This document shows positions 1 through 64,000 of a DNA stretch of 64,000 bases, in pieces. The DNA is from an uncultured Candidatus Saccharibacteria bacterium (GTDB lineage Bacteria > Patescibacteriota > Doudnabacteria > UBA920), in the NCBI GenBank assembly GCA_964474825.1, contig CAYYWQ010000001.1, positions 229,609 through 293,608 of the forward strand. The letters run 5' to 3'. The notes under the pieces were generated by a model. It was not told the origin of the DNA, did not search any database, and saw only the letters and a list, made by a program, of their open reading frames with translations. Position numbers and translations under genes: made by a program. Positions within the stretch are counted from its first letter, which is position 1. Every line of letters begins with the position of its first letter.

Positions 1-795
1 GTTATTAACGAGCCGCCGCGAGGGATTGGGGACAAGTCTTACATGATTATCCGCGATTTTATTTTAGACAGGCGCATGGAAAAGCCTGACAAGGACGAAA
101 GCGTGGAAGTTCGCCTTGCGGATTTCCGTAAAGATTTAGCTGAAATCAAGCTCTCTCCTAAGCAATGGAAAAGCGCGCAGGATTTTTTTGCCTTGCTTGA
201 TTCACTGGGTACCACGCCGGAAAATACCGCCCTGCCCCAATTAATAAAGAAAATTACCAAAAATGCCGGTTACGAAACTTTTTTACGCGACGGCACGGAG
301 CTTGGGGAGACCCGCTGGGAAAACGTGGAGGAATTAATGACAGTGGCCGCCAAGTTCAGCCACTTGCCCTGGCGGGAAGCTGCAACCTCGCTTTTGGAGG
401 AAGTAGCCCTGCTTTCGGAAATTGATCAGAAGGACGAAACCCGGGATAGCGTAACTTTAATGACCCTTCATAGCGCCAAAGGCCTTGAGTTCGACAATGT
501 TTTTTTTGTGGGTTTGGAAGAGGGGATTTTGCCACACTCCCGTTCGCTTTTAGACCCTTCCGAGATGGCCGAAGAAATCCGGCTGGCTTATGTTGGCTTA
601 ACTCGCGCCCGCAAAAGGCTGTTTTTGGTTTATGCCGCGTCCCGTCGTCTTTATGGCGACTTCCGCGTTAGTCAGCCTTCGCGTATTTTAAAAGTTTTAC
701 CAAAAGCGGCCGTGCATGCCATTAATGTATCTAAGAGTTTTTTAGCTGAAGATCAAGTCGCAGGAGAACTAGTGGTAGAGGAACTGGATTTTTGA
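1..795 (+). CDS. UvrD/PcrA/Rep-family DNA helicase, C-terminal part (5' end outside window; frame open from base 1)
   Basis: C-terminal helicase motifs TLMTLHSAKGLEFDNVFFVGLEEGILPHSRS and AYVGLTRARKRLFLVY (motif VI region); no stop in frame 1 from position 1. Confidence 0.8.
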   Translation, partial: VINEPPRGIGDKSYMIIRDFILDRRMEKPDKDESVEVRLADFRKDLAEIKLSPKQWKSAQDFFALLDSLGTTPENTALPQLIKKITKNAGYETFLRDGTELGETRWENVEELMTVAAKFSHLPWREAATSLLEEVALLSEIDQKDETRDSVTLMTLHSAKGLEFDNVFFVGLEEGILPHSRSLLDPSEMAEEIRLAYVGLTRARKRLFLVYAASRRLYGDFRVSQPSRILKVLPKAAVHAINVSKSFLAEDQVAGELVVEELDF

Positions 796-877
796 TGTAT
801 TATGTATAATGTATTTTGTATATGGTATGGGGGGCAAAATACAAAATATTATATACTAAATACAAAGTGGAATAATT

Positions 878-1711
878 ATGAATACTGAACAACTTAAAAA
901 TTTACTCCGCAGTAACGGCCTTAAGCCTAATTTTACTTATGGGCAGAATTTTTTAGTGGACGATATTGCTTTGGAAGACATCGTGGACGCGGCCGATGTT
1001 AGCGCTGACGATTACGTTATGGAAATAGGTCCCGGTATAGGCAATCTGACACAGAGGTTAATAGAGCGGGCAAAATTTGTTTTAAGCATAGAAAAGGACC
1101 CAAAGTTCCAGCAGCTGCTCCATGGCCTTAAAAAAGACAATCGTGACAGGTTTCGTTTTGAAATCGCGGACGCTTTGGAATACGATTTTCAAAAGTTTTT
1201 TAAAGAGCAAGGCGCGCAAAGTTACAAAGTAGTTGCCAACATCCCGTATTTTATAACGGGCAAAATTTTGCAAATGTTTATGACCGCGGAATTTAAACCG
1301 ACGTCAATTGTAATACTGACCCAAAAAGAAGTGGCACAGAACGTTACAGCTAAAGTAGGGGACTTGAGCATCCTTGCAATTTCAGTTCAGCTTTATGGCG
1401 AGCCGGAATTAGTCCGGATTGTTCCAAGGGAAAGTTTTCATCCTGCCCCAAAAGTTAACAGCGCGGTTTTAAAAATAAAGTTATACGACAAACCTAAGTA
1501 TGACATTGGCGACGAAAAAAAGTTTTTTAAAATTGTTAAAGCCTGTTTTGCCGGGAAAAGAAAACAGCTTCACAATACACTTGTTAACAATTTAGGTTTG
1601 GAAAAAAACAGGGTAACGGAAATATTAAACGAACTAAAAATAAATCCCACGGTCAGGCCGCAGGAGTTGTCTATTGAACAGTGGGTGGAGTTGTCAAAAC
1701 TTATAGCATAG
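878..1711 (+). CDS. rsmA: 16S rRNA (adenine1518/1519-N6)-dimethyltransferase RsmA/KsgA
   Basis: GQNFLVD, SAM motif MEIGPGIGNLT, VANIPYFITGKIL; 277 aa typical length. Confidence 0.9.
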   Translation: MNTEQLKNLLRSNGLKPNFTYGQNFLVDDIALEDIVDAADVSADDYVMEIGPGIGNLTQRLIERAKFVLSIEKDPKFQQLLHGLKKDNRDRFRFEIADALEYDFQKFFKEQGAQSYKVVANIPYFITGKILQMFMTAEFKPTSIVILTQKEVAQNVTAKVGDLSILAISVQLYGEPELVRIVPRESFHPAPKVNSAVLKIKLYDKPKYDIGDEKKFFKIVKACFAGKRKQLHNTLVNNLGLEKNRVTEILNELKINPTVRPQELSIEQWVELSKLIA

Positions 1712-1761
1712 AACAAGTAACAGGTAATGGTTAACAAGTATCGGTTACTTGTTATAAATTA

Positions 1762-2256
1762 TTAATTACCTGTTTTTAAAATTACTTCGTCGCCAATGCG
1801 CACGGAGTTTTTTTCTGCCCAGCCGGCATTAACTTCCAAGACCTGGGCAACAGGTTGAGGTGGGTAGTAAAGAGGCAGTTTTTCTCCTGAAAATTTTGGA
1901 GCCGGGACTTTAGGGGTTATGGCAATAATTTTTTGGTCCGCTATCCAAATAAAATCCAAGTCAAACAGCATGTCCTTCATCCAAAATCCGGGCTTAATAT
2001 TTTTTACAAAATCAAAAAGCATTCCCTCATTGTCTTTTAGTGGTTCTCTGTTTGAAAGTCCCTGAGCCATGTCCGCTGTGGTTGTTGCAATTTGAACATC
2101 TAATTTTTTATTCCCGACCAGGAGGGTGGTATTGTAAGGTGATGTTGTCTTGGTAGTCGTTACCTTGGCCGCAGAAGGGGATTTGTAATTGCACCCCAAT
2201 GATAAAAGCATTGCGGCGGCCAAAACAAAATAAATTTTTGAATTTTTGTAAGGCAT
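1762..2256 (-). CDS. DUF192-family secreted lipoprotein
   Basis: N-terminal lipobox-like LSLGC after signal peptide; DUF192-like core MLFDF...FWMKDMLFDLDFIWI. Confidence 0.55.
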   Translation of the reverse strand: MPYKNSKIYFVLAAAMLLSLGCNYKSPSAAKVTTTKTTSPYNTTLLVGNKKLDVQIATTTADMAQGLSNREPLKDNEGMLFDFVKNIKPGFWMKDMLFDLDFIWIADQKIIAITPKVPAPKFSGEKLPLYYPPQPVAQVLEVNAGWAEKNSVRIGDEVILKTGN

Positions 2257-2431
2257 AATCTAAATACATAATACAACAGTCTTCTTCTATTGCAAAATTT
2301 TTCCAGATGTGCTATAATATAAGTACAAGTTAAGAAAAAAGCAGCAAGAAACCAAAACAAAATTTAATTGCAGAAAATTCATTTGAAATTGTCTGTTTCA
2401 CAACAGGCTAATTTAGTTATTTTAAAGTAAA

Positions 2432-3436
2432 ATGCCTTTAAAAATAAGAATAATTGGGCTTCATGGTTTAATAGCAATAACTGCTCTGTTTTTTGTTTTC
2501 GGGCTCACTGAAATCTTTCATGCTGCTGTTGCGGCGCAGGATTTTGGATACCAAGCGGTCAAGACAGCGGGGGATTCCACAGTTTATTTACTGTCGCCTT
2601 CGCTTTATAAAATGCCTGTGCCATCAATGTTAGCTTTAAAATCTTATGGCGTCACGGCTGACAAAATTCAGGTTGTGCCCCAAAATTTTTTAGATCTTTA
2701 TAGCAGTCCCCGCTACATGGCGCAGGTGGGAAGCGCAAATATTTATTTATTTGAAAACGGCCAGCGCCGTTATTTGAATGAGGGATTTAAAAAAGTAATA
2801 GGACCAAAAGGAATATTTTTAGTCAGCGCGGTACATTTAAAATCTGTTAGTTTGGGTAAGCCGGTTAATTTAGCGGAAGCCCAAATTTTAGCCAGGGAGC
2901 AAGTTGCCGCAGCGGTTAGTGATCCTTCAACTGTTCCGCAGTGCAATCCTGACCCCAGTGTTGGGGGAGAAGACGGCTGTATTATTTATGAGGCAATTAG
3001 AAATAAAAACCCTCAGGAATGTTACGCGGTAAAAGATCCAAAATGGCAGTTAACATGCTGGCTGTCATTTGAAGCCCCTCAGAACGATCCGCTTTTGTAC
3101 TGCAGAAATGTCCCGTCAAATTTTTTGGACAACTGTATTTCCAACGTCGCGGTTAAAATAAAAAATAATTCTTTGTGTAATCAAATTACAGCATCAATTT
3201 TAAAAACAGAATGTCAGGCTAATGTGGGAGTTGTAAACGGCGATCTTGCGGGTTGTAATAAATTACCGGCCTATAGCAGCAACCAAACTGTTGAAAGTAA
3301 AGACGCTTGCTTGTATGCCTATGCTTTGCTAAAAGGTAAGCCTGAAGCCTGCGCGCAAATTGACCAAAAATCACCTTATTATAATTCTTGCGGGGAACTT
3401 GCGGAGCAGTTAAATAAAATTTGGGAGAATAATTAA
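2432..3436 (+). CDS. hypothetical membrane-anchored secreted protein, Cys-rich C-terminal half
   Basis: N-terminal TM helix; >12 Cys in last 150 aa; no recognisable family. Confidence 0.5.
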   Translation: MPLKIRIIGLHGLIAITALFFVFGLTEIFHAAVAAQDFGYQAVKTAGDSTVYLLSPSLYKMPVPSMLALKSYGVTADKIQVVPQNFLDLYSSPRYMAQVGSANIYLFENGQRRYLNEGFKKVIGPKGIFLVSAVHLKSVSLGKPVNLAEAQILAREQVAAAVSDPSTVPQCNPDPSVGGEDGCIIYEAIRNKNPQECYAVKDPKWQLTCWLSFEAPQNDPLLYCRNVPSNFLDNCISNVAVKIKNNSLCNQITASILKTECQANVGVVNGDLAGCNKLPAYSSNQTVESKDACLYAYALLKGKPEACAQIDQKSPYYNSCGELAEQLNKIWENN

Positions 3437-3437
3437 T

Positions 3438-3812
3438 ATGCGGTCCATGCCGTTTGCCTTAAAATTATTATTTTTTGTTGGAGTCCTTGCCCAGATAATT
3501 GCCGGCTATTCTGTTTTTTCCAGCAAGCCGCAAATTGCGCGGGCCCAGTCAGGCATTCCCATTGGCGGATTTTTTGCACCTGGAGTTTTTGATATTTTTA
3601 ATGTTGTTCCTTTTTGCGGATTAACGGTTACTGTTGTTGGGCCCAATCCCGGAGTCTTTGTTTTTATGCCGGTCTTGGGAGTGTATAATTACTTTCCCGA
3701 AACATTTTCTCATGTTGCGGTAAATACAGTGGGTCTTGGAGAGCCGGCGTCCAGTTGCGGACTGCCAACAATGGTTATGCTTGGTTCCAGTTTACTTCCT
3801 GGCCCCCAATAA
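3438..3812 (+). CDS. hypothetical small secreted protein
   Basis: signal peptide MRSMPFALKLLFFVGVLAQIIAG; starts 2 nt after previous stop. Confidence 0.35.
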   Translation: MRSMPFALKLLFFVGVLAQIIAGYSVFSSKPQIARAQSGIPIGGFFAPGVFDIFNVVPFCGLTVTVVGPNPGVFVFMPVLGVYNYFPETFSHVAVNTVGLGEPASSCGLPTMVMLGSSLLPGPQ

Positions 3813-3833
3813 ACAAAAATTAAAATTGTATTT

Positions 3834-4673
3834 ATGGAAACACAAACAACAACACAAACTTCTGAGGGTCATTTACATTTTGGCCATTTTGGCTTAATTG
3901 CGCTTACGGCAATTTTTCTGGTTGGTGTTTCTTATATGAAAAACCCAGACATGTTTAATTTGCATCCGGCTAGTTTAGTAGTTGATCCTTCTTTAGTGCC
4001 TAGGTATTACGCTTACGTTACCCCTGAGGAATTCCAGCAGCCCTTAGTGGCCGGTGCAAGTACCGAGGGGCCCGGGGTAAGCATTATTAATGAAGACGGC
4101 AGCGTTACCCCGGTAGATACAGGCGAAGTTTTGGGCATGTCTACCCAGGACGTACAATTGTCCTTAGACCAAATTAGTGTAAATGAGATTTCTGACAGCG
4201 ATGCGGCAATAAAAGCCTATTTCGCTCAGGCCGAAACAGCAGAAAGTGGTTATATTAATAATGCCGATTTTCAAACAGCTTTAATTTCCGCCAACCAAAA
4301 TCAAATTAATAATCAGGCAGAAAAACTTGAGGCGATAATAACCAGCCTGCAAAAACTTTCAGTGCCCCAATCCTTGGTTCGCTTGCAAAAATTAAAGATT
4401 GCACAATACCAAGCGGGTATTGGGTTGCTGCATAATTTTACCCAGGCAGACAGCAACCCGCTTTTAGTGGGGCAGTACCTAGACCAGTTTTTAAAATCCC
4501 AACAGGATATGGACAACGAAATGTTGGCCGCTCAGCAAAAATATGGAATAGATTTAGGAATTAGCTTAGCGGGATCTAGCTTGAATACTTTGCCCCAAGA
4601 AGGCAATCAAACCGGAGCCGACGAAACTTATATGTTTGACCAAACTTTAACTGACTTAAATGCACAGCAATAA
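3834..4673 (+). CDS. hypothetical membrane-anchored protein
   Basis: single N-terminal TM (GLIALTAIFLVGVSY), Q/N-rich extracytoplasmic part. Confidence 0.45.
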   Translation: METQTTTQTSEGHLHFGHFGLIALTAIFLVGVSYMKNPDMFNLHPASLVVDPSLVPRYYAYVTPEEFQQPLVAGASTEGPGVSIINEDGSVTPVDTGEVLGMSTQDVQLSLDQISVNEISDSDAAIKAYFAQAETAESGYINNADFQTALISANQNQINNQAEKLEAIITSLQKLSVPQSLVRLQKLKIAQYQAGIGLLHNFTQADSNPLLVGQYLDQFLKSQQDMDNEMLAAQQKYGIDLGISLAGSSLNTLPQEGNQTGADETYMFDQTLTDLNAQQ

Positions 4674-6630
4674 ACTTCAAAAATTAGTCGCTTGTTCTTT
4701 ACTCGCCATACAACTTTTAATGTTGCCTGGTTTGGCTTTGGCCCAAATAGGGGACGTGCCTACGAGCAACAGCGCTTTGGGTCTTGGGGGTATTGGGGGT
4801 TACACCGCAAATAGCTTAGCGACAGGCATCCTGGAAGGCGCTAATAAATCCAACTCTGCTTGCCTGGTGCCGGAGAAAGCTTTTTTTGCCGGAGATAAAG
4901 GGGTTTCAATAGGCATGGGAGGACTGGCCCTTATTAGCGGAGGCGCGAGCGTTCAAGAACAGTTAATTGCAAAAATTACCAAAATAGAAGGGTTTAAAGG
5001 TTGCCATGGAGCGCAATTGGAAATAGTTAAAGCTGTTCTTGCGCCTAATACTTTTATTTCCAACAGGAAGCAATTGTTAATTGACGAAATTACCAAGCAA
5101 ATTATGAGCCTGGAGGCCCGGGAAGAACCGCTTCTAAATCAGCTTAAGGTTGCGCAGCAGGGTTTTTGGAAAACTTTGGTTTGGAATGTTTTAATAAAAA
5201 CCACCAAAACCATTTCCATTAACATGGTTAATAAAATGGTAAAAAATTATAAAATAAATAATTTTTCCAAATATGCGGACGCAGTTGCCACCCAGGTTTA
5301 TGACAGCGAATTTATTTTAGACAACTTTAGCGGCGCTAAAGCCGACCAAATGCTTGTCAGATCATTTTTGGCAAACCCAGCCCTTCAGGGACAAATGTCA
5401 CCCTCGGTACTTCGCTATACCAACAACGCTTTGGGTTTTGACCCTAAACAGCTTAATACAAATGACCCGAATTTTTACCAGAAAATGTATTCAGCAGGCA
5501 CCGGCGGAAGTAATCCTTTTGTCCAGCAAATTGCTTTTGCCAATTCCGCTCAAATGATCCATTCCAAGTCTTTAGTCACTGCCCAGGCGGAAATTGCCCA
5601 AAGCAGCGGTCTTAAGACTCCTCGCAACTGCCAAGGGGTAATGTCCCAACAAAAATCTTTGGACCAGTCATATAAATTGGTAGACAACCAATTGGCCAAC
5701 CGCCAGGCTTTGTTTGATGATTTAGTTAACGCTAAAAAAATGGGTTATCCGGTAACCGACAGCGACCTGTCCAAAGCGCAAACTGATTTGGCTAAAGCCC
5801 AGAACCAATGGGACGCTTTGCCTAATTCCGTGGAAAGCCCTATTGTAAAAATTTGTGAAGGCATTGTTTCTCCTCCAAGTTTAATTAACAAAGGCATTGA
5901 CCAGGCCTTTAACGCCCTTGGACAGAATGTAGGCACTTACAATAATAATAACTTACCATTCTTTATAACCTTTATTACTGACGTAGCCAATAAAATTACC
6001 AATGACATGATTTTTGGCGGCGGCGTTAGCGGTTCCAGTATTTTGCAGGAAAACATTGGCAACCTTTCCCGGGCAACCAGCTTGGTAACCAGTGGGGTTC
6101 AGGCCAATTTGGAAGTTACTCAAGGTAAAAATATTACAATAACATCAAGTTTGGACGATGTAAGCAGCGACGGCAAGTCCGCTACCTTTAGCCTGCAGTG
6201 GGATGCCAGCGGCGTTGGAAACGCTACAGCCATTTCTATTAGCGGACCCGGTGTCCCGGCAAATATCAACGGAGCCATGCAGCCAAAGTTAAGTGGGGCT
6301 GTGGCAATAACTGTCGCGGTGGGAGCACAGTATACTTATACTGTGACTGCCTACGGCAAAAGTAAAGCCGATGTTTTGGCAACTTTAACCAAGAAAGTGG
6401 ACGCTACCCGCACTGCCGTAACACCTCCACCTCCGGTGACAACTCCTCCTGCCGCCGCAACGGTTCAGTGTGAGGAAGAGTACGGCAGTCTAGATGCTTG
6501 CATAGAGCATCCCGGTAACGACCCAGCTTGGTGTGCTTCTATTTGCGGCAGCGTTAACGGCGCATTCATTTCCAAAGCGCCGTTAAGCACCCGAGGTCCT
6601 ATGTCAGAGCTCCATCCAAGAGGGGAGTAA
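4660..6630 (+). CDS. hypothetical large secreted protein (656 aa)
   Basis: clear signal peptide ...LLMLPGLALAQ; overlaps upstream gene by 14 nt; Pro-rich segment then Cys-containing C-terminal tail. Confidence 0.55.
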   Translation: MHSNKLQKLVACSLLAIQLLMLPGLALAQIGDVPTSNSALGLGGIGGYTANSLATGILEGANKSNSACLVPEKAFFAGDKGVSIGMGGLALISGGASVQEQLIAKITKIEGFKGCHGAQLEIVKAVLAPNTFISNRKQLLIDEITKQIMSLEAREEPLLNQLKVAQQGFWKTLVWNVLIKTTKTISINMVNKMVKNYKINNFSKYADAVATQVYDSEFILDNFSGAKADQMLVRSFLANPALQGQMSPSVLRYTNNALGFDPKQLNTNDPNFYQKMYSAGTGGSNPFVQQIAFANSAQMIHSKSLVTAQAEIAQSSGLKTPRNCQGVMSQQKSLDQSYKLVDNQLANRQALFDDLVNAKKMGYPVTDSDLSKAQTDLAKAQNQWDALPNSVESPIVKICEGIVSPPSLINKGIDQAFNALGQNVGTYNNNNLPFFITFITDVANKITNDMIFGGGVSGSSILQENIGNLSRATSLVTSGVQANLEVTQGKNITITSSLDDVSSDGKSATFSLQWDASGVGNATAISISGPGVPANINGAMQPKLSGAVAITVAVGAQYTYTVTAYGKSKADVLATLTKKVDATRTAVTPPPPVTTPPAAATVQCEEEYGSLDACIEHPGNDPAWCASICGSVNGAFISKAPLSTRGPMSELHPRGE

Positions 6631-6654
6631 AAATAAATATAAGAATAGTTAAAC

Positions 6655-6685
6655 AAAAATCGGCGTTGTCGCCGATTTTTGTTTT
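6655..6685 (+). terminator. rho-independent terminator after 656-aa gene
   Basis: aaaaatcggcg-ttgt-cgccgattttt hairpin followed by T-run. Confidence 0.6.
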
Positions 6686-6767
6686 ATGCAAATTTTCGTA
6701 TAAGAAAAGCTAGTTTAAAAAATTATAATAATTAGCAATGAACTTTAAAAATTTTTGTAACTATGCT

Positions 6768-6805
6768 ATCCTTACATAACTGACGGCCGTCAGTTATGTA
6801 AGGAT
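6768..6805. promoter_or_regulatory. 38-bp perfect palindrome (candidate operator) upstream of PaaX-like gene
   Basis: atccttacataactgacgg|ccgtcagttatgtaaggat is exactly self-complementary; shares 18-bp core aactgacggccgtcagtt with the palindrome at 7365-7388. Confidence 0.55.
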
Positions 6806-6825
6806 GTGAATTAACGTAAAAGTTT

Positions 6826-7350
6826 ATGTCAAAAAAATACGGAACCCTGTCGGGAGAATTTTTAAAAATTTTGGGTAAGGCGACCGGATTTTTTACCTGG
6901 CCCATTGAAGGGACTGAAGGTTGGCGCTACGAACAACTATATGGTTCCAGAAGGAATTTTTTGAACACAGTCTCGCATTTAAAAAAGCGAGGGATGGTTA
7001 AATCAGTCAGCCGTCAAGGTAAAAATTTTTTGGAATTAACTTCCAAAGGACAATTGGAACTTCTTTTGCAAAAAGCTGTTGTTAAAACAGTGGCTAAGTG
7101 GGACGGTAAATGGAGAATGGTTATTTTTGACATTCCCGAAGATGCCAGGGACAAAAGGGATACCTTAAGGAGACTTTTAAAAACCAATCAATTTGTAATG
7201 TTGCAGGCCAGCGTGTTTGTTAGTCCCTTTCCTCTTAACAGGGAAGCCGTGGATTATTTAAAGCAAACAGGGCTAATTGCTTTTATAAGATTTGGAAAAA
7301 TTGAAGAACTTGATGATGATCGTGATTTAAGGAAAAAATTCAAGTTGTAA
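6826..7350 (+). CDS. PaaX-like (PaaX_C-type) small transcriptional regulator
   Basis: WDGKWRMVIFDIPEDARDKRDTLRRLLKTNQFVMLQASVFVSPFP resembles PaaX family central/C-terminal region; 174 aa. Confidence 0.45.
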   Translation: MSKKYGTLSGEFLKILGKATGFFTWPIEGTEGWRYEQLYGSRRNFLNTVSHLKKRGMVKSVSRQGKNFLELTSKGQLELLLQKAVVKTVAKWDGKWRMVIFDIPEDARDKRDTLRRLLKTNQFVMLQASVFVSPFPLNREAVDYLKQTGLIAFIRFGKIEELDDDRDLRKKFKL

Positions 7351-7364
7351 ATATTAAGTCATAG

Positions 7365-7388
7365 CCAAACTGACGGCCGTCAGTTTGG
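7365..7388. promoter_or_regulatory. 24-bp perfect palindrome downstream of PaaX-like gene / upstream of VirB6-like operon
   Basis: ccaaactgacgg|ccgtcagtttgg; same 18-bp core as 6768-6805. Confidence 0.55.
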
Positions 7389-7500
7389 TGAGGATGATTG
7401 CGGATTTTAGAATTGTTGGCACTTGGGGAAAAGTGGTAAAATTGACTTTAATCAAAATAAAGCCTGTCAATCACAGGATTTTGTGTTTTATAAATATTTG

Positions 7501-7509
7501 TGGTATAAT
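7501..7509 (+). promoter_or_regulatory. extended -10 promoter element (TGgTATAAT) upstream of 7631 gene
   Basis: tggtataat about 120 nt upstream of the TTG start. Confidence 0.3.
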
Positions 7510-7630
7510 TTTAACATTAGTTGAGGGTAAAAGTACTGTATTTGCTGAAGTTTTAAAACAAGGATTAAGCACTGCAAATACCAAAGAAATTTGTAAAATA
7601 CCACTCTTTTCTTAAACAAATTCCACATTC

Positions 7631-10600
7631 TTGCGGAAATTAAAACAAAAATTTAAAACTTCTGTTTTTAGCCTGGTTTTGATTATCATCCTGCTTTCCG
7701 GTCTTGGTGGTTTTTTTGTTTATCCCAAAACTGCAAAAGCCGCAGGGAATGTTTATAATTTCAGCGATATTGTGCTTACAGAAACTGTTGAGGTTTCCAA
7801 TAACCAAAACGGACCTTGGAATAACGTAAATTTTGTACGGGTAGGAAAAGACTCTAATTTTTACGTGAAAGTTACAATTCAGGTGGCTTCTTTGAAGAAT
7901 ACAAACAATCAGGTTGTAACCAGCTTTGATACAAAAAATGACTCGGTGTTTAATCCCGGTTGGTACAACACCAATTTTTCGATTAGTGGAGTAGGGTCAA
8001 GTTTTGTGGCTAAGGTTACCCAGGAACAAGCCGCGGCAATTAAGCAAAAAATAGAAGCAGGAGCTGATCCTAAAACCGTTGGGGGAATCCCTTGTTTTAA
8101 AGAAAGTATGACCAGCGGTGGAGGGGCGGCTTTAAACGGTGTGGTAATTGTAGGGGCGAGTGCGGCGGTGGCCTTGACTGGTGGGGCGGCTTTAAGCGCC
8201 GGAGCCCTGGCTGTTGGAGGTAGTGCTGTTGGTACTGCTGCAGGTGCTGCTGTGCAGAATGTGGCACTTTTTATAGCTATAAACGGCAGTACAGTTGCTG
8301 GCGGCAGTACAGCAGCAACGCTTGCTACTTTTAGGCCTGCTGCGGCATCCGATTATATAAAGTGCGACGGCCCAATTGGAGGCAGTAATCAACCCGGACC
8401 TCAAAGTCCGGGTGCTGTTCCGGTCGGTGGCACTTTATTTTCTAGCACTGTTACCGTTCCCGCGACTGCGTATGCGAATTTGGGACTTTCACAGCAGGCG
8501 GACGCAACAAAAGAATCCAGCACTCAGCCGGTGAATGAATTTTTTGTGGTACCGAACGTTTATTTTTCATCCTGGTTGGGGGTGAGGAATGACTTTATGT
8601 CAACCATTGGAGCAGGGAAGAGTATTTACGTCCAGCTTTATGATACTCAGGAGAATGCGAATAAACACGCAAGCGAAGCAGTGCCGTCTTCGGTTCCAAA
8701 TAACGGGAGCAACACCGGAAGCGGTACTAATCTTGGCGATGGAGGAAGCGGACTTCTTGGTTTGATTAACAAAATTATTGGAATTATTGTTGGTATTCTT
8801 TCTGAGCTGGCCTACTTAATATTTTACACACTGCTGGCGCCAATGATCCAGGCCATGCTTTCCATTCATACATACTCCGACACTTTTGTCGGGGTAATTT
8901 ATCCTGCCTGGATTGTAGTGCGCAATGTTTGCAATATTATTTTTATTGTCGCCATTATTGCCATAGCCATGGGTACGCTTTTCCGCGTGGAAAGTTACCA
9001 GTATAAGCACCTGTTAGTGCAGTTAATTATTGCCGCCCTGCTTGTGAATTTTAGTTTGGTTATTGGCCAGGCGATTTTAGGGATTGCGGACACCGCGCAG
9101 AACCAGTTTTTACCCAACAATGTGGAAGTTGTTCGCTCCCTTGGAAAGAATTTAATGGTGCAGTATCGCCCCGACGTCTGGAATATGGATTTCGCCGGGC
9201 ACGGTTATTTTAGCGACACTGTAAAGCAGTTGTTCTTTTTAGCTATGTCCTTGGGAAGCTTGGCGGTGTTTGCGGCCATAGCGGTATTTTTGGTTATTAG
9301 GATTGTGGCCTTGTGGATATTCCTTATGATTTCCCCCATAGCTTACGTGGCAGGAGTATTGCCCACTACCGCCAAATATAGGTCTGAATGGTGGAGTAAT
9401 TTTATTAAGTATGCTTTTTTTACGCCCATTATGGCGTTCATGCTTAACATTGCAGCTTACATTGCCAATATGCAGACCAACAATGGCGTGCTTAATTATC
9501 TTAAGGTGGACCCGAGTACTTTAGGCGGTAGTAATTTTGCCTCTTTTGTGGTACAAATTTCCAGTAATGTAATTTTATTGGTCTTCCTCTTTGCCGCCAC
9601 AATGGTAGCGGAAAAAATGGGCATCTACGGCGGCGACATAGTCTCTAAAGTTGGCAAACAAGGTTTGCTTGCGCCTTTTGCTGGCGCCAAGTTTTTGACT
9701 AAAGACGTTGCTGGGGGATGGGTAAAGAAGCATTACGATAAAAAGACTGAAGGTCTCGCAAGCGGGAAAATATTACCAGGACTTTTTGGAGACAAAGGAG
9801 GTCAGTGGCTTTCCCGACAGCTTTTTAAAGTTGCTCACCCTATTACCACTGTTGGAAAAATAAGGGAAGAAAGCAAGGAAGAGAGAGAGTTATATAAAGC
9901 ACGCGTGGAGGCAGCGGCAGTAAAAGTTGCCAGAAAACAGTTTGGTTGGAGAAGAATGACAGAAGACCCGATGTATCTTTTTGATGAACATAAAGGAAAG
10001 GAACTTTATGAAAAAGAAGAAGGTCAATGGTCGCCTAATGAACAAGTCAATGTGGGTAAAATAAATAGGCTGGCCGAAGAATCTAAAAAAGGGGACTTAC
10101 GTGCTCGTGTAAAGCTTAAATTTGCCTTGGCAGAAGCTTTTAGAAACAGGAACCTGAACGAAGTTATGGGAGGGGAGAATGGATTAGCTGCTAGGAATCC
10201 AGAATTATTTGGAGGCCCTCTTAATTATAATGCAGACAATATAAGGTTTTTTTTCCAGCAAATGACCGAAGGCGGTTATTTAGACGAAGATTTTACAAGG
10301 GAATTTTTAAAAGACATCGGTAGAGATGCATATGAGAAAGGTGACTTCAATGGAGCCGAGCTCGTTTACAGCGACCCAAAAACAGGCCATCCTCATATGA
10401 TTCACATGGCTCCGCGGGACGAGGAGGGAAATTCTTTACCTGTCGGCTGGAATGATTATGTACAAAAAAGAGAAGAATTTATTAGAGATGCTGATGCGAT
10501 CGGTAAACGAAATGCTGTTACCGTAGGTAAAGCAAAAGCTGTCACAAAAGCCACTAAAAATCTTGGTCCTGGGGCAACTCCAGCCCAAATTGCCGCAGAA

Positions 10601-11260
10601 GCTGCAATTCTTGAAGCAGACGAAATAGAAAGAGCGACGGGTCCGGAAATAGCAAAAGCACTTAAGGCCTTGGAAGATCCGTACGCTGAAAGTAATCATG
10701 ATTATGCGAATTCAATGCATGCGGAACGTGGTAGGAATTATATGAAGATTAACCTGTCAAAGAAAAAAGGTGGTCAGCAAATGGATATGTTCCATGACTC
10801 TCTTATTAACGTTGGAGTAGAAGATGGAGAAGCTGTTTTAAGTGATGCGGGTACCCAAGCATTAGGTAAAATTGACGAGCAGTCAATCTACGCTTTGCTT
10901 AGGGACAACATGGCTCCCAAAACTAAAGATAAGTTTAAGCTTTATACCAAAGGGATTGCAGTCAATGAGGCAAAAACTATTGCAAAAATTCAAAATCAGT
11001 TAACTAAGGTGGTAAGAGATGAGAACCGCGAAAAAGGAGTATTTATGACAGACCCCGAGATTGCCAAGCAGGTGGAATCAAGAACAAATTTATGGCTTGC
11101 TGCTTCGGCAGGTTTGGCTTCTGGTGAGCAGGCTCAAACTGTCATGCGAGCATTTGAACTTAAAACAGATCCTAATACTAATATTACAGAAACTTTAGCA
11201 GAAAGGGATTTAAGAGTTAGGGCAGAGTTGATTAAAAAGATTAAAGACAGTCAAAAGTAA
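7631..11260 (+). CDS. VirB6/TrbL-like polytopic membrane protein with Gly/Ala-rich extracytoplasmic region and ~500-aa charged C-terminal domain
   Basis: TTG start; signal/TM; 6-7 TM helices between aa ~380-690; organisation resembles VirB6/TrbL giant variants. Confidence 0.5.
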   Translation: MRKLKQKFKTSVFSLVLIIILLSGLGGFFVYPKTAKAAGNVYNFSDIVLTETVEVSNNQNGPWNNVNFVRVGKDSNFYVKVTIQVASLKNTNNQVVTSFDTKNDSVFNPGWYNTNFSISGVGSSFVAKVTQEQAAAIKQKIEAGADPKTVGGIPCFKESMTSGGGAALNGVVIVGASAAVALTGGAALSAGALAVGGSAVGTAAGAAVQNVALFIAINGSTVAGGSTAATLATFRPAAASDYIKCDGPIGGSNQPGPQSPGAVPVGGTLFSSTVTVPATAYANLGLSQQADATKESSTQPVNEFFVVPNVYFSSWLGVRNDFMSTIGAGKSIYVQLYDTQENANKHASEAVPSSVPNNGSNTGSGTNLGDGGSGLLGLINKIIGIIVGILSELAYLIFYTLLAPMIQAMLSIHTYSDTFVGVIYPAWIVVRNVCNIIFIVAIIAIAMGTLFRVESYQYKHLLVQLIIAALLVNFSLVIGQAILGIADTAQNQFLPNNVEVVRSLGKNLMVQYRPDVWNMDFAGHGYFSDTVKQLFFLAMSLGSLAVFAAIAVFLVIRIVALWIFLMISPIAYVAGVLPTTAKYRSEWWSNFIKYAFFTPIMAFMLNIAAYIANMQTNNGVLNYLKVDPSTLGGSNFASFVVQISSNVILLVFLFAATMVAEKMGIYGGDIVSKVGKQGLLAPFAGAKFLTKDVAGGWVKKHYDKKTEGLASGKILPGLFGDKGGQWLSRQLFKVAHPITTVGKIREESKEERELYKARVEAAAVKVARKQFGWRRMTEDPMYLFDEHKGKELYEKEEGQWSPNEQVNVGKINRLAEESKKGDLRARVKLKFALAEAFRNRNLNEVMGGENGLAARNPELFGGPLNYNADNIRFFFQQMTEGGYLDEDFTREFLKDIGRDAYEKGDFNGAELVYSDPKTGHPHMIHMAPRDEEGNSLPVGWNDYVQKREEFIRDADAIGKRNAVTVGKAKAVTKATKNLGPGATPAQIAAEAAILEADEIERATGPEIAKALKALEDPYAESNHDYANSMHAERGRNYMKINLSKKKGGQQMDMFHDSLINVGVEDGEAVLSDAGTQALGKIDEQSIYALLRDNMAPKTKDKFKLYTKGIAVNEAKTIAKIQNQLTKVVRDENREKGVFMTDPEIAKQVESRTNLWLAASAGLASGEQAQTVMRAFELKTDPNTNITETLAERDLRVRAELIKKIKDSQK

Positions 11261-11289
11261 AAATAAAAAGTTTTTAAATTTTAGTTAAA

Positions 11290-12447
11290 ATGACCCTTGA
11301 AGAAGTAAAAGAAATAATAACCAATTCCAAATTTAATCCTGATTTAAAGCAGAGGATGGTTTTATTTTTGCCCAGGCTAGGTAAAAATTCTTTAGAGAGT
11401 TTAGGAAAGGAAGTGAGTAGGGGAGATTCGGTAATAATTGCGGAATATTTAACATCTTTATGGGAAAGCTTTGCGAATTTTTTGGACGGGCTTAAAAATA
11501 AAGACCAGAATGCGTTAAGAGACCTGTCGGAATTCTTTGCAAAAAGACTCTCAAGATTTAATGACGAAGATGAATTTTACACATTAGGCTTTGTGTTGGA
11601 CGTACGCGCTATTGGCCGAAGAGCTCAGACTCAGCTTAGCGCTGAGCAAAATAAGAAGTTGCTTGATTTTGAAATCAGAATGTTTTGGGATTTACCCAAA
11701 GAAGAGGTGCTTTATTTGCTGCGTAATAATATTTTGTATTTACTGGAAAAAATTAATCTTTTAGAGTATACCCGGGCAGCAATTTATAAAAATAATTGGG
11801 ATGAGGGTGATACGTTCAATCAACTATTCCTAGACGCATTGCTACAGAATAAAGAAATGCTAGGGAGCGGGGAATCCAAACCTGTTGGGGTATGGATTAA
11901 GGATTTTTTAAGTTTTTCTGTGCCCACACATTCTCAAGCCAGCACTTTTGGGGTTGCCGAGTTTTTGTTAAGAGGTCCTTCAATCAAAGAGCTTTCTAAA
12001 ATCGAAAAAGAAGGGTTGGCGGAAATTTTAAATTTATTTGTTTGGCTAACAGAGCCAATTATAGTTGTAGACGAAGTTCGCAAATTTATTGAAAAAACCA
12101 AAGAAGCACAGTCTGAGGAAGTGACGCCGAGTAGCTTTCAGAATACCCAAAGGTTTACTTTGCCACCCGAACTTTTAAATGCTAGTAAGCCTATTGTAAA
12201 ACCAGCAGCTCCTCCTTTAGTGCCCGCGCCGGGTAACCAGCCGGTGGCAAAAAAAGTGCAAATGGGGGAGATATCACAGCCGCAACAGATGGTCCAGCCT
12301 GAGAGGCCAACCAAAACAACAGTAAACTATATTACCCAGAAGCCCACGCAAAACCAGCAGCCAACTAAGGCTGAAAAGTATTTACAGCAGGAAATAGACA
12401 GGAAGCTACATAAACTAGAAGAAAAAACAAAGGGGAGTAAGAAGTAG
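11290..12447 (+). CDS. hypothetical protein (385 aa), P/Q-rich C-terminus
   Basis: ORF in tight operon spacing (29 nt gap); no TM; no recognisable family. Confidence 0.5.
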   Translation: MTLEEVKEIITNSKFNPDLKQRMVLFLPRLGKNSLESLGKEVSRGDSVIIAEYLTSLWESFANFLDGLKNKDQNALRDLSEFFAKRLSRFNDEDEFYTLGFVLDVRAIGRRAQTQLSAEQNKKLLDFEIRMFWDLPKEEVLYLLRNNILYLLEKINLLEYTRAAIYKNNWDEGDTFNQLFLDALLQNKEMLGSGESKPVGVWIKDFLSFSVPTHSQASTFGVAEFLLRGPSIKELSKIEKEGLAEILNLFVWLTEPIIVVDEVRKFIEKTKEAQSEEVTPSSFQNTQRFTLPPELLNASKPIVKPAAPPLVPAPGNQPVAKKVQMGEISQPQQMVQPERPTKTTVNYITQKPTQNQQPTKAEKYLQQEIDRKLHKLEEKTKGSKK

Positions 12448-12470
12448 ATAGTAGCTAGAATAAAGAGAAT

Positions 12471-13898
12471 ATGGAAAACGAACATCAACAAAAAATTCAA
12501 AATTTGGTTAAGGTCTCCTCTATATTAGTAGAGGCGGAAAAGAATGAGTGGTTGGAGTTAATGGATTTAATGAATGACCGCCAGCTTTTGGAATTGGAAA
12601 GAATTTTGCAGGATTCGGGCAACAACCAAAAAGCCGTGGTTGCAAAAGAAGGGGAAAAGCCCTCCCAGGTGCAATCTTTGAAAAGCAAGCCCATAGAAAC
12701 CCAACCAGTTAAAAATCCTGCCACCTCCCCTTTTAGCCATATTTTAAATTTCCCCAAAGCTCCGGGCGCGCAGCCTCTTCCTCCAATAAAGCCTTTGCCA
12801 ATAGTCCAGGCTAAGGTGGAGAGCAGGATTGTTGAGCCCAAAAAACAGTCGCCATTTTTGGCAAAACTAAAAAATATTTTTACGGAAAAAGAGTTGCCGG
12901 CTCCGCACCAGGGCGCTTTGTCAGACCATAGTGTGGTTAAGGATTTACCGGTTAAAGCTAAGCCTGTTCCGCCAAAGCCGCAGCCACATCATTTAAAACT
13001 GAAAGAACAGCTAAAGAAGCCGGTGGAGGAAGCTCCAAAGCCAAAATTGCCTGAGCCTGTCAAAAAGCCGGTAGAAGAACCTGTTTTGCCAAAAGCACCC
13101 CAGCAGCCCGAGCCAAAAAAACCGGAAAATGTAACCATAAATGTTTTTCTTAATGACCAAACAAAACAAGGGCAGGGTTTGGGCGTTGCCCAGGCCCAAA
13201 GCGCGCTAGAGCAAGTGTCTGCCGCCGGTCTGCCTACGGGCGGGAAGCCGGATGAGCTTAGCCAGCAAATTGCCGAGTCTATGTCCGCGGCGGTTCCACC
13301 CCAGGCAAAACAAAGTGTTCCTTCAAAGTCTACTCCGGCTCGTCCGTCCGATCCTGAGGTTGCCAATAATCACGCTAAAAGCGGTTGGGGACAAACAGAA
13401 GAAGGTCTAATAAATTCAAACCGCAATAAAGAAAATGTTAAAGCGGCTGTGGCTGCCGCTGTTAGCACAGTAGCTTATGGCTTAAATTTTCCTGAAGGTT
13501 CCAGTGCCGAAGCTTTAAAAAGCAGGTTAACAGGTACGAGTCAGCAATCTATTGGCGGCAAGGCTGCCCCGGCCCCTGCAGGGACAAAAATTGTGCTCCA
13601 AGAAAAGCCCGGAGACAATATAAAGCTTGAGACTTTGGCAGATATAGATGTTTTAAAGCCTGACGACCTCAAACAACACGCTACCGGCACAATGTTCCGC
13701 AAGCTCCAAAAGCTTGTGTCGGTGAACGGCCTGCACGAAGTGGTGCGCCATATGGAAATTAGTCCTTTGTACAAAGCCTATATAGAAACCGGGGTCGCGT
13801 TATTAAAAGAAGATGCCAACCGTAAGTCCGCGCCTCTTACCAGCAGCGATTTTGAACGCTTTGTAGACCTTCTTATTATGATGAGATCTAAATCTTAA
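12471..13898 (+). CDS. hypothetical protein with proline-rich KKPVEE(A/P)... repeats
   Basis: internal repeats KKPVEEAPKPKLPEP / KKPVEEPVLPKAP; 23 nt gap from upstream gene. Confidence 0.5.
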   Translation: MENEHQQKIQNLVKVSSILVEAEKNEWLELMDLMNDRQLLELERILQDSGNNQKAVVAKEGEKPSQVQSLKSKPIETQPVKNPATSPFSHILNFPKAPGAQPLPPIKPLPIVQAKVESRIVEPKKQSPFLAKLKNIFTEKELPAPHQGALSDHSVVKDLPVKAKPVPPKPQPHHLKLKEQLKKPVEEAPKPKLPEPVKKPVEEPVLPKAPQQPEPKKPENVTINVFLNDQTKQGQGLGVAQAQSALEQVSAAGLPTGGKPDELSQQIAESMSAAVPPQAKQSVPSKSTPARPSDPEVANNHAKSGWGQTEEGLINSNRNKENVKAAVAAAVSTVAYGLNFPEGSSAEALKSRLTGTSQQSIGGKAAPAPAGTKIVLQEKPGDNIKLETLADIDVLKPDDLKQHATGTMFRKLQKLVSVNGLHEVVRHMEISPLYKAYIETGVALLKEDANRKSAPLTSSDFERFVDLLIMMRSKS

Positions 13899-13926
13899 GG
13901 TTTCTATGGTATAATTAATCTATTAT

Positions 13927-14367
13927 ATGCAATTTTCCGTACCACAATTTACTGAGGTAGAAGATAAAATAATTGGCCCGCTGACTATTAAGCAGTTTGG
14001 TATTATTTTTGGCGGCGGAGTTTTCGTGTTTATTGCTTTCACTCTTACAAAGAGCATGGCAGTCTTAATTATTTCCGGTTTGTTTTTTGGCTTGCCTACC
14101 TTAGGCTTAGCTTTTGGCAAACTAAACGGCAGGCCGATTTATAACATGCTAGGTAATTTGTTGGCATTTATTACCAGTCCTAAGGTTTTAATTTTCCATA
14201 AACAGGGAGTGCTAGCATCAGACAATAAGCAGAAAGACGAGGCGCTGGGAGCAAAAACAGCTGCCGATGTTAACATGAGCACTGCCGCCACCTCGCGTCA
14301 AAGACTTACCGAAGTCAATAAACTATTAGAAAAACAGGCGGCTGAGGAGAGGGAATTATTGAAATGA
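13927..14367 (+). CDS. VirB3/PrgI-like small two-TM membrane protein
   Basis: 146 aa, two adjacent TM helices (GIIFGGGVFVFIAFTL / AVLIISGLFFGLPTLGLAF); position just upstream of VirB4. Confidence 0.4.
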   Translation: MQFSVPQFTEVEDKIIGPLTIKQFGIIFGGGVFVFIAFTLTKSMAVLIISGLFFGLPTLGLAFGKLNGRPIYNMLGNLLAFITSPKVLIFHKQGVLASDNKQKDEALGAKTAADVNMSTAATSRQRLTEVNKLLEKQAAEERELLK

Positions 14368-14452
14368 GCATTTAGTAGTTAGTATATAGCAGTTAGGTTT
14401 GTTAATCCCTACCTGCTAAATGCTATTTGCTACAAGCTAAGAGCTAATACCT

Positions 14453-15136
14453 ATGAAATTAGAAATGCAGGAAAAATCCACAACAACGGCAAAGTCCACA
14501 CAAAGCTTTTTGCCTATTAGTGAAATAAAAAATGACGTGGTCGTTTTAAACAACGGCACTTTGCGCGCGATTTTGGCGGTATCCAGCACTAATTTTGACT
14601 TAAAAAGTCAGGATGAACAAAATGCCATTATTTATAATTTCCAGCGTTTTTTGAATTCTTTGGAATTTTCAGTGCAAATTTTAATGCAAAGCCGGAAAAT
14701 GGAAATTGGCACTTATTTGGAAAAGCTAAAAGGGATTGCCGAAAAACAGACAAATGAGCTGCTTAGGGTCCAGACTTTGGAATATGTGGAATTTATTAGC
14801 CGGCTTATAGAAAACGCCAGTATTATGAACAAGAATTTTTACGTTATTGTCCCGTTAGACGAAAGTATAACGCCCCAGGCGGCCGGATTTTTTAGCCGGA
14901 TTTTTGGGGGAGGTAAAACCAAGGAATTAAAGCAAAAAGTTGAAAATTTTGAAAAACTTAAAGAGAAGCTCGATAACCGGATTTCTGCGGTTAGTTCCAA
15001 TCTTTCCAGTATTGGCCTGCAATCTTCGCCGCTTAAAACAGAGGCTATTATTCAGCTCTATTACAACTCCTACAATTTTGACGCCGCTCCAACACTAGAC
15101 CCGAATAAATTAAAAGAAATGAAAATAGCGCAGTAA
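14453..15136 (+). CDS. VirB4/TrbE N-terminal domain-like protein (possible detached N-terminal part of VirB4)
   Basis: LNNGTLRAILAVSSTNFDLKSQDEQNAIIYNFQRFLNSLEFSVQI matches the CagE/TrbE/VirB4 N-terminal pattern; in frame with the next ORF, separated only by TAA TAA TTT. Confidence 0.45.
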   Translation: MKLEMQEKSTTTAKSTQSFLPISEIKNDVVVLNNGTLRAILAVSSTNFDLKSQDEQNAIIYNFQRFLNSLEFSVQILMQSRKMEIGTYLEKLKGIAEKQTNELLRVQTLEYVEFISRLIENASIMNKNFYVIVPLDESITPQAAGFFSRIFGGGKTKELKQKVENFEKLKEKLDNRISAVSSNLSSIGLQSSPLKTEAIIQLYYNSYNFDAAPTLDPNKLKEMKIAQ

Positions 15137-15142
15137 TAATTT

Positions 15143-16987
15143 ATGTCAATTTTTAAAATAAAAACCGAAAAAGAACTGGAAGAAAAAAAATCCATGCTCC
15201 AGGAGGCGGAGCAGGAGCGTGATTTAAGCAAGAAAATTACCGATGTTGAAAAGACTTACCGTGAGGGTCTTACAACCTTGAAAGATTTAATTGCCCCGGC
15301 GAGTCTGAAGTTTGAAAGCTCTTATTTTGAATTAAACGGCAAGTTTGCACGAAGCTTCTTTGTTTTGGCATACCCCAGGTTCCTTTCCAGTAACTGGCTG
15401 TCTTTTATTATACAGGCCGAAGGCGCTCTGGATTTGTCCATGTATATTTATCCAATAGACTCCGAAACAATTTTAAAAAAGTTAAAATCTAAAGTCGGGG
15501 AGCTGGGCAGCCAAATGTCCATTAACCAGGAAAAAGGTGGCGTACGTGACCCAATGCTGGAAACGGCCTATAAAGACGTGGAAGGTTTACGGGACCAGCT
15601 TATGCAAGGTACTGAGCGTTATTTCCGTTTTGCCCTGTATTTTACTATTTACGCGGACGACTTAAAGGAATTAGACAAGAACTCTTCCACTTTGGAATCC
15701 GCTTTGGGCGCTAAACTTATTGTTACCAAGCGGGCAATAATGCAGACCCAGCAGGGTTTTAATTCCACTTTGCCTTTTGGTAAAGACGAGCTGGATGTTG
15801 GTAACAACATGAACACCAGTCCGCTGTCTACATGTTTTCCTTTTGTTTCCTCTGACTTAACGGGTAACGATGGTATTTTATATGGCATTAACCGCCACAA
15901 CAACAGTTTAATTCTGTTTGACAGGTTTGCCATGGAAAATGCCAACTCCGTAATTTTTGCCAAATCCGGCGCCGGGAAATCTTACGCGGTTAAACTGGAA
16001 GTACTGCGGCATTTAATGATAGGCACGGACGTGGTAATTATAGACCCGGAAAACGAATACAAACATTTGGCCGATGCCGTGGGTGGCACGTACTTGAGCG
16101 TTTCGTTAAATTCCAATTCCCGTATTAACCCGTTCGATTTGCCCGTTGCAATAGAAGGGGAAGACAATGCTGATGTTTTGCGCTCGTCGGTAGTTAACTT
16201 GCTTGGTTTGTTCAGTTTAATGCTCGGCAAGTTAAACCCAACGGAAGAAGCTTTAATGGACAAGGCCATTTGGCAGACTTATGCCAAAAAAGACATTACC
16301 GCGCAATCGGATTTTAAAACCGTAGAATATCCGACAATGAACGATTTAATAGAAATCCTGCATGGTATGGTGGGCGCGGAAAGTTTGGCTCAAAGGTTGA
16401 CTAAATATACCGAAGGAACTTTTGCCGGGTTATTTAACCAGCCAACCAATGTGGTTTTAAATAATCAGTTGGTGGTTTTTTCCATCCGAGATTTGGAAGA
16501 TGAATTGCGGCCCATTGCAATGTATATTATTTTAAACCATATTTGGAACATTGTGCGCAGTGAGCTAAAAAAACGCATTTTGGTGGTTGACGAAGCCTGG
16601 ATTATGATGCAGCACGAAGACAGCGCGCGGTTTTTATTTGGTATTGCCAAACGCGGGCGCAAGTATTATTTAGGTCTTACCACGGTAACCCAGGACGTTG
16701 CCGACTTTATGGCCAGTCCATACGGCAAGCCTATTGTAACCAACTCTTCCATCCAGCTGTTGTTAAAACAATCGCCGGCGGCTATAAATATTATTGCCGA
16801 CACCTTTTTCTTAACAGAAGGTGAAAAATATTTGCTTTTGGAAAGCGAAGTTGGGGAAGGTATTTTTTTTGCCGGGCTTAAGCACGCGGCAATTAAAATA
16901 TATGCATCTTATGTGGAAGACCAAATTATTACCACCGACCCAAAACAGCTTTTGGAAATTCAGGAAAGCCAGGAAAAATTAAGCTAA
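15143..16987 (+). CDS. VirB4/TrbE/CagE-family T4SS ATPase
   Basis: Walker A FAKSGAGKSYAV, Walker B ILVVDEAWIMM, conserved RKYYLGLTTVTQDVADF block. Confidence 0.85.
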   Translation: MSIFKIKTEKELEEKKSMLQEAEQERDLSKKITDVEKTYREGLTTLKDLIAPASLKFESSYFELNGKFARSFFVLAYPRFLSSNWLSFIIQAEGALDLSMYIYPIDSETILKKLKSKVGELGSQMSINQEKGGVRDPMLETAYKDVEGLRDQLMQGTERYFRFALYFTIYADDLKELDKNSSTLESALGAKLIVTKRAIMQTQQGFNSTLPFGKDELDVGNNMNTSPLSTCFPFVSSDLTGNDGILYGINRHNNSLILFDRFAMENANSVIFAKSGAGKSYAVKLEVLRHLMIGTDVVIIDPENEYKHLADAVGGTYLSVSLNSNSRINPFDLPVAIEGEDNADVLRSSVVNLLGLFSLMLGKLNPTEEALMDKAIWQTYAKKDITAQSDFKTVEYPTMNDLIEILHGMVGAESLAQRLTKYTEGTFAGLFNQPTNVVLNNQLVVFSIRDLEDELRPIAMYIILNHIWNIVRSELKKRILVVDEAWIMMQHEDSARFLFGIAKRGRKYYLGLTTVTQDVADFMASPYGKPIVTNSSIQLLLKQSPAAINIIADTFFLTEGEKYLLLESEVGEGIFFAGLKHAAIKIYASYVEDQIITTDPKQLLEIQESQEKLS

Positions 16988-17070
16988 CGATTAACGATTG
17001 ACAATTAACAATTAACTTCTGATTTTGGGGTTAAACGTTAATCGTGAATTGTTAATTGTTTTTTTATTTT
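16988..17070 (+). terminator. hairpin/heptad-repeat structure with T-run after VirB4
   Basis: AACGATT/AACAATT heptad repeats and inverted GTTAATC/GTTAATT copies followed by ttttttatttt. Confidence 0.4.
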
Positions 17071-19641
17071 ATGGCGGACGATAATAAAAATTCGACGGCA
17101 GCTTCCGCTGATCCCACGGCGAGTACGGGAAGCAGTAGTGATACCAGGCCGAGGGGTGTAACTAACGGCATAAATTTGCCCGCCAGGTTTGATGTTAGGG
17201 GCCGTAACGTATCCATAAATACAGCCCACATTAACCGTGTTTTTGTTAATGTAAGACAAAGCTCTCTTTCCATAAGAACCAATGACCAAGTTTCTTTTGA
17301 AGGAATTGGTTTGCGGCCTTATACACACATAGTTTTCGCAACAAAATCCGAAGGGCAGCCCCTTATTCCCCCTGTTCAAAAAAGCTCCGAGAGCAGCGAT
17401 GTTCAGCTGATTTTTGAAATTCCGAAAATAAATTACGATGGTCTAATAGAAATAGAAATTATCAGCAATTCTGATTCGGATTACGATAAGGCAATTAACA
17501 GCCCTTCTTTTGCTTATTTTAATAACGAGGAAGAGGATGAAAAAAATAAATCTAAAACTTCAAAGGAGACTGAAGAGGAAAGAATAAGAAGCGAAAATGA
17601 AAAGTCCCATCTTATTTCCGATTTGGTTAATGCGCCTTTGGGAGTTATTGGGGCGGCGTTTGGGGGCGCAAAAGGAACAGGCTCAAGCGCTCAGACGGGA
17701 AATAAAAAACCAGCGACTGCATCCGCTGTAACGCCCGTTAAACAGGAGGCTAATGAAGATTTTGATACGCAAGAAGAGTCCCAGGTACAAACATCCAGTG
17801 TTGTTTTAACGGAAAATGAACAACAGGCCGCGGAACTGGTTGGTGAATATATAGACAAAAATCCTGAAGTAATTAGTGACGTTAGAATTCGCAATGAAAT
17901 TTTAGGGACTTTGGGGAGCGGCCAGCAAGGCCAGGTGGATTTGTCACAACTTAGCGGAGAGGCGCGGCAAACTCTGCAGACAACAGTCGCGCAGTCTGTA
18001 AAATCTCAAACCGGCCAGGGAGCACAAAGGCTTCAGGAGGCTTATGGGCAACTGGAACAAAAAATCCAAGTTCAAGGCGGAGGCGGCGGAGGTTCTGTTA
18101 CTGCCAGCACGCAGGTGCAAGCGCAAGGCGGAGGCAGCGGGCAGGTAAGTGGAGAAGTCAAAGCTGAATCAAAGTCGGCCGCAGAAATAAAAGCTAAAAC
18201 ATCGACAGAGGCTAAAGTTTCTGGGCAAATGCAAGGACAGGCGCAAGCCTCTTTCGGTGGCGTTGCCCCTTCAGCTGCCACGGCTGAGGTTTCCGCCCAA
18301 GGGACGCAGCCGGCAAAAACCAGCCCTGTCCAGCGGCAAAATATGGAAGTGGTGGGGGAGTATTTAGACAAAAATCCAAATAAAATTTCAAGTGCAGATT
18401 CAGGGACAAGGAACAGGATTATACAGGCCTTGGCTTCGGGAAATACCGACAGCTTAAATAAAAACGACCAAGAAGTTTTAAAGAAAACTTTAAATGCGCT
18501 GGGCCAAGACAGTTTGGCTCCGGCTGCTGTTAGATTGGCCGCAGATAATTTATCTGAAGGCGAAAAGCAGCCCTCTACCGAGCCTGTAAAAACCGCTACG
18601 GGTTCACAGCAGGAAAATCTTGCCGGAGGCGCTGGTAAGCCTTTGGATTCTGCCGGTCCAAAAAATGAAGCGGAAGAAGTGGGGCGGCCCCCTAAGGAAG
18701 CTTTAGAAATATTAAACAGACTAAAAAAAGAAGAAAAACCTTTGCCTCCGGGCGTGGTTGCTCCTCCAAAGCGTGGGGCTTCCGCAATTTCCGACCGGGC
18801 AGGGTTGGGAGGGCCATTAAAAAATGGCAGTGATATTAATGGACAGACGGAAGGGGTGTCGCCAGCTAAAAATTTGCCTGCTGTTACGGAGCCTAGAACA
18901 GGAGCCGGGGAAGGCGGGGAGCCTACAAGCAATGTTAATTCCACTCAGCTGCCTAAGTCTACAGAGCAAAATCCACCAACCGAACGGCCTAATGAGGAGG
19001 CTCCGGAAGGCGGTGCGCCGGACTCAGGAATGCCTCCCGTAAACCCGAAGGCCAGCCCAACTGCGCCGGTTTCTGATCCCACCAAAACAGATGAGCCGGA
19101 ATCTGATTCTTCCACACCCGCGCTCCCTGCCGCGGCCGCAACCGGGGCTGCAAATACCGCATTAGGCAATAAAATCTATAAAGAGGTAGGTGAAGTTGCT
19201 TCCAGTCAAATTTGGTATTTTGGTTTTTCAAGCTCCTGTCTTACGCTTTTTTCCGGCTTTGATTTTATGCTTGGCGGCATTGTAATGGCGGCGTATTGGA
19301 TTTTTGGGCACAGGAAAAATAAAGAACTGTTTCCATTAAAACGGTGGCAAAAAGCCGTAACCATTTTAGCCTTTATTTTACCAATTGTGTATTTGGTTGT
19401 TACAATAGAATTAATTATTTACGTTGGCTGCAATAGCCCCGTAGAATATAATGCAATCAGTAAATACAAACTTACGTATATTGGTTCTGTGTATCCGGAT
19501 GTTTGCGAAAGTATGGGGGCGGCTACGAATACAGGGGTCGGCGCCGGTGGGGGTACTCCAACTTTAAATCCCTCGGCCCCTCCAGCCGCTGCTCCGGCTG
19601 TCCCTCCTGCAGCCCTACAACCGCGTGGCTCCAGCCAGTAA
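17071..19641 (+). CDS. hypothetical large Q/G/A-rich protein with C-terminal TM segments and Pro/Ala tail
   Basis: ATG at 17071 (ORF track uses TTG 17056); internal repeat VGEYIDKNPEVIS / VGEYLDKNPNKIS; two hydrophobic helices near C-terminus. Confidence 0.5.
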   Translation: MADDNKNSTAASADPTASTGSSSDTRPRGVTNGINLPARFDVRGRNVSINTAHINRVFVNVRQSSLSIRTNDQVSFEGIGLRPYTHIVFATKSEGQPLIPPVQKSSESSDVQLIFEIPKINYDGLIEIEIISNSDSDYDKAINSPSFAYFNNEEEDEKNKSKTSKETEEERIRSENEKSHLISDLVNAPLGVIGAAFGGAKGTGSSAQTGNKKPATASAVTPVKQEANEDFDTQEESQVQTSSVVLTENEQQAAELVGEYIDKNPEVISDVRIRNEILGTLGSGQQGQVDLSQLSGEARQTLQTTVAQSVKSQTGQGAQRLQEAYGQLEQKIQVQGGGGGGSVTASTQVQAQGGGSGQVSGEVKAESKSAAEIKAKTSTEAKVSGQMQGQAQASFGGVAPSAATAEVSAQGTQPAKTSPVQRQNMEVVGEYLDKNPNKISSADSGTRNRIIQALASGNTDSLNKNDQEVLKKTLNALGQDSLAPAAVRLAADNLSEGEKQPSTEPVKTATGSQQENLAGGAGKPLDSAGPKNEAEEVGRPPKEALEILNRLKKEEKPLPPGVVAPPKRGASAISDRAGLGGPLKNGSDINGQTEGVSPAKNLPAVTEPRTGAGEGGEPTSNVNSTQLPKSTEQNPPTERPNEEAPEGGAPDSGMPPVNPKASPTAPVSDPTKTDEPESDSSTPALPAAAATGAANTALGNKIYKEVGEVASSQIWYFGFSSSCLTLFSGFDFMLGGIVMAAYWIFGHRKNKELFPLKRWQKAVTILAFILPIVYLVVTIELIIYVGCNSPVEYNAISKYKLTYIGSVYPDVCESMGAATNTGVGAGGGTPTLNPSAPPAAAPAVPPAALQPRGSSQ

Positions 19642-19721
19642 GGCCTCAATTTTGAGCCCTGAAATTTTTATGCTATAATAAATCCATATAAAAAAGTTTA
19701 GGGAAACCAAAACAAATATTT

Positions 19722-20864
19722 ATGAATAAAAAAGCTATTGCTATTTTGGGCGCCATTTTTCTCTTAATTGTGGGGACACTGGGATTTTTAATATACTCCA
19801 AATATGGAACTAAAAAAACACCCGAAGTTGTTGTGAATGTACCAAACAACGGCGGTGGTGATCCAACGCCCTCTGTAACTCCTACTCCTGAGCCAACAGT
19901 TGCGGCTTCGGGGGCTAATAAATTATTAGACGGCCCAATAGTATCTCCGGCTTTGTTTTATAACGGTCAGGGAGTCACATATTTTGACGCAGCCGGCCAG
20001 CTCTACCAGGTTAATATTCAGCAGGGGAATGGACAACCCCAGGCGTCTTCACCGCAGCCTTTAGGTATTCAAACCAAAGCAAATATTACCAAGGTTATTT
20101 GGCCCCCCCTTGGAGATGATTTTATTACTGAGTCCGTTAGCGGTTCTCAGAAATCCTGGAGTTTTTATAACAGCAAGTCCAGAATTTACCAGGACATACC
20201 AAGCCAGGTTGTGGCTTTTGACTGGCTTCCTTCGGGACAGCAGGTTTATTATATTTGGGTGGAAAACGGCAAGGCGGCTTTAAATGTAGGTGATCCCAAC
20301 ACTCAAAATTGGAAATACATTGCTGATATGTGGGAGACAGACGATGTAATTAGTGTTTCCCCTGACGGGAAAAACATCCTTTATTATGAACAGAATACAG
20401 CTACCAGCACTAACCCAATTAACTGGTTAACTTCGGACGGGAAGCTCTGGAAAACTTTGGTTAGCACGGGAATAAATTATGGCGTACTATGGAGCCCGGA
20501 CAGCCAGAAGTTTTTGTTTGGTAAAAAAGATTCCACGGGGACCACTTACCAATTGTGGTTTTATAATTTACTGACCGGAGAAGTAGGGAATACAAAACTA
20601 AACGCGACCGTGGAGAAGGCGGTGTGGAGCAAGGACAGCCAGACAATTTATGCGGCAGTGCCAAATAGCGGCGATGCCGGAAACGGTGGCCTGACAGCTG
20701 ACATGTTTAATAAATTTAACATTGCCACCGGAGACAAAAAACAATATGACGCCGGTGCCCAGGTAATTGACGGTGAAAATTTGTTTTTAAGCAGTGATGA
20801 ATCCCTATTGTTGTTTAAAAATGCCCAGGATGGTGGTTTGTACTATTTGAACTTAAACCAGTAA
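19722..20864 (+). CDS. membrane-anchored TolB-like / PD40 beta-propeller protein
   Basis: N-terminal TM; repeated SPDGK / WSPDSQ / WSKDSQ beta-propeller motifs. Confidence 0.5.
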   Translation: MNKKAIAILGAIFLLIVGTLGFLIYSKYGTKKTPEVVVNVPNNGGGDPTPSVTPTPEPTVAASGANKLLDGPIVSPALFYNGQGVTYFDAAGQLYQVNIQQGNGQPQASSPQPLGIQTKANITKVIWPPLGDDFITESVSGSQKSWSFYNSKSRIYQDIPSQVVAFDWLPSGQQVYYIWVENGKAALNVGDPNTQNWKYIADMWETDDVISVSPDGKNILYYEQNTATSTNPINWLTSDGKLWKTLVSTGINYGVLWSPDSQKFLFGKKDSTGTTYQLWFYNLLTGEVGNTKLNATVEKAVWSKDSQTIYAAVPNSGDAGNGGLTADMFNKFNIATGDKKQYDAGAQVIDGENLFLSSDESLLLFKNAQDGGLYYLNLNQ

Positions 20865-20942
20865 AAGTATATAGTAGTTAGTAGATAGCCTATTGTGGTT
20901 AGATTTTCTAACTACTATTTGCTAAATACTAACTACTTTTTT

Positions 20943-22274
20943 ATGCCTAAATTATCTGTAATTTTTGTTTGTACTAATTGCGGGTACCGTACTCCCCGTT
21001 GGCAAGGTAAATGCCAGCAGTGCGGGCAATGGAACACTTTGGAAGAAAAGCAGGAAATTAGAAGCGGGAAACAAGGTGCCTTAAGGGCCGCTTCTGAACC
21101 TGTTAATTTACAGGGAGTGCAAATTTCTGACCGGCAGCGTTTTGTAACCGGCATAGGGGAGTTCGACGAGGTTATTGGCAGCGGTATAGTGCCGGGCAGT
21201 TTGATTCTTCTTGGTGGAGATCCTGGTATTGGTAAATCCACTTTAGCTCTTCAGCTAAGCATGAAAATGCCGGACGGAGACGTTCTTTATGTTAGCGGCG
21301 AGGAATCTGTCCACCAAATTAAACTCCGTGCCAGCCGTATAAACCAAAAACATGAGTTGGATGTTTTAGCGGAAACAGACTTAGAAACAGTTTTGTCTAC
21401 CGTGGAAAGCCAAACACCCAAATTGGTAATTATAGATTCCGTGCAGACAATGTACAGCGAATCAGCCAGCGGCGTAGCGGGCGGAGTTGCGCAGGTGACA
21501 AACGCTGTGCAGCGCATTATGCGCACGGCTAAACAAAACCACATATCGTTCATTTTAATAGGACATGTTACCAAAGAAGGCTACTTAGCTGGTCCAAAAA
21601 CTTTGGAACATATGGTAGACACGGTTTTGTATTTGGAAGGGGAGCGGTTTGCGAGTTTCCGCATTTTGCGATGCGTTAAAAACCGTTTTGGCACTACTAA
21701 CGAAGTCGGCGTGTTTGAAATGCAAGGGGAAGGTTTAGTAGAAGTTAAAAATCCGTCGCAATTATTTTTGGGCGAAGAAAGCATAAAAGCTTCGGGCAAC
21801 GTGGTTACTTCTATTTTAGAAGGCAGCCGCGCGTTACTTTTAGAAATTCAGGCGCTTACATCGGCCTCTAACTTTGGTTATCCTAAGCGCACTACCGCTG
21901 GATTTGATGCTAACCGTTTACAATTACTTACCGCAATTTTAAGCAAACGAGCGGGCCTTAATTTGTCCAACCAGGACATTTACATAAATGTTGTAGGCGG
22001 AATAAAAATAGACGAACCTGCCGCGGACTTGGCTGTTGCTATGGCCATAATTTCTTCTTTAAAAGATATTGTTATTGAAAAAACAGTTATTATTGGTGAA
22101 CTAGGACTCTCGGGTGAAGTCCGTTTTGTGCCGCAACTGGAAAAAAGGATTAAAGAAGCGCAAAAATTAGGTTTTGAAAAAATAATCTGCCCCAAAACAA
22201 AAATCGCCGGCAAATTCGGCGACGTAGAAATAATTGGTGTTAGGACACTTGGGGAAGCTATAAAAAGTTTGTAG
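20943..22274 (+). CDS. radA: DNA repair protein RadA/Sms
   Basis: N-terminal C4 zinc finger CTNCGY...CQQCGQW, Walker A GGDPGIGKSTLALQ, Lon-like C-terminal domain; ATG at 20943 preferred over upstream ORF start. Confidence 0.9.
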   Translation: MPKLSVIFVCTNCGYRTPRWQGKCQQCGQWNTLEEKQEIRSGKQGALRAASEPVNLQGVQISDRQRFVTGIGEFDEVIGSGIVPGSLILLGGDPGIGKSTLALQLSMKMPDGDVLYVSGEESVHQIKLRASRINQKHELDVLAETDLETVLSTVESQTPKLVIIDSVQTMYSESASGVAGGVAQVTNAVQRIMRTAKQNHISFILIGHVTKEGYLAGPKTLEHMVDTVLYLEGERFASFRILRCVKNRFGTTNEVGVFEMQGEGLVEVKNPSQLFLGEESIKASGNVVTSILEGSRALLLEIQALTSASNFGYPKRTTAGFDANRLQLLTAILSKRAGLNLSNQDIYINVVGGIKIDEPAADLAVAMAIISSLKDIVIEKTVIIGELGLSGEVRFVPQLEKRIKEAQKLGFEKIICPKTKIAGKFGDVEIIGVRTLGEAIKSL

Positions 22275-22464
22275 AAATGGATCAGGGGTCAATCTTGGCG
22301 CGTATCCACCTTGACTGACCCCTGTGCTTTGGATTTGGTGATCTCCCGAACACCGTGTCCTTAGCAATAGTGGGCTTCAAAGCGCCCAAGTAAGATTATA
22401 CGCTGACAAGACAATGTCAGGCCGGCGGGAGAACCGACAAACTTACTTTGACACATTGAGCTTT

Positions 22465-22842
22465 TTAAGCGAAGGCAGTCTGAGAGAAGTCCTGGTTTGT
22501 TGCCGCGTCGGCATTTTCTTGGCAGGGAGTACAATGCTTCGCCCAAGGAATTGCATTCAACCTCTTGGTGCTGATGTCCTTGCCACAGTGGACACAGACA
22601 CCAAAGCCTCCTACCTCCATGCGAGTTTTGGCCGCCCGTACCTCTCTTAGGGTTTTTGATGCCTCATTCAGGTTTCGGATTTCCAGATCTCGCTCAGTGC
22701 TTTCACGTGCTGTGTCTTCATCGGGAGGGTGTCTGCCGTCGTCAGGGACTGTAATTCCCTCCCTATTTCGGACTGCCCGAGTCAGCTCTTGTTCTTTTGC
22801 GTCAAGAGCTTTTGCAAAGTTCTTCAACTCCGTACTTGTCAC
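22465..22842 (-). CDS. DksA/TraR-family C4 zinc-finger protein (in higher-GC island)
   Basis: C-terminal CVHCGKDISTKRLNAIPWAKHCTPCQE (CxxC-N17-CxxC); AAAGGGA RBS upstream on minus strand. Confidence 0.6.
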   Translation of the reverse strand: MTSTELKNFAKALDAKEQELTRAVRNREGITVPDDGRHPPDEDTARESTERDLEIRNLNEASKTLREVRAAKTRMEVGGFGVCVHCGKDISTKRLNAIPWAKHCTPCQENADAATNQDFSQTAFA

Positions 22843-23012
22843 TTTTCAAATCCCTTTCTAGAGAATTTTTCTGGGAGAATCGCACAACGAAAGAGGGCTA
22901 TTGCTAGCTTAAGCCCTCCTTAAGATTGGCGTTATTATAGTGAAAAAAATGGTAAAAGTCAATTAAAAATAGCTTATGTGTCTAACCTAAGCTATTTTTA
23001 ATTTAATTAGAA

Positions 23013-25100
23013 TTATTCAAAATGTATGACCTTGTCTTTTATTTTTTCTTTTAAGAGCGGGTAGTTATTCAATTCCAAATCACCTTTTAATATTTTTAAA
23101 GCTTCTTTGCGGGCTGGCTCAATTAACGAAGTGTAGGCCGGGGAAAAATATTTAAAGTTCCAACCGGATTGGGAGGAGCCGTAAATTTCGCCAAAGCCTC
23201 TTTGTTTTAAATCTAGTTCTGCCAGTTCAAAGCCGTCTGTAGTTTTTGTAAAATTTTCCAGGCGGTTTAGGGTTTCTTTTTGGGCATCTGTAAGAGGCAT
23301 GGCAACCGCCGTAGGCTCACTTGGCGCGGTAGGAAACAGGAAACAATAGCTTTGGTGCTCAGCACGCCCAACGCGCCCGCGGAATTGGTGTAATTGGGCC
23401 AGGCCAAACCGCTCCGCGCCTTCTATTAGCATAACCGAAGCATTTGGCACGTCTACGCCGACTTCTACCACAGATGTAGAAACCAAAATTTGGATTTTAT
23501 TTTCCAAAAATTCTTTCATTACATCTTCTTTTTCTTTGCCTTTTAAGCGCCCATGCATTAGGCCAATTTTGAATTGCGGAAAAAGTTTTTGTAAAATTTC
23601 AACTTCAGTTTTGGCGGCCTTTATGCCTAACTTATCACTTTCTTCAATTAAGGGGGTAATTACAAATACCTGCCTGCCTAATAAAATTTGCTCCTTAATA
23701 AATTTGTAAGCCTTTGCCCTGTCCTCGGCTTTTACTAATTTGGTAATTATGGCCTTGCGCCCCAGAGGCTTACTTTTAATTTGGGAAATTTCCAGTTCGC
23801 CATAATATGCCAACTGCAAAGTGCGGGGGATTGGAGTCGCGCTTAAAGAAAGCAAATGGGGGACCTTCCCTTTTCGGTTCATTAGTTCAGCCCGTTGCTC
23901 CACGCCAAAGCGGTGCTGCTCGTCAATAATTACCAAGGCCAGATTTTTAAATTTTACTTTTTTTTGCAAAAGCGCGTGTGTACCAATATATAGCCCGGGC
24001 ATTCCGTCTTGAATTAAGGCCTGAAGTTTAGGTTTACTAATTTCCTCACTGTTTATTTTAGAATAGGAATTGGTAATCAGCCCGATTTTTAATTTAGCAT
24101 TGGCAGATTTTAAAAATTTTGAGGCAGTTTGGAAATGCTGGTTGGCTAAAATTTCAGTTGGGGCCAAAAGTGCCACTTGGTATTCGCTAGTAATTGCCTG
24201 CAGTGCCGCCATAAGGGCCACTAAAGTTTTGCCACTGCCAACATCGCCTTCCAGCAGCCTGTTCATTGGTTCCGGTTTTTCCAAGTCCTGTAAAATTTCC
24301 CAGGCGGCCTTTTTTTGCCAGGAAGTTAATTGAAACGGCAGGGAATCCACAAAAGTTTTTATAAGTTCCTGGTCAAATTTTACGGCAAAAGATTTTTTAG
24401 CCTTAAGCTTTAACTTGTATTGCTGGGCTAATAGCTGGTTATAAAATATTTCTTCAAAAGCCAGTCGTTTTTTTGCTTCTTCTACGTCATTATTACTTTT
24501 TGGGAAATGTGAAAATTCCGCGGTCTGCTCTAAATTTAAGATTTTTTGGTTTTTTATAATAGTTTCGGGTAAAGTATCTACCAGCTGTGTTAAAGCGGGT
24601 AAAGCCGAAGCCACTAAATTGCGGAAAGTTTTAGGGTAGATTTTTTGGGAAAGATGGTATAACGGCACCAACCGGGCGGTGTGGACAGGGAAGTCTGAAA
24701 CTTTTTCGTACAGCGGATTTGTCAGCTGTAAAGTGTTTTTGTAATAGTCAGGAGCGCCGGCAAGGAAAACCTCGTCGCTCACTTGTAAATTGTTGGCAAT
24801 ATAGGCCTGGTTAAACCAGGTTACTTTAAGCGAACCGGTTTCGTCAGACACCACGGCTTCCGCAAGCGACATTCTGCTCCTAAAAGAAAACCGGCTGGAA
24901 ATATTTTTTATAGTTACGTGTAAAGAAATATTTTCACCCGCAACAATGTCTTTTATTTCTACCACTTTGGAAAAATCCAGGTAGCGGTAGGGGAAATGTA
25001 AAAGCAAATCCCGGACCGTTTTGATTCCAAGGTTTTTTAAAGCCGCAATAAGCGGCTTTTGGGTTTTGGGTAAATTTTCTATCGGGTCTTGGAGCAGCAT
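23013..25100 (-). CDS. recG: ATP-dependent DNA helicase RecG
   Basis: Walker A GDVGSGKTLVA, DEQHRFG (DEQH box), wedge/OB N-terminal domain. Confidence 0.9.
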   Translation of the reverse strand: MLLQDPIENLPKTQKPLIAALKNLGIKTVRDLLLHFPYRYLDFSKVVEIKDIVAGENISLHVTIKNISSRFSFRSRMSLAEAVVSDETGSLKVTWFNQAYIANNLQVSDEVFLAGAPDYYKNTLQLTNPLYEKVSDFPVHTARLVPLYHLSQKIYPKTFRNLVASALPALTQLVDTLPETIIKNQKILNLEQTAEFSHFPKSNNDVEEAKKRLAFEEIFYNQLLAQQYKLKLKAKKSFAVKFDQELIKTFVDSLPFQLTSWQKKAAWEILQDLEKPEPMNRLLEGDVGSGKTLVALMAALQAITSEYQVALLAPTEILANQHFQTASKFLKSANAKLKIGLITNSYSKINSEEISKPKLQALIQDGMPGLYIGTHALLQKKVKFKNLALVIIDEQHRFGVEQRAELMNRKGKVPHLLSLSATPIPRTLQLAYYGELEISQIKSKPLGRKAIITKLVKAEDRAKAYKFIKEQILLGRQVFVITPLIEESDKLGIKAAKTEVEILQKLFPQFKIGLMHGRLKGKEKEDVMKEFLENKIQILVSTSVVEVGVDVPNASVMLIEGAERFGLAQLHQFRGRVGRAEHQSYCFLFPTAPSEPTAVAMPLTDAQKETLNRLENFTKTTDGFELAELDLKQRGFGEIYGSSQSGWNFKYFSPAYTSLIEPARKEALKILKGDLELNNYPLLKEKIKDKVIHFE

Positions 25101-25105
25101 ATGAA

Positions 25106-25182
25106 TGGTGCACCCGGCAGGGATCGAACCTGCGACCTTTCCCTTCGGAGGGGAACGCTCTTATCCACTGAGCTACGGATGC
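25106..25182 (-). tRNA. tRNA-Arg (anticodon CCG), CCA encoded
   Basis: minus-strand sequence GCATCCGTAGCTCAGTGGATAGAGCG-TTCCC-CTCCGAA-GGGAA-...GGTTCGATCC...GGGTGCACCA folds as cloverleaf, 7-bp acceptor stem. Confidence 0.85.
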
Positions 25183-25216
25183 CGGTAGGGTGGCAGGTGG
25201 TCAAGATAGGATATAT

Positions 25217-25690
25217 TTAAAATTTAAACCTGTGGGTAATCCTTTGTATTGGGGTTTCCCGGCTTTCCTCATGTTCAGGCAAGTGCTTTATTAAAAACAT
25301 CCGGACAACTTCGGGATCTTGGTCTTCTAGTTCCAGTATCATTATGTTGTTAAGTAAAGCGGTGGTGTGTAAATTTAAAGTCTTATGGTTTTCGTTATGG
25401 ACAACCCAGAAGTGCTTGATTTGTTTGTAAGGAAACCGCAGGTTTCCAAAATGAACGCCTCTATTATTTAGTTCAATAGGAACTATTTCCGGTGTTTGGC
25501 GGGCGAAGAAAAAAACAAATCCCGAAATTATGGCCAAACTAACAGCGGCAAAAAAATCCCGCTGAATAATGAAAAATACAACTACCATTAGGCTAATACA
25601 TGTTAGAGTAATGTACCAGCCCGGATTTTTAGGATAATGCCTAAATTCCGGAGCCTCCCATGAAATTGTTGTTTGGTTTTCTGAGTCCAT
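25217..25690 (-). CDS. hypothetical two-TM membrane protein (PH/YdbT-like?)
   Basis: start at MDSENQ (25690) because the longer ORF would overlap tRNA-Ser; two TM helices near N-terminus. Confidence 0.45.
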   Translation of the reverse strand: MDSENQTTISWEAPEFRHYPKNPGWYITLTCISLMVVVFFIIQRDFFAAVSLAIISGFVFFFARQTPEIVPIELNNRGVHFGNLRFPYKQIKHFWVVHNENHKTLNLHTTALLNNIMILELEDQDPEVVRMFLIKHLPEHEESRETPIQRITHRFKF

Positions 25691-25714
25691 AAGTTTGAAA
25701 GACCTTGATTTTTT

Positions 25715-25804
25715 TGGCGGAGGCGAGAGGATTCGAACCTCTGAAGGACGTGAGCCCTTAACGGTTTTCAAGACCGTCCCGATAGACCGCTCCGGCACGC
25801 CTCC
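25715..25804 (-). tRNA. tRNA-Ser (anticodon TGA), long variable arm, CCA encoded
   Basis: GGAGGCGTGCCGGAGCGGTCTATCGGGA-CGGTC-TTGAAAA-CCG...long extra arm...AGGTTCGAATCCTCTCGCCTCCGCCA. Confidence 0.85.
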
Positions 25805-25929
25805 AAAGTATCTTTAATTTATTATAACACTTTATGCATCGTGTGACAAAATTTTTTACCTATCCTCCTTCGCTAAGGCTTCGGAGGATTGCTCTCTATG
25901 TTTATTATTTAATGTGGGCAACAAAAACA

Positions 25930-25958
25930 GTCCACCTCTAGAATGGACTGTTTTATAT
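25930..25958 (-). terminator. rho-independent terminator downstream of sigma/anti-sigma pair (minus strand)
   Basis: aacagtcca-cctctagaa-tggactgtt hairpin followed by T-run on minus strand. Confidence 0.5.
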
Positions 25959-26045
25959 ATGGGTTTCAAAGCTTCCGTGGACTGTCATCCTGATTTAAAG
26001 AAATAAAGAGGGTCTTTATTTCTTTGGTCAAAATATCAGTAGTTG

Positions 26046-27251
26046 TTAGTTCCCGCAGGAGTTGTTAGGGCATTGAGGCGTGGGATCTTCTATAATTAGC
26101 CCGCCCACTGCGGCGTTAGGGTCTGGAAGTATTATTAAAGTCTGAGGGCTGCTGCTTTCTAAGGTTGAAGAGGCGGAAGGTTTTTTGTCTGTTGCTACAG
26201 TGGAGGTGGAGCTAACGGCCACAGAGGTTCCTTTGACTTCCCCGTCCAAATTCGTCTGGGCCGCTAAGCTGACTTGGCGAAGTAAAAAGCCGGTATCGGT
26301 CTTGTCTCCCAAAATAGTTACGTTTTGGTTAATTTTTAAGTCACGGGAATTTATTACAGCATCCTCGTCGTTTTTGATTAAAGTAGCCTTGGTAAATGTA
26401 TAAATTTGTCCGTTAACAGTAAGAGTGTTGTAAGTTAACTGGGTGATTTTACCTGAAATAACCACGGCCGAAGGGTTGGAATTTAAAGCCGCAAGCGCTT
26501 GGTCGTTGCTTGCCGCGCCTAAATACTCGTCTATAACAGCTAACTTGGTCGCATTTTCTTTAGCTGCTGAAAGCACGGTTTTGTCTACGCTTGAGTCTTT
26601 ATTGGTTTCTAGTTTTTTAAGCAATGCCTGTTGTTTGGAAGTAATGGTTTGCAGGGAAGCAATGAGCGGATGGTCTTGGTTTATAGCATGTGTTTCTGTT
26701 TCGTTGGCTTTGTTTAAGGCGTTAATGGTATTTTGGGTTTCCGCGCCGAGTTCATTTAAAGCCGCTACTTGTTTTTCTGGATCATTTTGGGAATTTTCCA
26801 AAGCCGCCTGCACGTCGTCAATGCGTTTTTGGGCAATGGCGATTTGTAGGTTTATTTTTTCCTGCGGACTGGATGCTAACTGTAGTTGAGCATGTTCCGC
26901 GGCCTTTTTAAGACTAAAAAAAGTATCACCCGGCCTGCTGGAAGATGCCGCGAAACCGGCGCTTACTCCGGCTATTATAAAAATAAAAACAGAAGCGCCC
27001 ACCACAGCCAAGCGGGAAAAACGTATCCAATGGAGGAAAAGCGATTTGGCCGGGGCAAAAACATATTTTCTTTGCATGGCCGGTTCCGGTACTGCTTTTT
27101 TTGGTAAAGTCTTAAGCAGGTTTGCTATTTGGAGCAGGGGACTGAGTTCTTTGGAATGCAGCGGCCACTTTGAAAGTATTTCGGCCTGGGATTTTCCCTG
27201 GTCGAGTTGCTCAACAGCTTTATTTAATATTTCGTCAAAATTTTCGTTCAT
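26046..27251 (-). CDS. putative anti-sigma factor (cytoplasmic N-domain, single TM, extracytoplasmic coiled-coil domain)
   Basis: overlaps and immediately follows ECF sigma gene; single TM AVVGASVFIFIIAGVSAGFAA. Confidence 0.4.
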   Translation of the reverse strand: MNENFDEILNKAVEQLDQGKSQAEILSKWPLHSKELSPLLQIANLLKTLPKKAVPEPAMQRKYVFAPAKSLFLHWIRFSRLAVVGASVFIFIIAGVSAGFAASSSRPGDTFFSLKKAAEHAQLQLASSPQEKINLQIAIAQKRIDDVQAALENSQNDPEKQVAALNELGAETQNTINALNKANETETHAINQDHPLIASLQTITSKQQALLKKLETNKDSSVDKTVLSAAKENATKLAVIDEYLGAASNDQALAALNSNPSAVVISGKITQLTYNTLTVNGQIYTFTKATLIKNDEDAVINSRDLKINQNVTILGDKTDTGFLLRQVSLAAQTNLDGEVKGTSVAVSSTSTVATDKKPSASSTLESSSPQTLIILPDPNAAVGGLIIEDPTPQCPNNSCGN

Positions 27252-27834
27252 TGTCTAAATGTTGTTTAACTAGTTCTTGCAGTTTAGTTATGGCGCGGTG
27301 TTGTATGACTCTTATTGCGCCTTCGGTTTTATGCAATAATTCTGAGATTGTTGCGTTTTCTAAATCTTCAATAAATTTTAATTTAACAACCATTTGCTGT
27401 TCGCTGGTTAGTTGTTTTAACAGCTTAAGCATTAATTGCTGGTCTTGTTTTAAATCCACCGACTCAACAATATTAGATTCGTATTCCAGGGTGTTTTCGA
27501 TTTCATCTAAAGCAACATCTACCTTTTTTTCACGGTAGTAATCTATAACCATGTTTCGCGCTATCTGGTAAAGCCAGCCTTCAAACGAATCGCCGCCTCT
27601 GGCAGAGCCAATTTTTCCAAAAACTTTTAAAAACACTTCTTCCGCCAAGTCTTCGGCCACTTGCTTGTGGCTTACGCGGAAGTAAATAAAACGGTAAATT
27701 TTTTGGAAATAAAGATTGTAAATTTGCCCAAAAGCCACTTGGTCGCCGCTCTTGGCCTTGTCAAAAACCTCATCAGAAACCCTTGAATTGGGTTCTTTTA
27801 AAGCGCTAAATATAAAGACGGAATTTAAGTCCAT
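27235..27834 (-). CDS. ECF-type RNA polymerase sigma factor (sigma-70 family)
   Basis: region 2 EEVFLKVFGKI...WLYQIARNMVIDYYR and region 4 helix-turn-helix ISELLHKTEGAIRVIQHRAITKL. Confidence 0.8.
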   Translation of the reverse strand: MDLNSVFIFSALKEPNSRVSDEVFDKAKSGDQVAFGQIYNLYFQKIYRFIYFRVSHKQVAEDLAEEVFLKVFGKIGSARGGDSFEGWLYQIARNMVIDYYREKKVDVALDEIENTLEYESNIVESVDLKQDQQLMLKLLKQLTSEQQMVVKLKFIEDLENATISELLHKTEGAIRVIQHRAITKLQELVKQHLDNERKF

Positions 27835-28090
27835 TTGTTACAAAGAAAAGGTTTATTAAACAATAAAACGGCAAATTGTCAAAATTGATTAAAATATCGC
27901 CGCAAAGACGGCGATATTATTCTAACATATTTTAAATAATTCTAAGTGATTTTTCTAAAGGTAAAGCTTTTAAACTATCTGCCCCTCGACTTCGCTCGGG
28001 ACACTCGACTCGCTTCAATTATAGGATGGTTGAGGCCTTTTAAGGGCCGAAACCACGAGCAAGCTTTGATGTTAGTCAAAGCGAGTCGAG

Positions 28091-28182
28091 TGGCGGAGAG
28101 GGGGGGATTCGAACCCCCGAAAGGTTTTGACACCTTTACCGGTTTAGCAAACCAGCGCACTAGGCCTCTATGCGACCTCTCC
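28091..28182 (-). tRNA. tRNA-Ser (anticodon GCT), long variable arm, CCA encoded
   Basis: GGAGAGGTCGCATAGAGGCCTAGTGCG-CTGGT-TTGCTAA-ACCGG...extra arm...GGGGGTTCGAATCCCCCCCTCTCCGCCA. Confidence 0.85.
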
Positions 28183-28381
28183 GGGTGAATGTAATATTTA
28201 AGAATTGCTTTGTCATTTTAACAAAGTTTGGAATTTCTGACAATGCTCCTTTGTTTGAAATAAATCACCCCGCGAAGCCTACACATGCTTTGTGTAAACT
28301 TCGCGGGGCTGTCGTTTTGCGTTAACGATAACGTTGCCTGCCTAGCCGGCAGGGAGTATGCGATTAACGTACGTCGGAGGA

Positions 28382-29623
28382 CTAGACCGAGTAGGTCCGG
28401 CCGCGGTGCTGTCCGAGAAGGATTTGCACCAGCCGGTGGGCGATCAGTTCGTGGAGCGTGAGCAGTTCACGGTTGGCCGCGGTAACGGCTTCGGCATCGT
28501 GCGGATCGGTAACGCCGGCGCCGCCGGCCTTCAGGGCGTCGGTGGCTTCCTTGATGATCGGGTCAGAGATGACTTCGCCTGCCATCTCCCATAGCGTGAT
28601 GAAGCGGTCCACGGCGCTCGGAAAGCTGACCTTGAAGACGCCGTAGTTGCTGGTGGTGCGTGGCGGTTTGAAATCGAGGTTGAACGGGCCGTTGTAGCCG
28701 TGGCTGCGCAGCAGCACCAGCACGTTCAGCCAGTCGAGCGGATTCACCAGCCCTACCGCGATATCCACATCGTGCTTCAGGCGGTAGCCGTCGTTGATGT
28801 CGAAGTGCCACAGCTTGCCGCACAGGAGTGCGCGAGCCAGCGATGCCCGGGGCGCGGCGCCCCACATCAACTCATGCAGGTACTCGGGGTTGAGCCCTAC
28901 CATCTCCGGATGCGTCAGCAGGCCTGAGGAAATGAAGGCCAGCATCGCGTCGCTGGTCGGAAGCAGGATCTCGGCCTGCGGTTCGAACGGCTTGGCCTCC
29001 ATACAGTGCTTCAGGGTGGGGTTGCCCTTTTCCTTTGCAATCTGGATATCGGCCTCGCAGGCGTGGTTCAGGGCGTCGGCGTACCAGCGAAGGGTCTGTG
29101 TCTCGTCGATCGCGCCCTGGACGTAGTAGCCGAGGGAACCGGGCCAGTAGACGGCGAACTGCGCGCCGAGCTCGTGCCCGATGTGAACCGTATTGGCCAG
29201 CCGGAACTTAGCGTACTCCCTTACATCTGGAGCTTCCGCCGCCGGACTGCCGGCGAACACCGCGTGATAGAACGTGTCCGTGGTGACCATCGAGCACTTG
29301 ACGTCGTGCTTCTTGAGGCATGTCTTGATGTGCTCAATCGCCATCCACTGCCACTCTTTTCCCAGGTGCTCGGTGGGGATAACGTCCGTGTCATGAGTGG
29401 TCCAGTAGCCGATTCCGATTTCGCCGAAATTGCGGATAGCCTCCTCAAATCCCACGGGTCCGCGGGTGGGGGCGTGGAATAGGGCGTCGCCTTCGTAAGC
29501 AGCGGCCCATTGGGGCCCGGAGATAAAGTATTTCCGGCGCGTTTCGGGGGAATAACCACCCCCGCACGCTTCCATGAGCCGATTAATCAGGGATTGCTGT
29601 TCGTTCACAGGGACTGGTTGCAT
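28382..29623 (-). CDS. xylA: xylose isomerase, class I (actinobacterial/Thermus type), in ~62% GC island
   Basis: long collinear similarity to class-I XylA: FHDTDVIP, AIEPKP-like EAKPFEPQ, ILLPT, GLNPE, HFDINDG, exact DFKPPRT; codon GC3 very high against AT-rich flanks. Confidence 0.85.
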   Translation of the reverse strand: MQPVPVNEQQSLINRLMEACGGGYSPETRRKYFISGPQWAAAYEGDALFHAPTRGPVGFEEAIRNFGEIGIGYWTTHDTDVIPTEHLGKEWQWMAIEHIKTCLKKHDVKCSMVTTDTFYHAVFAGSPAAEAPDVREYAKFRLANTVHIGHELGAQFAVYWPGSLGYYVQGAIDETQTLRWYADALNHACEADIQIAKEKGNPTLKHCMEAKPFEPQAEILLPTSDAMLAFISSGLLTHPEMVGLNPEYLHELMWGAAPRASLARALLCGKLWHFDINDGYRLKHDVDIAVGLVNPLDWLNVLVLLRSHGYNGPFNLDFKPPRTTSNYGVFKVSFPSAVDRFITLWEMAGEVISDPIIKEATDALKAGGAGVTDPHDAEAVTAANRELLTLHELIAHRLVQILLGQHRGRTYSV

Positions 29624-29815
29624 TTTCTTTTTCTTTCTCCTAAATGAAAAACCTCCTTTGAGCCTATATATCCGGCCTTCAAAAGAGGTTCGGCCAAGAA
29701 AACAATCTTGGCGGATTTATTAGTTTACAATTAAAAAAGCCTTTTGTCAAAGGCCAAAATTGGTTCAAATTAATAAAACTCATACTTAAATACTTGAGAA
29801 TGTAAGGATGAGTTT

Positions 29816-30580
29816 TTAATCCCTTGCAATGGTAAGGCACCAGACGCTTTTGGCACCGTTGCGCTTTAAGACTTTTGCGGCTTCCAGTAAAGTTGATCCT
29901 GTCGTGGTTACGTCGTCCACTAAAATAAGATTTTGATTATGGACATCAGCATCTTTTTTTAAAGAAAAGGCGTTAGCCACGTTTTTTATGCGTTGGTCTT
30001 TTTTTAAATCTTTTTGGGTTTTAGTAACCTTGTTTCTCGTAAGCGCATCAAGCATACCCAGATTCAATTCTTTGCTAAGTGTGTGGCATAGAATTTCCGC
30101 TTGGTTAAAACCGCGCCAGCGTTTGCGGCGGGGGTGGAGGGGGAGGGGAATTAATATAGGCTTCTGATTATTATCATGGTTGAATAAAAAAGAATAGTCA
30201 GCTTCAATTTTTTTGGCCAAAAGATTCCCCAAGACTTCAAAAGTTCCTGGAAGGAAATGGTACTTTCCCTTAATAACTATTTCCGCCACATTTTCATCGC
30301 GATAATTTAATACGGAAATTAAACCGTCCGCCGTATGCGGGGTTAGGCAACCCGGATGTGTAAAGCCGGAAATAGAAGGCTTTTGGCAAATAATGCAGTG
30401 TTGGTAATCCAGCCTTGCCAAAAGTGCTAAGCAATCGGTGCAAATAAAACTACCCTCCTTTTCGCACACAAGGCAGCGAATAGGAAAAATCGTGTCTAAA
30501 ACAAAAGTTTTAACATCTTTAGAAAAAGGTTTTATAAAAGTTTTATACATTAATTTAATTTTAACATAAAAACCCCGCAA
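29816..30580 (-). CDS. comF: ComF-family protein (competence protein F, PRTase fold)
   Basis: N-terminal Cys4 zinc finger (CLVCE...CTDC / CIICQ), PRTase motif LILVDDVTTTGSTL. Confidence 0.75.
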   Translation of the reverse strand: MRGFYVKIKLMYKTFIKPFSKDVKTFVLDTIFPIRCLVCEKEGSFICTDCLALLARLDYQHCIICQKPSISGFTHPGCLTPHTADGLISVLNYRDENVAEIVIKGKYHFLPGTFEVLGNLLAKKIEADYSFLFNHDNNQKPILIPLPLHPRRKRWRGFNQAEILCHTLSKELNLGMLDALTRNKVTKTQKDLKKDQRIKNVANAFSLKKDADVHNQNLILVDDVTTTGSTLLEAAKVLKRNGAKSVWCLTIARD

Positions 30581-30606
30581 GAGGCGGGGTTTAAATATTT
30601 ATAAGC

Positions 30607-33150
30607 TTAAGCCAGAACGGGGATGGGTTCTTGTTTTTGTATGGTAAAGACCACCTGGTCTTTTTTAACATCTGCGGTAATTTTGGCGCCTTCGCTGGTT
30701 TTGCCGGAAATTATTTTTTCTGCCAACGGGTCCTCCAGTAATTGCTGAATGTTCCTGCGGACAAAACGCGCGCCTTGGGCGGGGTCAAAACTTTTTTCGG
30801 AAATAAACTTTACAACGGCCGGGGAAATTTTAAGGCTGACGTTTTGCTCTAGCAGGCGGTTTTGCAAAAGCGCTATTTGCAATTGGGTAATTTTTTGTAG
30901 TTGGGTAAAGCCCAGGGGTTTGTATACAATAATTTTGTCTATGCGGTTTAAGAATTCTGGCCTGAACTGCTGTTTTAGGTTGTCTGTAACGCCGTCCTTA
31001 ATGCGTAAATAGTCAGCTTCCAGCTTTTCCTGTTTGGTTTGGGATTCGTTTTCACGTTCCGCAAAACCAATTTTAACCGCAGCAGTGGTCAGTTCCTGCA
31101 TGCCCAGGTTAGAAGTCATAATAATTACAGTATTGCGGAAGTTAACTTTTTTGCCTGCCGCGTCTGTAAGTTGACCGTCTTCTAAAATTTGCAGCAAAAT
31201 GTTAAACACGTCCGGGTTGGCTTTTTCTATTTCATCAAAAAGTACAACGCAATATGGCTTGCGGCGCACAGCTTCGGTTAAACGGCCGCCTTCTTCGTAT
31301 CCTACATAGCCGGCGGGAGCGCCAATTAAACGCGCTACATTGTGGCGTTCCATAAACTCGCTCATGTCCACGCGAATTAGCGCGTCCTCGTCTTCAAATA
31401 CTTCCGCGGCTAAGACTTTAGCAGTCTCGGTTTTGCCGACTCCTGTTGGTCCTAAAAATATGAATGATCCCAAAGGTCTGGCCGGGTCTGTAATCCCGGC
31501 GCGGCTCCTGCGTATGGATTTAGCAATTTCTGAAACAGCTTCGTCTTGTCCGACAATCCGACTTTTTAAGATTTTTTCCAAATTAGTTAAGCGCGACATT
31601 TCTGTCTTGGCTAAACGGGCCAAAGGAATTTTGGTCATCATAGAAACAGTGTGGGCAATGTCTTCCGCGCCAATAACATGCTTGGGTGTTTGCTGCTCCA
31701 GTGCCAGACTCCGGGACAGTTCAGTTTTTTGTCTTAGCAGTTTTTCTTCTTGCGCGCGCAAATGAAGGGCAGTTGTAAAATCCTGGGCCAAAACAGCTTT
31801 GGTTTTTTCTTCTTCCAACGCTGCTAAATCGCTCTCTATTTTTTTAGTGGCTCTTAGCAGCTTGCTGTTGCTGCTTATTGTTCTTAAAAACGCAGCGGTT
31901 TCGTCTATCAAGTCTACAGCTTTGTCAGGCAAAAATCGGTCTTGAATGTAACGGTCAGACAAATCTACCGCGGCTTTTACTGCTTCTTCTGTAATAGTAA
32001 CGTTATGATGTTTTTCGTAATTAGGACGCAGACCACGCAAAATCTCCACAGCTTCTTCTTTGCTGGGTTCTTCCACTAAAATTGGCTGAAAACGCCTTTC
32101 CAGTGCCGCGTCTTTTTCAATGTGCTGTTTGTATTCGGTTAAGGTGGTGGCGCCAATGGCCCGCAGTTCGCCGCGCGCCAGTGCCGGTTTTAAAATATTA
32201 GCAGCATCCAAAGAGCCTGTGGTAGCGCCGGCGCCAACCATGGTGTGCAGCTCGTCTATAAATAGAATAATGTTTTTGTTTTCTTTAACCTCGTCAATAA
32301 TCTGTTTTAAACGGTTTTCAAATTCACCGCGGAACATGGAGCCGGCTACAATTAAAGCCAAGTCTAAACTTAATATTTTCTTGTCGAGAAGGGAGTCGGG
32401 GACTTCGCGGTTGGCCATGGCTAAGGCCAAGCCTTCTACAATTGCGGTTTTACCTACACCGGCTTCGCCAATTAAAATTGGATTATTTTTTGTGCGACGG
32501 TTTAGAATAGAAACCAAGCGTTCAATTTCATTTTTGCGTCCGACAACTGGGTCTACCAAGCCGTCTTTAGCCTTTTTGGTTAGGTCGGTAGTAAAGTAGT
32601 CCAGCAAATTCTGTTTTTTGCTGTCTTTTTGTGGGCTGTGGTTGTGCATATCGGGTTGCTGCATTCCGGGTTCTCCGGCTGGAACTTCGGGGAATTTAGA
32701 AATATTTTCAAATACTGCCTGGAGGTTTTGCTCCAGTTCCGCAATATCTACACCTAACTTGTTTAAAATTACTTTGGCTTTGTTGCCCTGGACCGAAAGC
32801 ATGCCGGACAAAAAATGTTCGGTGCCAATAAACTGGTAGCCATATTGGCTGGCCACAATGGCAGATTTTTCTATAACCAGCTTTAAGTTTTCGGAAAGTA
32901 TGGGTTTCCAAACCGGGGAAGTGTTGTTGCTGTTAACTAAAATAAGTTCCTGTTTAATTATTTCGGGAGTTAATTTGGTCTTAGTTAAAATTTCCGCGGC
33001 AAACGAACTCTTTTCGGAAATTACTCCATATAAAAGATGCTCCGTGCCAATGTGGTCGTGTTTTAATTCCTCGGAAACCAGCTGCGCCATAATAAGGGCG
33101 TTTTTGGCTCTGGAGGAAAGTCTCTCTAGAATGTAAGTGAAATTTGTCAT
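30607..33150 (-). CDS. clpC: Clp ATPase ClpC-type (two Clp_N repeats, two AAA+ modules, short UVR-like linker)
   Basis: GEAGVGKTAIVEGLA (AAA1 Walker A), GPTGVGKTETAKVLA (AAA2), two N-terminal Clp_N repeats, 847 aa. Confidence 0.85.
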   Translation of the reverse strand: MTNFTYILERLSSRAKNALIMAQLVSEELKHDHIGTEHLLYGVISEKSSFAAEILTKTKLTPEIIKQELILVNSNNTSPVWKPILSENLKLVIEKSAIVASQYGYQFIGTEHFLSGMLSVQGNKAKVILNKLGVDIAELEQNLQAVFENISKFPEVPAGEPGMQQPDMHNHSPQKDSKKQNLLDYFTTDLTKKAKDGLVDPVVGRKNEIERLVSILNRRTKNNPILIGEAGVGKTAIVEGLALAMANREVPDSLLDKKILSLDLALIVAGSMFRGEFENRLKQIIDEVKENKNIILFIDELHTMVGAGATTGSLDAANILKPALARGELRAIGATTLTEYKQHIEKDAALERRFQPILVEEPSKEEAVEILRGLRPNYEKHHNVTITEEAVKAAVDLSDRYIQDRFLPDKAVDLIDETAAFLRTISSNSKLLRATKKIESDLAALEEEKTKAVLAQDFTTALHLRAQEEKLLRQKTELSRSLALEQQTPKHVIGAEDIAHTVSMMTKIPLARLAKTEMSRLTNLEKILKSRIVGQDEAVSEIAKSIRRSRAGITDPARPLGSFIFLGPTGVGKTETAKVLAAEVFEDEDALIRVDMSEFMERHNVARLIGAPAGYVGYEEGGRLTEAVRRKPYCVVLFDEIEKANPDVFNILLQILEDGQLTDAAGKKVNFRNTVIIMTSNLGMQELTTAAVKIGFAERENESQTKQEKLEADYLRIKDGVTDNLKQQFRPEFLNRIDKIIVYKPLGFTQLQKITQLQIALLQNRLLEQNVSLKISPAVVKFISEKSFDPAQGARFVRRNIQQLLEDPLAEKIISGKTSEGAKITADVKKDQVVFTIQKQEPIPVLA

Positions 33151-33258
33151 ATAGGTTTATACGATGTTTGGTGTCAAAAGGTTACAAAGAGTATAATTAA
33201 ATTATCTCATATATGTTGATTATATCAAAGTTATCACTCATGTCAAGGGAGTGATAAC

Positions 33259-33353
33259 TACAGAAGGCTACGGAAAAATGCACTACAGATGCCTACAGAA
33301 CCTGACATTTTTTCTGTAGGCATCTGTAGTGGGCCTTCTCTATAGTTCTGTAG
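33259..33353. promoter_or_regulatory. symmetric array of six CTACAG half-sites including 20-bp perfect inverted repeat (candidate operator) between clpC and recX
   Basis: cactacagatgcctacagaa (33281-33300) / ttctgtaggcatctgtagtg (33312-33331) perfect IR with 11-nt spacer; outer ctacagaa (33260) / ttctgtag (33346). Confidence 0.5.
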
Positions 33354-33357
33354 TTTT

Positions 33358-33876
33358 ATGTGGAAACCCCAAAGCAAAACCAAAGAACCTGACAATATAG
33401 AAAAAGCATACGAGTATGCCGTGTTTTTGCTGTCCCTGAAGCTACGAACCATTGGGGAAGTTTTAACTAAGATGAAAGGCAGGGGATACGGCGAGGCCGT
33501 TATTTCAGAAATTATTGAGAGATTAAAAAGCCAGCACTATTTGGACGACCAAAGATACGCGGAAATTTATTTGGAAAACTTAAAAATTTATAAAACCTTT
33601 GGCTATTACGGCATTAAGAAAATGTTTATGGAGAAAAAGTTGCCACAGGAGCTTATTGAAAATATTTTAACCGAAGGACTTAGTCTTTCTGAAGAAACAA
33701 AAATTGCCAAAAGATTTTTGCAAAAACAAGGGATTATGCCTAAAGAAAAATCAGATAGTGATGAAATGCAATATCGAACCTTTGATGAAGAAGCCTCAAA
33801 AGCCAAACAAAAACTCGCCCAAAAATTAAAGGCGAGAGGGTTTAGGGGAGACGTAATAAGTAAGTTATTGTTTTAG
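33358..33876 (+). CDS. recX: RecX-family regulatory protein
   Basis: AYEYAVFLLSLKLRTIGEVLTKMKG...LDDQRYAEIYLE three-helix repeat pattern of RecX. Confidence 0.65.
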   Translation: MWKPQSKTKEPDNIEKAYEYAVFLLSLKLRTIGEVLTKMKGRGYGEAVISEIIERLKSQHYLDDQRYAEIYLENLKIYKTFGYYGIKKMFMEKKLPQELIENILTEGLSLSEETKIAKRFLQKQGIMPKEKSDSDEMQYRTFDEEASKAKQKLAQKLKARGFRGDVISKLLF

Positions 33877-33913
33877 AATCTGCGTAATCAATACTTATCC
33901 GCGTATCAGCGGT

Positions 33914-34888
33914 CTATAAATTCATCTCTCGAAGTCTTTTAACCCTGTCCTGTATTGGCGGGTGGGTGTTAAACATTTTGGCAAACCAGCCTTGGCCGCT
34001 TTGCTTTTTTGAGTCAGCATTCATAACACTGTCCTCATGAAAGGGGTTGACTATATACAAATGCGCGGTGGCTTTGTTGGCGGCTTCTAAGGGTTCGCGG
34101 TCGGTGGAAATTTTTTCTAGGGCCCGTGCCAAGCCTTCTGGGTAGCGCGTTAACAGAGCGCCAGAAGCGTCTGCCAAATATTCTCGTTGGCGGGAAACCG
34201 CCAACTTTATTAAAGTTGCAATAATAGGGGAGAGAATAGCTAAAATAATTCCGGCAATGACTAAAATTGCTTGCAGTTGTCCGCCGCCTTCGCTGTTGCT
34301 TTTTTTGCGTCCGCCAAAAAAGCTGGCACGCAAAAACCAGTCGGCCAATAAAGTAATTGTTCCAACCAGGACTACCACTAAAGTCATAACGCGAATATCG
34401 TAATTTCCAATATGCGAAAGTTCGTGGGCAATAACGCCTTCCAGCTCGCTTTTTTCCAGTTTTTGCAATATGCCAGTGGTAACACAAACCACGGCGTGCT
34501 GTGGGTCGCGCCCTGTGGCAAAGGCGTTAGGTGCTGTGTCTTCTATAATATAGATTCTTGGAGTAGGCAGACCGGCGGCAATGCATAAATTTTCCACAAT
34601 TCTATAGAGTTCCTGGTTCGACTGCCTGTCTATTTGTTTTGCCTGGGAAAGCGCCAGCGTTATGGAGTCGGAAAAGTAATAAGAAATTAAAGATGAAAAA
34701 ACAGAAAAACCTACGGCAAAATATAAAATTTCGGGAGTGTTGTAGGCCTGCGAAAAAACAAAACCAAGCAGGGAAATAATGACCAAAAAGCTGAATATTA
34801 AAATCCAGCTTTCGCGTTTATTCTTGTTTATGAGATCGTAGGTTAGCATGGGAATAGTAAGTAGTAAGTAGCTGGTAGTATGTAGCAA
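33914..34888 (-). CDS. htpX: HtpX-like M48 zinc metalloprotease
   Basis: HELSHIGNYD (HExxH), four TM helices, C-terminal NPFHEDS... typical of HtpX. Confidence 0.85.
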   Translation of the reverse strand: MLHTTSYLLLTIPMLTYDLINKNKRESWILIFSFLVIISLLGFVFSQAYNTPEILYFAVGFSVFSSLISYYFSDSITLALSQAKQIDRQSNQELYRIVENLCIAAGLPTPRIYIIEDTAPNAFATGRDPQHAVVCVTTGILQKLEKSELEGVIAHELSHIGNYDIRVMTLVVVLVGTITLLADWFLRASFFGGRKKSNSEGGGQLQAILVIAGIILAILSPIIATLIKLAVSRQREYLADASGALLTRYPEGLARALEKISTDREPLEAANKATAHLYIVNPFHEDSVMNADSKKQSGQGWFAKMFNTHPPIQDRVKRLREMNL

Positions 34889-34931
34889 AACCTTTTGGCT
34901 ACTAACTACTCACTACTAGCTACACGCTAGA

Positions 34932-35477
34932 CTAGAACTGAACTTTGACCGCTTGTCCCTCTACGCCTTTTTCGTCTATATCAAAGAAGTCGCGTTTGGT
35001 AAAACCAAACATTGAGGCGAATAGGTTAGTGGGGAAGACTTGAAGTTTGGTGTTGTAGTCGCGGACATTGCCGTTGTAAAAGCGGCGTGCGGCCTGGATT
35101 TTGTCTTCCGTGTCCGTTAAGTCGCTTTGCATTTGCATAAAGTTTTGGTTGCTCTTTAAATCCGGGTAAGCTTCGGAGACCGCAAACAAACTTTTTAAAG
35201 CACCGGATAGCATGTTTTCGTCTTTCAGTTTTTCCTGCATTGTGCCCGCGCCCATTGCCGCGGTTCTGGCTTTGGTAACATTTTCCAAAACAGAAGATTC
35301 TTGTTTGGCGTAGCCTTTTACGGTTTCCACCAAATTGGGAATGAGGTCGTATCTTCTTTTTAGTTGTACCTCTATGTCCGACCAGGCTTCGTCTACCCGG
35401 TTTTTGGCGCTTACCAGGGAGTTATAGAGGAAGGCCAATATAATTACAATGGCCAGAATTATCCAAATTGCTATCAT
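34932..35477 (-). CDS. lemA: LemA-family protein
   Basis: N-terminal TM + LYNSLVSAKNRVDEAWSDIEVQLKRRYDLIPNLV LemA signature; LemA-HtpX pairing. Confidence 0.8.
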   Translation of the reverse strand: MIAIWIILAIVIILAFLYNSLVSAKNRVDEAWSDIEVQLKRRYDLIPNLVETVKGYAKQESSVLENVTKARTAAMGAGTMQEKLKDENMLSGALKSLFAVSEAYPDLKSNQNFMQMQSDLTDTEDKIQAARRFYNGNVRDYNTKLQVFPTNLFASMFGFTKRDFFDIDEKGVEGQAVKVQF

Positions 35478-35680
35478 TTTATTATTCCTTTTATTTCATC
35501 CCGGCTGCTTTTATGGCCTTTCGGGAATGATTAAGATTGTATATTTATTATAGCACTTTTTAGTCTAAGTGGGTCAATAGTAAAATTGGCTTGACATGAT
35601 TTTAAACATTTGTTAAACTACAAATACCGCTTTAGTTAACTAAAGCGGTCAAAGTAAAGTTATAGTGTTAGGAATTTTTT

Positions 35681-36007
35681 ATGGCAGTAACTTGGGACAA
35701 TAAAAAAACTGAAAATTTGCTGCAGGCAGTTTTGTTGCTTGAAAGCTTGGAAGAAGCCAAGCGTTTTTTTCGCGACCTTTTAACAGAAGCCGAGCTGGAA
35801 GAATTTGGTAACCGCTGGCTGGCCGCGCAAATGCTTACGGCCAAAGAGTCTTACACAATAATTCGGGGCAAAACAGGGCTTTCTACAACTACCATTGCGC
35901 GTATTTCTAAATGGCTGCAAAAAGGACGCGGCGGCTACAAGTTGATTTTAAAAAGATTAGGCCAGCATCATACCAACTCCATTCCTATTGGGAAAGGGTT
36001 GCGTTGA
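35681..36007 (+). CDS. TrpR-like / YerC-YecD family DNA-binding protein
   Basis: LTEAELEEFGNRWLAAQML...ESYTIIRGKTGLSTTTIARISKWL helix-turn-helix pattern of TrpR-related family. Confidence 0.5.
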   Translation: MAVTWDNKKTENLLQAVLLLESLEEAKRFFRDLLTEAELEEFGNRWLAAQMLTAKESYTIIRGKTGLSTTTIARISKWLQKGRGGYKLILKRLGQHHTNSIPIGKGLR

Positions 36008-36149
36008 TAATGTTATGGTCCTTATGCTTTAATGCACTAGTGCAGTAATGCAAAGGGCCGAATAAATTTATCCACTTTGCCCGTTCCCAAGAGGAATGGG
36101 TTTTTTGTTTTTCTTGGGACAAATCCAATTACAACTAGGAGAAGGGAAA

Positions 36150-37217
36150 ATGAAAGTTTTATGGCCCAACTTTAAAAAAGGCAATGGACTCATTGTTGCA
36201 ATAGCGCAAGATGCCCGGACTAAAGAAATTCTTATGCAGGGCTTTGCCAGCGAAGAGGCGTTTCGTCTGGCGTTGGCTACCGGCTTCGCGACTTATTTCA
36301 GCAGATCCCGGAATGAGCTTTGGATGAAAGGAGAAACAACCGGCAATAGGCTTAAGCTTGTTGGTCCGCCACTGATTGATTGCGACGGCGACTCAATCAT
36401 TTATTTGGTGGAGCCTCAAGGGCCTCCTTGCCACACGAACCAGAGAAGCTGTTTCTATCGCAATGTGCTTGAAACGGAAAAGGCTTCGTTCTCATCCCCG
36501 GATGAGACGTTGCCAATATTGGAATGTGAAGTCAGCCTGAAAAGGAGCATAGAAATGAGTAAAAGAAAGTTGCAGATTGGAGTAATGGGTAGCGCGTCAG
36601 ACTTGGAGTATAGCGAAGAAGTCGCGCGTTTAGCCGAAGAAGTGGGCAAAGAAGTCGCGCTGGCCGGATGTGTTCTGGTCTTTGGTGCCGAGAAGGACTA
36701 CGACTCTCTTTCGACTGCCGCGGGACGCGGAGCGAGGAGCGTTGGGGGTCTTACCGCGGGAGTGACTTATGGCAAAGGCATAGACGTTTTTGAACAAGCC
36801 GATGTCATTATTACCTGCGGTGCGGAACGCGGCGGACCAAGGGAATCGGCGCTTGTGCTTTCCTGCGATGCCATAATTTGCATTTCAGGCGGCAGCGGCA
36901 CGCTCACGGAAATGCTGGTGGCCTACCAAGCCAATATCCCAATTGTTGCCCTGGTGGGCACCGGCGGCTGGAGCGATAAAATGGCGGGTTCTTATTTTGA
37001 CAAACGCGAGCGCGTCAAAGTAGAGCCGGCAGCCACTGCGAAGGAAGCGGTGGATATTGCCCGGAGGTTGGTTCATCAAAACCAATGTAAACACGAAAAC
37101 GCAGAACAGGTAGAGTTCCTGCGCCGGAGTCAGGTTGGAATGCATCAATTGAGTGAAGTATGGGAAGTTCGCTGCCCTGATTGCGGCAAGCAATATCAGG
37201 ATGCCTTTATAGGGTAG
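36150..37217 (+). CDS. hisI: phosphoribosyl-AMP cyclohydrolase (HisI) domain fused in frame to LOG/TIGR00725-like Rossmann domain; higher-GC island
   Basis: HisI: LIVAIAQD...FSRSRNELWMKGETTGN...DCDGDSIIYLVEPQGPPCHT..SCF; LOG-like: IGVMGSAS...ISGGSGTLTEM; internal strong RBS aaaggag before MSKRKLQ but no stop between domains. Confidence 0.7.
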   Translation: MKVLWPNFKKGNGLIVAIAQDARTKEILMQGFASEEAFRLALATGFATYFSRSRNELWMKGETTGNRLKLVGPPLIDCDGDSIIYLVEPQGPPCHTNQRSCFYRNVLETEKASFSSPDETLPILECEVSLKRSIEMSKRKLQIGVMGSASDLEYSEEVARLAEEVGKEVALAGCVLVFGAEKDYDSLSTAAGRGARSVGGLTAGVTYGKGIDVFEQADVIITCGAERGGPRESALVLSCDAIICISGGSGTLTEMLVAYQANIPIVALVGTGGWSDKMAGSYFDKRERVKVEPAATAKEAVDIARRLVHQNQCKHENAEQVEFLRRSQVGMHQLSEVWEVRCPDCGKQYQDAFIG

Positions 37218-37224
37218 CGAGAGA

Positions 37225-37503
37225 ATGAGCAAAGCAAGGCTCGTGTGGAAAGGCGGGAAAAACGGCGGGCGCTGGATGCGCCCGCTGGGACCGCCGTTTT
37301 GGGACGGTGGCACATGTAAATTTGCCGGGGAAGTTTTGGGGTATACCAGCTTGCCCGGCACGGCAAAAGTTGAAGGAGGTCGGGTGCTTTTTAAAGGGCA
37401 CCTAGATGTTGGGTTTCAAATATTATGTCCATTTGACGAAGTAGCGGCAGTCTTTAATGAAGACGGCAGGCAAATTTATCACTTGGAGCCGGCGGACGAA
37501 TAG
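37225..37503 (+). CDS. hypothetical small protein within higher-GC island
   Basis: ORF only; Gly-rich; no family recognised. Confidence 0.2.
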   Translation: MSKARLVWKGGKNGGRWMRPLGPPFWDGGTCKFAGEVLGYTSLPGTAKVEGGRVLFKGHLDVGFQILCPFDEVAAVFNEDGRQIYHLEPADE

Positions 37504-37614
37504 TCTGCCGGTTTTTATTTTTGTCGAAATTGTGTTATAATTAATTGGTAAAAATATCGAACAGAAATAAAAATTTCATCTTTCGTTTAAAAGTCTGGCG
37601 AAGGAAATCTTGTT

Positions 37615-39972
37615 ATGGGATTTGTAGAAAAATTAAAAGACGGGGTCAATAGGTTTATTGACCAAATGGAAATTAACGATCTGGATTATAGGGTCCAGTT
37701 GGTTTTGCGCGAGCGCGAGGAGTTAAAAACCTGGACAGACCAGGAATTAAAATTATCCACACTCGCTTTTAAAGACGATTTAAAAAAAGGAAAACGTTTG
37801 GACAGTTTACTTGTGCAGGCTTTTGCGGTTGTTAACGAAGCGGCGCGGCGGGTGTACAAAAAATCTCCTTTTCCGGTGCAAATCTTAGCAGGGATGGTTA
37901 TTCATAAAGGAAGAGTGGTGGAAATGAAGGCCGGTGAAGGCAAGACTTTAATGGTCACTATGCCTGTGTATTTAAACGCACTTTTGGGAAAAGGCGTGCA
38001 TCTCGTAACCACGAACGATTATTTAGCCGAACGCGACGCCACACAAATGGGCAAGCTCTACAATTTTTTAGGGCTAACCGTCGCTCACGTAACTTCGGAA
38101 ATGAAGCCGGACGAACACCGGAAAGCTTATGCAGCGGATATAACTTATGTTTCTAACCAAGAAATCGGGTTTGATTATTTGAGAGATAATTTAGTTTTCC
38201 GTAAAGCCGACCGCGTTCTTAGGCAAGAGCATCCTTTATTTTTTGGAATTGTAGACGAAATTGACAGCATTTTAATAGACGAGTCGCGGACCCCTTTAAT
38301 TATTGCCGAGGCGGTAAAAGAGGAAAGGAATTTTTACGACCAGTTTACCGAAATTGTTACTAAGTTAGAGGAAGAAAAAGATTATGTGGTAGATTACGTC
38401 CATAAAACAGTGGCAATGACAGACGCGGGCTTAAACAATGTGGAGAATCTTTTGGGCAGCAAAGTTTTTGACCAAGACAACCCAATGTACGTGTTTTATT
38501 TGGACGTATGCTTGCGGGCCAAGGTTTTGTTTGAAAAAGACCGGGACTATATTATAACTTCCGAGGGAGTGGAAATTGTAGACGAATTTACCGGCCGCGT
38601 CCTGCCCGGCCGCAGGTTTACAGACGGCGTTCACCAGGCCATTGAGGCCAAGGAACAAATTAAAATAAAAGACTCCGACCGCACTTCCGCTGCCATTACT
38701 TTCCAGAATTTTTTTCCGCTTTATGAAAAGCTTTCAGGCATGAGCGGCACGGTCATGCGTTCGCGCGACGAGTTTAACCGGGTTTATAAACTGGACGTAA
38801 TCCGCGTGCCTACCAACCGTCCGGTTGTCCGCGTTGATCATAATAATTTGTTTTTCAAAACCCAAAAAGGTAAATTTTTGGGATTGGTAAAAAAAATAAA
38901 ACAAATCCATGGGCGGGGACAGCCTTTGCTAATTGGCGCTCGTAACGTGGAAACCGCTCATGTGGTGGCAAAAATTTTAGAAGCGGAAAATTTACCCTAC
39001 CAATTACTTACGGCAGCGGACCACAAGGCCGAAGCAGAAAAAGTTGAACGCGGCGGGCAGTCGGGGATGATCACCGTAGCCACAAATATGGCGGGGCGGG
39101 GGACAGACATTTTGCTTGGTCAGGGCGTGGAGCAAAGCGGAGGGCTTTTTGTGCTTGGAACTGAAAGGCATGAATCAAGAAGGATCGATGATCAGCTTAT
39201 TGGCCGCTCAGGCCGCCAGGGTGAACCCGGCGAGTCGCAGTTCTTAATTAGTATGGAAGACGAAATTATGCAGTTGTTCGGCAGCGAAAGCATTATTGAC
39301 GCCATGGAGCAGCTAGATATGGCCGAAGACGAATACATTTCGGGTAAAGGGCTGGACGAAGCTTTTGAACGGGCCCAAACTTTTGTGGATAGCCGTAATT
39401 TTGACTCGCGTATTTATTTATACAAATATGACAGCGTAACCAGTTTCCAGCGCAAGGCTATTTATAGTTTGCGGAATTCGCTTTTGGAAAATGCATCCGG
39501 CTTTGAGGATTTTTTGCAGACTGCCGTGGCTTCAGAAATTGAAAGGATTTTAGCTATTGGCAACGCAAAATTAATAACCGCGGAATTTTTAAAAATATTT
39601 TTTGTTGAAGTGGACGAACAAGAATTGGGAGGATTGCTTAAATCGCCAAATAAAAAAGGCGAGGGAATAGACCTTATAAAAAATCGCCTCGGCGGCTATT
39701 TGCTCGACAGGGCTAAAAAAATCCAGGCCCAAGGGCAGGATTTTATAACAGCCCAAAGCCTGGTCCTGCAAATAATAGACAACAACTGGAGCAATCAACT
39801 GGAATTAATGGACGTGCTAAAAGAGGAGGCGTCGCTTTTTTCCTACGCCTCGCAAGATCCGCTTATAGATTATATTTTGGAAGCCAATAAACTCTTTGAC
39901 CACATGCAGCAGGACATTAAGACCCAATTGGTTAAAGCAATTTTTATTTATTTGAACCAGCATGGGCTGTAA
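37615..39972 (+). CDS. secA: preprotein translocase ATPase SecA
   Basis: MKAGEGKTLMVTMPVYLNALLGKGVHLVTTNDYLAERDA (Walker A/DEAD motor), 785 aa. Confidence 0.9.
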   Translation: MGFVEKLKDGVNRFIDQMEINDLDYRVQLVLREREELKTWTDQELKLSTLAFKDDLKKGKRLDSLLVQAFAVVNEAARRVYKKSPFPVQILAGMVIHKGRVVEMKAGEGKTLMVTMPVYLNALLGKGVHLVTTNDYLAERDATQMGKLYNFLGLTVAHVTSEMKPDEHRKAYAADITYVSNQEIGFDYLRDNLVFRKADRVLRQEHPLFFGIVDEIDSILIDESRTPLIIAEAVKEERNFYDQFTEIVTKLEEEKDYVVDYVHKTVAMTDAGLNNVENLLGSKVFDQDNPMYVFYLDVCLRAKVLFEKDRDYIITSEGVEIVDEFTGRVLPGRRFTDGVHQAIEAKEQIKIKDSDRTSAAITFQNFFPLYEKLSGMSGTVMRSRDEFNRVYKLDVIRVPTNRPVVRVDHNNLFFKTQKGKFLGLVKKIKQIHGRGQPLLIGARNVETAHVVAKILEAENLPYQLLTAADHKAEAEKVERGGQSGMITVATNMAGRGTDILLGQGVEQSGGLFVLGTERHESRRIDDQLIGRSGRQGEPGESQFLISMEDEIMQLFGSESIIDAMEQLDMAEDEYISGKGLDEAFERAQTFVDSRNFDSRIYLYKYDSVTSFQRKAIYSLRNSLLENASGFEDFLQTAVASEIERILAIGNAKLITAEFLKIFFVEVDEQELGGLLKSPNKKGEGIDLIKNRLGGYLLDRAKKIQAQGQDFITAQSLVLQIIDNNWSNQLELMDVLKEEASLFSYASQDPLIDYILEANKLFDHMQQDIKTQLVKAIFIYLNQHGL

Positions 39973-40010
39973 CGCACGGAAGCGGGGGACTACACAAACC
40001 TATATAACTT

Positions 40011-40019
40011 TGGTATAAT
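40011..40019 (+). promoter_or_regulatory. extended -10 promoter (TGGTATAAT) placing TSS at or next to the gatC ATG (leaderless)
   Basis: tggtataat ends 6 nt before ATG 40026; no SD sequence possible. Confidence 0.35.
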
Positions 40020-40025
40020 TTGGTC

Positions 40026-40307
40026 ATGTTGACCACGGAAGAAGTCAAAAAAATCGCGCTTTTGGCGCGAATTGAATTAACAGAAGCCGAGGTGGAAAAG
40101 TTCCGTAAGGACCTTTCCACTGTTTTAGATTACGTAGACGAGTTAAAAAAAGTAAATGTAGAAGGCTTGGAAGAAGTGTCGCAAGTGACCGGATTGGTTA
40201 ACGTGCAAAGGGATGACAAGCCTGTAGTTGCAAGCAACCGCGAAGAAATATTTTCTCAAGCCCCAGAAATGAAAGATGGGTTTTATAAAGTGAAATCGAT
40301 TCTTTAG
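40026..40307 (+). CDS. gatC: Asp/Glu-tRNA amidotransferase subunit C
   Basis: MLTTEEVKKIALLARIELTEAEVEKF typical GatC N-terminus. Confidence 0.8.
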   Translation: MLTTEEVKKIALLARIELTEAEVEKFRKDLSTVLDYVDELKKVNVEGLEEVSQVTGLVNVQRDDKPVVASNREEIFSQAPEMKDGFYKVKSIL

Positions 40308-40313
40308 CTAAAT

Positions 40314-41795
40314 ATGGAATTCACACATTTATCTTTAACAGAATTAAGAAAACTCCTTGACGACAAAAAAGTTTCGTCTGTTGAATTGACGAAGTATTTT
40401 TTGTCGCGTATAAAACAGCACGACAAAGACCTTAATTCTTTTATTACAGTCTCAGAGGAAGAAGCTTTAAAGCAGGCTCAGGAAGCAGACAATTACATGG
40501 CGAGTGGCGGTGAGAACCCATTACTGTGCGGTATTCCATACGCGGCCAAAGACATGTTTTTAACTAAAGGAATCCGCACTACCGCAGGCAGCAAAATTTT
40601 GGACAATTATATTCCGCCTTACGACTCCACAATCATTTCCAAATTAAAAGACCAAAAAGCTGTCCTACTTGGCAAAACCAACCAAGACCAATTCGCCCAC
40701 GGCAGCAGCGGGGAAAGCTCAGCTTATGGTTTTACTTTTAACCCATGGGACAAAACTAGAATGCCTGCCGGGTCTTCTTCGGGCAGCGGCGCGGCAGCTG
40801 CAGCTGGGTTGGCTCCTTATGCATTAGGGACCGACACTGGCGGAAGCATTCGCGGGCCGGCCAGTATGTGCGGCATTACCGGATTCAAACCAACATATGG
40901 CCGTACCAGCCGGTACGGCGTAATTTCTATGGCATCCAGCATGGACACCCAGGGCTTTTTATGCGGCTCGGCTGAGGAAGCGGCGCAGTTGGCAGAAGTA
41001 ATTTCCGGTTATGACCCAAAAGATTCCTCCACCGGGAATGTTGAAGTGCCAAATTATTCTAAAAATTTAAACAAAGACCTTAAGGGTGTTAAAGTCGGAA
41101 TTCCAAAAGAATATTTTGTGAAAGGTATGGAGCCGGGAGTGGAAGCACGGGTGCGAGAGGCTATTAAGGAAATAGAAAAGTTAGGCGCGGAAATTGTGGA
41201 GGTAAGTTTACCACATACACATTACGGACAAATGGTTTACGCAATAATTTGTCCTTCAGAAGTTTCCTCTAACCTTGCCAAGTACGACGGTATTCGTTTT
41301 GGCCACTCAACCAAAAATGCAAAAGATTTAATGGAAGTTTATACCAAAAGTCGCGCCGAAGGTTTTGGCGACGAAGCCAAGCGTAGAATTATGACCGGGA
41401 CTTATGTTTTAAGCGCCGGCTATTACGATGCGTATTACAAACGGGCGCAAAAAATTAGGCGCCTAATTATAAATGACTTCGAGGAAGTTTTTAAAAAGGT
41501 AGATGTATTGCTTACGCCAACCCAGCCTAACGTGGCGCCTAAATCTGGCATTGCCCAGAATGACCCAATTTTTGCTTACATTGCCGACCAGCTTGTTGTA
41601 AACTGCAACTTAGCGGGCATCCCGGCTTTGTCTGTGCCATGCGGCTTTAGCAAAGCTACAGACGGAGACGTAGAACTGCCCGTGGGCTTACAAATAATTG
41701 GCCCGCAATGGGGTGAGCAAAAGATTTTTAATGTGGGTTATGCATATCAGCAGGCCACAGATTGGCACAAAAAACATCCTAATATTATTACTTAA
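40314..41795 (+). CDS. gatA: Asp/Glu-tRNA amidotransferase subunit A
   Basis: amidase signature AGSSSGSGAAAAAGLAPYALGTDTGGSIRGPAS. Confidence 0.9.
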   Translation: MEFTHLSLTELRKLLDDKKVSSVELTKYFLSRIKQHDKDLNSFITVSEEEALKQAQEADNYMASGGENPLLCGIPYAAKDMFLTKGIRTTAGSKILDNYIPPYDSTIISKLKDQKAVLLGKTNQDQFAHGSSGESSAYGFTFNPWDKTRMPAGSSSGSGAAAAAGLAPYALGTDTGGSIRGPASMCGITGFKPTYGRTSRYGVISMASSMDTQGFLCGSAEEAAQLAEVISGYDPKDSSTGNVEVPNYSKNLNKDLKGVKVGIPKEYFVKGMEPGVEARVREAIKEIEKLGAEIVEVSLPHTHYGQMVYAIICPSEVSSNLAKYDGIRFGHSTKNAKDLMEVYTKSRAEGFGDEAKRRIMTGTYVLSAGYYDAYYKRAQKIRRLIINDFEEVFKKVDVLLTPTQPNVAPKSGIAQNDPIFAYIADQLVVNCNLAGIPALSVPCGFSKATDGDVELPVGLQIIGPQWGEQKIFNVGYAYQQATDWHKKHPNIIT

Positions 41796-41798
41796 ACA

Positions 41799-42176
41799 AT
41801 GACTTATTTTACAAAATATTCTTATCTTTCAGCCCGACTTTATTCGACGTTTGAAGAATTATACAAATATAATCCCAATAGCGGCGGCGATTTTATTGGT
41901 TATTCTCAAGCAAGGGGAAAATTTATACTTTATTACGGATCCTTATTTATATTTATAATTCTTTTGCTCAGCAAAATTATTTGGGATAGCAGAATAAATC
42001 ACGGCTTGTTTATTGTGTTTTCAGTTTTAACTTTTGGAACTATAATAGGTTTTATTTCTGATTTAGTGAGAATCCGTATATTTAAAAAAAGGAGCCTCCG
42101 CGAAGGAAATTTAGTGTATGAGTCAGGTTTGTTAATTTTGGGAAATAAAAAGTATTCATTGGAACATTTAGAATAA
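41799..42176 (+). CDS. hypothetical small membrane protein inserted between gatA and gatB
   Basis: two TM helices; 125 aa. Confidence 0.45.
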   Translation: MTYFTKYSYLSARLYSTFEELYKYNPNSGGDFIGYSQARGKFILYYGSLFIFIILLLSKIIWDSRINHGLFIVFSVLTFGTIIGFISDLVRIRIFKKRSLREGNLVYESGLLILGNKKYSLEHLE

Positions 42177-42178
42177 AA

Positions 42179-43672
42179 ATGAAAGAATTTCCATCTTCAA
42201 CTGAATATCAGCCGGTAATTGGGTTTGAAATCCATATTCAGCTTGCTACTAAGAGCAAGATGTTTAGTGCTGCGCCAAATAATCCGGACCAGGCAGTTCC
42301 TAATACTAATATAGACGAGGTGGTAACTGCCCAGCCCGGAACTTTGCCAGTGGCTAATAAAGAGGCTATAAAATTAGCAGCAATGGTTGGCTTGGCTTTA
42401 AATTGCACTATAGACGAGTGGAGCAAGTTTGACCGTAAGCATTATTTTTATCCGGACTTGCCCAAGGGCTATCAAATTTCCCAGTATGATCAGCCAATTG
42501 CCAAGAATGGTTATTTGGACGTGGTAGTCGCCGGAAAAACTAGGCGCATAAATATTACGCGTGCTCATTTGGAGGAAGACGCAGGTAAAAACATTCATCC
42601 CGAAGGTTTGCCCTATTCTTTGGTGGACTATAACAGGGCCGGCTGTGCGCTCTTGGAAATTGTTTCTGAGCCCGACATAGAAAGTGGCGCCGAAGGCAGG
42701 GCATATTTGGAAGAAATTAGGAATATTGTGCGCTATTTGGGAGTGTCTTCGGCGGATATGGAAAAAGGTTTAATGCGCTGCGAGCCAAGTATTAGCGTAA
42801 GAAAACCCGGGGAGACAACTTTGCCAAAATATAAAGTGGAAGTTAAAAATATTAACAGCATTAGTTTTGCCGAGGCTGCTATAAATTACGAAATCGCCCG
42901 CCAAACAGAAATTTTAAAAGAAGGCGGCACGCCCAAACAGGTTACTATGGGTTGGAACGAAAAGCAGGGGATTACTGTAGAACAAAGAAGTAAAGAAGAG
43001 GCGAACGACTATCGCTACTTTCCGGAACCGGACTTACCTGTGTTACAATTTACTCAGGAATATTTAAACGACCTACGGGCGCATATGCCAGAACTTCCCG
43101 AGCAAAAAAGAAAGCGGTTTTTGGAAGAATATAATTTACCAGCCGCAGACGTAGCGAATTTAATAAACTGGAAAGACTTGGCCAACTATTTTGAAGATGT
43201 GGTAAGTGAAATAGATGCCTGGATGGAAGAAGAGAAAGGCCTAGACCGCAACGCTTTAATTAAACAAGCAACCAACTGGTGCTTGCAAGATTTTTCCGCT
43301 GCGTTAAATGCAAAGTTAATGAAGCCGCAAGACTCTACAGTAACGCCCGAAAATTTTGCGGAATTAATTAAATTAATGGCCCAAGGAAAAATTTCCGGCA
43401 GCGCGGCTAAAACTGTATTTAAAGTTATGTTTGAAAAAGGCGGCGACCCTTCTAATATAGTGGAAGATATGGGTCTTCACCAGGTAAGCGACGAATCTGC
43501 AATAGCCGAAGCCTTAGACAAAGTTATATCCGCCAACGCAAAAGCAGTAACAGACTACAAATCCGGCGAACAAAAAAGTTTTGGTTTTCTGGTTGGTCAA
43601 ACCATGAAAGAGTTAAAAGGCAAAGGAAACCCACAAGTTATAAACGAGTTATTGAAAAAGAAATTATTGTAG
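42179..43672 (+). CDS. gatB: Asp/Glu-tRNA amidotransferase subunit B
   Basis: YQPVIGFEIHIQL N-terminus, C-terminal GatB/YqeY domain GFLVGQTMKELKGKGNP. Confidence 0.9.
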   Translation: MKEFPSSTEYQPVIGFEIHIQLATKSKMFSAAPNNPDQAVPNTNIDEVVTAQPGTLPVANKEAIKLAAMVGLALNCTIDEWSKFDRKHYFYPDLPKGYQISQYDQPIAKNGYLDVVVAGKTRRINITRAHLEEDAGKNIHPEGLPYSLVDYNRAGCALLEIVSEPDIESGAEGRAYLEEIRNIVRYLGVSSADMEKGLMRCEPSISVRKPGETTLPKYKVEVKNINSISFAEAAINYEIARQTEILKEGGTPKQVTMGWNEKQGITVEQRSKEEANDYRYFPEPDLPVLQFTQEYLNDLRAHMPELPEQKRKRFLEEYNLPAADVANLINWKDLANYFEDVVSEIDAWMEEEKGLDRNALIKQATNWCLQDFSAALNAKLMKPQDSTVTPENFAELIKLMAQGKISGSAAKTVFKVMFEKGGDPSNIVEDMGLHQVSDESAIAEALDKVISANAKAVTDYKSGEQKSFGFLVGQTMKELKGKGNPQVINELLKKKLL

Positions 43673-43757
43673 TATTTTTATCAAATTTAAAGGCGGGGGG
43701 AACTTTGACATTCCGTACCCGCCTTTGAGCTTGTTGAGCATTTTTTTGCCGACTGCT

Positions 43758-43781
43758 AGCGCCTCTGTGGGCGCTTTTTTG
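43758..43781 (+). terminator. rho-independent terminator after gatB
   Basis: agcgcc-tctgtgg-gcgct hairpin followed by tttttt. Confidence 0.5.
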
Positions 43782-43788
43782 ACAGTGG

Positions 43789-44397
43789 TTACGCCTTACG
43801 CCGCCGCAGCCACAGCAAGCAGCTCGCCCCGCTGCCCATCAGAAGGAGCGAGGACGGCTCGGGCGTTAGCGTTGTTGCCCTTTGCTGGCCTATATAGGGC
43901 AACACATCACCGTTGACGTCGGTGATATTAAGGACGCTAAAAAAAAGCTCGTCCCCAACGTCGTGGTGGGAGGTGCCGGTCCAAAATAGAAAATCTCCCA
44001 AGTTCGGTACCCAGGGGGTAACGATCACCGGCCCAAAGGTTGGACCGTTAAAACCGCCTCCGGAGCTGGTAAGCTCCGCCCAGGGGCCCGGTATTGGAGA
44101 CGTCATTTCAAAATCTGTCTCATACCAGAGCCCGCCCGGCCTGACACCGAACGAACCCACGCCGTAGCCGGTTGGTGTCGGGCCCGTGCCGTCCCAGCCT
44201 TCTTCGATGTAGACCGATCCGAAGATCAGCCAGTCAATCGAAGCCCCGTCCGGCATGCCGTTATTGGTGAGTTTAAAGCTGTAAGAGAACAGTCCTCCGG
44301 CTTGGGGTGTTACGGAGTACTCCAAGGTTAGGGGTTCCGCCCCGGCAAACATCGCCATGGCGAAAATCAGAAAAGCAAGCGCGAGAATGCGCGACAT
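43789..44397 (-). CDS. PEP-CTERM sorting-domain secreted protein (high-GC island)
   Basis: signal peptide; C-terminal TPEP + hydrophobic SSLLLMGSGASCLLWL + RRRKA = PEP-CTERM tripartite motif. Confidence 0.6.
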   Translation of the reverse strand: MSRILALAFLIFAMAMFAGAEPLTLEYSVTPQAGGLFSYSFKLTNNGMPDGASIDWLIFGSVYIEEGWDGTGPTPTGYGVGSFGVRPGGLWYETDFEMTSPIPGPWAELTSSGGGFNGPTFGPVIVTPWVPNLGDFLFWTGTSHHDVGDELFFSVLNITDVNGDVLPYIGQQRATTLTPEPSSLLLMGSGASCLLWLRRRKA

Positions 44398-44549
44398 GAT
44401 TTAGGTCTCCTTGTGGTTTTCGATTGTTGATCAGAAGGTTTTTTGTACACTCGAGACGTACAAAAATTACTACTGCTGATCTCAGTAGATAACCGCATAG
44501 TATATCAAAAAACCCTTGAAATGTCAAGGGTTTTTGTAAATACAATAAG

Positions 44550-45461
44550 CTATTTTAAGTATTTTGAAACAACGTGTGCTGCTTTTTTAGGTTCTTTTAA
44601 CCAAATAATTTCTTTGTTCCTTTTCCACCAAGTCATTTGTCTTTTACTATAGTGTTTTATTGCGTATGAAAGTTGCACGAACATTTCATCTTCCGTAAGT
44701 TTTTTTTGTAAATACTGGGAGACAAATTTGTATTCCAAACCAAAAGATTCCAGTTTTTTCCAGGACAAACCAACTTTATGGAGTTTTTGAACTTCTTTAA
44801 TCATTCCGGCTTTGAGGCGCTGTTTTAACCGCACGTCTATTTTTTTGTATAAAGTTTTTTGGTCAACATTAATTCCCAGCCACAGAGCCTTGCCGTTAAA
44901 TGATTTTAAAATTGGAATCGGTTTTCCAGTTGCTAGAATAATTTCCAAAGCACGAATAAGACGGCGTTTGTTGTGGCGGTCAATGTTTTTGGCGCGGGTG
45001 GGGTCTAGTTTTTGAAGGCGCTTAAATAAAATATATGCGTTTTGTTTTTCCAGTTTTAGTCTAAGCCTAAGATTAGGTTTGATATTTGGAATTTCTTGAT
45101 TATAAACTACTGCGTCTATCCATTGTGCTGTTCCGCCGCACAAAATGGGAAGTTTACCGCGCTTGGTAACATCAGCAATAACTTTTTTGGCCTCTTTCTG
45201 AAACTCTGCAACTGAATATTGTTTTTTGGGATTTATAAAATCTATAAGGTGGTGGGGGATTTCTTTATAAAAATATTGTAATCCCTCGCGGCCACGATTT
45301 ATTACAATTTCCCACTTTCCTTCTACTTTGCCTGTTCCCAAATCCATTCCTTTATAAATTTGCCGGCTGTCAGCGGAAATTATTTCACCTTTAAAGCGCT
45401 TTGCGAGCTGGACTGCCAGTTCAGATTTTCCGGAGCTTGTCGACCCTACTATTGCAATCAT
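44550..45461 (-). CDS. miaA: tRNA dimethylallyltransferase MiaA
   Basis: P-loop IAIVGSTSSGKSELAVQLA, ISADSRQIYKGMDLGTGK; internal Met chosen as start. Confidence 0.85.
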   Translation of the reverse strand: MIAIVGSTSSGKSELAVQLAKRFKGEIISADSRQIYKGMDLGTGKVEGKWEIVINRGREGLQYFYKEIPHHLIDFINPKKQYSVAEFQKEAKKVIADVTKRGKLPILCGGTAQWIDAVVYNQEIPNIKPNLRLRLKLEKQNAYILFKRLQKLDPTRAKNIDRHNKRRLIRALEIILATGKPIPILKSFNGKALWLGINVDQKTLYKKIDVRLKQRLKAGMIKEVQKLHKVGLSWKKLESFGLEYKFVSQYLQKKLTEDEMFVQLSYAIKHYSKRQMTWWKRNKEIIWLKEPKKAAHVVSKYLK

Positions 45462-45503
45462 TTTGTTAAAAATGTATAATTTGTCCATTAAAGGGAGGAA
45501 TTA

Positions 45504-45803
45504 GTGTTAGAAGAAATGTTAAAAAGGAACGGTGGAGTCTTGGAGTTTGACTCCGCACGGTTTTCCTTCTCGGATTCGAAGAAGGACGACTCAGAGTTTT
45601 TTGCCCAGCTTGCTGAGTTAATTGAGCGGGGGAATGCAATTGCGGTAACACTCGTTCGCTACCAGGTCATGCTTCCGGCCTGTCAGATAATTTGTTTGGT
45701 TCTGCGTTCCCACGAACTGTTCGACCAGGTAATGGCGGAGTCCGAGGCTGGAAAGCTATGGTTTGACATACTGAGGAATCGCAAGGGCAGGCCCTGCGAA
45801 TAA
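45504..45803 (+). CDS. hypothetical small protein in ~50% GC patch with own terminator
   Basis: ORF followed by hairpin + T-run at ~45866-45897. Confidence 0.25.
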   Translation: MLEEMLKRNGGVLEFDSARFSFSDSKKDDSEFFAQLAELIERGNAIAVTLVRYQVMLPACQIICLVLRSHELFDQVMAESEAGKLWFDILRNRKGRPCE

Positions 45804-45990
45804 CTCAGCCCTTGACCAGCTTGCCGCCATTTCCTTTGCCACTGGCTCCACTTCGAAGCCCGGCCCCGTGCAGTTTCATGCGGGGTCGGTTTTTTACTTC
45901 CCGTTTTTTCCCCTTAGTTACGACTTCGTCAAAAATTTTCTTGCGCATAAGTTTATTGAGTAATATAATATTATTATAGCATTTTTATTT

Positions 45991-46521
45991 ATGGCTAACT
46001 CTAAACTTATGGGTAAAAAGATTTTAGCAATAGTTATTTTTTTGTTGGCTGTTTCGGGGGTGTTTTTCTTCCTATACCGCGGCTCGGTAAAACCTGCTGA
46101 GGCGCCTAACCAAGAAGAGGAAAGCGCCCTGCCGGGCAGTCAAAACATCCAAGCTCCTACGTCAAACCAAACGCCAACTCCGGTGCCGACTGAGGTGAAA
46201 ATAGATGTTAACGGTAAAGAGTTAAAAGGCACTTTTAGCGCCGGGGAAGATATGCCCGACGGGTCCAGTATTTCGGTGCTGCAAGTGGACTTTGACGGCA
46301 AGCAATTTACTCCGGCATCCATAGATATTAAAGTTAACGACTGGATATTCTTTAAAAATAACAGTGAGAGTGAATTACATCTGGTTTCCTCAGTTTTCCC
46401 GCAGGCCCAAACCATAGCCCCAACAAAGCAATATAAATTCCAGTTTACTAAGGCTGGTAAATTTACTTACGAAAATTCTTTGCAAAGTTTCATGCAGGGG
46501 GTAGTTAACGTTAGTCAATAA
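45991..46521 (+). CDS. hypothetical membrane-anchored secreted protein
   Basis: N-terminal TM; followed by terminator accctcgtttgagggtttttt at 46537-46558. Confidence 0.5.
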   Translation: MANSKLMGKKILAIVIFLLAVSGVFFFLYRGSVKPAEAPNQEEESALPGSQNIQAPTSNQTPTPVPTEVKIDVNGKELKGTFSAGEDMPDGSSISVLQVDFDGKQFTPASIDIKVNDWIFFKNNSESELHLVSSVFPQAQTIAPTKQYKFQFTKAGKFTYENSLQSFMQGVVNVSQ

Positions 46522-46592
46522 TCGGCAAAACCACCTAACCCTCGTTTGAGGGTTTTTTGCTGATTGGGAGGGAAAATGATATAATCTTTGAT

Positions 46593-47426
46593 ATGAACTG
46601 GAAGACTTTTGGGCATATTGATACAAAAAATATTCTGGAAAAACAATTGCAGTTAGGGCTTTTGCCTCATGCTTATTTGTTTTCCGGACCCTCTGGTATA
46701 GGAAAAAAAGCCCTGGCCCAAGAGTTAGCCCAAAAGATTTTATGCACAGAGAGGCTAGATAGTCATCCTGATTTTTTTATTTTAGACCAAAGCGAAGTAA
46801 TTAGCGTAGAACAAATTCGCGAGGTAATTTCACGTTTAAGTTTAAAGCCGTTGGCCGGGCCAAAAAAAGTGGCTATTATTAACAATGCTGAACTGTTAAA
46901 CCAGCAGAGCGGCAACGCTTTACTTAAAACTTTGGAAGAGCCTTCCGGCAGTACAATAATAATTTTAGTAGGCGACAGCCAAAGAATTTTGCCTACACTG
47001 CGTTCCCGCTGCTTGGTTTTAAATATGCAAATGTTTAGCCGCCAGCAATTAAAGGATTTTGCATTATCGGGTAACTTGGAAGTTAACGAAGAGCTTGTAG
47101 ATTTAAGCTTTGGTTCTCCTGCTGAATTTTTAAAGTTGTCGTCCGGTAAAACATTGGCAGAAGCAAGTAGGCAGGAACAACAGCGCTGGCAGGAGTTAAA
47201 AAAACTTCCTCTGGGCGAGAGAATTTTGGCAATTGCTGATTTGGCAGAAATGGAAAACGAACAATTGAGTAATTTATTAACTGCGTGGCTGCTCGGCCAA
47301 CGGCAGGATTTAGCCGGGAATCCAAAAAGTTTTGGCAGTTTGGGCGCTCTGCAGGAAGCGGTTGTGGCGCTAAGGAGTAATCAAAATAAAAAAAGTATTT
47401 TACAAAGCCTAATGTTAAAAGTATAA
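46593..47426 (+). CDS. holB: DNA polymerase III delta' subunit
   Basis: LPHAYLFSGPSGIGKKALAQELAQKILC (P-loop/zinc module), SRC motif LRSRC. Confidence 0.75.
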   Translation: MNWKTFGHIDTKNILEKQLQLGLLPHAYLFSGPSGIGKKALAQELAQKILCTERLDSHPDFFILDQSEVISVEQIREVISRLSLKPLAGPKKVAIINNAELLNQQSGNALLKTLEEPSGSTIIILVGDSQRILPTLRSRCLVLNMQMFSRQQLKDFALSGNLEVNEELVDLSFGSPAEFLKLSSGKTLAEASRQEQQRWQELKKLPLGERILAIADLAEMENEQLSNLLTAWLLGQRQDLAGNPKSFGSLGALQEAVVALRSNQNKKSILQSLMLKV

Positions 47427-47439
47427 ATCTTTTTCACAA

Positions 47440-48495
47440 ATGAAAAAAAACAAAATCATTGTGCTTGTGCTAGCTTTAAGTTTACTAGCCGTGGGTTGTG
47501 ACCCGTTCAGCTCTCCGGTGTCTGCCGGAGTTGTTAAAACAGTCAATGGCGGCTCGGACTGGCAATTTAGCAACCTCTTAAAAGGCGGTGGTGGAAATTT
47601 GAGCCAATCCAATATTACCAAACTGGCTTTTGACCCCCAAAACCGCGAAGTCGTGTATGCTGGAAGCAGTACAGACGGACTTTTTAAATCGGAAGACTCT
47701 GGCGCCAGCTGGACGAGGGTGCTTTCCAAAATTTCTGTTAATGATTTTGTGGTTAGTCCCACGGATTCCAAAACAATTTTTGTTGCCGGAATTTTTAGCG
47801 GCCAAGGCAAGGTTTTAAAAACAACGGACGGCGGTGCCAGCTGGCAGGAAGTTTACAACGAAGCAACGGCAAGCAACGCCGTGCGCGCCATAGACATTAA
47901 CCCTGCTTCCGTAACGCAGGTTATAATTGGCACGGCGTCTGGTAACTTAATTAAAAGCGCGGATGGCGGGCTAAGTTGGCAACTGGCGGTAAATTTTAAC
48001 GACCAAATTAACCAAATAATATGGCGTCCGAGCGGAATTTACATTTTACTTAACACCAAAGGCTTACAGCGGGGCACAAACGCCGCAACAGATTTTCAGG
48101 TACTTACGGCCAACGCGATAAAAGCCCCGGCAGAGTTTGTTTGGAATACCCCGCCGGCTACTTTTAACCAGGCTTATGTGGATTCCGTGTCTTCCAGCTT
48201 GTTCTATGTTACTACCAACCGCGGGCTTTATAAGAGCACGGACGGCGGTAAAACTTGGGTGGATTTGCCCCTGCCAATAAAACAAATTGACAGCAACCCC
48301 AGGCCCATAAGCGTTGCCCAAACTAGCAGTAATGTGGTATTTACCGCAGTTGGCGCGGTAATTTACAAGTCCACTAACGGCGGCAGTACCTGGCAAACCC
48401 AGACTGTTGCCACGACCGGCTTTATAGACTATATTTTAATAGACCCGCAGTTGCCGCAAATAGACTACGCGGGAACTTATATGCCGGCGCAATAG
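47440..48495 (+). CDS. BNR/Ycf48-like repeat lipoprotein
   Basis: lipobox LLAVGC; repeated S-x-D-G-G-x-S/T-W BNR motifs (TDGGASWQE, ADGGLSWQL, TDGGKTWVD, TNGGSTWQT). Confidence 0.65.
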   Translation: MKKNKIIVLVLALSLLAVGCDPFSSPVSAGVVKTVNGGSDWQFSNLLKGGGGNLSQSNITKLAFDPQNREVVYAGSSTDGLFKSEDSGASWTRVLSKISVNDFVVSPTDSKTIFVAGIFSGQGKVLKTTDGGASWQEVYNEATASNAVRAIDINPASVTQVIIGTASGNLIKSADGGLSWQLAVNFNDQINQIIWRPSGIYILLNTKGLQRGTNAATDFQVLTANAIKAPAEFVWNTPPATFNQAYVDSVSSSLFYVTTNRGLYKSTDGGKTWVDLPLPIKQIDSNPRPISVAQTSSNVVFTAVGAVIYKSTNGGSTWQTQTVATTGFIDYILIDPQLPQIDYAGTYMPAQ

Positions 48496-48572
48496 TAATT
48501 TTATCTACTAAATACGCTACAGTCATGCGATGTGGCGTACTGTCGGATGACAGGACAAAAGTAATTAAAAAT

Positions 48573-49130
48573 ATGATCGATCAAATCCTCAACATACACA
48601 AACCAAATTTTGAAAAGGCACTAGAACATTTTTTACACGAACTTTCCGGGGTGCGCACCGGCCGGGCCAACCCGGCGCTTTTAAATACCGTAACTGTGGA
48701 AAGTTACGGCAGTAAAATGCCAATTGAACATGTTGCCTCTGTTACTGTGAGCGATGCCAAAACTTTGGTAATTTCACCCTGGGACAAAAGCCAAATGCAG
48801 GCCATTGAAAAAGGCATCCAGGCCGCGAATTTGGGTTTTAACCCTTCAAGTGACGGGAATGTCATTCGCATTATTTTGCCTTCGCTCAACGAAGAGCGCA
48901 GAAAAGAAATGGTTAAGCTGGTTGGGCAAATAGCGGAGAACGGAAAAATCGGCATCCGCAACGCGCGGGAAACAACCCATAAAGAAATGAAGAAAGCAGA
49001 GGCCGATGGAAAAATAAGTAAAGATGATTTACAAGTCGGACAAAAAAAGCTCCAGGAAGTGGTAGATAAATACAACGAAGAAATTAAGAAGCATGCGGAA
49101 GCAAAAGAGAAAGAAGTGATGACAGTCTAG
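48573..49130 (+). CDS. frr: ribosome recycling factor
   Basis: LSGVRTGRANPALLNTVTVESYGS and full-length collinearity with RRF. Confidence 0.9.
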   Translation: MIDQILNIHKPNFEKALEHFLHELSGVRTGRANPALLNTVTVESYGSKMPIEHVASVTVSDAKTLVISPWDKSQMQAIEKGIQAANLGFNPSSDGNVIRIILPSLNEERRKEMVKLVGQIAENGKIGIRNARETTHKEMKKAEADGKISKDDLQVGQKKLQEVVDKYNEEIKKHAEAKEKEVMTV

Positions 49131-49139
49131 TAATTTACT

Positions 49140-49874
49140 ATGAGCATTCCTTTTGGAGAAAAATTATTCGGGAAATATGGCGAGCCGCCAGGACGGGAAA
49201 AGAGGATGTTTTTGAACGCAATTGCGTCGGAAAATTCAGATTCCGATGCTAAAGTTAACCTTATGGCCGCGTATTGGTATACAGTGGATTCGTTGAGGGC
49301 TTTTAACGAAGTTTTCTCCGACAATGACAAGGCTGCAAAATTTAAACAATTGGAAATTTTGGGCGCTGAATTGGAAAAAAAAGGATCTAAGCCTTTTTCA
49401 GAAAACGAAAGGGATGCGATCATTCTTTTGTTGGAAAAAATTGAAAGTGATTTTTTTAAGGTCTTCATGGGAATTAAGAACCTTGTAGAAGCATGGACAA
49501 AAAATCAAGACACTCAGCCCATATCTTTTCAAGAGTTTATTCAAAAAAACGACCAGATAAAAGAATTGGTCAATTCTTTAGCGGCGAAGTTAGCTAGAAT
49601 AGAGGGTTACGGAAAGTATTTAGATGCCATTCGCAATAACTTTGAGCTTTTAGACCAGGCTTTAAATACTGTCCCCCCAAATTACGATGAAATTTTAAAA
49701 CATAAAATTGTGATGAACAAGACTTCTCCCGGAGGAGAATCATATAACAGGCAGCAAAATAAGATAAAAGAAGCAGGGTCTGTTTATTTTAAAGGTATTC
49801 CGGAAGCAACTTTAAAACTGGCTGACAGTCTCGCAGAACTTCGTTTTGTACTACGAATTGGAGAAGAAAGGTAA
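49140..49874 (+). CDS. hypothetical cytoplasmic protein
   Basis: ORF with good coding periodicity, no motif recognised. Confidence 0.5.
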   Translation: MSIPFGEKLFGKYGEPPGREKRMFLNAIASENSDSDAKVNLMAAYWYTVDSLRAFNEVFSDNDKAAKFKQLEILGAELEKKGSKPFSENERDAIILLLEKIESDFFKVFMGIKNLVEAWTKNQDTQPISFQEFIQKNDQIKELVNSLAAKLARIEGYGKYLDAIRNNFELLDQALNTVPPNYDEILKHKIVMNKTSPGGESYNRQQNKIKEAGSVYFKGIPEATLKLADSLAELRFVLRIGEER

Positions 49875-49879
49875 AATAA

Positions 49880-51007
49880 ATGATACTAACAATAATAACT
49901 TTTTTAATAATTTTAGGCCTGCTTGTGTTCGTGCACGAGCTGGGGCATTTTGTTGTGGCTAAGAAAAGCGGAATGAAAGTGGACGAGTTTGGGTTTGGTT
50001 TTCCTCCCAGAATGTTTGGCTTGCAGAAAATAGAAGGGAAGTGGAAAATTGTTTGGGGTCATAAGCCACCGTTGGACACTGAAAAGACGGTTTATTCTAT
50101 AAACTGGATCCCTTTAGGCGGATTTGTAAAAATAGTCGGGGAAAATAACGAACAACAAGACGACCCGCGCTCATTCATCAATCGTCCATTTTGGGGCAGG
50201 TTTGCAACTTTGGTGGCCGGTGTTGTCATGAATTTTATTCTAGCCTGGGTGCTTTTATCTGCCGGTTTGGTGAGCGGTTTGCCCGTTGCCATAAATGAGC
50301 TAAGTGATTTGCCGGCGCACGCTCAGTTTAAAGATCCTCACGTTGCCATTTTGGAAGTTTTAGACGACCAGCCCGCGGCTAAAGCCGGGCTAATGCCCGG
50401 GGACACCATATTAACTATTGACGGCCAATTTTTTCCTATAAGCAGCCAGGCCAGTGATTACATTAAGGAGCATAAGGGCAGTAATTTTGTTTTCGAAGTT
50501 CAGCGGGGCGGTAAAAAACTTTCTGTAAGCGTGCAGTCCAACGCAAACCCTGGTCCCGACCAAGGACCCACGGGCATTGCGCTAGCCAGCGTAGGCAAGC
50601 TTTCTTACCCTTGGTACAGGGTCCCTTATGAAGGACTTAAGGCCACTTTTATTGAAGTCGAAAATATTGGCTCCGGCTTGGTTCAGTTATTTAGCGGACA
50701 CGTTAGCGTAAAAAATTTGGGCGGGCCTGTAAAAATTGCCCAGTTAACCGGCGAAGTCAGACAAATGGGGGTAATTTATTTACTCCAGTTTACCGCCTTT
50801 TTGAGCATAAATTTAGCAATACTAAATATTTTACCGTTCCCGGCCTTAGACGGCGGCCGCGTACTATTTTTAATAATAGAAAAAGTCCGCGGCAAGCGTA
50901 ACAACCAAAAAGTTGAACAGTGGTTTAACGCAATTGGCTTTGTGCTGTTAATTTTGTTAATGGTTTTTGTTACTGCTCACGACATATTTAATATTTTTCA
51001 TAAGTAA
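49880..51007 (+). CDS. rseP: RseP-type site-2 protease (M50 family)
   Basis: HELGHFVVAK (HExxH) in first TM, PDZ domain, C-terminal LDGG motif ALDGGRVLF. Confidence 0.85.
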   Translation: MILTIITFLIILGLLVFVHELGHFVVAKKSGMKVDEFGFGFPPRMFGLQKIEGKWKIVWGHKPPLDTEKTVYSINWIPLGGFVKIVGENNEQQDDPRSFINRPFWGRFATLVAGVVMNFILAWVLLSAGLVSGLPVAINELSDLPAHAQFKDPHVAILEVLDDQPAAKAGLMPGDTILTIDGQFFPISSQASDYIKEHKGSNFVFEVQRGGKKLSVSVQSNANPGPDQGPTGIALASVGKLSYPWYRVPYEGLKATFIEVENIGSGLVQLFSGHVSVKNLGGPVKIAQLTGEVRQMGVIYLLQFTAFLSINLAILNILPFPALDGGRVLFLIIEKVRGKRNNQKVEQWFNAIGFVLLILLMVFVTAHDIFNIFHK

Positions 51008-51017
51008 TAATAAAAAA

Positions 51018-51431
51018 ATGTTACGGGGACGCGAGTCGCGGTTTGAGGGTATTCCAGGAAACAGTATATATGGAGCGGCGAAGGAATTAAGACAAGCAGG
51101 AAAAAGTGTGGATTTGAATGTGGGGGCAAAGGACATGTACGAGGCAGCACAAATTTTGACACCCCTTTGTTCTTCGGTCCTATTTGACCGTAACGTCAGC
51201 GAAGAAATTTTATATGATTCTTTAGGAGTGACAGGGGCTTGGGATTTAAAGCCAGAAGAATTATTGGTAGTAATTGTTACTTTAACCAAGAGTGATGATA
51301 AGTGGAAAGTAAAAGTTGTCAGAACAAATAAGGAGACGAAGGATTTTGTTTCCTTGAAGTTTGTTGGTAAAATGAATTTGGAAAACGCAAAACCTTTTAT
51401 TGCCCCTGAAGATTTAAATGAAAAAATTTAA
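51018..51431 (+). CDS. hypothetical protein
   Basis: ATG at 51018 preferred because longer ORF overlaps rseP. Confidence 0.4.
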   Translation: MLRGRESRFEGIPGNSIYGAAKELRQAGKSVDLNVGAKDMYEAAQILTPLCSSVLFDRNVSEEILYDSLGVTGAWDLKPEELLVVIVTLTKSDDKWKVKVVRTNKETKDFVSLKFVGKMNLENAKPFIAPEDLNEKI

Positions 51432-51434
51432 TTT

Positions 51435-52667
51435 ATGAAACAATCGCAATATTTTTTAAAAACTTCCAAGTCCGCTCCGGCGGACGACATTTCGGTTAAT
51501 GCCAAATTTTTGGAACAGGGCGGGTTTGTTTATAAAAATTCCGCGGGAATTTATACTCACTTGCCTTTGGGCTGGCGGGTAATGCAAAAAATCGCGCAAA
51601 TTATCCGCGAAGAAATGAACGCCATTTCCGGGCAGGAAATGTTTATGCCTGCAATGCACGACAAGCATTACCTAAAAGCCAGTGGCCGCTGGGACGTAGA
51701 CGTGGTCTTTAAAGTTTTTGAAGGAGCGGGCAAAGATCCGCAGTTTAACATTAGCTGGACGCATGAGGAAATTATTGCGGAAATTGCTTCCAAGTCCGTT
51801 AACTCCTATAAAGATTTGCCTTTTGCAATTTATCAAATTCAGACCAAGTTCCGCAACGAACCAAGGGCAAAGTCGGGCTTACTCCGCGGCCGTGAATTTA
51901 TGATGAAAGATTTATACAGCTTCCATGCCAGCGAAGAAGATTTATGGAAGTATTACGCGCAGGTAGGGGAGGCATACACAAAAGTTTTTGAACGCTGCGG
52001 CCTTAAGGCATATTACACCCTGGCTCCGGGCGGCGAATTTACCGTAAGCAACACGCACGAGTTTCAGGTAGTATCAGACGTCGGTGAAGACACGATTTTG
52101 GTCTGTGAAAAATGCGGTTATGCTGAAAACACGGAAGTCTCTAAGTTAAAAGCAGGGGACAAGTGTCCAAAATGCGAAGGTGTTATTTCAGAAAAAAAAT
52201 CAATAGAAGTTGGCAATATTTTTCCGCTGGGAACCAAATATTCCGAAGCCTTTAACTTAAAATTCACTGACGACAAAGGCGAAAAGCATTTTGTGGTTAT
52301 GGGTTCTTACGGTATTGGGTTGGGTCGCGTTATGGGAACAGCCGTGGAAGTCTATCATGACGACAAAGGTATTATTTGGCCGGAATCCATAGCTCCCTTT
52401 AAAGTTCATTTACTTTCTTTAAAAGGCGGAGAAGAGAAAGCCGAGGAAATTTATAAACAATTGCTTGATAGCGGTGTTGAAGTGCTGTATGATGACAGAG
52501 AAGCAAGCGCAGGAGTAAAATTTGCAGACAGCGATTTAATAGGAATTCCCTGGAGAATTCTTGTCTCCTCAAAAACTTTGGCTCAGGACAGCGTGGAAGT
52601 AAAAAAACGATCAGAAACAGAAGCAAAATTAGTTAAAATTTCAGATTTAACTAGACATCTATCTTAA
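51435..52667 (+). CDS. proS: prolyl-tRNA synthetase, short form lacking INS editing domain, with Cys4 zinc-ribbon insert
   Basis: class II motifs; QIQTKFRNEPRAKSGLLRGREFMMKD (motif 2), CEKCGYAE...CPKCEG insert, C-terminal anticodon-binding domain. Confidence 0.8.
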   Translation: MKQSQYFLKTSKSAPADDISVNAKFLEQGGFVYKNSAGIYTHLPLGWRVMQKIAQIIREEMNAISGQEMFMPAMHDKHYLKASGRWDVDVVFKVFEGAGKDPQFNISWTHEEIIAEIASKSVNSYKDLPFAIYQIQTKFRNEPRAKSGLLRGREFMMKDLYSFHASEEDLWKYYAQVGEAYTKVFERCGLKAYYTLAPGGEFTVSNTHEFQVVSDVGEDTILVCEKCGYAENTEVSKLKAGDKCPKCEGVISEKKSIEVGNIFPLGTKYSEAFNLKFTDDKGEKHFVVMGSYGIGLGRVMGTAVEVYHDDKGIIWPESIAPFKVHLLSLKGGEEKAEEIYKQLLDSGVEVLYDDREASAGVKFADSDLIGIPWRILVSSKTLAQDSVEVKKRSETEAKLVKISDLTRHLS

Positions 52668-52712
52668 TTTTTGCCAGCTAAAATCAAAAGGGTTAAAACA
52701 AACAATATCCTA

Positions 52713-52784
52713 ATATCAATAAATATCACAATATCTTAAAATGATATTGATAGATGTTGAGATATTAGGATATTTTCTACAAAA
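52713..52784. repeat. 72-bp AT-rich imperfect palindrome upstream of mreB
   Basis: aatatcctaatatc (52713-52726) / gatattaggatatt (52771-52784) plus nested atcaata/tattgat and aatatca/tgatatt arms. Confidence 0.45.
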
Positions 52785-52799
52785 CAAATTAGTACTTTC

Positions 52800-53852
52800 A
52801 TGTTTAGAAAATTTTATCAAAAGTTCAGTAAAGACATCGGCATAGATTTAGGAACAGCCAACACCTTGGTGTATGTTAAAGGCAAAGGTATTGCCATTAA
52901 CGAACCGAGTGTGGTGGCTATTAACCAACGCACCAAACAAATTTTGGCAATTGGGAGTGAAGCCCGTAAAATGGTGGGGCGTACGCCGCCACATATTGTG
53001 GCAACAAGGCCTTTGGTGGACGGCGTTATTTCTGACTTTGAGGTCACTGAAGCAATGCTTCGGTATTTTATAGACAAAGTTCATGTGCAGACCATGGCGT
53101 TTTTGCGGCGTCCCCGCGTAGTTATTGGTATACCCTCCGGAGTTACGGAAGTGGAAAAACGCGCTGTTGTGGACGCGGCTTTAAACGCCGGGGCCAGCGA
53201 AGCTTATTTAATTGAGGAGCCTATGGCCGCTGCTATTGGCGCGAGATTGCCTGTGCAGGAAGCAGCGGGCAGTATGATAGTAGACATAGGGGGCGGTACC
53301 GCGGAAATAGCGGTTATTTCTTTGGGCGGTATTGTGATTTCCAAATCTTTGCGTGTTGCCGGCGATGAAATGAACCAGAATATTATGCAATACGCCCGCG
53401 ACAATTTTAATTTGCTGTTGGGTGAGCGCACTGCCGAAGAAGTAAAAATTAAAATCGGCAGCGCATACGAACTGGAGCAGCCTCTTTACGCCCAAATGCG
53501 GGGACGCGATTTAGTTACGGGGCTTCCAAAGGAAGTAACTATTTCCGACACCCAAGTGCGGGAAGCTCTAATGCAAAGCCTTCGGCTCATTGTAAACAAT
53601 ATAAAAAATGTTATAGAAGAAATTCCACCGGAATTAATTTCCGACATTTTAGACAAGGGGATAATTTTAGCGGGTGGGGGAGCGCTGCTGCGCGGTTTGG
53701 ACAAGCTGGTTAAAGAAGCTACCAAAATGCCCGTGCATGTGGCTGAAGACCCGTTAACCTGTGTGGTCCGCGGTACAGGTATTGTGGTGGAAGATTTGGA
53801 AATTTTGCGCGATGTTTTGGTGCCTACGGAGTTTGGGAGAATCCCAAAATAA
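52800..53852 (+). CDS. mreB: rod shape-determining protein MreB
   Basis: DIGIDLGTANTLVYV phosphate-1, actin-fold motifs throughout. Confidence 0.9.
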   Translation: MFRKFYQKFSKDIGIDLGTANTLVYVKGKGIAINEPSVVAINQRTKQILAIGSEARKMVGRTPPHIVATRPLVDGVISDFEVTEAMLRYFIDKVHVQTMAFLRRPRVVIGIPSGVTEVEKRAVVDAALNAGASEAYLIEEPMAAAIGARLPVQEAAGSMIVDIGGGTAEIAVISLGGIVISKSLRVAGDEMNQNIMQYARDNFNLLLGERTAEEVKIKIGSAYELEQPLYAQMRGRDLVTGLPKEVTISDTQVREALMQSLRLIVNNIKNVIEEIPPELISDILDKGIILAGGGALLRGLDKLVKEATKMPVHVAEDPLTCVVRGTGIVVEDLEILRDVLVPTEFGRIPK

Positions 53853-53892
53853 ACATCTGGTCAGCTTATAAGCTTATCAGCCGATCAGCTTT

Positions 53893-54693
53893 ATGAGATT
53901 TATTTATACAAAAACTTTTGCAGCCTTTGCGGCTAGTTTGACAATTATTGTCTTACTGGCTTTTATGCAATCTAAGGGCTGGCTTAACACGGTGGAACAG
54001 GGGTTTTTGCAGGCGCCCCGACCTGTCGCCGCTTTTAGTCGCGCCTTGGCTCGTCCTTTTAAGAATTTTTTTACAACGATTTATGATTTAAGAAAAATTT
54101 CCAAGGACAATAAAGCTTTAAACGACCGGCTTGTGGAGTTGTCGCAGCAAACAGCCGACTATGACCAGCTTAAACGGGAAAACCAGGCACTCCGTCAGGA
54201 GTTGGGTTTTATAGAAACAGTAAAATTTTCTTTAGTTCCGTGTACTGTATTGTCACAAAACCCTTTTGGTTTAACCGACACTTTGGTGCTTAATTGCGGC
54301 AAAAATCAGGGAATTAAAGAGGGGCAGGCGGTCTTGTCACAGGGGTACTTGGTGGCAAAAATTGTCTTTGTCGGCAAAGACAACAGCACTGCGCTTTTAG
54401 CCACTGATTCCAAATTTTCCGCCGACGCCCAGCTGAGTAAAACCGGGGCCACCGGTTTGGTTAACGGCTCTTTTGGTTCCGGGTTGGTCCTGGACAGGCT
54501 GTCTCAGAATGATCAGATCGACAAAGGCTGGCAGGTTATTACCGCCGGTATTAATGATTTGATCCCAAAAGGAATTTTAATCGGCCAAGTTGGGGATGTA
54601 ATTTCTTCGGGTAATGATTTATTTAAAAAAACCACACTTTTAACTCCCGTGGACTTTTCCGACATAAATTTTGTTTTCGTGGCAAAGCAGTAA
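53893..54693 (+). CDS. mreC: rod shape-determining protein MreC
   Basis: N-terminal TM, coiled coil (LNDRLVELSQQTADYDQLKRENQALRQEL), C-terminal beta domain. Confidence 0.75.
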   Translation: MRFIYTKTFAAFAASLTIIVLLAFMQSKGWLNTVEQGFLQAPRPVAAFSRALARPFKNFFTTIYDLRKISKDNKALNDRLVELSQQTADYDQLKRENQALRQELGFIETVKFSLVPCTVLSQNPFGLTDTLVLNCGKNQGIKEGQAVLSQGYLVAKIVFVGKDNSTALLATDSKFSADAQLSKTGATGLVNGSFGSGLVLDRLSQNDQIDKGWQVITAGINDLIPKGILIGQVGDVISSGNDLFKKTTLLTPVDFSDINFVFVAKQ

Positions 54694-54738
54694 TACATCT
54701 TTGACTTTTGACATGTGACAGTTGACGTTTGCAGTTCC

Positions 54739-54783
54739 GTCAATTGTTAAATGTCAATTGTTAAATGTCAATTGTTAAATGTC
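54739..54783. repeat. 3.2 tandem copies of 14-bp unit GTCAATTGTTAAAT between mreC and mreD
   Basis: perfect copies at 54739-54752, 54753-54766, 54767-54780; upstream TTGAC x3 in inverse orientation. Confidence 0.7.
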
Positions 54784-54788
54784 CTCAA

Positions 54789-55322
54789 ATGAAGTATTTA
54801 ATTTACCTTTTGCTTATTATTGTACTCTGCGGAGTGTCAGTTGGGCTTTCGCCGCTTATAAACATACGCGGCCAAGTTCCGCAGCTGCTTTTTTTACTGG
54901 CCTTTATTTGGTCTTTGGACCGAGCCGGCTGGGATTTTTTATTTGTGGCTTTTATATCGGGTTTATTTTTGGATTTTTATACAGGCAGTTTTGTTGGGAC
55001 GTTTTCCATGCCATTAATAACGGTCTGCTTGGTATTCCATTTTATAATTGAAAATTTTTTGGCTTTGGAATTAAGCCCTAAATTTTTGGCCGCGCTTTTA
55101 CTCCCGGCGCAAATTCTATTTGGTACGGTTTACTTTTTTTACTCCTGGTTGCTTTACAAAATGCATTTATGGCCCATCCTTCCGGACGCTAAAATTTTAG
55201 CGGAAGGCTTTATTATTTCTTTTTTTTATAACCTACTTTTCCTTTATCCTATTTTTTCTCTTACAGATTATGTTCGAATGCTGGTAAGGCGCTATTTTGA
55301 GCGTGAATTTAAAGTTCGCTAA
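54789..55322 (+). CDS. mreD: MreD-like polytopic membrane protein
   Basis: position after mreC, 5 TM helices, ~178 aa. Confidence 0.5.
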   Translation: MKYLIYLLLIIVLCGVSVGLSPLINIRGQVPQLLFLLAFIWSLDRAGWDFLFVAFISGLFLDFYTGSFVGTFSMPLITVCLVFHFIIENFLALELSPKFLAALLLPAQILFGTVYFFYSWLLYKMHLWPILPDAKILAEGFIISFFYNLLFLYPIFSLTDYVRMLVRRYFEREFKVR

Positions 55323-55328
55323 ACTTAT

Positions 55329-57281
55329 ATGATTAAGAGAGACCCATTTGAAGTTTATAATTCGTTGAGCGGTAGCGATAAAAGGCGTCCGCTGGATTGG
55401 GATGAGTCAGCCGCGGATTCGACTTCCGCGGTGGAGGATGTTTACGACAGCGACCGACGCCCCCCTTCCTTGGTTTGGTTGGCCACGGTATTGCTTGGTG
55501 TTTTTGTCGTGCTTGGGGCGCGCCTGTTTTATTTACAAATTATTCAGGGGCAGAGGTTTTATTCGCTGGCGGAGAACAATCGCATAAGGCGCCAAACCAT
55601 TTTAGCGCCACGGGGAAAAATTTTGGACAGCCACGGCAAGGTTTTGGCTGAAAACCGCGCCAATTTTAATTTAGTGGCCGTGCCTTTTGATTTACCCAAA
55701 CAAGGCCTGGAACCGGAAATTACGGAACTTAGTTCCCGGTTTGGGCTTGACGAAAACGCGCTGAGGAAAACTCTTGCGGCGGCGCCAAAGAATTCTCTTG
55801 AGCCAATAATTATAAAATCAAACATGAGCCAGGACGAAAGTTTGTTGTTTGAAACTTTGGCCCAGCAATTTGTTGGTTTTTCTACGCAAAAAATTCCTGT
55901 GCGCGACTACGCTAATGCCGCGGCTTTCTCCCATGTTTTAGGCTATACCGGGCTGGTCGCTACAGGGGATTTAGAAGATATAGATTCTTCTGTCTATGCC
56001 AGCGAGGATTTTATTGGCAAGTTGGGTATTGAGAAGCAATATGAAAAGTATTTGCACGGGGAAAATGGGGAAAATTTGGTGGAAGTTAACGCCTCCGGAA
56101 AAATTTTGGACATTTTAGGGGAAGATCCTTCCGGCCCCGGTAATATTTTGGTTTTAAATATAGACAAAGATTTGCAGGAAATCCTCTACAAGGGTTTGCA
56201 GGAAAACATTGGGTCCAAACGCGGAGCGGCAATTGCCATGGATCCCAGGAACGGAAAAATTTTAGCCTTGGTAAGCAGCCCGGGATTTGACACTAATTTA
56301 TTCGCGCCGGGTATTAGCCAGGCGGATTACCAGGCTTTGCTTTCCGACAAAAACCAACCGTTATTTAACCGCGCGGTTTCCGGCACCTATCCGCCCGGAT
56401 CTACTTCCAAATTAATTACAGCCACGGCCGGGCTTGAGGTGGGAATAATTAATGACAAAACCGTAATAGTGGACAATGGAGTTATTACAGTCCCAAACCA
56501 ATTTGGCGGTCCCAGCTACCAGTTTCGCGGCTGGAAATTAAGTGGCCTGGGACCCATGACTGTGCGCAGCGCAATTGCCCAGAGCAGCGACATATTTTTT
56601 TATGAGGTGGCCGGCGGTCCCCCTAATGGCGCTTGGCCCGGCCTTGGGCCCGACAGGTTGGCGGATTTTTTTAGGAAATTCGGTTTAGGGAAACCTTTGG
56701 GTATAGACGTAGGCGGAGAAAAACCGGGACTGGTCCCGGACCCGGCCTGGAAAATGGAATATTTCAAAAACGATCCTTTAGCCGGCAAATGGTATTTGGG
56801 AGACACTTACCATATTGGTATTGGCCAGGGGGACTTGTTGGTCACGCCGCTGCAGGTGGCACAATGGACTGCCGTGGTTGCCAACGGGGGAATTGGTTTT
56901 GTTCCTCAAATCGGCCAAAAGGTTATGGACCAAAATGGCAAAGTCTTGTGGGAAAGCCAGCCAAAAGTTTTGCTTAAAGACATAGCCTCGCCGGCCAACA
57001 TTAAAATTGTCCAGGAAGGCATGCGCCAAACAGTTTTAAGCGGAACCGCCAGGGCTTTGAACAAACTTAATATTTCTTCGGCAGGTAAAACCGGAACTTC
57101 ACAATTTGACGGCAGTAATCCGCTGCGCACCCACGCCTGGTTTACGGCCTATTCGCCGTACGAAGATCCGCAAATTGTCATTACTGTTCTTGTGGAAGCC
57201 GGCGGTGAAGGTAATGCCGCGGCTGAACCCATTGCCGAAAAAGCTTTAAAGTGGTGGGCGGAAAACAGGTATAACAAATAG
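55329..57281 (+). CDS. mrdA: penicillin-binding protein 2 (peptidoglycan D,D-transpeptidase)
   Basis: SxxK GSTSK, SxN SSD, KTG KTGTSQ; N-terminal TM + dimerisation domain. Confidence 0.85.
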   Translation: MIKRDPFEVYNSLSGSDKRRPLDWDESAADSTSAVEDVYDSDRRPPSLVWLATVLLGVFVVLGARLFYLQIIQGQRFYSLAENNRIRRQTILAPRGKILDSHGKVLAENRANFNLVAVPFDLPKQGLEPEITELSSRFGLDENALRKTLAAAPKNSLEPIIIKSNMSQDESLLFETLAQQFVGFSTQKIPVRDYANAAAFSHVLGYTGLVATGDLEDIDSSVYASEDFIGKLGIEKQYEKYLHGENGENLVEVNASGKILDILGEDPSGPGNILVLNIDKDLQEILYKGLQENIGSKRGAAIAMDPRNGKILALVSSPGFDTNLFAPGISQADYQALLSDKNQPLFNRAVSGTYPPGSTSKLITATAGLEVGIINDKTVIVDNGVITVPNQFGGPSYQFRGWKLSGLGPMTVRSAIAQSSDIFFYEVAGGPPNGAWPGLGPDRLADFFRKFGLGKPLGIDVGGEKPGLVPDPAWKMEYFKNDPLAGKWYLGDTYHIGIGQGDLLVTPLQVAQWTAVVANGGIGFVPQIGQKVMDQNGKVLWESQPKVLLKDIASPANIKIVQEGMRQTVLSGTARALNKLNISSAGKTGTSQFDGSNPLRTHAWFTAYSPYEDPQIVITVLVEAGGEGNAAAEPIAEKALKWWAENRYNK

Positions 57282-57353
57282 CAAAAATTTTTGTATTGTG
57301 TTCGTATTTGTGCGCACAATGCCAAATGCGTTATACTAAATACACAATACCCT

Positions 57354-58184
57354 ATGAATATTATTGACGGTAAGAAAATTGCCACCGAAGTTTTAAGCCA
57401 GTTAAAAACAGAAGTGAGCGCTCTTCCTTTCCAGCCGGTGTTTTGTGACGTACTAGTTGGCAATGACAAGGTTTCCGCCCAGTATGTGGCAATGAAGGCC
57501 AAGACCGCTGAAAAAATAGGGATAAAATTTAGGGCGGCCGTTTTTCCGGACAATGTCCCAAAACAGGAACTTATAGACGAAATAAAAAAAATCTGCCAAG
57601 AGCCGAATATGCGCGGACTTATTGTCCAGCTGCCTCTGCCTGCTAATTTGCCCAAACAGGAAATTTTAGACGCCATTAACCCTGACATAGACGTGGACTG
57701 CATGGGCAGCTTGAATTTGGATAATTTTTACAAAGGCCATATACGTTTTATTCCGCCGACAGCTGCGGCCATTATGGCAATTTTAGAAAATTTGAAAATA
57801 GATTTGCTCAGCAAGCAAATTTTAGTGGTGGGACAAGGGGAGCTCGTGGGCAGGCCGGTTACGTTTTTGCTAAAGCAAAAAGGCCTTTTGGTAAATATTG
57901 CGGACATAAATACAAAAAATACGGCTGAGCTTTTAAAACAGGCGGACGTAATAATTTCCGCTGCGGGCAAGGCTTATTTAATAACCGGAGAAAAAATTAA
58001 ACAGGGCGCAGTGGTGATAGACGCGGGAACTTCTGAATCCGGCGGAGGCATTGTGGGTGACGTAGATTTTAACTCTGTTTCCCAAGTGGCCTCGGCAATT
58101 TCGCCCGTGCCCGGCGGCGTTGGCCCAATGACAGTCGCAATGCTGTTAAATAACGTTGTTAAAGCGGCAAAAGAAAACAATTAA
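57354..58184 (+). CDS. folD: bifunctional methylenetetrahydrofolate dehydrogenase/cyclohydrolase
   Basis: MNIIDGKKIA start, Rossmann GxGxxVGRP (VVGQGELVGRPV), PVPGGVGPMTVAML. Confidence 0.9.
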   Translation: MNIIDGKKIATEVLSQLKTEVSALPFQPVFCDVLVGNDKVSAQYVAMKAKTAEKIGIKFRAAVFPDNVPKQELIDEIKKICQEPNMRGLIVQLPLPANLPKQEILDAINPDIDVDCMGSLNLDNFYKGHIRFIPPTAAAIMAILENLKIDLLSKQILVVGQGELVGRPVTFLLKQKGLLVNIADINTKNTAELLKQADVIISAAGKAYLITGEKIKQGAVVIDAGTSESGGGIVGDVDFNSVSQVASAISPVPGGVGPMTVAMLLNNVVKAAKENN

Positions 58185-58186
58185 AT

Positions 58187-59038
58187 ATGTCCAATTTTTT
58201 TATTTATTTAAACAACTTAGTTTACCGTTTGCTCAATGCCTGCGGATTGCGGCACCAAAACCGGCGCTGGGGAATTATTTATGACAGCGTAAACAAGCAG
58301 CCGCTTGACCCTGTTATTGTGAAATTAATAGACGCCCAAAGCGGCAAGGTCAGTCAAACTTGTGTTACTGACCTGGACGGACGTTATAATTTTTTGGCCT
58401 ACCCCGGGAAATTTAAAATTTTGGTAAAAAAAAGCAATTATGTTTTTCCTTCCATTATGTCAGCAGGGGAGAAGGACGAGATTTATAACAATCTTTATCA
58501 TGGAGAATTTTTTGAACTGCGCGGTAGCAGCGATGTTATTCCCTTCAATATTCCCATGGACCCGGAAGCAAAAGACTGGAACCAGGGAGCAAAAGAAAAA
58601 ATGGTGGACTTTCACCCTTATGCCGAAAACTTGCTCAATCGTTTTATTGCAGTATTATTTTGGTTTGTTTTAATTTTAGCCCTGCTTGCCTGGTATACCC
58701 AGCCTTCAACTTTAAGTTATGTGGTCTTGGGTTTTTATTTGTTTATATTTTTGTTGTTATTATTGCCGCGGCCGAGGTGGTGGGGGAGGGTAAGGTTTAA
58801 AAGCAGCGGGGCTCCGGCCAAAGGGTTGGTTTTAGAGTTGAGTTATTTTCAAATGCCCCAAGTTATTGTGGCCAGGGCAAATATTTATGAAGATGGTAAG
58901 TTTTTTTTACGAATAGATCCGGGTAAATATTTTATGCAAATAAAACGCTACTCAGAAACTAATGCTCCGGTTGTGGTGTACGAAAAAGCGGTCCGTGTTG
59001 GCTCTGAGCATGTTATTAACCGTAACTTTGCGATTTAA
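58187..59038 (+). CDS. hypothetical membrane protein with carboxypeptidase-regulatory-like beta domain
   Basis: VTDLDGRYNFLAYPGKFKILVKKSNY motif; central TM helices. Confidence 0.45.
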   Translation: MSNFFIYLNNLVYRLLNACGLRHQNRRWGIIYDSVNKQPLDPVIVKLIDAQSGKVSQTCVTDLDGRYNFLAYPGKFKILVKKSNYVFPSIMSAGEKDEIYNNLYHGEFFELRGSSDVIPFNIPMDPEAKDWNQGAKEKMVDFHPYAENLLNRFIAVLFWFVLILALLAWYTQPSTLSYVVLGFYLFIFLLLLLPRPRWWGRVRFKSSGAPAKGLVLELSYFQMPQVIVARANIYEDGKFFLRIDPGKYFMQIKRYSETNAPVVVYEKAVRVGSEHVINRNFAI

Positions 59039-59061
59039 AATTTTGTTGCTATAATCATTGC

Positions 59062-59454
59062 ATGACTGACAGAAAGAAAATTTTACTTGTTGAAGACGAC
59101 AAGTCTTTGCTAGACACCTTTAAGTCCAGCCTTTCCAGCCACTATCAAGTTTTTGAGGCTGAAGACGGGGAGCAGGCTGTGTCCCAATGCCTGGACCATA
59201 AGCCTGACTTAATTTTATTGGACTTACTGTTACCCAAGCTGGACGGTTTTAAAGTTTTGGAAAGAATCCGAAAGTATCCGGACGCTGTAATATCCCAAAC
59301 CCCGGTTATTATTTTAAGCAACCTTTTTAGTGAAAAAGATATTCTCCAGGCTAAGGGTTTAAAAATAGACGAGTATTTTGTTAAGGCCCACACCAAAACC
59401 GAAGAGGTTTTGTCCAGAATAAACAAGGTTTTTAGTGAGGCAAAACCTGCTTAA
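59062..59454 (+). CDS. stand-alone response-regulator receiver domain protein (CheY-like)
   Basis: ILLVEDD, phospho-acceptor LLDLLLPKLDG, conserved ...SNL...K. Confidence 0.75.
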   Translation: MTDRKKILLVEDDKSLLDTFKSSLSSHYQVFEAEDGEQAVSQCLDHKPDLILLDLLLPKLDGFKVLERIRKYPDAVISQTPVIILSNLFSEKDILQAKGLKIDEYFVKAHTKTEEVLSRINKVFSEAKPA

Positions 59455-59462
59455 ATGCTAAT

Positions 59463-59492
59463 TTGACAGTATTTTAATCGTTATGGTATAAT
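59463..59492 (+). promoter_or_regulatory. sigma70-type promoter (TTGACA-18-TGgTATAAT) upstream of secE
   Basis: ttgaca at 59463-59468, tataat at 59487-59492 with TG extension. Confidence 0.5.
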
Positions 59493-59536
59493 CTTAAACA
59501 CAAAGGCCTCCGGGCCTTTTAAAAAAGGGAAAAAAT

Positions 59537-59713
59537 ATGCTTCAATTTTTCGTAGAAGTAAAAAATGAATTAGCTAAAGTTGTCTGGCCTACCAGGTCGG
59601 AGACTGTGAAGTACACTGTGACAGTTATTGTGTTTAGTATTCTTATTGCGGGTATTTTAGGAGCTTTTGACTTCGGTCTCACCAAGTTAATAGGCGCAAT
59701 ACTGACTAAATAA
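59537..59713 (+). CDS. secE: preprotein translocase subunit SecE (58 aa, missed by ORF track)
   Basis: MLQFFVEVKNELAKVVWPTRSETVKYTVTVIVFSILIAGILGAFDFGL; KxELxKVxWP motif and single TM; AAGGGA RBS. Confidence 0.7.
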   Translation: MLQFFVEVKNELAKVVWPTRSETVKYTVTVIVFSILIAGILGAFDFGLTKLIGAILTK

Positions 59714-59715
59714 CA

Positions 59716-60264
59716 ATGCTGCCCACAGGACATGTTGCCGCGGGTTTTTTGACCGCCGAGGTACTTTTAAAAATTGCAAAACCGGATTTACCCACGGGCC
59801 AAATTCAGCAACTGCTTTGGTGGGGAGTATTTTTTGGCTTTGCCCCGGACTTAGATGTTTTCTACTTTTTTCTAAAGCATAAAACATTATTGGTTTCCCC
59901 CAGCAATGTAGGGGAAGACAATCACCGGAAATTTTGGAGCCACGCGCCATTTTACTGGTTAGTTGCCGGACTGTTAATTTTTCTTTTAAGTGGTTCTCTT
60001 TATTGGAAATATGTCGGCTTGCTTTTGTGGCTAGGTTCCTGGAGTCATTTCCTTCTGGACAGTATTGAATACGGTATTCCTTGGTTAAGCCCGTTTTCCC
60101 AAAAGCTATTTGCCTTAAAAAACCAGGGTATTAAACTCGTAATCTCGGAAAGCAATTTTTTCAGGCACTCCTTAGGTTTTTTAAAACTCTACAGCAAGCG
60201 CCTAAGTTTTTATTTAGAAGTATTAATAATTTTATCTGCAATTTTTGTCTTTTTAAAATACTAA
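59716..60264 (+). CDS. YdjM/DUF457-like membrane-bound metal-dependent hydrolase
   Basis: MLPTGHVAAG...PDLD...SHFLLD His/Asp pattern on 4-5 TM scaffold. Confidence 0.5.
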   Translation: MLPTGHVAAGFLTAEVLLKIAKPDLPTGQIQQLLWWGVFFGFAPDLDVFYFFLKHKTLLVSPSNVGEDNHRKFWSHAPFYWLVAGLLIFLLSGSLYWKYVGLLLWLGSWSHFLLDSIEYGIPWLSPFSQKLFALKNQGIKLVISESNFFRHSLGFLKLYSKRLSFYLEVLIILSAIFVFLKY

Positions 60265-60281
60265 TCACTACCAACTAATTT

Positions 60282-60827
60282 ATGGCCAGACAACAAGTTA
60301 CAGGCGAACGTCATTGGTACGTTTTGCACACATACAGCGGATACGAAGACAGCGTTGCGTTTAACTTAAAGCAAAGAATTGAGTCCATGAATATGCAGGA
60401 CACAATTTTTGACGCGCTCGTACCTAAAGAGAAAAAAATTAAGATTAAAGACGGCAAGAGAATTACGGTCGAAGAAAAAATCTTCCCAGGTTATGTTTTG
60501 GTAGATATGGTTGTAACAGATGACTCCTGGTATGTAGTGCGTAATACCCCTAATGTAACCGGTTTCGTCGGTAGTGGTACTATTCCTTCTCCGATTGATG
60601 AAGAAGAATTGGCCTACTTAAAAAAGCGCATGGGCGCTGACGAACCCAAGTTTAAAGTGGAATTTGCTATTGGTGATTTGGTTAAGATTAACGACGGTCC
60701 GTTTAAAGATTACGAAGGCAAAGTCGGTAATTTGGACGAGCAACACGGCAAAGTTAAAGTCATGGTTACCATTTTCGGCCGCGAAACCCCAGTTGAGTTA
60801 GATTTTTTGCAAGTAAAGAAAATTTAA
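60282..60827 (+). CDS. nusG: transcription termination/antitermination factor NusG
   Basis: NGN domain HWYVLHTYSGYE, KOW FAIGDLVKINDGPFKDYEGKV. Confidence 0.9.
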   Translation: MARQQVTGERHWYVLHTYSGYEDSVAFNLKQRIESMNMQDTIFDALVPKEKKIKIKDGKRITVEEKIFPGYVLVDMVVTDDSWYVVRNTPNVTGFVGSGTIPSPIDEEELAYLKKRMGADEPKFKVEFAIGDLVKINDGPFKDYEGKVGNLDEQHGKVKVMVTIFGRETPVELDFLQVKKI

Positions 60828-60828
60828 A

Positions 60829-61071
60829 ATGTTTAAAAAGATAGGGCTACTTTGTTTGGTATTAATAGGGGCCGTAATAGTCGCAGGTTTGGCAAGTAGT
60901 TCCGCTAAACCTTGTGAGCCCGGTCTAGGATCCTGGTGTAATAATAATCAGGCCAACGTGTGGTTAGTATTATATTTTGTGGTTACTGGAATATTATATG
61001 CCGTGTGGTTGTGGAGACAGAGAGTAAAGGGCTCGAATGGGAAAGATGAAAATCAAGATAAATTGAAATAA
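60829..61071 (+). CDS. hypothetical small two-TM membrane protein between nusG and rplK
   Basis: 80 aa, two hydrophobic helices, Cys pair. Confidence 0.4.
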   Translation: MFKKIGLLCLVLIGAVIVAGLASSSAKPCEPGLGSWCNNNQANVWLVLYFVVTGILYAVWLWRQRVKGSNGKDENQDKLK

Positions 61072-61161
61072 TTTTGTTCCTAATTCATACTTCGCGCTTC
61101 TCGAATTATGAGTTTAGAATGAAAACCTAATCACTAACAACTAATCACTACTTACTAATTT

Positions 61162-61587
61162 ATGGCTAAGAAAGTAAAAGTTCAGCTTAAGCTGCAGTTG
61201 CCGGCCGGTAAGGCCACTCCTGCGCCTCCCGTTGGAACCGCGCTCGGTCCCCACGGTATTAACCTTGGCGCGTTCGTTAAAGAATTTAACGACAAAACCG
61301 CCGCCATGGGCGACACCGTTGTCCCTATAGTAATGACCATCTTTGAAGACAGGTCATTTAGTTTTATTTTAAAAACTCCTCCTGCTTCAAACCTAATAAT
61401 GAAAGCCATTGGCTTGGCTAAAGGATCGGCGAATCCTCTTACGACAAAGGTCGGCAAGATTTCCGCCAAACAAATTAAGGAAATCGCGGAAAAGAAAATG
61501 GTGGACTTAAATGCTAACGATTTGGCCGCGGCGGAAAAAACAATCCGTGGTACGGCAAGAAGCATGGGTGTTGAAGTAATTGATTAA
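61162..61587 (+). CDS. rplK: 50S ribosomal protein L11
   Basis: [34 protein letters not shown] canonical L11. Confidence 0.95.
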
Positions 61588-61604
61588 TCCTTTAAATTAA
61601 ATTT

Positions 61605-62369
61605 ATGGATATCTTACTTTGGTTGGTTCTTATTGCTTTTATTTTTATAGTTCTACCTGGTTTTCGTGTAGTCCAGCAATACGAAAAAGGCGCGGTATTT
61701 TTCTTTGGGAAAATTACTGCCATTAAAGACCCTGGGTTGTGCTGGATAATCCCGTATTTTTCCTGGATGCGCAAAGTGGATTTGCGTACCATTACAATGC
61801 CAATCCCGCCGCAGAGGATTATTACTAAAGATAACGTCTCTGTTGATGTTTCCGCGGTAGCCTATTATAAAGTTGTGGACGTTACCAAAAGCATTGTTGC
61901 CATTGAAAACGTTATGTCAGCCATAAACCAGCTTTCGCAAACAACAATGCGTAACATTGTGGGCAAGTTCCAGCTAGACGAAATCCTTTCTGAGCGCGAC
62001 ACTATTAACGCTGAAATCCGCACAGTACTTGACCAGCGGACAGAAGAGTGGGGTGTAATTGTTTCCGCAGTTGAAATTAAAGACATTGAACTGCCGGAAA
62101 ATATGCAGCGCGCCATGGCTAAGCAGGCCGAGGCAGAACGCGAAAAGCGCGCCAAAATTATTGCGGCTGAAGGTGAATTCCTTTCCGCCCAAAAATTGGC
62201 CGACGCCGCCGACGTTATTGAGCAGCATCCAATTGCGCTTCAGCTCCGTAACTTACAGACAATGGCCGAAATTGCCGTTGAGAAAAATTCAACCATCATC
62301 TTCCCGGCGCAGTTTATGGGCACGTTAACTGACATTAAGAAATTTATTGCTGACGAGAAAGTTAAATAA
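61605..62369 (+). CDS. SPFH/band-7 (stomatin/prohibitin-like) membrane protein inserted between rplK and rplA
   Basis: N-terminal TM, SPFH core YFFGKITAIKDPGLCWIIPYF...RDTINAEIR, coiled-coil AEAEREKRAKIIAAEGE. Confidence 0.8.
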   Translation: MDILLWLVLIAFIFIVLPGFRVVQQYEKGAVFFFGKITAIKDPGLCWIIPYFSWMRKVDLRTITMPIPPQRIITKDNVSVDVSAVAYYKVVDVTKSIVAIENVMSAINQLSQTTMRNIVGKFQLDEILSERDTINAEIRTVLDQRTEEWGVIVSAVEIKDIELPENMQRAMAKQAEAEREKRAKIIAAEGEFLSAQKLADAADVIEQHPIALQLRNLQTMAEIAVEKNSTIIFPAQFMGTLTDIKKFIADEKVK

Positions 62370-62429
62370 TATTATTTATTAATTTGTGGGAGATCTAATA
62401 GATCGCTTACCACGAAAGGAACAAAGCAT

Positions 62430-63113
62430 ATGCCAAAAATGGCAAAGAGAGTTAAAGCCAACCATGAGTTGGTGGACGTAAACAAAGTTTACAGTCCGGA
62501 AGAAGCTATTGAGTTAGCTAAAAAGACCGCCAATACCAAATTTGTCGGCTCTATTGAAGTGCACATTAAAACCATGATAGACGCCAAAAAGACTGACCAG
62601 GCCGTCCGTGGTTTGGTTAGCTTGCCTCATGGTACCGGCAAAACCAAGAAGGTTGTGGCTTTCGTTAGCGAAGCTAAGGAAAAGGAAGCCAAGGAAGCCG
62701 GCGCTTTTATGGTTGGCGGCGAAGACTTAATTAAAAAGATTAAAGAGTCGGAAAAGACAGATTTTGACATTGCTGTTGCAGAACCCTCTCTAATGCCAAA
62801 ATTGGCCCAAATTGCGAAGATTATGGGTCCTAGGGGCCTTATGCCTAACCCTAAAACCGGAACTGTTTCCACGGATATTGGCAAGATTATCCGTGAAATA
62901 GCCGGCGGTAAGGTAGACTATAAGAATGACGACAGTGGTAACATTCACCAAATTATTGGCAAGAGCAATTTTGATTCCGCCAAGCTTTTGGAAAACTTTA
63001 AAGCTTTGGTCGACAGCATCCGCGCTGCCAAGCCCGCCGCAGTAAAAAGCCAATATTTGTCCACGGTGACCATTAACGCCACCATGGGACCCGGAATAAG
63101 AGTTAAGTTATAA
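62430..63113 (+). CDS. rplA: 50S ribosomal protein L1
   Basis: KFVGSIEVHIKTMIDAKKTDQAVRGLVSLPHGTGK canonical L1. Confidence 0.95.
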   Translation: MPKMAKRVKANHELVDVNKVYSPEEAIELAKKTANTKFVGSIEVHIKTMIDAKKTDQAVRGLVSLPHGTGKTKKVVAFVSEAKEKEAKEAGAFMVGGEDLIKKIKESEKTDFDIAVAEPSLMPKLAQIAKIMGPRGLMPNPKTGTVSTDIGKIIREIAGGKVDYKNDDSGNIHQIIGKSNFDSAKLLENFKALVDSIRAAKPAAVKSQYLSTVTINATMGPGIRVKL

Positions 63114-63148
63114 GGTTCTTAAAGTTTATAAAGTTATAAAGTAGACAG

Positions 63149-63176
63149 CCCCGATTTACCTCGGGGTTGTTTTTTG
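63149..63176 (+). terminator. rho-independent terminator after rplA
   Basis: ccccgatttacctcgggg hairpin + ttgttttttg. Confidence 0.55.
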
Positions 63177-63240
63177 ATATAGTTACAGAGACTACGGTTT
63201 ACTTTATAAACTTTATAACCTTCAACTTTACAACTTTTCC

Positions 63241-63666
63241 ATGTATGACGATTTAGGTAAAAAGATTTTGGTAATAGAAGACGATGTTGACTTTCGTAAA
63301 TCACTCTACGATCTGCTCGGCCACGAGTTTACTTTTATTGCGGCCGACGACGGCGAACAGGGGATAGAGCGCCTGCTAGTCCACCGTCCGGACTTAATAA
63401 TTTTAGATTTGCTCCTTCCTCGCATGGACGGTTTCGAGGTGCTAAAAAGAATTCGCGAGTATCCGGACGAAAAAATTAAAAATACCCCGGTAATTGTATT
63501 AAGCAACCTTTCTGACAACGAGGATTTTGTTAAAGCTCAAAACTGGAAAGTGGAAGCTTACTTTGTTAAGGCTCATACCACATTGGCTGACGTAAAAACC
63601 AAAGCAAAGGAAGTTATTTATAAAGGTAAGGGTGGTCCCAAAGTTGAAATTATGGATTTTAGGTAA
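63241..63666 (+). CDS. second stand-alone receiver-domain protein (paralog of 59062-59454)
   Basis: ILVIEDD, LLDLLLPRMDG, ~55-60% identity by eye to first receiver. Confidence 0.75.
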   Translation: MYDDLGKKILVIEDDVDFRKSLYDLLGHEFTFIAADDGEQGIERLLVHRPDLIILDLLLPRMDGFEVLKRIREYPDEKIKNTPVIVLSNLSDNEDFVKAQNWKVEAYFVKAHTTLADVKTKAKEVIYKGKGGPKVEIMDFR

Positions 63667-63696
63667 AGGGAAAGTTAGTTATAAAGTTATAAAGTA

Positions 63697-63769
63697 CAGC
63701 GGCCGCATAAGCGGCCGCTGTTTAAATTTAAAAGAGAAAAGCCGGCGTCGTTGGTTGCGACGCCGGCTG
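63697..63769. terminator. back-to-back terminators: + strand hairpin (63697-63720, cagcggccgc-ataa-gcggccgctg) and - strand hairpin (63741-63769) for convergent gene
   Basis: two GC-rich perfect hairpins each followed by T-run on their respective strand. Confidence 0.5.
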
Positions 63770-63795
63770 TAGAGTAACTGGCCCAAGAGGTTGCC

Positions 63796-64000
63796 TTAGG
63801 CAGTTTGTAGGAAAGTGCGCTCGCTGTTGCTCGCGTAACCGACTACCAGCCAGGTATTTTGATCATCTCGCTTTTGTTGAGTGAGGATCGTAACCCTGAC
63901 AAGGGCCTGGTCTTTGTTTTCGGGATCCATCACTGCGATGGTGTCGCCGTTGGAGAATAGTTCCGCTGACGAGGTCTGGATTACCCCATAGCCGGATGCC
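63796..64000 (-). CDS. 3' end of unidentified minus-strand gene (higher GC), continues beyond window
   Basis: open frame ...GVIQTSSAELFSNGDTIAVMDPENKDQALVRVTILTQQKRDDQNTWLVVGYASNSERTFLQTA* ending TAA at 63796-63798. Confidence 0.3.
   Translation of the reverse strand, partial: ASGYGVIQTSSAELFSNGDTIAVMDPENKDQALVRVTILTQQKRDDQNTWLVVGYASNSERTFLQTA

Follow-up and report, generated by a model that had tools for sequence, protein, structure and literature searches.

The convergent core genes miaA and gatB enclose a variable slot in which GC-rich PEP-CTERM genes recur in Doudnabacteria-like contigs of the candidate phyla radiation (CPR), and this recurrence is the new point of our analysis. In the 64-kb stretch of DNA analysed here (the window), part of a 1,211,450-bp contig of a Doudnabacteria-like CPR genome, this slot holds an intact accessory gene acquired by horizontal transfer. 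The explanation that we favour, with moderate confidence, is that this slot gene yields a Sec-exported surface protein, anchored in the membrane by its tail independently of exosortase.

The PEP-CTERM gene and its expression signals

The ORF at 43789..44397 on the minus strand (202 aa, with the stop codon counted into the coordinates) is a real gene. As the earlier note had recognised, it encodes a PEP-CTERM protein with a signal peptide, and its tail scores above both curated cut-offs, at 23.9 bits for TIGR02595 (cut-off 16; residues 178-201 of 202) and 25.2 bits for PF07589 (cut-off 20.7; residues 178-200). The features of the locus are listed below with their basis in brackets.

42179..43672, plus strand: gatB, conserved, bounding the slot on the left (Pfam domains GatB_N and GatB_Yqey, found on the identical L001 gene)
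43682..43775, no strand assigned: pair of GC-rich hairpins separating the stop codons of gatB and the PEP-CTERM gene (inverted repeat I4 and a terminator-like site)
43690..44410, no strand assigned: GC-rich compositional island of ~720 bp, covering the coding sequence and 3' untranslated region (60-bp GC profile, GC3 and codon-usage outliers)
43789..44397, minus strand: coding sequence of the PEP-CTERM family protein (ORF list, phmmer family matches and family alignment)
43795..43866, minus strand: PEP-CTERM sorting domain, residues 178-201 (TIGR02595, PF07589 and model)
43882..44337, minus strand: beta-sandwich ectodomain, residues 21-172 (AlphaFold2 model)
44338..44397, minus strand: signal peptide, residues 1-20, MSRILALAFLIFAMAMFAGA, with an AGA/EP cleavage motif (sequence, model and family alignment)
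44407..44411, minus strand: Shine-Dalgarno sequence AGGAG, 9 nt before the ATG (read from the sequence)
44497..44546, minus strand: hairpin directly after the miaA stop (inverted repeat I1, with 23-nt arms, 83% complementary, and a 4-nt loop)
44499..44527, minus strand: sigma-70-type promoter TTGACA-17-TATACT with a TG extension, matching at 11/12 consensus positions (consensus match)
44550..45488, minus strand: miaA (IPPT), conserved, bounding the slot on the right (Pfam IPPT, found on the identical L002 gene)

Read from the sequence, MSRILALAFLIFAMAMFAGA followed by EP has the n, h and c regions of a Sec signal peptide; residues 2-16 within it were modelled as a helix by AlphaFold2, and a hydrophobic N-terminus equivalent to it is found in every member of the family alignment. 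At the other end of the protein the sorting domain runs from the PEP motif through a transmembrane helix to an RRRK cluster (tail sequence TPEPSSLLLMGSGASCLLWLRRRKA), with residues 181-200 modelled as helix. The C-terminal HMM match, the PEP-TM-basic tail and the N-terminal signal peptide together place the product among the PEP-CTERM proteins. In the AlphaFold2 model (built from alignment A4; mean pLDDT 79.9, pTM 0.72) the strands of the ectodomain fall within residues 22-172; residues 70-91 form a loop of low confidence, found only in the closest subgroup. A PDB fold search with the predicted beta-sandwich gave no match at E<1e-3, the weak similarities above that value being to CBM-like and Ig-like sandwiches, and an assignment of function from structure was ruled out on this ground.

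The earlier note had placed the gene immediately after the gatB terminator and antisense to the surrounding operon. The first of these positions is correct, as the gene lies just beyond hairpin and terminator-like sites 3' of the gatB stop (43672), whereas the second describes the locus only in part: the gene converges on gatCAB, but it shares its strand with miaA, which it follows directly, and it is equipped with a promoter of its own. The synteny of miaA, upstream of the PEP-CTERM gene, is conserved in relatives. The hairpin after the miaA stop is likely to be the miaA terminator, and the -35 box of the promoter sits inside it; a consensus scan found 2 promoter sites where 0.8 were expected from shuffles. 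On the gatB side, the arms of inverted repeat I4 (43682-43697 and 43718-43733) and a plus-strand terminator-like site at 43758-43775 likely form a bidirectional terminator region.

A widespread family and a variable slot

Over its full length the window protein belongs to a widespread, unnamed family of ~190-aa proteins with a signal peptide, a beta-sandwich and a PEP-CTERM tail. A word-indexed protein search returned the query alone, and the resulting reading as an ORFan was rejected when exhaustive phmmer recovered the family, with 143 cluster representatives at E<=1e-3 and 27 at E<=1e-10. The best match, P0002, is 46% identical over residues 5-202 (E=3e-44), and over the full length P0002 and P0003 share 46-47% identity with the window protein, which keeps the near-invariant columns of the family motifs GW.W.IFG, PW....S.GG.NGP and W.P..G..L.W.G.S (alignment A2). 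Further relatives were sought in metagenomes with a 6-sequence subgroup alignment. One family member, P0167, comes from a Planctomycetota MAG. Another (gene GC 0.60, GC3 0.70) lies in L134, at GC 0.59, beside genes for a prepilin N_methyl protein and a rhamnosidase; both sources are candidate donors of the window gene.

Named NCBIfam families matched the protein in the tail only. NF038129 reached 23.3 bits against a 65-bit cut-off, with the tail alone aligned at profile positions 168-194, which leaves the protein outside that family. In size (~190-260 aa) and in their layout of signal peptide, domain and tail, NF038129, the THxN family NF038125, XDP1 NF041927 and the flocculation protein PepA NF033554 all resemble the window protein; in contrast, its ectodomain forms a separate unnamed family, with alignment to these four limited to the tail.

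In relatives the miaA/gatB gap varies from 9 to 4501 bp and has unrelated contents. GC-rich PEP-CTERM genes occupy this same slot in at least five other Doudnabacteria-like contigs, some belonging to the window family and some unrelated to it except for the tail. Those of the first kind are in L086, in L089 (after miaA) and in L087 (placed by flank homology to L007), while the slot proteins of L007 and L019 differ from the window family; the L007 protein was considered as a remote member and rejected, its alignment being restricted to the tail. The contigs come from unrelated studies (L086 from ENA, L089 from GenBank, L007 and L019 from GTDB MAGs). Given the 143 family representatives and the similar genes in Doudnabacteria-like slots, the gene, put forward earlier as an "orphan acquisition", is not a one-off orphan. 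Intact family members with signal peptides are present in L086, L087, L088 and L089, and the PEP motif is intact in 8/8 tails from CPR contexts. The slot gene of L019 is an 82-aa remnant, and that of L007 has no signal peptide and is preceded by an in-frame stop; both look decayed, and slot genes may be transient passengers instead of functional genes. Outside the slot, no PEP-CTERM tail was found in ~1.3 Mb of gatB-centred CPR loci. In L024 the slot measures 4.5 kb; its products include one like pectate lyase and one that matches DUF2809 weakly.

A mobile-element origin was considered and rejected, as the insert is a single gene with no integrase, flanking tRNA or target-site duplication, unlike an integrative mobile element or genomic island. 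Flanking repeats amount to one weak direct repeat (17 nt, 76% identity), and searches of plasmid, phage and IMG/VR collections gave no relatives. The locus resembles the small genomic islets at recombination hotspots, and host-to-symbiont gene transfer in CPR, in being a foreign single-gene insert between conserved convergent core genes and in having contents that vary between related genomes. Unlike the usual islets, the miaA/gatB slot repeatedly holds one kind of cargo, the PEP-CTERM tail.

Host genome and foreign composition

GatB is 75-76% identical to homologues in Doudnabacteria and Patescibacteria MAGs, which bears out the earlier expectation of a CPR-like host; by its gatB relatives and conserved synteny the genome is assigned to a Doudnabacteria-like CPR bacterium. 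T4SS-like PrgI and TrbL genes, typical of CPR, are also present in the window. The prevailing view is that CPR cells have no outer membrane, and the scanned window ORFs included no genes for exopolysaccharide or for outer-membrane biogenesis.

The PEP-CTERM gene has a GC content of 0.58 and a GC3 of 0.68, compared to 0.43 and 0.43 for the other coding sequences of the window, and it ranks 2nd among 47 ORFs in atypicality of codon usage. The high-GC insert described earlier is confirmed. When the same protein was encoded with host codon usage in 2000 simulations, GC3 was 0.475 +/- 0.032 with a maximum of 0.579, and the gene lies 6.5 sd over this expectation. As the observed GC3 is beyond the simulated maximum, the excess is due neither to chance nor to amino-acid composition alone. 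In the 60-bp GC profile, the DNA of the promoter and 5' untranslated region (44410-44549) is rich in AT, like that of the host.

Across the family, gene GC minus that of the surroundings was -0.08 to +0.05 in non-CPR contigs, whereas in CPR or low-GC contexts the family gene exceeded its surroundings by +0.07 to +0.20. Together with the recurrence in the slot, this fit to ordinary hosts, and elevation in CPR, suggests repeated capture from high-GC diderm donors. For the window gene, composition and a rough, star-like NJ tree point to a high-GC diderm of the PVC type as the probable donor. Vertical descent of a single ancestral slot gene was judged unlikely, since GC3 is unameliorated despite the saturated divergence of the neighbouring genes and since the CPR copies scatter in the (weak) tree.

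Anchoring of the protein and alternative explanations

We propose that the gene came from such a donor, probably via recombination into the slot, and that its transcription would start from a near-consensus promoter of its own, which forms part of the miaA terminator. The product would be exported by the Sec pathway and its signal peptide cut after AGA, displaying the beta-sandwich on the cell surface, where it probably binds something, for example carbohydrate, a host surface or matrix material. A C-terminal helix most likely keeps this surface protein in place: since CPR cells are believed to have no outer membrane, its PEP-TM-RRRK tail would work as an uncomplicated stop-transfer anchor of the cytoplasmic membrane, with the helix in the membrane and RRRK on the cytoplasmic side, rather than as an exosortase substrate. 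The intact PEP motif in all eight CPR-context tails could, against this anchor, reflect selection by a sorting enzyme and not recent arrival. Sec export and anchoring by a helix and basic cluster are also the mode of the LPXTG/sortase and plain C-terminal-anchor proteins of monoderm bacteria, and LPXTG and PEP-CTERM tails are physically similar (PMC1569441). Unlike LPXTG/sortase proteins, the window protein, proposed to be anchored by its helix, has no LPXTG motif and no sign of cell-wall linkage.

Exosortase (EpsH/Xrt; TIGR02602, PF09721) has ~8 transmembrane segments. The claim that none is encoded near the gene holds within the 64-kb window, where no multi-TM ORF matches the exosortase Pfam family and the four ORFs with at least 4 predicted transmembrane segments belong to TrbL-like, M48, M50 and MreD families. 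No exosortase was found next to the gene in L086 or L088 or in the slots of relatives, including the 4.5-kb slot of L024; multi-TM screens recovered UPF0259/GPDPase_memb, EamA and M50 families, and no exosortase, in gatB-centred CPR loci, and MFS, EamA, FtsW and similar families, and no exosortase, in non-CPR family loci. Among the papers searched, none mentions both exosortase and Patescibacteria; two name exosortase and the candidate phyla radiation, in passing and once each.

The PEP-CTERM/exosortase (EpsH/XrtA) system (TIGR02595/PF07589; Haft et al. 2006, PMC1569441) likewise uses proteins with a signal peptide and C-terminal tail, and as in its substrates the central domain of the window protein belongs to no named family. 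These tails were defined as a feature of outer-membrane bacteria, always paired with exosortase; the founding survey found an EpsH homologue in every genome with PEP-CTERM domains, even in one that has a single PEP-CTERM protein, and the number of such proteins in a genome with the system is usually high (median 8; PMC1569441). Here, unlike in that system, one PEP-CTERM tail was seen in the 64-kb window of the ~1.21-Mb genome, with no EpsH-like protein in the window, and the host is a CPR bacterium rather than a diderm with exopolysaccharide loci. The host is Doudnabacteria-like, and its departure from an outer-membrane bacterium with exopolysaccharide loci is, for the outer membrane, a matter of general knowledge of CPR.

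It is nevertheless conceivable, though in our view unlikely, that an exosortase-family enzyme is encoded elsewhere in this genome, and in those of the other Doudnabacteria with slot PEP-CTERM genes, and that the protein is a true substrate which is cleaved and transferred. The recurrence of PEP-CTERM in several Doudnabacteria-like genomes, the conservation of the motif in all eight tails, the intact gene with its good expression signals and the universal pairing with EpsH in the founding survey (PMC1569441) would all fit such an enzyme. Recent import, however, would account for the motifs: as the genes look recently imported, intact PEP motifs are explained without selection. The enzyme would also have to be reconciled with the absence of any exosortase-like multi-TM protein from the window, from beside the L086 and L088 genes and from relatives' slots, with a single tail in the window and none outside the slot in ~1.3 Mb against the usual median of 8 (PMC1569441), and with the papers searched, in which the two subjects meet only in passing mentions of CPR. 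We give a similarly low probability to the gene being a neutral passenger, a piece of foreign DNA that entered a permissive intergenic slot by recent recombination, is not used by the cell and is heading for decay. Its unameliorated composition, the presence of such genes in a minority of Doudnabacteria relatives, the turnover of slot contents among related genomes and the decayed copies of L019 and L007 are as expected of a passenger. Set against this, the window copy is full length and retains all family motifs, signal peptide and tail, intact members with signal peptides are found in four further contigs, and the Shine-Dalgarno sequence and 11/12 promoter lie in host-like AT-rich DNA, which suggests that the expression signals were supplied by the host. 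CPR genomes are small and useless DNA is expected to go quickly, which also counts against a passenger.

The earlier worry that the gene is an assembly artefact, a high-GC bacterial fragment mis-joined into a CPR contig by chimerism or contamination, has the abrupt shift in GC as the sole point in its favour and was not borne out. Two independent Logan per-run assemblies from different SRA runs (SRR14271372 and SRR14271365) contain gatB, the PEP-CTERM gene and miaA, span both junctions and are 100% identical to the window over 1.2 kb. The same arrangement with different PEP-CTERM genes is found in the unrelated studies that yielded L086, L089, L007 and L019, and the AT-rich 5' untranslated region and promoter continue into the coding sequence without a break. 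We regard a chimera as exceedingly improbable.

With an acquired and exosortase-independently anchored protein as the preferred explanation, intact PEP-CTERM genes with promoters, recurring at one CPR slot, leave two options: either the PEP-CTERM tail can serve a cell with one membrane simply as an anchor, or an exosortase-type enzyme has gone unnoticed in some CPR. The foreign composition of slot genes makes them possible markers of the DNA-exchange partners of CPR, which are hard to learn for uncultured episymbionts. A broader and decidedly tentative proposal is that a Doudnabacteria hotspot downstream of miaA repeatedly captures PEP-CTERM surface genes from high-GC diderms, possibly hosts or close neighbours of Doudnabacteria, and that the cells display the products on their own single membrane. 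This would need exosortase-free use of the tail or a sorting enzyme unrecognised in CPR, and if true, the slot cargo would indicate, from the genome itself, which organism an uncultured episymbiont has as its partner. Taken alone, the window gene would by default be read as an ordinary horizontal acquisition.

The PEP-CTERM gene, its neighbours and its host

The presence of a PEP-CTERM gene in the window, in the slot between the core genes miaA and gatB, was confirmed, with the following arrangement:

42179..43672, + strand: gatB, converging on the PEP-CTERM gene
43789..44397, - strand: PEP-CTERM family protein CDS, an ORF of 202 aa
44527..44499, - strand: candidate promoter TTGACA-17-TATACT with a TG extension, 11 of 12 consensus positions
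44550..45488, - strand: miaA, directly upstream of the PEP-CTERM gene

The N-terminus of the protein (MSRILALAFLIFAMAMFAGA, followed by EP) reads as a classical Sec signal peptide layout, and its C-terminus (TPEPSSLLLMGSGASCLLWLRRRKA) scored 23.9 bits on TIGR02595 (curated cut-off 16) and 25.2 bits on PF07589 (curated cut-off 20.7). Both cut-offs are passed by the tail. The signal peptide and PEP-CTERM tail that the earlier note described in this ORF were borne out; no second such tail was found in the 64-kb window. A Shine-Dalgarno sequence, AGGAG, lies 9 nt 5' of the ATG, and two GC-rich hairpins take up the 116 bp that separate the stop codons of gatB and the PEP-CTERM gene. The description of the gene as antisense to the surrounding operon was only half right, because it converges with gatB but has miaA directly upstream on the same strand. 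A hairpin just past the miaA stop (44497..44546) holds the -35 hexamer of the candidate promoter, giving a compact terminator/promoter overlap.

Assembly error, a worry raised in the earlier note, could be set aside. The exact protein is present on a 1,211,450-bp NCBI contig and in the Logan single-run assemblies SRR14271372 and SRR14271365, where each of the two contigs has the PEP-CTERM gene together with gatB and miaA and matches the window at 100% identity for 1.2 kb over both junctions, which makes an assembly chimera highly improbable.

The label "CPR-like" agreed with the gatB relatives, the gene order and the type IV secretion (T4SS)-like PrgI and TrbL proteins. Among GTDB species representatives, gatB is nearest to the homologues in Candidatus Doudnabacteria and Patescibacteria MAGs (75-76% aa identity), in which the order secA, gatA, gatB, opposite-strand miaA, cupredoxin-like gene and holB is conserved. 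A CPR host fits with the genome size, with PrgI/TrbL, and with the finding of no diderm-specific genes among the window ORFs scanned. The T4SS-like cluster (7631..19641, +) encodes, among others, a protein of 1209 aa for which 10 TM segments are predicted and which matches TrbL/VirB6 weakly (19.3 bits, under the cut-off), as well as a member of the PrgI family (13927..14367, 36.6 bits). Large ORFs without a Pfam family surround them.

Two small ORFs were also observed nearby. One (41799..42176, +; 125 aa, GC 0.30, 2 predicted TM, no Pfam match) sits tightly between gatA and gatB; the position directly 5' of gatB is taken in other CPR loci by a protein of 250-300 aa with 6-8 predicted TM, which in some cases matches UPF0259 or GPDPase_memb. 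The other (45504..45803, +; 99 aa) lies where GC is raised (0.50-0.52), between miaA and the cupredoxin-like gene, and is also predicted as a gene in L002, the Logan contig carrying an identical miaA; no homologue was found for it in Doudnabacteria relatives or among Pfam families.

Foreign composition and recurrence in the slot

The earlier note's insert of about 60% GC was upheld, with a gene GC of 0.58 and GC3 of 0.68 against 0.43 and 0.43 for the other window CDS pooled. The gene was one of two GC3 outliers among 56 window ORFs, and by synonymous-codon likelihood the second most atypical of 47 (approximately 3 sd off the median). When the protein was re-encoded with host codon usage (2000 simulations), GC was 0.50 ± 0.012 and GC3 0.475 ± 0.032, with a highest GC3 of 0.579; about half of the GC excess is therefore due to Gly/Pro-rich composition and about half to foreign codon choice. 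The block of high GC runs from approximately 43690 to 44410; in the promoter and the 5' untranslated region the sequence is AT-rich and host-like.

The other GC3 outlier, ORF 28382..29623 (-; 413 aa, GC 0.62, GC3 0.79), has the most atypical codon usage of the window, matches the Pfam family AP_endonuc_2 (a xylose-isomerase-like TIM barrel) and lies approximately 200 bp from tRNA-Ser(gct) (28091..28182). This ORF appears to be another island gained by horizontal transfer, independently of the first.

The gap between the convergent genes gatB and miaA varies from 9 bp to 4501 bp among Doudnabacteria-like relatives, and the small ORFs in it are unrelated and without a Pfam family. The 58-kb ENA/NCBI contig L086 shares the window's synteny (gatB 68-84% identical); its miaA and gatB enclose P0065, a family member that shares 29% identity with the window protein. 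In L089 (GCA_009712145.1) the family member P0005 directly follows a miaA 63% identical to that of the window, and L087 carries P0003, with a non-coding downstream flank that matches the slot flank of L007, a Doudnabacteria MAG contig, at 76% identity along 149 nt. PEP-CTERM proteins occur at the same slot position and orientation in L007 and in locus L019. The L007 tail scored 33.4 bits on PF07589; the ectodomain of this protein shows no relation to the family, and the alignment was limited to 28 columns of the tail. L019 holds an 82-aa remnant with significant alignment in the tail only. When 87 sources were translated in six frames and every ORF was scanned with a tail-specific HMM, no PEP-CTERM tails turned up outside the slot in the CPR loci. 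The slot is a place where Doudnabacteria repeatedly hold PEP-CTERM genes.

Several further slot features were noted. L007 (3854..4501, -) and L019 (1756..2010, -) share a homologous 5' region (ttttatggcttaa..cagagaATGGCA) without signal peptides, and in L007 a stop lies eight codons past the ATG of this region (an upstream in-frame stop); both ORFs are probably decaying copies. Slots of L006 (6483-7066) and L009 (3917-4236) each hold one ORF of 56-63 aa that is rich in Pro and high in GC (0.57-0.58), and those of L014 (9519-9995), L015 (7274-7684), L020 (4592-5014) and L022 (9600-10061) hold ORFs of 136-158 aa; these small ORFs are lineage-specific, those tested having no Pfam family. In L086 the slot also contains, next to the PEP-CTERM gene, a GC-rich 223-aa ORF (9144..9815) without signal peptide or Pfam family; gatB of this contig is split into two ORFs (10641..12150), possibly by a frameshift or an error in long-read assembly, or because it is a pseudogene.

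In all 8 CPR/low-GC contigs compared, the PEP-CTERM gene exceeded its flanks in GC:

GC of PEP-CTERM genes and of their flanks
Contig; gene GC; flank GC
window; 0.58; 0.43
L086; 0.545; 0.467
L007; 0.60; 0.42
L019; 0.62; 0.39
L087; 0.58; 0.38-0.43
L088; 0.57; 0.36
L089; 0.55; 0.44
L083; 0.61; 0.28-0.44

On other metagenome or genome contigs with family members, from hosts of GC 0.37 to 0.70 (mostly 0.6-0.7), the gene's GC followed that of its surroundings, with differences of -0.08 to +0.05. Neighbouring housekeeping proteins are 60-84% identical between these CPR genomes; a slot gene inherited vertically would therefore be expected to have long since lost its foreign GC3. The CPR copies fall in at least three places of a rough, star-like NJ tree (weak evidence). 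The PEP-CTERM gene is a horizontally acquired gene in a CPR genome, and repeated import from high-GC diderm donors is the simplest reading. P0015, which groups with the window protein, has GC 0.60 and GC3 0.70 on a contig (L134) of GC 0.59 that also carries prepilin-type N_methyl proteins and a rhamnosidase; a Planctomycetota MAG is the annotated source of another family member. No integrase or convincing repeats were found at the insert, nor relatives of the gene in plasmid, phage or IMG/VR collections, and we infer entry by homologous recombination via the conserved flanks. PEP-CTERM proteins and small horizontally acquired islets are known kinds; that PEP-CTERM genes recur in CPR is a minor peculiarity, and one open to testing.

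Protein family, exosortase and possible mode of action

A word-indexed protein search matched only the window protein itself. An exhaustive phmmer search against 1.84 billion cluster representatives gave 143 relatives at E<=1e-3 (27 at E<=1e-10), the best being P0002 (46% identity, residues 5-202 on 3-195 of 195) and P0003 (47%). The protein is no orphan, because it belongs to this sizeable unnamed family. Members are approximately 180-200 aa long, with a domain of about 150 aa placed between signal peptide and PEP-CTERM tail, and share the motifs L.L.Y.V, GG.Y.Y.F.L, GW.W.IFG, PW....S.GG.NGP, W.P..G..L.W.G.S and LLFS. No named NCBIfam family covered the ectodomain, all NCBIfam matches being restricted to the tail. 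An AlphaFold2 model built on a 37-sequence alignment (mean pLDDT 79.9, pTM 0.72) placed a signal helix at residues 2-16, an all-beta sandwich at 22-172 and a transmembrane helix at 181-200, with a disordered loop (residues 70-91) peculiar to the closest subgroup. Foldseek with this model gave no PDB match at E<1e-3, the weak resemblances being to CBM-like and Ig-like sandwiches; a binding role for the ectodomain is a guess from the modelled fold class.

According to the paper that defined the domain (PMC1569441), PEP-CTERM proteins are confined to bacteria that have an outer membrane and genes for exopolysaccharide, usually in multiple copies per genome (median 8), and are always accompanied by an EpsH homologue of about eight transmembrane segments. 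The four window ORFs with at least 4 predicted TM segments are TrbL/VirB6-like, peptidase M48, peptidase M50 and MreD, and the multi-TM ORFs compared with Pfam included no exosortase, in agreement with the earlier note's statement that none lies nearby. None was found in the annotated neighbourhoods of L001 (the Logan contig with an identical gatB), L002, L086 and L088, among ORFs with several TM segments in CPR loci centred on gatB, in the large slot of L024, or beside family members in ordinary bacteria. Our literature search found no paper mentioning exosortase together with Patescibacteria; one study, in two versions, names exosortase and the candidate phyla radiation once each, and one paper refers to PEP-CTERM in a CPR context, apparently tied to its Zoogloea host. 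The earlier interpretation was partly supported. A PEP-CTERM acquisition by a CPR organism, in a neighbourhood lacking exosortase, was upheld. A true exosortase encoded elsewhere in the genome is unlikely, and it is similarly doubtful that the gene is a neutral passenger heading for decay.

In the mode of action that we propose, the gene would be transcribed from its own predicted promoter, and the protein would be exported by Sec and cut by signal peptidase after AGA. The beta-sandwich would then be displayed outside the cell, with the C-terminal helix crossing a single membrane and RRRK remaining cytoplasmic, in which case the PEP-CTERM tail would therefore act as a plain stop-transfer anchor. 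The gene for SecA, a housekeeping gene, lies 4 kb from the PEP-CTERM gene.
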